DNA of 23,695 nucleotides from Candidatus Altiarchaeota archaeon (GTDB lineage: Archaea > Altiarchaeota > Altiarchaeia > IMC4 > SCGC-AAA252-I15), in assembly GCA_043813075.1 (NCBI GenBank), contig JBDRLL010000029.1, positions 1 to 23,695 of the forward strand, in the 5' to 3' direction. Each line of letters begins with the position of its first letter. The stretch's first letter is position 1. Below, piece by piece: positions 1-23,695 of the stretch. The notes beneath the pieces were generated by a model. The model searched no databases. It was not told the DNA's origin and worked only from the letters and a program-made list of their open reading frames with translations. The position numbers and the translations under genes were made by a program.

Positions 1-303
1 TTTTGCACACTGGTACTCTATGTAGTAGTCGCTTTTTTTCTCTATGAACTTGCAATCCTTGAATACTTGTTCGTCGAATCTCGTGTCATCGTATTTGAAT
101 ATGGTGTAGTCGAAGTCTTCAGTGCCGAATTTTTGAATGATCTTTGCCAGGTATTTTTTCCCGTATTCCCCCACGGCAGAGGCGAAAAGGCACCGGTACC
201 CGCCCTTCTTTTCCTTACCCCCTCCAAAAAAATTGTATAATACCCTCCAAGAATCCTGCTTTTTATCTGTCAAGTGTTTAATCTGGCTGAAAATTTTTTC
301 CAT
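1..303 (-). CDS. Partial CDS running off the window start; DUF707-like putative glycosyltransferase
   Basis: Manual translation from ATG at 303 is open to base 1: MEKIFSQIKH...YRCLFASAVGEYGKKYLAKIIQKFGTEDFDYTIFKYDDTRFDEQVFKDCKFIEKKSDYYIEYQCAK. The AVG...IIQKF...FDYTIFKYD...CAK pattern resembles the DUF707 N-terminus as I recall it. It lies downstream of sugar-pathway genes. Absent from the ORF track because no stop is in the window. Confidence 0.6.
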   Translation of the reverse strand, partial: MEKIFSQIKHLTDKKQDSWRVLYNFFGGGKEKKGGYRCLFASAVGEYGKKYLAKIIQKFGTEDFDYTIFKYDDTRFDEQVFKDCKFIEKKSDYYIEYQCAK

Positions 304-336
304 TGTTTCGGAGTGTGTATGCCTACTGAAATAGGA

Positions 337-357
337 TTAATATATACTACTCTTTCT
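337..357 (-). promoter_or_regulatory. Putative BRE/TATA promoter for the partial gene at 303
   Basis: Minus strand reads AGAAAGAGTAG-TATATATTAA about 35 nt upstream of the ATG at 303. Confidence 0.4.
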
Positions 358-365
358 GTTTACAT

Positions 366-378
366 AAAAAAGGCAAAA
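366..378 (-). terminator. Putative oligo-T terminator of the rfb cluster
   Basis: Minus strand TTTTGCCTTTTTT about 80 nt after the stop at 459; archaeal intrinsic terminators are U-rich. Confidence 0.35.
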
Positions 379-458
379 GCGGGATTACATTCTGCTTCAT
401 CTTCCCCTCCCCCTCCACATCTCTTAGGCCTGATCCTGTTGTGGGCGGAAGACATATG

Positions 459-1769
459 TTAAATCAAATCCGGCGATATGGATTGCTTAATCTTTTCTGC
501 AACACGCATTCCACTTAAAAGAGCCTGGTCGCTCCAGAGATACGCCCATTCACCGAACCGGCCGCAATAATAGACGTCATTCTCGTCTAGATACGTGTGT
601 ATTGTGTGCAAAGCCTTCTTACGTTCTATATCGTGTATGACATAACCGTATTTTATGTCGAAATCTCCCAGATACTCCAATTCATCTGCGGCAATGCCCT
701 CTGTTCTGGTGATGCATCGTACTACCTCATCAGTAAGTGCATCACCCTCTAAGGCCAATGGCTTTGACGGTGAATACGGTATCTCAGCCTGCATGGTCTC
801 GCATCCTCCTGGCGCGTTATCCTCCGAAAACCTTGACATATAAACAATCCTCGTATAGGGGATATCCTCGTCATAATAGTAGTTCCACTGGGACGGACTG
901 CTGGCCCTATGGTCAACACGGAAGTTCAGCATCCTAAGGGACGTCCACTTCAAGCGATTCACCGCTTCGCACACCTCTTGTGGAGCATTCTTTATGCATG
1001 CTATCAGCTCCGGTAATGGGATGCTTGAGACCAGGATTCCATAATCTTCAACTATTCCCTTGTTGAATCGTATCTTCCTCTTCTGCAAGTCTACTTCGAT
1101 GGGATATGTTCCTAATCTGATGTCGGATTCTGCCTCAAGCAACCGTAGAAACGATGAAAAACCACCTTTCCGCGGGTAGATGAAGTGGGATGCGTAATGG
1201 GTGTTATCCCCTGATGTATTCAATGCACCGTCTATCATCCTCCCCAAGTCTTGTGGATTCACTCTAACCCCAATCCAGTCAGTCGTCAATTCCTGCGGTT
1301 CGACCGTCCAAAACTTCCTGGTGTACTTGTCAGTGAAGTTTTTCGAGAAATAGACGCCAAAATTTTTTTGACACCAGTCACGATAATTCATTATCTCCGC
1401 ATTGCCGTCATATTTAGCGTGGATGACGTCCAAAAGAATATCTCTGACTATCTCATTGGGCAGGCTATGAAGATTGTTCTGTGGTTCATGCTCTATCCAG
1501 TACCCCCGCCAGTAATTCAAGCAAGATACTTGCTTATCATCGTAGTCCCCAGCAACAGAATCCTTAAAAAGTCCTTTCACATACTCATTGGAGGTGAAGG
1601 ATATGTGGGGTCCATAATCAAACACGAGGCCATCGTACTGCCCTGACTTGCATAAACCACCAGCCTCACCCTCTTTTTCATATAACGTCGGGGTAAAGCC
1701 GTGTTTCCGGAGGTGATAGGCTGCGCTCAGGCCAGAAATCCCAGCACCAAGGACAGTAGCATCCATCAC
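459..1769 (-). CDS. FAD-dependent oxidoreductase, NDP-pyranose mutase-like (UGM/WbyH-like)
   Basis: N-terminal [10 protein letters not shown] dinucleotide fold, GGLCKS, FDYGPH, YPRKGG and C-terminal GRFGEWAY. The start (GTG 1769 or ATG 1766) overlaps the rfbH stop. Confidence 0.7.
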
Positions 1770-3373
1770 GGTCCCCTAACGTTGTTTTTCCTCTCCCGGA
1801 TGAAAGATGAGAACTGGCTAATCACGTATTCAAGATGTCGCTCATCCAATCCCTGGTGGAGTCCGATCCAGAATGTGTCATTCATTATGCGGTCGGTGTT
1901 GTCGAGTTTATCATGAATCCTGTAGTTGGTGTTCTGAAGGCTTGGGTGGCGGGTGATGTTCCCTGCGAAAAGCATTCTGGTGGCTATCTTGTTTTCTTCA
2001 AGATGGGATACCATCTCATCTCTCGTGAAACCGGCGTCTTGTCTGACTGTAAGTGGGAATCCGAACCAGCTCGGGTCCGACTTTTCAGTGGCTCTCGGGA
2101 GGATAAGATGGTCCGCATGGGGTTTAAGCCCGTTGTGGAGTGTCTGCCAGTTCTCCTTTCTTGCCTTAATGACCTGCGGTAGTTTCCTCAATTGGGATAC
2201 GCCCACGGCAGCCTGCATGTCGGTGACCTTCAGGTTGTAGCCTATGTGCGAGTAAATGTATTTATGGTCGTATCCGTACGGTAGGGTGCCTAACTGCCAT
2301 TTAAAGCGTTTTCCACAGGTGTTGTCCTGGCCTGGCTCGCACCAGCAGTCGCGCCCCCAGTCCCTGAAAGACGTTACTATCCCCCTAAGCTCATCGTCGT
2401 TTGTTGTTACCGCTCCTCCCTCACCCATGGTTATGTGGTGTGCTGGGTAGAAGCTGAATGTCGCAAGGTCCCCGAAGGTCCCGGTGTATCTGCCGTCGTA
2501 TCTGGACCCCAGTGCGTCGCAGTTGTCCTCCACAACCCATAATCCATGTTCCTTAGCCGTTCCAATAACCTTATCCAAGTCGAATGGGTTGCCTAAGGTG
2601 TGTGCTAGCATGATGGCCTTTGTCTTTTCTGTTAACGCATCCTCGACATCATCCGCGATTATATTATATGTGCCGACATCCACGTCCATGAATACCGGTG
2701 TCAGATTGTTCTGGATTATCGGGTTCACGCTGGTTGGGAATGCGCATGCCGTGGTTATCACCTCGTCACCAGCCTTCAATCTTCTTCCCCCGAGCTTTGG
2801 TGAGGTCAACGAGGATATGGCCAGGAGGTTTGCGGATGATCCTGAGTTCGTTATAACACAGTGTCTGACTCCCAGGAAACCGGTGAAGTCTTTTTCAAAC
2901 CTTTTCGCGAATCTTCCTGCAGTAAGCCAGAAGTCGAGTCCGGAATCCACCAGCGCCTTCATATCGCCTGCATCATAGACTCGTCTGGCATATTGGACGC
3001 GGTCCTTGCCGGGGGTGAAACCATTCTTATCTGCGTGCACCTTATCATAGTGTTTTTCGACGAGTTCGTGAATCATCCCCCTTAGTATCTCATCAATCTT
3101 CCCGACCTTCAGGCTACCAGTCCTGCAGACACTCCCTGATTTTACCCTCACGATATTGTTGGTTAATGCAAAGTATTCCCCCGTAACCTCGCCTTCAGCC
3201 AAGTCTTTTCCGCTAATCTTCACGAGGCGACCATCACCCTCCCGAATCATCGGCAGCAGACTGACATCATCACCACATGACTCGTACACTATGCCCCTGC
3301 TTATGGTGCCCGCATGGTTTCCCGGCCCCGCACGTCCGACTTCGACGATGTCGCCTAACCCTAGATCACTCAT
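1766..3373 (-). CDS. rfbH: CDP-4-keto-6-deoxyglucose 3-dehydrase (E1, RfbH/DdhC) with ~100-aa N-terminal extension
   Basis: [33 protein letters not shown] (His in place of the PLP lysine), Fe-S motif DWGRDCWC...[23 protein letters not shown]. The start overlaps the rfbG end. Confidence 0.93.
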
Positions 3374-4454
3374 AGCCCCACCCTAACCTATCCCCCTGAC
3401 TGTTATACTCCCTGATCTCCCCCACAATGAAATCCCATAGCCTATCCCCCACCATCCCCCCATAAAACATCTTATACCCCCTTACAGTCCTGTCCACTGC
3501 CTCATCTATGCCATAAACCGGCATCCATCCAAGCATTCTCCTGGCCTTGCCAACATCCAACTTCAGCAGGCCGGCTTCATGCGGGTTCTGGGAAGAGTCG
3601 ACCTCGTACTCTCCGCTACCCCAGCATTCCATCACCTTATCGACGAGTTCCCCCACCGTTATTGTATGCTCGTCAGCAGGCCCGAAATTCCATGCTCCCG
3701 AGTATTTCACAGGGTCTTCGCGCATCATGCATGCTAGCAGCAGATAGCCTGATAAGGGCTCTAGGATGTATTGCCAGGGCCTTACTGCATTAGGGTTGCG
3801 TATCATGATGGTCTCGCCCTGGTTTAGTGCTTTGATGCAGTCTGGGACTAGCCTGTCCTCATTCCAATCACCACATCCTATCACGTTACCTGATCTTGCA
3901 GATGATACGGCGACTTCCTGGAGAAATGATCTTCTATAGCTTGCTGTAACCAGTTCAGCGCATCCTTTGCTCGAGCTGTATGGGTCGTACCCTCCAAGGG
4001 GGTCAGTCTCTTTGTACTCGTGTTCAGACTCCTTGTTTTCATAGCACTTGTCGGTCGTGACTATCACGCATACCCTCACTGACCCTGTTTTCCTTACTGC
4101 CTCAAGGACATTTAATGTCCCCATCACGTTCGTCTCATATGTGAGTGCCGGTTCTTTATATGATCTTCTGACTAGTGGTTGGGCTGCCAGGTGGAAGATG
4201 AACTCTGGCTCGTGTTCATCGAAGACTGAGACTAGTCTTCCCCCTTCCCTGACGTCTCCCGTTATGTGTGTTATCCTCTCATCAAGGTTTATGGATTCGA
4301 ACAGGTTCGGTTTTGACGGTGGCTCAAGGGAGTAGCCGACTACATGCGCGCCTAGCTCGGAAAGCCATGCCGCAAGCCAGCTACCCTTGAATCCAGTGTG
4401 TCCTGTGACCAATACACTTCTCCCTTCATACGTTCTTCTTAGTTTTTCATACAT
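3366..4454 (-). CDS. rfbG: CDP-glucose 4,6-dehydratase
   Basis: [41 protein letters not shown] (YxxxK), [22 protein letters not shown]. Confidence 0.95.
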
Positions 4455-4475
4455 GCCTTACATCCCAGTCGTTGG

Positions 4476-4600
4476 CTACCATGCCGTCATTATGTGGTGC
4501 AGGATCGGATGTCCGCCAGTATCCAGCATCGTTTTCGGTATTAACGGATCTCCCTCATCCATCAAGTGCCTAAACCCCCACAAAGTATAACGGCTTTCAT
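4476..4600 (-). pseudogene. rfbF: Frameshifted, truncated glucose-1-phosphate cytidylyltransferase fragment
   Basis: ATG 4600 gives MKAVILCGGLGT* (TGA 4564-4562). The shifted frame from 4562 gives MDEGDPLIPKTMLDTGGHPILHHIMTAW* (TAG 4478-4476). Together they match the RfbF N-terminus MKAVILAGGLGTR..E....PKPMVEIGGKPILWHIM, in the canonical position upstream of rfbG. Confidence 0.85.
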
Positions 4601-4616
4601 AGAGAATCATTAGTGT

Positions 4617-4630
4617 TTTAAAATAAAATT
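4617..4630 (-). promoter_or_regulatory. Possible TATA element for the rfb operon
   Basis: Minus strand AATTTTATTTTAAA about 17-30 nt upstream of the rfbF-remnant ATG. Confidence 0.3.
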
Positions 4631-4744
4631 AGGGTTACTTACCTGATAACACGCAAATCCCGGATTTTATGTATTCCATGGTGTGTGTTATGGGAAAGCA
4701 ACCATGCTACCGCAAAAGACATCATGTCCTGCCGAATAACTTGC

Positions 4745-4752
4745 TTTAAATA
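4745..4752 (+). promoter_or_regulatory. TATA box for the leader-cimA transcript
   Basis: TTTAAATA matches the archaeal TTTAWATA consensus and ends 30 nt before the leader ATG at 4783. Confidence 0.6.
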
Positions 4753-4782
4753 TCCTTAAGCCCCTTAAGTAAACTGCGAAAG

Positions 4783-4860
4783 ATGGCTTACGCAAACCTG
4801 AACCAGCACGGGATGATCCTTGACATCATTAGCATAGACGCCATCACTATTGGGGGCTAG
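4783..4860 (+). CDS. Putative Ile-rich leader peptide (uORF) of cimA, 25 aa
   Basis: MAYANLNQHGMILDIISIDAITIGG*, with Ile codons at 4816, 4825, 4828, 4834, 4843 and 4849. It sits just after a TATA box and 109 nt before cimA. Alternative start at ATG 4813. Confidence 0.7.
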   Translation: MAYANLNQHGMILDIISIDAITIGG

Positions 4861-4926
4861 AGCCTCCACTACGCCACTATCCCCCGGATTTGACTGTAAT
4901 AAAACCCCGCGTATTCGATTATCGCC

Positions 4927-4933
4927 TTTTTTT
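4927..4933 (+). terminator. T7 tract in the cimA leader (candidate attenuator terminator)
   Basis: TTTTTTT between the uORF stop and the cimA RBS (GAGAGGT at about 4956-4962). Confidence 0.45.
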
Positions 4934-4969
4934 CTGCGCTGGGCACATAAATTAAGAGAGGTTTACACG

Positions 4970-6454
4970 ATGGCTAAGATACTGTTTCACGATACGACAC
5001 TGAGGGACGGCGAGCAGACGCCGGGAGTATCCCTCACTCCAGACGAGAAGCTTAGGATAGCGAAGGCCCTGGACGACCTGGGAGTGGACGTCATAGAGGC
5101 TGGTTCCGCGATAACCAGCGAGGGCGAGAGGGAGAGCATCAAGGCGATAGCCAACGAGGGATTGAAGGCTGAGATATCCAGCTTCGCGAGGATACTCCAG
5201 AAGGACATAGACTTGGCCATCGAGTGCGATGTGCACTCCATATTCCTGGTGGTCCCCACATCCGACCTTCACTTGAAGTACAAGCTGAAGACGACGAGGG
5301 AGAAGATACTCGACTCGGTGACAGAGCTTGTGGGATACTGCAAGGAGCACGGCGCCAAGGTCGACTTGTGCTGCGAGGACGGTTCCCGCACGGAAACAGA
5401 CTTCCTGAGGAAGGTTATGAAGAACGGGGTGGACGCTGGAGCCGACAGGTTCACTGTCGCCGACACGGTGGGCGTCCTCAACCCCCAGCAGACCTACGAC
5501 CTGATGGGGAAGGTGGTGAAGAACGCGAAAGTACCTGTTGGAATACACTGCCACAACGACTTCGGCATGGCGACCGCGAACACGGTTATGGCAGTCAAGG
5601 CTGGCGCACGCGTGGTCGACGTCACAGTGAACGGCCTTGGCGAGCGTGCCGGTAACGCCGCCCTGGAGGAGGTTGCTGTCGCATTGAGGCTGACTACAGG
5701 CCACAAGTTCAACGTGAAGATAGAGAAGCTGACTAAGCTTAGCGAGCTCGTGGAGAAGCTGAGTGGGGTCCCGCTGCAGCCCAATAAGGCGATAGTCGGG
5801 GAGAACGCGTTCACCCACGAGGCTGGCATCCACGTGGACGGCATACTGAAGAAGCCGTCTACCTACGAGCCGATAAAGCCCGAGATAGTGGGCGGCACGA
5901 GAAGGTTCGTGTTGGGGAAGCATGTCGGATTCAAGTCAGTGAGGAAGATGCTGGAGGACGCGGGAGTCGAGATGAGTGAAGACCAGATGCGGCAGGTGTA
6001 CGACCAGGTTAAGTTCCTCGGCGACAAGGGCAAGCATGTCACTTCAGTGGACCTGGAGTCCATAGCGAACACCGTCCTCGGCAAGGTGGAGGAGCGCGCC
6101 CTGCATCTTGAAGAGCTTGTCGCAGTGGCAGGCAACAAGTTCACTCCGACAGCATCGGTGAAACTGAGGATGAACGGCGGCTCCGTAGTATCCGCCGGAG
6201 TCGGCACAGGCCCGGTGGACGCGGCGATAAACGCGATAAAGTCCGCTACAAAGGATGTTCCGTTCGAGCTGGTGGAATACCACGTCGACTCGGTCAGCGG
6301 GGGCACGGACGCAATGGTCCGCATAGTAGTCAAGCTGAAGAGCAAGGGCCGCATAGTCACCGCCCAGGGGATAGGCGCCGACATAGTCCTCGCGTCGGTT
6401 GACGCTATGGTGAACGGGCTGAACTCGATAATGACAAAGGGGCCTAAAAAATAG
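4970..6454 (+). CDS. cimA: (R)-citramalate synthase (LeuA/CimA family), 494 aa
   Basis: DTTLRDGEQ, HCHNDFGMA, GERAGNA, HEAGIH and a C-terminal regulatory domain (GPVDA). EAGSAITSEGERE, LVVPTS and GNKFTPTASVKL match methanogen CimA rather than LeuA, which typically has EAGFP. Start reassigned to ATG 4970 based on the RBS and homology. Confidence 0.88.
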   Translation: MAKILFHDTTLRDGEQTPGVSLTPDEKLRIAKALDDLGVDVIEAGSAITSEGERESIKAIANEGLKAEISSFARILQKDIDLAIECDVHSIFLVVPTSDLHLKYKLKTTREKILDSVTELVGYCKEHGAKVDLCCEDGSRTETDFLRKVMKNGVDAGADRFTVADTVGVLNPQQTYDLMGKVVKNAKVPVGIHCHNDFGMATANTVMAVKAGARVVDVTVNGLGERAGNAALEEVAVALRLTTGHKFNVKIEKLTKLSELVEKLSGVPLQPNKAIVGENAFTHEAGIHVDGILKKPSTYEPIKPEIVGGTRRFVLGKHVGFKSVRKMLEDAGVEMSEDQMRQVYDQVKFLGDKGKHVTSVDLESIANTVLGKVEERALHLEELVAVAGNKFTPTASVKLRMNGGSVVSAGVGTGPVDAAINAIKSATKDVPFELVEYHVDSVSGGTDAMVRIVVKLKSKGRIVTAQGIGADIVLASVDAMVNGLNSIMTKGPKK

Positions 6455-6459
6455 GCCCC
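6439..6459. repeat. 8-bp inverted repeat across the cimA stop
   Basis: GGGGCCTA-AAAAA-TAGGCCCC; possible 3' end hairpin. Confidence 0.5.
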
Positions 6460-6519
6460 CAATCATCCTTTCAATGACGCCCTCCCATAGTATAAAAGCA
6501 TTCACTGGTGATACCTAAC

Positions 6520-6753
6520 ATGGTTCATAAGAGCGTAGACCATGAGGCAGTGCTCGCAGACCAGATTAGGATGGGCCGGTCCGCATTGCGCAGGAAGAAG
6601 GGTCTGGATCCTCGCGTCACCGAGACCGATCAGGAGCTTCTTGACGATTACCTCCAGGCTAAATTCCGTTCCCCGGATTCCAAAAAGTCCGAGCACGCCA
6701 TGCATGAGGAGGAGTTCATAAGGGATCGTCTGAAGCGTCAGAGACTCAAGTAG
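6520..6753 (+). CDS. Small charged hypothetical protein (77 aa)
   Basis: ATG 6520 is preceded by GGTGA (6507-6511) and TATAAAAG (6491-6498). The ORF fills the gap between cimA and the convergent gene. Confidence 0.6.
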   Translation: MVHKSVDHEAVLADQIRMGRSALRRKKGLDPRVTETDQELLDDYLQAKFRSPDSKKSEHAMHEEEFIRDRLKRQRLK

Positions 6754-6754
6754 C

Positions 6755-7399
6755 TCACTCACCCTCGAATATGGGCCCGCTCAGGTCGCCTTTATTGTTG
6801 TATCCCCTGCGCTCCCACGTCCCCTTGTACTCTGGATCGTCGGACAACTCTATCTTTGTCACCCACTTCACCCACTTGTAGCCCCACTTGTCTTCAGCCA
6901 CCAGCTGGAATGGGAATCCCCTCTCTGCAGGCAGGGTTACGTTGTTCATACTGTGTGCGAGCATTATGTTGTTGCCGATTATGTAATCAAGTGGGAGTGA
7001 CGAGGTGTATCCGTCGTAGGCGTGGAATATGACTGTGTTGGCTTCTGGCTTAATGCCCGCATCCTCCAGGAGGTCTTTCACCAGCACGCCCTCCCAGAAC
7101 AGCTTAACACTCCACCCTTCCACGCAGTTGAGTGCCACCACCTTAGAGTACTCCTGCTTCTCAAGGACCTGCTCGTACGTGTATGTCATGGGCTTTTCAA
7201 CAAGCCCTGTGACTTCCAGCACGTACCCCTCCTTTTCCACGTACTGGGGGCCTTTTATGGAGTTCTCGCGGAACTGGTTTATCGAGGACAGCTTCTCCCC
7301 CCTGTATTCGCTGACTTCAACTCCGTCCAGTTCTATTGTCTTGCCTTCGATGCATCCTAGCGTGAGTGCCAGCGCCAGCAGGACGCATGCCTTTTTCAC
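6755..7399 (-). CDS. Molybdopterin-dependent oxidoreductase (sulfite oxidase/MsrP-like domain), predicted lipoprotein
   Basis: LNCVEGWS (Mo-ligand Cys), LPAERGFPFQLV, GYKWVKWVTKIEL, GTWERRGY. Signal peptide MKKACVLLALALTLGC. GTG 7399 overlaps the wzt TGA and follows GGAGGT. Confidence 0.85.
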   Translation of the reverse strand: MKKACVLLALALTLGCIEGKTIELDGVEVSEYRGEKLSSINQFRENSIKGPQYVEKEGYVLEVTGLVEKPMTYTYEQVLEKQEYSKVVALNCVEGWSVKLFWEGVLVKDLLEDAGIKPEANTVIFHAYDGYTSSLPLDYIIGNNIMLAHSMNNVTLPAERGFPFQLVAEDKWGYKWVKWVTKIELSDDPEYKGTWERRGYNNKGDLSGPIFEGE

Positions 7400-8637
7400 T
7401 CGTACCTCCATTCTGACGGCAGGTAAAGGTATCCCGCATTGTGTTGGCTGTATTCCCTGCTGGTCTCTATTACCTTGAATTGCGCGGCGTTCCTCATGCC
7501 GGTTATGGTCATCGCCCCCTTGCTGTCCAGTATGCTTATGTCAATGACGTAAGTCCCCCTGAGGAGTGGTATGTTCTTTATCACGCACTTTATCCTATGG
7601 TCTCCAGGCTCAAGGTCCGGTATGTCATCCAGCTCCCCCAGGGTCGTGCTGTGGGCTATGGTCATCATGTTGTGGTCAGACACCTTCACCATAACGTTCG
7701 GCGACGAGACCTTCTTCCACACCTTTATGTCCAACTCTATGTTGAGGTCATTGTTCTTGTGTATGGCCTTCGACTCCGTGCCGTCGTCCTCGCCCAGTTT
7801 TATGTTCATTATGCTTATGTCCGCAGTGCCTTCCTCGTACTTCGGCTGGGTCCCGTACTTCTCATGCATCCTCTTGAGCATGTCGTCGCTCAGGTTGTCC
7901 CAGTAAAGTATCGACCCCTCCTTGATGGGCCCTGTGAACTTTGCCTGTCCCCTGTCCATGTAGAAAAGCCTGTCGCACACCCTCTCTATCTCCCCTATCC
8001 AGTGGGAGACGAAGAGTACCGTTATCTTCCCCCTGTTCTTGTCCAGCCAGTCCAGGCATTTCTGCCTGAAGCCTATGTCCCCGACCGCGAGCGCCTCATC
8101 CACAAGTAGTATCTCCGCGTTAGTGTGTATCGCCACGCTGAATCCGAGCCTCGCCTGCATTCCGGAGGAATACATCCTGAACGGCTTGTCAAACCATTCT
8201 CCGATATCGCAGAATTCCTCGATAACCGGGATTCTCTCGTCTATCTCTTCTCTTGACAGTCCCATTATCGCAGCCAGCACTCTCGCGTTCTCCCTCCCCG
8301 TCAGCTCCCAGTGCACTCCAGCAGTCAACTCTATCATCGGGAAGACTCGGCCGTTAACGTACACGTCACCCTTTGTCGGCGGGGTGACTCCGCATAGGAC
8401 CTTGAGTAGCGTGGATTTTCCAGCACCGTTCTTGCCTATTATCCCCAGCATCTCACCCCTCCTCACCTCCAGGCTAATGTCCTTTAGGGCCCACGGCCTC
8501 GTGTCCCTGGGTATCCTGAAGAGCCCTCTGACATCCGCCTTAGTGAAGCAGTTCAGATAGTGGCCTATGATGTAGGCGTAAGGCATGCCATACCTCTTCC
8601 AGAGGCCGTCTATCCTCACAACCACGTCATCATCCAT
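7396..8637 (-). CDS. wzt: Polysaccharide ABC exporter ATPase with C-terminal Wzt_C-like domain
   Basis: Walker A GKNGAGKST, YSSGMQARL signature, LLVDEALAVGD, VSH; about 160-aa beta-rich C-terminal extension. Confidence 0.88.
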   Translation of the reverse strand: MDDDVVVRIDGLWKRYGMPYAYIIGHYLNCFTKADVRGLFRIPRDTRPWALKDISLEVRRGEMLGIIGKNGAGKSTLLKVLCGVTPPTKGDVYVNGRVFPMIELTAGVHWELTGRENARVLAAIMGLSREEIDERIPVIEEFCDIGEWFDKPFRMYSSGMQARLGFSVAIHTNAEILLVDEALAVGDIGFRQKCLDWLDKNRGKITVLFVSHWIGEIERVCDRLFYMDRGQAKFTGPIKEGSILYWDNLSDDMLKRMHEKYGTQPKYEEGTADISIMNIKLGEDDGTESKAIHKNNDLNIELDIKVWKKVSSPNVMVKVSDHNMMTIAHSTTLGELDDIPDLEPGDHRIKCVIKNIPLLRGTYVIDISILDSKGAMTITGMRNAAQFKVIETSREYSQHNAGYLYLPSEWRYE

Positions 8638-8638
8638 C

Positions 8639-9430
8639 CTATATCACGTCCGCAAAGTATTGGGAGAGGTATCTGAACATGGGCCAGCATACTGCCAGCA
8701 CAGCTATGGTAACTACAATGGATATCGCTAGTAGCGTCAGGTCTGGCGCCATGTTCTTCACCAGAACGTTCCTGAAGCCCTCTATCACGCCGACCATGGG
8801 GTTAAGGCTGTAGAGGAGTCTCCTCCCCTCAGGCACCTGGCTTATCGGGTATGCCACAGGCGACGCGAGCATCCAGAATTGCATGAGGAATGGTATGCCG
8901 AACAGCACATCCTGCTTGTAGGTTCCCACCGCAGCGAATCCGAGCCCGAAGGCGAAGGTTATTACGAGGAGCACTGCGATGAGCAGCGGAAGCCATAGTA
9001 GTGCGGCACCCACCGGCGTCTTGAACCAGATCATCATCGCAACGAGTATTATCGCTGATATGAAGAATTCTATGACCGATATTATTATGTTCGCGAGGAG
9101 GTAGACTTCCCTGTCCAAGGGTATCTTCTTTATAAGGCTCGCGTAGCCGTATATCGAGTTACCGCACCTGCTCACCGCAGTGGAGAAGAACGTCCATGGG
9201 ACAAGGGCGCAGTAGGAGAATATTATGTACGGCGTCCCCTCGCTCGAGATCGTGAATATGCCCCTTATGAACGTGAACAAGACCATGTAGAAGAGCGGTT
9301 GTATGAGTGCCCAGAGCGGTCCTAGCAGCGACCTCCTGTACCTGCCCTTGAACTCCCTTACAACGAGGGCCCATATCATGCTTATGAAGTATGTCTTCTT
9401 GTTGTACGCCTGCCTATGGTAGCTCGTCAT
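8639..9430 (-). CDS. wzm: Polysaccharide ABC-2 exporter permease
   Basis: REFKGRYRRSLLGPLWALIQP, SPVAYP, LNPMVGVIEGFR; about six hydrophobic segments; adjacent to wzt. Confidence 0.88.
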   Translation of the reverse strand: MTSYHRQAYNKKTYFISMIWALVVREFKGRYRRSLLGPLWALIQPLFYMVLFTFIRGIFTISSEGTPYIIFSYCALVPWTFFSTAVSRCGNSIYGYASLIKKIPLDREVYLLANIIISVIEFFISAIILVAMMIWFKTPVGAALLWLPLLIAVLLVITFAFGLGFAAVGTYKQDVLFGIPFLMQFWMLASPVAYPISQVPEGRRLLYSLNPMVGVIEGFRNVLVKNMAPDLTLLAISIVVTIAVLAVCWPMFRYLSQYFADVI

Positions 9431-9500
9431 TTCAACCTCTTTTTCTAGAATGCCTCAAATCTATTTATTTACAAGTGGATTTTAATATATACGCTCAAAG
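9431..9500. promoter_or_regulatory. Divergent promoter region wzm/leuC
   Basis: 70-bp AT-rich gap containing TATTTATTTA and TTTTAATATATA. Confidence 0.45.
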
Positions 9501-10754
9501 ATGGCCCAGAACATAGCTGAAAAGATTCTCGCATCCCATGCTGGCGTCGATGCCGTCTCTCCAGGGGAGATTGTGGACGCTGAGGTCGACTACGTCATGG
9601 TCAACGACGTCACCGGCCTGCCAGCATTCAAGGTGTTCGAGCAGTTCGGTGTGACCCCAATCAGGGAGAAGAGCATCCTGATACCAGACCATTATGTGCC
9701 AAACAAGGATGTGGCGTCCGCGGAGCAGGCGAAGGCTATGCGGGAGTTCGCTGGGAAACACGATATCCCGAACTACTTTGAGATAGGCCGGAGCGGGGTA
9801 TGCCACCAGCTGATGATAGAGCAGGGCTTCGCCGCCCCAGGCAGGCTGATAGTCGGGGCCGACTCCCACACCTGCAGTTACGGTGCGTTGGGCTGTTTTT
9901 CCACCGGCATCGGCAGCACCGAGGCCGCTGCCGCGATGGCGTTGGGAAGGCTATGGTTCAGGGTCCCGGAGTCGATGAAGCTCACCGTCGACGGCAAGCT
10001 CGGGAAATATGTCATGGGGAAGGACATAGTCCTGCATACTATTGGAGACATCGGTGTTGACGGCGCGCTCTACAAGTCGATGGAATGGTATGGCAGCGCG
10101 ATAGAGTCACTGTCGCTCGCCGACCGCATCAGCATCAGCAACATGGCCATCGAGGCCGGCGGCAAGGCGGGCATCATTCCCGCCGACAAGAAGGTGGACG
10201 ACTACCTGAAGGGCCGGGTGCGCGGCACATACAGGAAGGTTTCTGCAGACAAGGATGCTGATTATTCTGACGAGATTAACTACGACGCTAAGAGCATCGT
10301 CCCCACTGTGGCAGAGCCGTTCCTGCCTGAGAACACTAAGCCCGCGAGTGAAGTGGACGTTGAGATAGATCAGGCGTATCTGGGCTCCTGCACGAACGGC
10401 CGCATAGAGGACTTCCGTGTTGCCGCCAGCATACTGAAGGGCAGGAAGGTTAAGGACGGCGTCAGGCTCATAGTAGTCCCAGCCTCCCACAGCATCATGG
10501 ATCAGATGATAGAGGAGGGGCTATACAAGATATTCAGCGACGCCGACGCCTACATATCCGGCCCAACGTGCGGCGCCTGCCTTGGCGGATACATGGGCGT
10601 GCTCGCGAACGAGGAGGTGTGTGTCAGCACCACCAACCGCAACTTCATCGGCAGGATGGGCCATAAGGGAAGTAAAGTCTATCTAGCCAACCCGGCTGTT
10701 GTCGCAGCTTCTGCGGTAACCGGGAGGATCACGGACCCGAGTGAGTTGGAATGA
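9501..10754 (+). CDS. leuC: 3-isopropylmalate/citramalate dehydratase large subunit
   Basis: PDH, GVCHQ, GADSHTC, GSCTNGR, CGACLG (Fe-S cysteines), STTNRNFIGRMG. Confidence 0.93.
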   Translation: MAQNIAEKILASHAGVDAVSPGEIVDAEVDYVMVNDVTGLPAFKVFEQFGVTPIREKSILIPDHYVPNKDVASAEQAKAMREFAGKHDIPNYFEIGRSGVCHQLMIEQGFAAPGRLIVGADSHTCSYGALGCFSTGIGSTEAAAAMALGRLWFRVPESMKLTVDGKLGKYVMGKDIVLHTIGDIGVDGALYKSMEWYGSAIESLSLADRISISNMAIEAGGKAGIIPADKKVDDYLKGRVRGTYRKVSADKDADYSDEINYDAKSIVPTVAEPFLPENTKPASEVDVEIDQAYLGSCTNGRIEDFRVAASILKGRKVKDGVRLIVVPASHSIMDQMIEEGLYKIFSDADAYISGPTCGACLGGYMGVLANEEVCVSTTNRNFIGRMGHKGSKVYLANPAVVAASAVTGRITDPSELE

Positions 10755-11299
10755 GCGAGGCGTTGCTTGTAATCGACATGCAGAAGGATGTCCTGGAGTG
10801 GATGGTTCCCGCAGGTAATGACGTATTGTCCAACGTGAAGCTGGTTCTTGAAGCGTTCCGGGATTCTGGCAAGCCGGTGGTCCACATTCTTCGCGTCCAT
10901 GCCGCCGACGGCAGCGACGTTGAAGTGTTCAGGAGGAGGATGTTCTCAGAGAAACCGTACCTAGTAAGGGGTACTTCCGGCGCTGAGGTCGTTGGCGAGC
11001 TCGCTCCATTGGAGACAGAGCATGTTGTGGAGAAGCAGAGGTTCAGCGCCTTCTTCCAGACTGGCTTGAAGCACCTGCTGGACAGCATAGGAGTGGACAC
11101 GCTCATAGTGGTGGGCGTCCAGACCCCCAACTGCGTCCGATGCACTGTGACCGACGCGGTGAGCCACGACTACAAGGTCATACTCGTCAGGGATGCGGTG
11201 GCTGCTGCCACGCCGGAGATTCACGAAGCCAACCTCCTGGACTTGGGGAACATGGGCGTGGAGTTAAGGACTGTGGAGGATATAGTTAATAGCGTTTGA
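10751..11299 (+). CDS. Cysteine hydrolase (isochorismatase family)
   Basis: Asp-Lys-Cys triad: VIDMQKD, VEKQRFSAF, GVQTPNCV. ATGA overlap with leuC. Confidence 0.9.
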   Translation: MSEALLVIDMQKDVLEWMVPAGNDVLSNVKLVLEAFRDSGKPVVHILRVHAADGSDVEVFRRRMFSEKPYLVRGTSGAEVVGELAPLETEHVVEKQRFSAFFQTGLKHLLDSIGVDTLIVVGVQTPNCVRCTVTDAVSHDYKVILVRDAVAAATPEIHEANLLDLGNMGVELRTVEDIVNSV

Positions 11300-11327
11300 A
11301 TTCCAGAATAATTAACGGTGATCTTAT

Positions 11328-11735
11328 ATGGCTAAAACAAGGGAAACCGGTGGGGAGCTGGCTGACTTGCGCAGGCAGATGTATGAGCTACAGCGCGTTC
11401 CAACGCAGATTACCGGCACGGTCCAGGAGCACATTATGAACGATAGGTGGGATCAGGCTGCGGGAGGCTTAATAAGGGAGCCGGAAGCGTTTGGGGATAA
11501 GGATAAAGCATTGAATGATGCTGTGGTGTGTCTCGCGTTATTGCGTGTTGCTACGCCCGCTGCAGAGCAGAAAGCCTGGGACTTGATGGCGAAGGGCACT
11601 CTCCAGCATGCGGACGACCAGAAACTGCGTTTCAGGGCTTACGAGGACAAGGTGGACGAGTTCGCGAGGACGCCCGCCAGGATTCGGGAGGAGGCTGCGA
11701 GATTAAAACGGGAGTATCCAGTGAAGAAGCAATGA
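11328..11735 (+). CDS. Hypothetical helical protein (135 aa)
   Basis: GGTGA RBS upstream; stop overlaps the leuD start (ATGA); no motif recognised. Confidence 0.7.
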   Translation: MAKTRETGGELADLRRQMYELQRVPTQITGTVQEHIMNDRWDQAAGGLIREPEAFGDKDKALNDAVVCLALLRVATPAAEQKAWDLMAKGTLQHADDQKLRFRAYEDKVDEFARTPARIREEAARLKREYPVKKQ

Positions 11736-12216
11736 ATCATATAAAAGGCAGGGCATGGAGGTTCGGGAGCAACGTCGACACAGACCAGATCATTCCCGCA
11801 GAATACCTGGTGATGGCAGACCCAGTGGAATTGGGGAAGCACGCGTTCGAGAAGGTGCGGCCGGATTTCGTTAAAGGCGTTAAGAAGGGGGACATCATCG
11901 TCGCTGACGAAAACTTCGGGTGCGGGTCTTCCAGGGAGCATGCGCCACGCGCCCTCATGGGGTGTGGGATATCCTGCGTGATAGCCAAGAGCTTCGCCCG
12001 CATATACTTCAGGAACAGCATCAACCTCGGGTTCCCTGCCATCGAGTGCGGCGTGGACGCCAGTGACGGCGACGAGATTGAAGTCGACTACTCGAAAGGC
12101 AAGGTTAGGAACGTTACGACAGGGAAAGAATATGGATTCAAGCCGCTGCCTGAATTCCTGTTGAACCTTATGGAGTCCGGGGGGCTCGTAGAATACGTTA
12201 AAAAACAATTGAAGAA

Positions 12217-12220
<4 letters not shown>
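11732..12220 (+). CDS. leuD: 3-isopropylmalate/citramalate dehydratase small subunit (162 aa)
   Basis: NVDTDQIIPAEYLVM, NFGCGSSREHA, SFARIYFRNSINLG. The YLVM loop is IPMI-type rather than homoaconitase YLRT. Start reassigned to ATG 11732. Confidence 0.92.
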
Positions 12221-13478
<1,258 letters not shown>

Positions 13479-13500
13479 CCCGTAATTCTCATTCATTAAC

Positions 13501-15012
13501 ATGTTCCGATCCTTCCTCCTTGAAGTGCTTAAAGTCACCTCAGTGTTCTTTGTCATATTAACCCTGGTGGCGTACGTCATATTCCTAAGCCGAAGGAGAT
13601 TCATTTATTTCCATATCGAATCCTGGCTGGTTAACCTAGACGTCAGGAGGGCTACGACAATAATCCTCGCATTCGTGGTAATCGCCCGATTAATCACGAT
13701 AAGCGTGGTGAGTTATTCTGATGAATCTCCATACCTCCTCATGTCTCGATTGGTGTACGAGGGGTATGCGCCCTACAGGGACTTTTTCCTTGTCCACCCG
13801 CCAGCATACTTTATTGTGACTTCACTGATGTTCAGGTTTTTCGGTGTCGGCGTTATTCAAGCCAAATTCCTCCCCTTCCTCTTCTCTGTTGCGACAGTCT
13901 TCCTCGTCTATGAGATGGCGAAGGAATTCTACGGCGAGGTTGAGGCGGCGCTGGCCCTGCTTGTTGTCGGAGTGACTCCGAGCATTCTCTTCATGACAAT
14001 GAATGCCCTACTGTTCTCCGAATGCATATTCTTCTCCACATTGTCCGCCTATCTCTTCCTGAAGTCCAATGAGTTCGATAATCCGCGCATCGTCTTCTTC
14101 TCCGGATTTTTCGCAGGTCTGGCGACAGTATACCGTTTCTTTGGCGCATACATACTGTTGACGATATTACTGTACCTTGTGTTATTCAGGAAGTCCAAGC
14201 GCGATTCCCTGATGAAGTCGTTGACACTGGTCTTAGGGTTTTCACTGGTCATACTCCCCGTGTTCATGTACTACAGTCCTGAAATCATCGACAACACGAT
14301 ATCCTACAACATTTATCAACGCCCGACTTCTGGTTTTACCGACCGTTTAAAGGGTTTTGTAAGGCATTCACAGTACTTTAACGCATTGCCGATAATCACC
14401 GGGTTCATAGGCTTATGCGTACTGTTAAGCAGGGGGAGGATGCGTAGGATAGACTGGTTCATGGTCCTATGGGTCATGGTTGTTCTCGCAGGCACATTAT
14501 GCGTTAAGCAGGTCATCCTCCAGCTTTACGCGATCTACTTTGTGATGGCAGTCCCCCCGCTCGCGATGCTGGGGGGGTATTCGATACATTACCGGATGTC
14601 GAGCAATGTTGTTGTGATAGTGATGATGGCCTCCACCTCAATAGTCACATGCACTCTGCTGACGTTGACTTCACTGGACTTCCACGTTATCACCAACATG
14701 CTCATCTCCCGCATAGACGATGTTGGCGGCCGGGAACTGGTTGTTTCCGGATCCTCCCCTTTCGCCCATGCGATAGCATTCCAATCCGACCGTGATCTGC
14801 TCATGAACATGGCAGACCATTCTATCCTAAACTACTCAATGGGCGTTAGACATGAATTCATGGCACGCCTAAACTCAACGCCCACCGTTTTCGTGCTTGC
14901 TGACGGTGAACTATATGACGTATACAAGCAGGTGCCTGAAATGATGGGTGAGAGATGCGTATTTTCTGTTGATCACGAGGATTTCAAAATGTACTTCTGC
15001 AACGTTATATAA
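13501..15012 (+). CDS. GT-C fold membrane glycosyltransferase (ArnT/PMT_2-like)
   Basis: Polytopic membrane protein; first loop SDESPYLLMS...GYAPYRDFFLVHPP with the DE motif. Confidence 0.75.
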   Translation: MFRSFLLEVLKVTSVFFVILTLVAYVIFLSRRRFIYFHIESWLVNLDVRRATTIILAFVVIARLITISVVSYSDESPYLLMSRLVYEGYAPYRDFFLVHPPAYFIVTSLMFRFFGVGVIQAKFLPFLFSVATVFLVYEMAKEFYGEVEAALALLVVGVTPSILFMTMNALLFSECIFFSTLSAYLFLKSNEFDNPRIVFFSGFFAGLATVYRFFGAYILLTILLYLVLFRKSKRDSLMKSLTLVLGFSLVILPVFMYYSPEIIDNTISYNIYQRPTSGFTDRLKGFVRHSQYFNALPIITGFIGLCVLLSRGRMRRIDWFMVLWVMVVLAGTLCVKQVILQLYAIYFVMAVPPLAMLGGYSIHYRMSSNVVVIVMMASTSIVTCTLLTLTSLDFHVITNMLISRIDDVGGRELVVSGSSPFAHAIAFQSDRDLLMNMADHSILNYSMGVRHEFMARLNSTPTVFVLADGELYDVYKQVPEMMGERCVFSVDHEDFKMYFCNVI

Positions 15013-15056
15013 CCTACAGTGAAAATAATATACCTACCTAACGGTTAGGAGGCATC

Positions 15057-16190
15057 ATGATGAAAAAAGTGCGGGTGGGCGTCATCGGCCCCGGAACAAT
15101 AGGGCATAAGGTCATATGGGCTATTGAACGTCAGGAAGATATGGTCGTCTCCGGTGTGGCTAAGACTTCCCCCGACTGGGTTGCTAAATGGGTTGCGGAG
15201 AAGGGGTACAAGCTATACCCGTCCTCTAAGAAGGGTGCTGAGGGAGTTCCAGACGCCATGAGGGAGTTCAAGGAGAAGATTGGCGGGGAGCATATAGGCG
15301 GGCCTGTGGAGGAGTTGTTCGGTGTTTCAGACGTCATAGTGGACTGCACTGGGAGCAAGTTCGGCGCTAGGAACAAGGAAGAGCTTTACGTGCCGTACAA
15401 CAAGGCTAATGATAACCGTCTTAAAGTCCTGTTTCAGGGGGGAGAGTCGGCTGACATAGGCGCGTCATTCAACACTAGAGCCAGCTACGACAAGTGCGTG
15501 GAATCTGTTGAAGCAGGTAACCCGTACCTCCGGGTGGTCTCATGCAATACGACCGGGCTGGCTAGGCTTGTCGGCAGTGTCATCGAGCACGGGTGGGGTG
15601 TGGACTATCTTACTTCAACATTGATACGGCGTTCCACAGACCCCGGCCAGTCCAGTAAGATGAGGATTGACGGGACTGAAGTGAGCCTTAAGATACCATC
15701 GCATCATGCGCCAGACCTTCAGGAAGTGCTGGATGTGGAAGCGTATTCCAGGGCGTATAAGGTCCCGGTCAGCTCCATGCATGTGCACGACCTGAGGATG
15801 ACTTTCAAGAAGAAGGCTCCCAGCAAGGAGGAGTTCGCCTCCATGTTCGAGGATGACGTCCGTGTCGCGCTGCTGGAGACGTTCGACAGCACAATAGAGC
15901 TCCGGGAGCGTGTGCGTCGCATAAACAAGCTCGAACCACACCTGTTCCCTGGCGGCGACTTGTTCATGTCCGCGGTCTCGACCGGTTCATACTACGTGTT
16001 CAGGGGCAGGGAAGTCTGGCTTACGCAGGGCATCCCCCAGGACTCGATCGTGGTGCCGGAGACTATAGACTGCATACGGGCTTCAATGCATTCAACGCTA
16101 AAGGCCGGGCGTGATGATGCGATGTCCCGGACGGACGAGTCCCTTAAGCTGGGTTTGATGAAGGAAGTCCTTGAAGAAAGCTACAGATGA
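15057..16190 (+). CDS. gap: Archaeal type II glyceraldehyde-3-phosphate dehydrogenase
   Basis: GPGTIG, FQGGE, VVSCNTTGL (catalytic Cys), IRRSTDP, PSHHAPD, QDSIVVPE.IDCIRA; GGAGG RBS. Confidence 0.88.
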   Translation: MMKKVRVGVIGPGTIGHKVIWAIERQEDMVVSGVAKTSPDWVAKWVAEKGYKLYPSSKKGAEGVPDAMREFKEKIGGEHIGGPVEELFGVSDVIVDCTGSKFGARNKEELYVPYNKANDNRLKVLFQGGESADIGASFNTRASYDKCVESVEAGNPYLRVVSCNTTGLARLVGSVIEHGWGVDYLTSTLIRRSTDPGQSSKMRIDGTEVSLKIPSHHAPDLQEVLDVEAYSRAYKVPVSSMHVHDLRMTFKKKAPSKEEFASMFEDDVRVALLETFDSTIELRERVRRINKLEPHLFPGGDLFMSAVSTGSYYVFRGREVWLTQGIPQDSIVVPETIDCIRASMHSTLKAGRDDAMSRTDESLKLGLMKEVLEESYR

Positions 16191-16819
16191 AGAATAGTAG
16201 AGTGCAGTCGGAGCTGAAGTACCTGCTTGACGCAGGATATAACCGGCAGTCTTCCCTAGATTTCGTCTCAAACCATCATCGCCTCGACATTCCGGAACGC
16301 AACCGTCTCAACAGGATTGTCTTCTCGGAAAAGGAGGTTAAAGACCATAAGAACAAGCTCGCTCCCCTTTCAAGCATGCGTGGGGGAAAAGTCGCGGTCG
16401 ACGGCTACAACGTGCTCATAACAGTGGAGGCCATACTCTCTGGAGGAGAGTACTTCAAGTGTATGGACGGGTTCATTAGGGATAACTCAATGGTGTTCAG
16501 CAACCACCGGATAAGGAAGGCTACTTTTGACGCTATAGAATCCATCCTCAGCGTATTGAAGGGCGCCAGGCCGTCTGAAGTCCTATTCATGTACGACAGC
16601 CAGGTTTCCCGTAGCGGGGAGCTTGCGGGCTACACAAGGCACTCTATGATGGTCAATGACGTGAAAGGCGTTGCCAGGACAAGTCCGAGAGTGGACTATG
16701 AGCTGAAGAAGCTGGACATGATTACTGCAACATCAGACTCCAGGATAATCGGGCTGGTTTCCACTGCCGTTGACCTGCCACAGGCAGTCTCCCGTCGTTT
16801 AAGGCAGGCTAAAAAATGA
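16187..16819 (+). CDS. DUF434-family protein (PIN-like)
   Basis: YLLDAGY...LDFVSNHHRL, VDGYNVLITVE, DGFIRD, SRSGELA, ATSDS. Confidence 0.8.
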   Translation: MKNSRVQSELKYLLDAGYNRQSSLDFVSNHHRLDIPERNRLNRIVFSEKEVKDHKNKLAPLSSMRGGKVAVDGYNVLITVEAILSGGEYFKCMDGFIRDNSMVFSNHRIRKATFDAIESILSVLKGARPSEVLFMYDSQVSRSGELAGYTRHSMMVNDVKGVARTSPRVDYELKKLDMITATSDSRIIGLVSTAVDLPQAVSRRLRQAKK

Positions 16820-18426
16820 GGGATATCACCCGGGAATGGGCTTTGTACTCCTCCCTATGCATACTCCTGATGTTAATCATCATGTCCTACCAGTCCATAA
16901 CCTCCAGGACCGGTGGGATACTCGTCTATGGATCCGACGACGTCTACATCCACATGGCTGTCGCCAAGAATCTTGTGTTGCATGGCGTCTGGGGTGTCAC
17001 GCGATACGGGTTCACGTCATCCACGTCATCCATAATATGGCCCTTGATGATATCGCTAGTATACAAGGTATTCGGCGTGAACAACATAACGCCGCTAGTG
17101 TTCAATGTAATCCTATCTATCCTACTGGTTTTCTATGCGTATCGCCTGTCTGGCAGGTATGTGGCAGGACAGTCACTACGGTTCATGCTTCTACTGTCCC
17201 TCATCCTATTCCTACCACTGCCCCTACTAGTGTTCAACGGACTTGAGCATGTGCTGCACATCCTACTAACGCTCTTGTTCGCGTTTTATTCTGCGATAGC
17301 CCTCTCAAAGAACGTGGTTTCCTCTAGGGAATGCTATTACCTCTACGCGTTAGCCCCGCTCATGACCATGACCAGATACGAGTCGATGATGACGATAGGG
17401 ATAGTCAGCCTCCTGTTCCTATTGCGAAGAAGGCCCATGGTTTCACTGGCATTGTTCTCTGCAGGAGTCCTTCCAATAATCGTTTATGGCGTGGTTTCAA
17501 TGGGTAACGGATGGTTTTTCCTGCCCAACTCCCTGATACTGAAAGGCGGCTTACATCAGGATGTCAGCTCCCACCCGACCGTCGTCGGCCGGCTGATAGT
17601 ATGGTTTACGGTGGGCGTGATAAGGTCATTGATGACGACACAGACTCTCGTCATACTCCTGGCGGTCTTATTCCTCCTGAAGAAGTATCAATGGGATGGA
17701 TTCCATTGGAGTGAGGTGGTTGTCCTAGCGGCAGTATTCACCCTCAACATTGTAGCCCACTTCTTCTCTGTGCACGCGGTAGTCAACAGGTACGATGCAT
17801 ACCTAATCGCACTCGGTTTTTTCGTGATCACCGCCCAGCTCGGCTTGAATGTCCTAGAAAAAAAGAGGATGAGCATCCGCTCCACCCTTCGAGTGCTAGA
17901 AGAGCATCCCCTACTCATCCTAGTGCTCGTATTCTCCATTCAAAACGGGCTGTGGACCCTCCAGATAGGCCAGATTTCAGGGAACATATACCAGCAGCAG
18001 TACCAGATGGGCGTCTTCCTAAGTGAATACTATGCCAACAGGACCGTCGCGCTGGTGGACGTAGGATTCGCGAATTACCTGACAGACCTGCGGTGCGTAG
18101 ACTTGTACGGCCTAGCTGACATGGACGCTGCTAATGCAAAGTCGGGTGGCTACTATACGATGGGGGAGGTGGATCGGATAACGTCCGGCAAGGGGGTGGA
18201 GATTGCCGTGCTCTTCGACAACCAGTTCATCAGGAACAATGTAAGCATCATCCCAGCCGGATGGACTAAGGTCGGCTCATGGAAGATAGAGGACAACGTC
18301 ATATGCGGTGATGATGATATAACCTTCTACTCGGTGAAGGATTCCAGCAGAAAACAGCTGATTGATGACTTAAGGGCATACTCCCCGCGTCTGCCTAAGG
18401 AAGTGATTCAAGAATACGGTTTCTAG
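16816..18426 (+). CDS. Polytopic membrane protein, probable GT-C glycosyltransferase
   Basis: DDVYIHMAVAKNL...G..SSTSS..W loop, GLEH, TRYE, LPNS, DLYGL; many TM segments. Confidence 0.65.
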   Translation: MRDITREWALYSSLCILLMLIIMSYQSITSRTGGILVYGSDDVYIHMAVAKNLVLHGVWGVTRYGFTSSTSSIIWPLMISLVYKVFGVNNITPLVFNVILSILLVFYAYRLSGRYVAGQSLRFMLLLSLILFLPLPLLVFNGLEHVLHILLTLLFAFYSAIALSKNVVSSRECYYLYALAPLMTMTRYESMMTIGIVSLLFLLRRRPMVSLALFSAGVLPIIVYGVVSMGNGWFFLPNSLILKGGLHQDVSSHPTVVGRLIVWFTVGVIRSLMTTQTLVILLAVLFLLKKYQWDGFHWSEVVVLAAVFTLNIVAHFFSVHAVVNRYDAYLIALGFFVITAQLGLNVLEKKRMSIRSTLRVLEEHPLLILVLVFSIQNGLWTLQIGQISGNIYQQQYQMGVFLSEYYANRTVALVDVGFANYLTDLRCVDLYGLADMDAANAKSGGYYTMGEVDRITSGKGVEIAVLFDNQFIRNNVSIIPAGWTKVGSWKIEDNVICGDDDITFYSVKDSSRKQLIDDLRAYSPRLPKEVIQEYGF

Positions 18427-18499
18427 CGTAAAAACATAATCTATTTTAAAGACGTCGAGCCTAATATGTATTACTTTCAATCTTAGAAGGGGTGATGTT

Positions 18500-19561
18500 G
18501 TGTCAAAAAAACTTTTTATTCCAGGTCCAGTGGACGTTAGTCCCGATGTTGCTGCAAAGATGAGCGAGCCCATGATGGGTCACAGAAGCAAAGAGTATGC
18601 TGAACTGCATGGGAGCCTTACTTCAGGCTTGAAGAAGCTTTTGTTCACCCAAAACCCCGTGTTCATAAGCGCCACGTCCAGCACAGGCTGGATGGAGGCT
18701 GCGATAACAAACTGTGTGGGCAGGAACTCCCTGCACATAGTGAACGGCGCGTTCAGCAGCCGCTGGTACAAGATATCAATGGCTTGCGGCAGGCAGGCCA
18801 CAAAAGTCGACGTTGAATGGGGCAGCGCCGCCAAGCCAGCTGACGTTGAGGAGCTGGTGAATAGCGGGGGTTTTGACGCGCTCTTCATAACCCACAACGA
18901 GACTTCCACCGGTGCCATGACGCCGTTGGATGGGTTCGGGAAGCTTTGCCACGACAACCAAATGCTGTTGTGTGTTGACGCAGTCAGCAGTGCGGCTGGA
19001 GTCAAGATCGAGACAGACAAGCTTGGCATAGACGTCCTAGTGACCGGCACCCAGAAGTGTTTCGCAGTCGCCCCCGGGCTGGCGTTGACTACAGTATCGC
19101 AGGCCGCGTTAGACCGGTCTAAGGAGATGCCTGGCAAGGGATACTACTTCGACTATCACGAGTACCTGAAGAAGGACGCGAAGAACAACACGCCCTCAAC
19201 ACCACCGATACCTCAGATTGCTGCATTAGACTATAAGGTCCGGAAGATACTCACTGAAGAGGGGCTCGAAAACCGGTTCAAGAGGCATAAGGAGCTCGCA
19301 GACTACACACGGAAATGGGGTATGGAGAAGTGGGAGCTTTTCACAGAGGACTGGTGCGCCTCCAACACCGTCAGCTGCATGAAGAACACTCGTGAATACG
19401 ACCTGAACGACCTGAAGTCCAAGCTTTCCGCGGCCGGCTACGAGTTCAGCAACGGATACGGGGACTTGAAGGGCAAGGCATTCAGGGTCGCCCACATGGG
19501 GGACCGGCAGATGCCAGACCTCAAAGAGTACCTTGAGGCCATCGACTCGATAGTTGGGTGA
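18500..19561 (+). CDS. Class V PLP aminotransferase (serine-pyruvate/alanine-glyoxylate family; possibly archaeal phosphoserine aminotransferase)
   Basis: FIPGP, GHRS, THNETSTG, VDAVSS, GTQKC (PLP Lys), TPSTPP, FRVAHMG; GGGGTGA RBS before GTG. Confidence 0.9.
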   Translation: MSKKLFIPGPVDVSPDVAAKMSEPMMGHRSKEYAELHGSLTSGLKKLLFTQNPVFISATSSTGWMEAAITNCVGRNSLHIVNGAFSSRWYKISMACGRQATKVDVEWGSAAKPADVEELVNSGGFDALFITHNETSTGAMTPLDGFGKLCHDNQMLLCVDAVSSAAGVKIETDKLGIDVLVTGTQKCFAVAPGLALTTVSQAALDRSKEMPGKGYYFDYHEYLKKDAKNNTPSTPPIPQIAALDYKVRKILTEEGLENRFKRHKELADYTRKWGMEKWELFTEDWCASNTVSCMKNTREYDLNDLKSKLSAAGYEFSNGYGDLKGKAFRVAHMGDRQMPDLKEYLEAIDSIVG

Positions 19562-19569
19562 GCAATGAC

Positions 19570-19644
19570 GGGTGGCTTAAAAGCAAGCCACCCCCTCAAA
19601 CACCCTCCTAACGCATAGTCATCGAGTCCAAAATCCTTTTTTTT
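19570..19644 (+). terminator. Hairpin plus T8 tract after the aminotransferase
   Basis: Perfect 9-bp stem GGGTGGCTT (19570-19578) / AAGCCACCC (19585-19593); T8 at 19637-19644. Confidence 0.55.
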
Positions 19645-19701
19645 AACGTTATTTCACATTATCTAGTTATCCAAACCCATCGGTTTTTACGCTGGTTTAA
19701 C

Positions 19702-20994
19702 ATGTCTGTCACTGGTTTACTGAAAGATAAGAATAGGCTGCTTGGCTCAATACTAATCCTGTTACTCATACTACTAATCTCCTCCTACGCTGCCATAATA
19801 TGCGTCTGGTTCTTCCTCCCGACCTACAATGAACCGGGCGAGCCGTGCGGCACCATCGACGACTTTGACAGGCTTCGTTCGCTCGGATACTTGGATTCAT
19901 TCCCCATCCAAAGCGACGATTTATGGAAGAAGGGCGTGCTATTGCACGACAGCAATCTCTCCTACCCGGGATTCAACATCTTCCATAACCGGTCCAACGG
20001 TCACATCCTCCTTCTTGACAATGATGGTGTGGTGCGTCACCGGTGGAATGTCAGCAATGATACGATAGACTTCTATCCCTCCATATTCACCATCATCAGA
20101 CTACTGGGCGACGGCAGTATACTTGTCTTAAACCATGAATACTCCCTCTCCAAGATAAGCTGGGATTCCGAACTAATCTGGCTGAGGGAGGAGCGCTTCC
20201 ACCATTACGTCAACACCGATGAAGACGGTAACATCTACGTGCTGTCAAGAGAACGATTTGCGCTCCCATGGTACCTACTTAAGACACCATTCCTTAACGA
20301 CTTCATAAACATCCTATCACCTGACGGCACCACAATAAAGACGATTCCAGTACACAGGATACTGCTCGACAGGGTAGAGAAACCCCGCATCCTACGGTTG
20401 ATTCTGAACCAGATATTCTCACTAGGGAACCCTCATGTCGGCGACGGGACAGTCTCCGACATATTCCACACAAACACCATCACGATACTGGACCGGGACG
20501 TCAATGGGCTGGGCAAGAAAGGCGATATGCTCCTCTGCATGCGCTCACTGAACATTATAGTAGTCATAGACCCTGACACAGAAGAGGTCGTCTGGAGCTG
20601 GGGTCAGGGAACACTGGACTCACCCCACAACCCGACATTACTGGACAACGGGAACATACTGATATTCGACAACGGCTACAACCGATGCTACTCACGGATA
20701 ATCGAGGTGAATCCAGTGACACGCGAAATAGCATGGGAGTATACGGCTGACCCGCCCACGTCATTCTTCTCTAAGATAATGGGTTCAAGCCAGAAGCTCC
20801 CCAACGGGAACGTGCTGATAACAGAATCCACGAAAGGCCACGTCTTCGAGATAACACATGAAGGCGAGGTCGTATGGGATTTCTGGAGCCCTGATGTCCG
20901 CCGCGATAACACCAGCAGGCGGGTGGTGTTCCTGATGGAGAGGATTAGCCCCGATTTCATCCGCTCAATCAACAAGACAATAACCCCCGGATAG
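19702..20994 (+). CDS. Membrane-anchored arylsulfotransferase (ASST)-like beta-propeller protein
   Basis: N-terminal TM anchor; FHH, DIFHTN, LCMR, PHNPTLL, FDNG, SSQKLPNGNVLITES. Confidence 0.8.
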   Translation: MSVTGLLKDKNRLLGSILILLLILLISSYAAIICVWFFLPTYNEPGEPCGTIDDFDRLRSLGYLDSFPIQSDDLWKKGVLLHDSNLSYPGFNIFHNRSNGHILLLDNDGVVRHRWNVSNDTIDFYPSIFTIIRLLGDGSILVLNHEYSLSKISWDSELIWLREERFHHYVNTDEDGNIYVLSRERFALPWYLLKTPFLNDFINILSPDGTTIKTIPVHRILLDRVEKPRILRLILNQIFSLGNPHVGDGTVSDIFHTNTITILDRDVNGLGKKGDMLLCMRSLNIIVVIDPDTEEVVWSWGQGTLDSPHNPTLLDNGNILIFDNGYNRCYSRIIEVNPVTREIAWEYTADPPTSFFSKIMGSSQKLPNGNVLITESTKGHVFEITHEGEVVWDFWSPDVRRDNTSRRVVFLMERISPDFIRSINKTITPG

Positions 20995-21032
20995 CGTGTT
21001 TTTATTGTGTCTTTCACATTATTTGTCTGAAG

Positions 21033-21983
21033 ATGGCCTACGTTATCGCTGTTTCATGGATTCCCCGCTCCAACGTCCACATGTACGAGACATACTCAGG
21101 CCTCAAGAAGACTAAACTCGACGTCAAAGACATATCATACGACCGGGAGCTCAGCTTCACACTACCCAAAGTAAGGGGATACGAGAACGTAAGGTTCACG
21201 CAGGACTGGAGCGGACTGCACTCCTTCCAGGTAGAACTACCTGACGACGACGTTATCAGCAAGTCAAGGGAGTTCATGGCAGCCATGCAGGTCGCCCTAG
21301 TGGAAGACCTGTTCAAGGAATGCCATACAGTCACCTACAAGCAGGTGGTAAACGACATAGTACCCATAAACTTCCACGTAATCATCTTCAGCGGGCGGAA
21401 GCCAGACCTCGAAGGATACTCAGAGAAAAAGGCGGGCAGCCTGACGTTCTACTACGACCCACGGGGACTATACGACAGCGGCACAATATCCTACGTCCAC
21501 GGTCAGGGCGGACGTGAGATAATGGACGTCCTCATGTACCACGCCTACTGCGAGGTAGTCTGCGACTTCATCCTCAGCATGCAGAAGAAGATGACCCGCC
21601 TATACCATGAGGCAGACTCCGCGGTAACCCAGATAGAGTCCGCCACCGAATTCAAGGCCATACGAGACTCCATACTCGTCGTCGACGAAGTCCTAAAGGA
21701 GTCGGCTGAAAGCTACGGGAAACTCAAGCAGGCCCGCTCCAACATGGGATTGAAGAGGGCGGCCTTCAGGGAGCAGCACTTCACAGGACTAGACCAGGAG
21801 ATAGTCGACGCACTCGACATAGACTACTACTTCAAGGCCCTGATTTCAGACGCAGACTACGCGATGTCCCTCTGGAGCGACGTCCTAATAGAATACATAA
21901 AGAATGTGGGCGAGACGTTCGACGCCAGACTCATGATGATATCAGCGGAAGGCAAGGGAAAGGGCAGCATATGGCCATTCTAA
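21033..21983 (+). CDS. Hypothetical soluble protein (316 aa)
   Basis: Long ORF with strong coding-like codon bias; no motif recognised. Confidence 0.75.
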   Translation: MAYVIAVSWIPRSNVHMYETYSGLKKTKLDVKDISYDRELSFTLPKVRGYENVRFTQDWSGLHSFQVELPDDDVISKSREFMAAMQVALVEDLFKECHTVTYKQVVNDIVPINFHVIIFSGRKPDLEGYSEKKAGSLTFYYDPRGLYDSGTISYVHGQGGREIMDVLMYHAYCEVVCDFILSMQKKMTRLYHEADSAVTQIESATEFKAIRDSILVVDEVLKESAESYGKLKQARSNMGLKRAAFREQHFTGLDQEIVDALDIDYYFKALISDADYAMSLWSDVLIEYIKNVGETFDARLMMISAEGKGKGSIWPF

Positions 21984-22023
21984 CAGATAAAAACACCTGT
22001 TCTAAAAAGACTAACACCACAAG

Positions 22024-22800
22024 ATGTTGACTAAGCGCGTCATACCCTGCTTGGACTGTGACTTGAGCGTTCCCGAGGGCAGAGTCGTCAAGGGCGTGAA
22101 GTTCAAGCAGATACGGTATGCGGGCGTCCCATGGGAGATGGCGTCGCAATACAGCCGTGACGGAGCCGATGAGATAGTGTTCCTCGACATAACAGCCTCC
22201 CACGAGAGAAGGCAGACCATGATGGACGTCATCCGCAAGACCGCGGAGGAAGTGTTCATCCCACTGACCGTCGGCGGCGGCATCAAGACGCTCGACGACA
22301 TACAGGGGATACTCCGTGCCGGCGCAGACAAGATAACAGTCAACACGACCGCCATAAAGAACCCGGATTTCCTCAGGCAAGCCTCCGGGAAGTTCGGCAA
22401 CCAGTGCATAGTCGTCGCCATAGACTCCAAGCGCACAGGCAAAACACCCTCCGGCCACGAATGCAGCATCTACGGCGGCCGTGAGATGACTGGATTAGAC
22501 ACTCTCGAGTGGGCTGGGCGTGTTGAGGAGCTTGGTGCTGGCGAGATAATGCTGACCAGCATGGACTGTGACGGCACCAAGGAGGGATTCGACCTGCAGC
22601 TGACCCGGCTAATCAGCGAAAATGTGGGGATACCGGTGATAGCGTCCGGCGGAGTCGGCAGCCCCCATCACATGCTGGAGGCATTCACTAAAGGCAAGGC
22701 TGACGCGGCGCTCGCAGCCTCAATATTCCACTTCAACGAGCATCCAATACATGTGGTTAAGGAGTATCTCAGGGAAAATGGTGTTTGCGTGCGTTTATGA
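22024..22800 (+). CDS. hisF: Imidazole glycerol phosphate synthase cyclase subunit
   Basis: [62 protein letters not shown]. Confidence 0.97.
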
Positions 22801-23695
22801 CGATGAAGATTAAGAGGTCACACATGCTCAAGGCGTCACTAGCCTTATCCCTTCTCATCCTATGTCTCCTTGTTCTCGACGCTATTCTACCCACATACAC
22901 TGCCCTTGATTACCCTGTCTGTCAGACTCCAGAGTCTTCTGGAGCCGTCGAACTGAGGGGTCTAGGCTATATAGACTCCATGCCAGTCTTAAAGGATGAT
23001 TTAATGAAGGATGGCGTCATATACTATGACCCTAACATGTCCTACCATGGGTTTAACCTTTTCTCGTACTCTAGCTCTCAAGTCGCGTACTTGATTGACA
23101 TGAATGGGAATATGGTTTATAACTGGTCTCTAAACGTCTCCCATACAATAAGGCATGTTGAACTCGGCCCTGATGGGGATATATATGTTTCCACAGATCA
23201 TCTGTACCGGTTTGACCGTGATTCAAAATTGCTATTGGAGACTAGTGTGGAGTCGCACCATGACTTAGATCTCTCTGAGGATGGCCGGATATACACTCCA
23301 TCGAGGTTCTATAAAAGGTGGGTGTTCCCGCACTACCTTTTTTTCCTTAACTATTGTGTCCTCATCATTGACTCTGATGGTAGGGTCATGGATGGTATCC
23401 TGTTGTTTGACAGGTTCTGGTATAAGGTTCCGTTAACCCGGTATGCGCGGATATTCCAGGACCTGGTAATGCGGAGGCTTCACCCAACCTCTGACTCTCC
23501 AGCAGATATTTTCCATGTGAACACTGTTTCCGTCATAACCCGGGATGTTCCAGGACTTGCGGAAAAAGGCGACATACTAGTCTGTCTCCGAGACCTGGAT
23601 TTGATAGCCATACTCGACGGGGATACTGGCGATGTCGTATGGGGGTGGGGTGAAGGCGTCTTAGACCGCCCCCACAAGCCTGTTCTACTGGATAA
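22797..23695 (+). CDS. Second arylsulfotransferase-like protein (partial, runs off the window end)
   Basis: Manual translation from ATG 22797 (ATGA overlap with hisF): TM anchor, [54 protein letters not shown]. Collinear with 19702-20994. Confidence 0.8.

What the first reader, a model, noticed from the sequence alone, without database searches (positions are those of the whole stretch)
4745..4972. Candidate archaeal isoleucine-sensing leader peptide upstream of cimA
Seen: TATA box (4745-4752), then a near-leaderless 25-codon ORF (4783-4860) with 6 Ile among codons 12-23 using all three Ile codons (ATC x3, ATT x2, ATA x1), then a 109-nt spacer with T7, then cimA. Established: CimA makes citramalate, the entry step of the threonine-independent route to isoleucine, and end-product-rich leader peptides are the signature of ribosome-mediated attenuation in bacteria. 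Such control is, to my knowledge, barely documented in archaea. Inference: ribosome stalling under Ile-tRNA shortage turns cimA on. The match between the enriched residue (Ile rather than Leu) and the CimA-type enzyme is the key signal.
Basis: partly seen in the sequence, partly recalled or inferred. Interest (0 to 1): 0.88.

Follow-up and report, generated by a model that had tools for sequence, protein, structure and literature searches.

The report
Archaeal isoleucine-sensing leader before citramalate synthase
A tiny isoleucine-rich reading frame, ending inside a conserved RNA hairpin, sits in front of the first gene of isoleucine synthesis in a group of uncultured archaea, and a leucine-rich twin sits in front of the first leucine gene, which looks like the ribosome-based amino-acid sensing known from bacteria but not so far described in archaea.

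Summary
The window is an Altiarchaeota contig. It holds TTTAAATA (4745-4752), a 25-codon uORF (4783-4860, 6 Ile in codons 12-23), a T7 tract (4927-4933) and a CimA-type synthase gene (4970-6454).

An equivalent uORF lies upstream of the orthologous gene in 14 of 19 testable genomes of the same family, and on 2 metagenome contigs. Its N-terminus is unalignable. Its end is always Ile codons abutting a hairpin whose loop holds the stop codon, with compensatory stem changes.

Ile makes up 60 of the last 168 residues, against 18 Leu and 6 Val.

The LeuA-type paralogue in the same genomes carries a leader ending LLLLLRLR[A/E]. Its stop codon also sits in a covarying hairpin.

All 29 leaders have a TATA-like box 30-39 nt upstream of the uORF ATG. 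Leader-bearing cimA genes mostly lack a proximal TATA box.

A U5-8 tract follows 12 of 14 Ile leaders. No terminator/antiterminator switch and no unmasking of the ribosome-binding site could be modelled.

Verdict: an amino-acid-sensing leader peptide is very likely. The output step is unresolved; termination at the U-tract is my favoured reading. There are no expression data. I found no archaeal precedent in seven literature searches.

The parts
4745..4752 (+). TATA-like promoter box TTTAAATA, 38 nt upstream of the uORF ATG. It predicts a leaderless or nearly leaderless uORF transcript.
   Evidence: Sequence. A TATA-like 8-mer matching at least 7 of 8 positions starts 30-39 nt upstream of a uORF ATG in 14 of 14 Ile leaders and 15 of 15 Leu leaders. 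The transcription start itself is inferred.
4783..4860 (+). Leader uORF of 25 codons plus TAG: MAYANLNQHGMILDIISIDAITIGG.
   Evidence: Homologous uORFs of 12-31 codons occur in 13 further genomes and on 2 metagenome contigs. It is the only Ile-type intergenic uORF in the genome.
4816..4851 (+). Ile-codon cluster: codons 12, 15, 16, 18, 21 and 23. The last Ile codon (ATT, 4849-4851) abuts the hairpin.
   Evidence: Across the 14 leaders, Ile is 60 of the last 168 residues, against a rough genome figure of 6.5%; Leu is 18 and Val is 6. The two codons before the hairpin are Ile-Ile in 13 of 14 leaders; this window has Thr-Ile.
4851..4868 (+). Stop-codon hairpin. The 5' arm UGGGGGC (4851-4857) pairs with the 3' arm GCCUCCA (4862-4868). 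The loop UAGA (4858-4861) holds the TAG.
   Evidence: RNAfold gives -11.3 kcal/mol. A hairpin around the stop codon is present in 14 of 14 leaders (-7.9 to -11.3 kcal/mol). There are six different 5' arms, each matched by its own 3' arm. UAG, UGA and UAA are all used.
4869..4926 (+). C-rich, G-poor spacer between the hairpin and the T tract.
   Evidence: In 11 of 14 leaders a G-free run of 14-27 nt starts at the hairpin's end. G is 11% of the first 25 nt overall. The window's own copy has a G after 4 nt. Its role is unknown.
4927..4933 (+). T7 tract, a candidate archaeal termination (attenuation) signal, ending 36 nt before the cimA ATG.
   Evidence: A run of at least 5 T is present in 12 of 14 Ile-leader spacers. 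The background is 246 of 1257 upstream regions of the same genome. The run ends 31-38 nt before the ATG in 10 of 12. U-tracts are the archaeal terminator signal bound by aCPSF1 (PMC8716108, abstract read). The genome encodes an aCPSF1/FttA orthologue.
4956..4962 (+). Shine-Dalgarno-like GAGAGGT, 7 nt before the cimA ATG.
   Evidence: Read. SD-like motifs before cimA in other leader-bearing loci were read by eye (clear in about 8 of 14). This suggests a leadered cimA message.
4970..6454 (+). CimA-type (citramalate synthase-like) member of the LeuA/homocitrate synthase family, 494 aa, monocistronic.
   Evidence: NCBIfam NF002085 scores 641.7 bits and TIGR02090 scores 526.4 bits. The Pfam domains are PF00682 and PF08502. 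It groups with the 491-aa Methanocaldococcus paralogue in the tree. JGI names relatives citramalate synthase. The next ORFs downstream are on the opposite strand.

Best explanation
This is a cis-acting, ribosome-read isoleucine sensor that controls the gene for the first committed step of isoleucine synthesis. That gene is a CimA-type citramalate synthase. The genome shows no threonine deaminase.

A promoter about 35 nt upstream gives a leaderless or nearly leaderless transcript. This transcript starts with a short uORF. The 3' half of the uORF is packed with Ile codons. The last Ile codon touches a hairpin that holds the uORF stop codon in its loop.

When charged tRNA-Ile is plentiful, the ribosome runs to the stop codon and leaves, and the hairpin closes. 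When it is scarce, a ribosome stays parked on the Ile codons. Its footprint keeps the hairpin's 5' arm unpaired.

This difference sets how much full-length, translatable cimA message is made. The most likely output (about even odds, given the sensor) is premature transcription termination at the conserved U5-8 tract 31-38 nt upstream of cimA. That tract would work as an archaeal U-tract terminator assisted by aCPSF1/FttA. The parked ribosome would suppress this termination.

One concrete way that needs no antiterminator hairpin, offered as conjecture, is this. A ribosome still on the nascent RNA keeps the Spt5 KOW domain engaged, or the nascent RNA occupied, so that FttA cannot be recruited. 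A released ribosome would leave Spt5 free.

Shown here: the anatomy, its conservation, covariation of the hairpin, Ile specificity, the Leu twin on the LeuA paralogue, promoter placement, and enrichment of the U-tract.

Inferred: translation of the uORF, stalling, the sign of regulation, and the output step.
For: 1. Conservation of the functional parts only. 14 of 19 testable family genomes have the uORF, and so do 2 metagenome contigs. N-termini and lengths (12-31 codons) differ. All end in Ile codons, then the hairpin, then an in-frame stop in the loop.

2. Stem covariation. There are six different 5' arms. Each arm forms 4.93 of 5 pairs with its own 3' arm, against 3.84 of 5 when arms are exchanged. 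The peptide's last two residues (GA, GG, GT, EG, GL) change with the stem, so the RNA helix is what is conserved.

3. Specificity. Ile is 60 of 168 tail residues, against Leu 18, Val 6 and Phe 3. This is the only Ile-type intergenic uORF in the genome.

4. The twin. The LeuA-type paralogue carries a leader ...GNP[IL]L.LLLLLRLR[AE]* in 15 of 19 usable upstream regions. Its stop codon lies in a helix with 93.3% of cells paired. 8 of 11 pairs show compensatory change. The covariation score is 0.497, against 0.283 in shuffles (0 of 500 reach it) and at most 0.123 when partners are slid. A covariance model of it hits once per genome. In the 3 genomes outside its training set (G002, G003, G027), the hit lies directly upstream of the LeuA paralogue.

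5. Promoter placement. A TATA-like box lies 30-39 nt upstream of the uORF ATG in 29 of 29 leaders. A proximal TATA-like box before cimA is present in 3 of 14 leader-bearing loci and 15 of 18 leaderless loci.

6. U-tract. It is present in 12 of 14 Ile leaders, against a 19.6% background, at a fixed distance from the ATG. aCPSF1/FttA is present. U-tracts plus aCPSF1 set termination efficacy in archaea (PMC8716108 abstract).

7. Pathway logic. No IlvA family match above cut-off was found in this 89%-complete genome. The enzyme lies in the CimA-type clade.
Against: 1. There are no transcript or ribosome data. No RNA run was listed for this sequence, so translation of the uORF and any termination at the T tract are unobserved.

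2. The bacterial switch is missing. Constrained folding was run for a free RNA, a ribosome on the last Ile codon and a ribosome on the stop codon. It gives no consistent antiterminator or terminator alternation, either for the whole leader or for RNA truncated at the U-tract. Only 4 or 5 of 12 U-tracts are preceded by a hairpin. The window has no bacterial-type terminator.

3. The Leu twin has a run of at least 5 T in only 1 of 15 spacers, and its only conserved helix is the stop-codon hairpin. If both leaders share one output mechanism, the U-tract may not be its core.

4. Two Ile leaders (L013, L016) have no U-tract. In L016 the uORF stop is only 35 nt from the cimA ATG.

5. Three leader-bearing loci (L007, L015, L017) do have a TATA-like 8-mer at a suitable distance from cimA.

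6. Five family genomes, four of them in one genus, and all 11 loci examined outside the family lack the leader. It is a lineage-restricted device.

7. All genomes are metagenome-assembled and related, so the counts are not independent.
Confidence: 0.72

Rival explanations
1. The sensor is the same but the output is post-transcriptional. The parked ribosome, or the open versus closed stop-codon hairpin, changes translation initiation at cimA or the stability of the message. For example, a ribosome stalled near the 5' end of a leaderless RNA could block 5'-3' decay, or the closed hairpin could be a nuclease target. Transcription termination would not be the step controlled. The U-tract would then be accessory, or a translational or structural spacer.
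For: - The Leu twin has the same front end, but 14 of 15 spacers lack a run of at least 5 T. Its only conserved structure is the hairpin.
- L013 and L016 lack a U-tract.
- No antiterminator could be modelled.
- The U-tract keeps a fixed distance to the start codon rather than to the uORF.
- The closest bacterial analogue with leaderless amino-acid-run sORFs acts on translation (bioRxiv 10.1101/834739, abstract read).
Against: - The modelled accessibility of the cimA ribosome-binding region (-16 to +4) does not rise when the ribosome is placed on the last Ile codon. The mean is 0.52 free and 0.49 stalled. It is higher in 1 of 14 leaders and lower in 4 of 14.
- The freed 3' arm (CCUCC-like) would if anything pair with the SD, which is the wrong sign (L001, L004).
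- The U-tract enrichment of 12 of 14 against a 19.6% background needs another explanation.
Confidence: 0.3
2. The uORF is a gene for a small hydrophobic, membrane-type peptide that merely neighbours cimA. The Ile richness reflects a transmembrane-like segment, not sensing.
For: Several versions look like a single hydrophobic helix, for example MAGKNGFWMVFLGIVLVASAIIIGT and MKCSTVFSGFVSLALVSIASLIIIGA. Small hydrophobic ORFs occur elsewhere in the genome next to unrelated genes (C4 and C17).
Against: - Only Ile is enriched (60 of 168). Leu (18), Val (6) and Phe (3) are not.
- Length varies from 12 to 31 residues. The window's own copy is not hydrophobic in its first half, and L019 is only MASNCLIIIIEG.
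- The C-terminal residues follow the RNA stem rather than a peptide motif.
- The paralogue has a Leu-run leader ending in charged RLR[AE].
- The position relative to promoter and cimA is fixed.
Confidence: 0.05
3. The conserved hairpin is an operator for a protein or a small-molecule-binding RNA element that regulates cimA. The overlapping reading frame is not translated, or is irrelevant.
For: The hairpin is the best conserved element. It covaries, and the same is true of the Leu version. No alternative RNA structures link it to the downstream gene.
Against: - An in-frame ATG with a TATA-like box 30-39 nt upstream is present in 29 of 29 leaders.
- The frame stays open although the 5' parts are unalignable.
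- The stop codon keeps its place in the loop or stem while switching among UAG, UGA and UAA.
- The cognate-codon runs differ between the two paralogues in the expected way.
- A hairpin of 4-8 bp with a loop of 3-6 nt is too small for a known ligand-binding fold.
- There is no Rfam match even at E up to 10.
Confidence: 0.06

Closest known systems
Bacterial ribosome-mediated transcription attenuators of branched-chain amino-acid operons (enterobacterial leu, ilvGMEDA and ilvBN leaders; Corynebacterium ilvBNC and leuA leaders; the Staphylococcus aureus Leu-rich attenuator peptide). The first group is named from my own knowledge. For PMC11857589, PMC10272879 and PMC5794164 only search listings and abstract starts were seen.
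   Same: A short leader ORF rich in codons for the end-product amino acid lies on the same transcript, in front of the first biosynthetic gene. The stop codon sits at or in the first hairpin. A U-run lies before the structural gene. The logic of sensing charged tRNA through ribosome speed is the same.
   Different: The host is an archaeon with a TATA-box promoter and a leaderless-type uORF. No mutually exclusive 2:3 and 3:4 hairpins are present. The U-tract is mostly without a GC-rich stem, as expected for archaeal terminators. The regulated gene is cimA, a pathway entry not used by those bacteria. Each paralogue has its own single-amino-acid leader.
Mycobacterial polycysteine leaderless short ORFs ('Cys ribulon'). 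Canestrari et al., bioRxiv 10.1101/834739; abstract and outline read.
   Same: A leaderless short ORF is the first cistron. It carries a run of codons for the amino acid whose metabolism the downstream genes serve. Several loci share one amino-acid signal. No classical terminator is needed.
   Different: In mycobacteria, the stalled ribosome blocks a duplex that hides the downstream ribosome-binding site. Here the modelled accessibility of the cimA ribosome-binding site does not change. The conserved structure here is a hairpin around the uORF stop codon. In the Ile version, a U-tract follows.
The E. coli tna operon leader (TnaC with Rho-dependent termination).
   Same: A ribosome held at the end of a leader ORF prevents factor-dependent termination in an unstructured, G-poor spacer. 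No antiterminator hairpin is involved. This is the best functional analogy for the FttA/aCPSF1 reading, and the G-free tract after the hairpin fits it.
   Different: TnaC senses free tryptophan through the nascent peptide and stalls at the stop codon. Here the signal would be hungry Ile codons 1-12 codons before the stop. The factor would be the unrelated nuclease aCPSF1/FttA. No factor-binding site has been defined.

Membership tests
Classical ribosome-mediated transcription attenuator (trp/leu/ilv leader type) | A short leader ORF lies upstream on the same strand and on the same transcript as the regulated gene. | tested here: inconclusive
   The ORF and its strand are confirmed. A TATA-like box lies 30-39 nt upstream of the uORF in 14 of 14 leaders. 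A proximal TATA-like box before cimA is present in only 3 of 14. No transcript data exist; no RNA run was listed.
Classical ribosome-mediated transcription attenuator (trp/leu/ilv leader type) | The leader ORF holds a cluster of codons for the amino acid made by the regulated pathway. | tested here: met
   The window has 6 Ile in codons 12-23. Across 14 leaders, Ile is 60 of 168 tail residues. The enzyme is in the CimA-type clade. The LeuA paralogue has a Leu run.
Classical ribosome-mediated transcription attenuator (trp/leu/ilv leader type) | Mutually exclusive RNA structures (1:2 / 2:3 antiterminator / 3:4 terminator) are selected by the ribosome's position. | tested here: not met
   Only the stop-codon hairpin is conserved. 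Constrained folds of 14 whole leaders and of 12 RNAs cut at the U-tract show no consistent alternative. RNAalifold on 10 full Leu leaders finds one helix only.
Classical ribosome-mediated transcription attenuator (trp/leu/ilv leader type) | An intrinsic terminator (GC-rich stem followed by a U-run) lies between the leader ORF and the gene. | tested here: inconclusive
   A U5-8 run is present in 12 of 14 leaders. A stem abutting it appears in only L007, L008, L011 and L012. The window has 0 terminator-like sites in the consensus scan. Archaeal terminators need only the U-tract (PMC8716108 abstract).
Classical ribosome-mediated transcription attenuator (trp/leu/ilv leader type) | Expression responds to the supply of the charged cognate tRNA. 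| not testable with these tools
   This needs a reporter or expression data.
Leaderless amino-acid-run sORF translational attenuator (mycobacterial Cys type) | A ribosome stalled in the run disrupts a duplex that sequesters the downstream ribosome-binding site. | tested here: not met
   The unpaired probability of cimA -16 to +4 has a mean of 0.52 free and 0.49 stalled. It rises in 1 of 14 leaders. This is thermodynamic modelling only.
Rfam leader and attenuator families | A match to a curated covariance model. | tested here: not met
   There were 0 matches in the window at gathering score. There were 0 at E up to 10 for 4650-5050. There were 0 in 20 related loci that hold Ile or Leu leaders.
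(R)-citramalate synthase CimA (archaeal, MJ1392 type), for the downstream gene | The LeuA/HCS-family catalytic barrel plus the C-terminal LeuA-dimer regulatory domain. | tested here: met
   PF00682 and PF08502 are precomputed for the protein and its relatives. NF002085 scores 641.7 bits over residues 2-489.
(R)-citramalate synthase CimA (archaeal, MJ1392 type), for the downstream gene | The protein groups with the characterised CimA paralogue rather than with LeuA or homocitrate synthase. | tested here: met
   The tree of 11 proteins puts the window protein and its orthologues with the 491-aa Methanocaldococcus paralogue (support 100/98). The own-genome C31 paralogue goes with the 519-aa and 403-aa paralogues. 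That the 491-aa paralogue corresponds to MJ1392 rests on JGI names, on PMC8305020 (MJ1392 = CimA, MJ1195 = LeuA; passage read), and on protein lengths I recall.
(R)-citramalate synthase CimA (archaeal, MJ1392 type), for the downstream gene | The enzyme condenses pyruvate, not 2-oxoisovalerate, with acetyl-CoA. | not testable with these tools
   An enzyme assay is needed. NCBI's pipeline names the relatives 2-isopropylmalate synthase.

The most novel reading that the evidence does not exclude
This would be the first ribosome-mediated attenuation system of Archaea. It is a matched pair of leaderless leader peptides: Ile for cimA and Leu for leuA. It works by a mechanism that bacteria do not use. 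A single 'latch' hairpin encloses the uORF stop codon, and a ribosome parked on hungry cognate codons holds it open. This gates factor-dependent (aCPSF1/FttA-Spt5) termination or decay of the nascent transcript. No terminator/antiterminator RNA switch is involved. If so, the system would be a direct functional read-out of transcription-translation coupling in archaea.
Probability: 0.3. Interest if true: 0.92.

Novelty: new variant of a known kind. Interest (0 to 1): 0.85.

Why it matters
[quoted passage not shown] A conserved pair of amino-acid-specific leader peptides would show that sensing charged tRNA through ribosome speed is not confined to bacteria. It would also supply a compact natural test case of about 190 nt for several open questions:
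- how archaeal ribosomes, RNA polymerase, Spt4/5 and aCPSF1/FttA talk to each other;
- how leaderless uORFs are used for regulation;
- what a hairpin around a stop codon does.

The pair could also serve as portable Ile- and Leu-responsive control parts for archaeal synthetic biology.

The same screen is simple: a TATA box, then a leaderless short ORF with a codon run, then a hairpin around the stop codon. It could be run across archaeal genomes.

Tried and rejected
1. Classical terminator/antiterminator switch. I folded 14 whole leaders and 12 RNAs cut at the U-tract. Each was folded free, with a ribosome on the last Ile codon, and with a ribosome on the stop codon. No consistent alternative pairing appeared. 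Rejected as not supported.

2. Unmasking of the ribosome-binding site. The accessibility of cimA -16 to +4 is unchanged by the stalled-ribosome constraint. Not supported.

3. A helix enclosing the U-tract. I saw this by eye in several loci. Pairs spanning the U-run sum to 76 observed, against 84.4 in flank shuffles. Dropped as chance.

4. The whole 211-nt leader is not unusually stable (z = +0.74).

5. Frameshift fusion of the uORF to cimA. In the window the cimA frame is open back to 4850. In relatives the open frame mostly stops just upstream of the ATG (open_frame_aa column). Rejected.

6. A second promoter in the spacer. Only 3 of 14 leader-bearing loci have a TATA-like 8-mer matching at least 7 of 8 positions at 20-48 nt from cimA, against 15 of 18 leaderless loci. 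Mostly rejected.

7. Other leaders in the same genome. Two scans were run, one by amino-acid run and one by architecture (47 hits). They gave only the Ile and Leu leaders. The C35, C33, C22, C4 and C17 candidates precede unrelated genes.

8. No Ile or Leu uORF lies before leuC or leuB in the window.

9. More distant CimA orthologues. I scanned 80 loci from named records, six of which repeat loci already held. They include Methanoperedens, Bathyarchaeia, Methanothrix, Methanococcales and Hadarchaeales. No Ile-tail uORF with the hairpin motif was seen among the flagged segments. This was a scan for this motif only, not for every kind of leader.

10. Covariance model of the Ile leader. R1, built from 7 same-register sequences, was too specific (10 matches, one spurious). 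Its alignment of the 14 short loci was contaminated by reverse-strand palindrome hits. MAFFT would not gap the loop. I therefore counted the Ile hairpin pairs by script on RNAfold structures. That favours pairing by construction.

11. Metagenome pattern scan. Of 4 hits, 2 are true leaders before cimA and 2 are unrelated palindromes.

12. RNA evidence. No RNA holder was listed for window 4300-6500.

14. Literature. Seven searches returned no description of an archaeal amino-acid leader peptide or attenuator among the listed papers. Only the listed top hits and the passages named in this report were read. No supplementary files were opened.


Full report
**What is there.** The window is contig C29 of a 1.8-Mb, 89%-complete metagenome-assembled genome. 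Its close relatives are deposited as Candidatus Altiarchaeota or Altiarchaeales.

Between two divergent genes lies a 515-nt intergenic region. One is a CDP-glucose 4,6-dehydratase gene (3366-4454, minus strand). The other is a LeuA-family synthase gene (4970-6454, plus strand).

- TTTAAATA at 4745-4752.
- A 25-codon uORF at 4783-4860 (MAYANLNQHGMILDIISIDAITIGG), with Ile at codons 12, 15, 16, 18, 21 and 23 (ATC x3, ATT x2, ATA x1).
- A 109-nt spacer with T7 at 4927-4933.
- The synthase ATG at 4970.

The TAG lies in the loop of a 7-bp hairpin (4851-4857 with 4862-4868; -11.3 kcal/mol). A GAGAGGT Shine-Dalgarno-like motif lies 7 nt before the ATG.

**The downstream gene.** The 494-aa protein has the catalytic and C-terminal regulatory domains of the LeuA family.

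The genome holds three paralogues:
- this one;
- a copy on C31 at 47% identity;
- a short copy on C10 at 37% identity.

Methanocaldococcus sp. 28A has the same trio, at 491, 519 and 403 aa. In a maximum-likelihood tree of 11 proteins, the window protein and its orthologues group with the 491-aa paralogue. The C31 paralogue groups with the 519-aa and 403-aa ones (support 100/98).

MJ1392 is the characterised CimA and MJ1195 the LeuA of M. jannaschii (PMC8305020, passage read). That their lengths are 491 and 518 aa is my recollection. JGI names the close relatives D- or (R)-citramalate synthase. NCBI's pipeline calls them 2-isopropylmalate synthase.

No threonine ammonia-lyase family match above cut-off was found in this incomplete genome. 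The citramalate route is therefore the likely source of 2-oxobutyrate. I file the gene as CimA-type. Substrate specificity is untested.

**Conservation of the leader.** A protein search of 40 relatives gave clear orthologues at 63-84% identity. The family holds 21 genomes in the collection searched. 19 of them have an orthologue with upstream sequence. G005 is cut by a contig end, and G007 has no orthologue.

In 14 of the 19, an ATG-started uORF of 12-31 codons lies upstream of cimA, ending 35-118 nt before its ATG. Examples:
- MFYPTMMAKETGLYGRMILRLISIAAIIIGL
- MAQFTRFLLLSTIIAIIIGA
- MEPHYKQTAQSTLLTISIGSIIIGG
- MASNCLIIIIEG

The N-terminal parts cannot be aligned. The ends are always the same: Ile codons, then GG.., then a stop. 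The five genomes without the uORF are four of one genus (G008, G015, G017, G019) and G009.

None of 11 loci from other families of the order has it. Neither do two further named Altiarchaeota or Euryarchaeota records. I also scanned 72 more distant orthologues at 51-57% identity. They come from Methanoperedens, Bathyarchaeia, Methanothrix, Methanococcales and Hadarchaeales. None showed the motif in a scan made for it.

A degenerate 21-nt pattern of the core found 4 metagenome contigs. Two of them are new leaders in front of cimA orthologues: MSGFRFNLLASIGIILIIGA and MQYDTGYPGLKGIIALIIGA. Each has a T6-7 tract. The other two hits are unrelated palindromes.

**What exactly is conserved.** The conserved core is at RNA level. 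It is two Ile codons (AT[TCA] ATT, once ATC) directly followed by a hairpin whose loop holds the stop codon.

All 14 leaders fold this hairpin (-7.9 to -11.3 kcal/mol). The stop is UAG, UGA or UAA.

Six different 5' arms occur: GGAGC, GGGGG, GGGGC, GGGAC, GGGCU and GAAGG. Each is matched by its own 3' arm (4.93 of 5 pairs, against 3.84 of 5 when arms are exchanged between leaders). This count starts from predicted folds, so it leans towards pairing. MAFFT would not gap the loop, and a clean covariance model could not be built.

The last two residues of the peptide (GA, GG, GT, EG, GL) simply follow the stem.

Ile accounts for 60 of the last 168 residues. The rough genome figure is 6.5%. Leu is 18, Val 6 and Phe 3. 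The other residues with A+T-rich codons are K 0, N 1 and Y 1. This speaks against both a generic hydrophobic peptide and a composition artefact.

In the window's genome ATA is the commonest Ile codon (rough count). The leader uses mostly ATC and ATT.

**The twin.** The C31 paralogue (LeuA type) has its own leader, MDGSYIYPTVVINEDYFSGNPVLRLLLLLRLRA.

I fetched 20 upstream regions of this paralogue in relatives. Two were too short to use. With the window's own genome, 19 regions are usable.

15 of the 19 carry ...[SR][GW]NP[IL]L.LLLLLRLR[AE]*. A sixteenth (G007) has a diverged ...SLFLLLM* version, which I read by eye. G021 is doubtful. G026 and G030 have none.

Here the stop codon starts the 5' strand of the inner part of a two-part helix:
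- 93.3% of cells are paired.
- 8 of 11 pairs show changes on both sides, for example UAGAC/GUCUA, UAAAC/GUUUA, UAAGC/GCUUA and UGAAU/AUUCA.
- The covariation score is 0.497, against 0.283 in shuffles (0 of 500 reach it) and at most 0.123 when partners are slid.

A covariance model of this leader was searched against 61 genomes of the phylum. It hits 20 of them at E up to 0.01. 18 of those hits are strong, and 2 are weak and probably spurious.

By family, without the window's own genome, the hits are:

| Family | Genomes with a hit / searched | Note |
|---|---|---|
| own family | 14 / 20 | |
| f4 | 1 / 1 | |
| f3 | 2 / 2 | |
| f2 | 1 / 1 | weak hit (G021, E 0.002), on another contig than the LeuA paralogue |
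| f8 | 1 / 4 | weak hit (G050, E 0.005) |
| f6 | 0 / 1 | |
| f7 | 0 / 1 | |
| f5 | 0 / 22 | |
| f9 | 0 / 8 | |

The three strong hits outside the training set (G002, G003, G027) lie directly upstream of the LeuA paralogue.

Unlike the Ile leader, the Leu peptide is also conserved upstream of the run, with synonymous variation in the G-N-P codons. The nascent chain may therefore matter there.

Two scans of the whole genome, one by amino-acid run and one by architecture, found no third leader.

**Promoter and transcript architecture.** A TATA-like 8-mer matching at least 7 of 8 positions starts 30-39 nt upstream of a uORF ATG in 14 of 14 Ile leaders and 15 of 15 Leu leaders. This predicts transcripts that begin at or a few bases before the uORF ATG.

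cimA genes behind a leader rarely have such a box at 20-48 nt (3 of 14). cimA genes without the leader usually do (15 of 18). Many leader-bearing cimA genes, and nearly all LeuA paralogues, have Shine-Dalgarno motifs (read by eye).

The simplest reading is one transcript: promoter, uORF, spacer, SD, gene. Both genes are monocistronic.

**The spacer.** Twelve of 14 Ile leaders have a T5-8 run. In the genome, 246 of 1257 upstream regions (19.6%) have one. The run ends 31-38 nt before the ATG in 10 of the 12, while its distance from the uORF stop varies from 30 to 79 nt.

In 11 of 14 leaders a G-free run of 14-27 nt begins at the hairpin's end.

Only one of 15 Leu-leader spacers has a run of at least 5 T.

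U-tracts are the archaeal terminator signal, and aCPSF1 binds them (PMC8716108, abstract read). The genome has an aCPSF1/FttA orthologue (906.9 bits).

**Mechanism: what could and could not be shown.** The front end has exactly the geometry of an attenuator sensor. A ribosome with its A site on the last cognate codon would cover the 5' arm and the loop. A ribosome on the stop codon would cover both arms. After release, the hairpin closes.

The back end is not bacterial:
- No consistent antiterminator or terminator alternation appears in constrained folds.
- The only conserved helix in full-length Leu leaders is the stop-codon hairpin.
- The modelled accessibility of the cimA ribosome-binding site does not change.
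- A helix around the U-tract that I thought I saw is no better than shuffles.
- There is no bacterial-type terminator in the window.
- There is no Rfam match at any threshold.

I therefore commit to the sensor, at about 0.8. For the Ile leader I favour termination at the U-tract as the output, at about even odds given the sensor. The parked ribosome would act on factor recruitment rather than on RNA folding. Spt5's KOW domain binds FttA and is proposed to bridge to the ribosome (PMC13681488, passages read).

The main rival is the same sensor with a post-transcriptional output, through message stability or initiation. The Leu twin's lack of a U-tract, and two Ile leaders without one, favour that rival.

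**Comparison and novelty.** It works like the bacterial leu and ilv leaders in logic. It resembles the mycobacterial leaderless polycysteine sORFs in using a leaderless sensory ORF (10.1101/834739, abstract read). It resembles the tna leader (recalled) in possibly gating factor-dependent termination without an antiterminator.

It fails the defining structural test of the classical family, so I do not file it as a member.

Seven literature searches gave no archaeal amino-acid leader peptide among the papers listed. A 2021 paper states that no transcription attenuation or antitermination mechanism is known in archaea (PMC8448881, passage read). uORFs have been seen by ribosome profiling in Haloferax, without such a role in the passages I read (PMC7261190).

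I rate it a new variant of a known kind. It is confined, as far as sampled, to one family (Ile leader) or a few families (Leu leader) of one order.

**Limits.**
- All genomes are related MAGs, so the counts are not independent events.
- No RNA run was listed, so nothing here shows expression.
- Folding was done at 37 C with standard parameters, for organisms whose growth temperature I do not know.

Noticed in passing
Own genome G000:C31:33935-34036 (minus strand), which is L002:3108-3209, upstream of the LeuA-type paralogue C31:32334-33869.: A Leu-run leader uORF (MDGSYIYPTVVINEDYFSGNPVLRLLLLLRLRA) whose stop codon lies in a covarying two-part hairpin. It is conserved more widely than the Ile leader, in 3 or 4 families of the order. 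Its N-terminal peptide is also conserved, with synonymous variation, which hints at a role for the nascent chain.
   Followed up: yes
window 4850-4969: The cimA reading frame is open upstream to a TTG at 4850, overlapping the end of the uORF in the +1 frame. This is not conserved in relatives, so a frameshift fusion is unlikely.
   Followed up: partly
L018 (G017) and L021 (G015), about 40-170 nt upstream of cimA: Two genomes of the genus that lacks the Ile leader share a different uORF before cimA: MNLHFFKPKSFFPHEFADFLI... and MSHIFSNPKSFFPQLFPSFLI.... It is Phe-rich and not Ile-rich. The other two genomes of the genus do not have it.
   Followed up: no
window 4869-4890 and the equivalent stretch in L004-L019: A G-free tract of 14-27 nt starts right after the stop-codon hairpin in 11 of 14 Ile leaders and usually ends in GG. 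It is reminiscent of a loading site for a single-strand RNA-binding factor. Its role is unknown.
   Followed up: partly
window 9501-13478: The LeuC-like (9501-10754), LeuD-like (within 11528-12220) and LeuB (12426-13478) genes are separated by an isochorismatase-family hydrolase gene (10751-11299) and an unassigned ORF (11328-11735). No Leu- or Ile-rich uORF lies before leuC or leuB.
   Followed up: partly
window 13501-15012, 16187-16819, 16816-18426, 19702-20994, 21033-21983: Five sizeable plus-strand ORFs (503, 210, 536, 430 and 316 aa) have no NCBIfam match at E up to 1e-10. They lie next to a type II GAPDH-like gene (15057-16190) and an aminotransferase gene (18500-19561).
   Followed up: no
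L116 (G007:C71), upstream of its LeuA paralogue: A diverged Leu leader (MESCGFCSAGCFQPVFRSLFLLLM*) whose hairpin follows the stop codon rather than enclosing it. This genome has no CimA-type orthologue by the search used.
   Followed up: no
window 459-4454 (minus strand): A sugar-modification cluster (CDP-glucose 4,6-dehydratase, an RfbH-like aminotransferase with an N-terminal extension of about 95 aa, and an FAD oxidoreductase) is divergent from the leader-cimA unit. ABC polysaccharide-export genes lie at 7396-9430.
   Followed up: no
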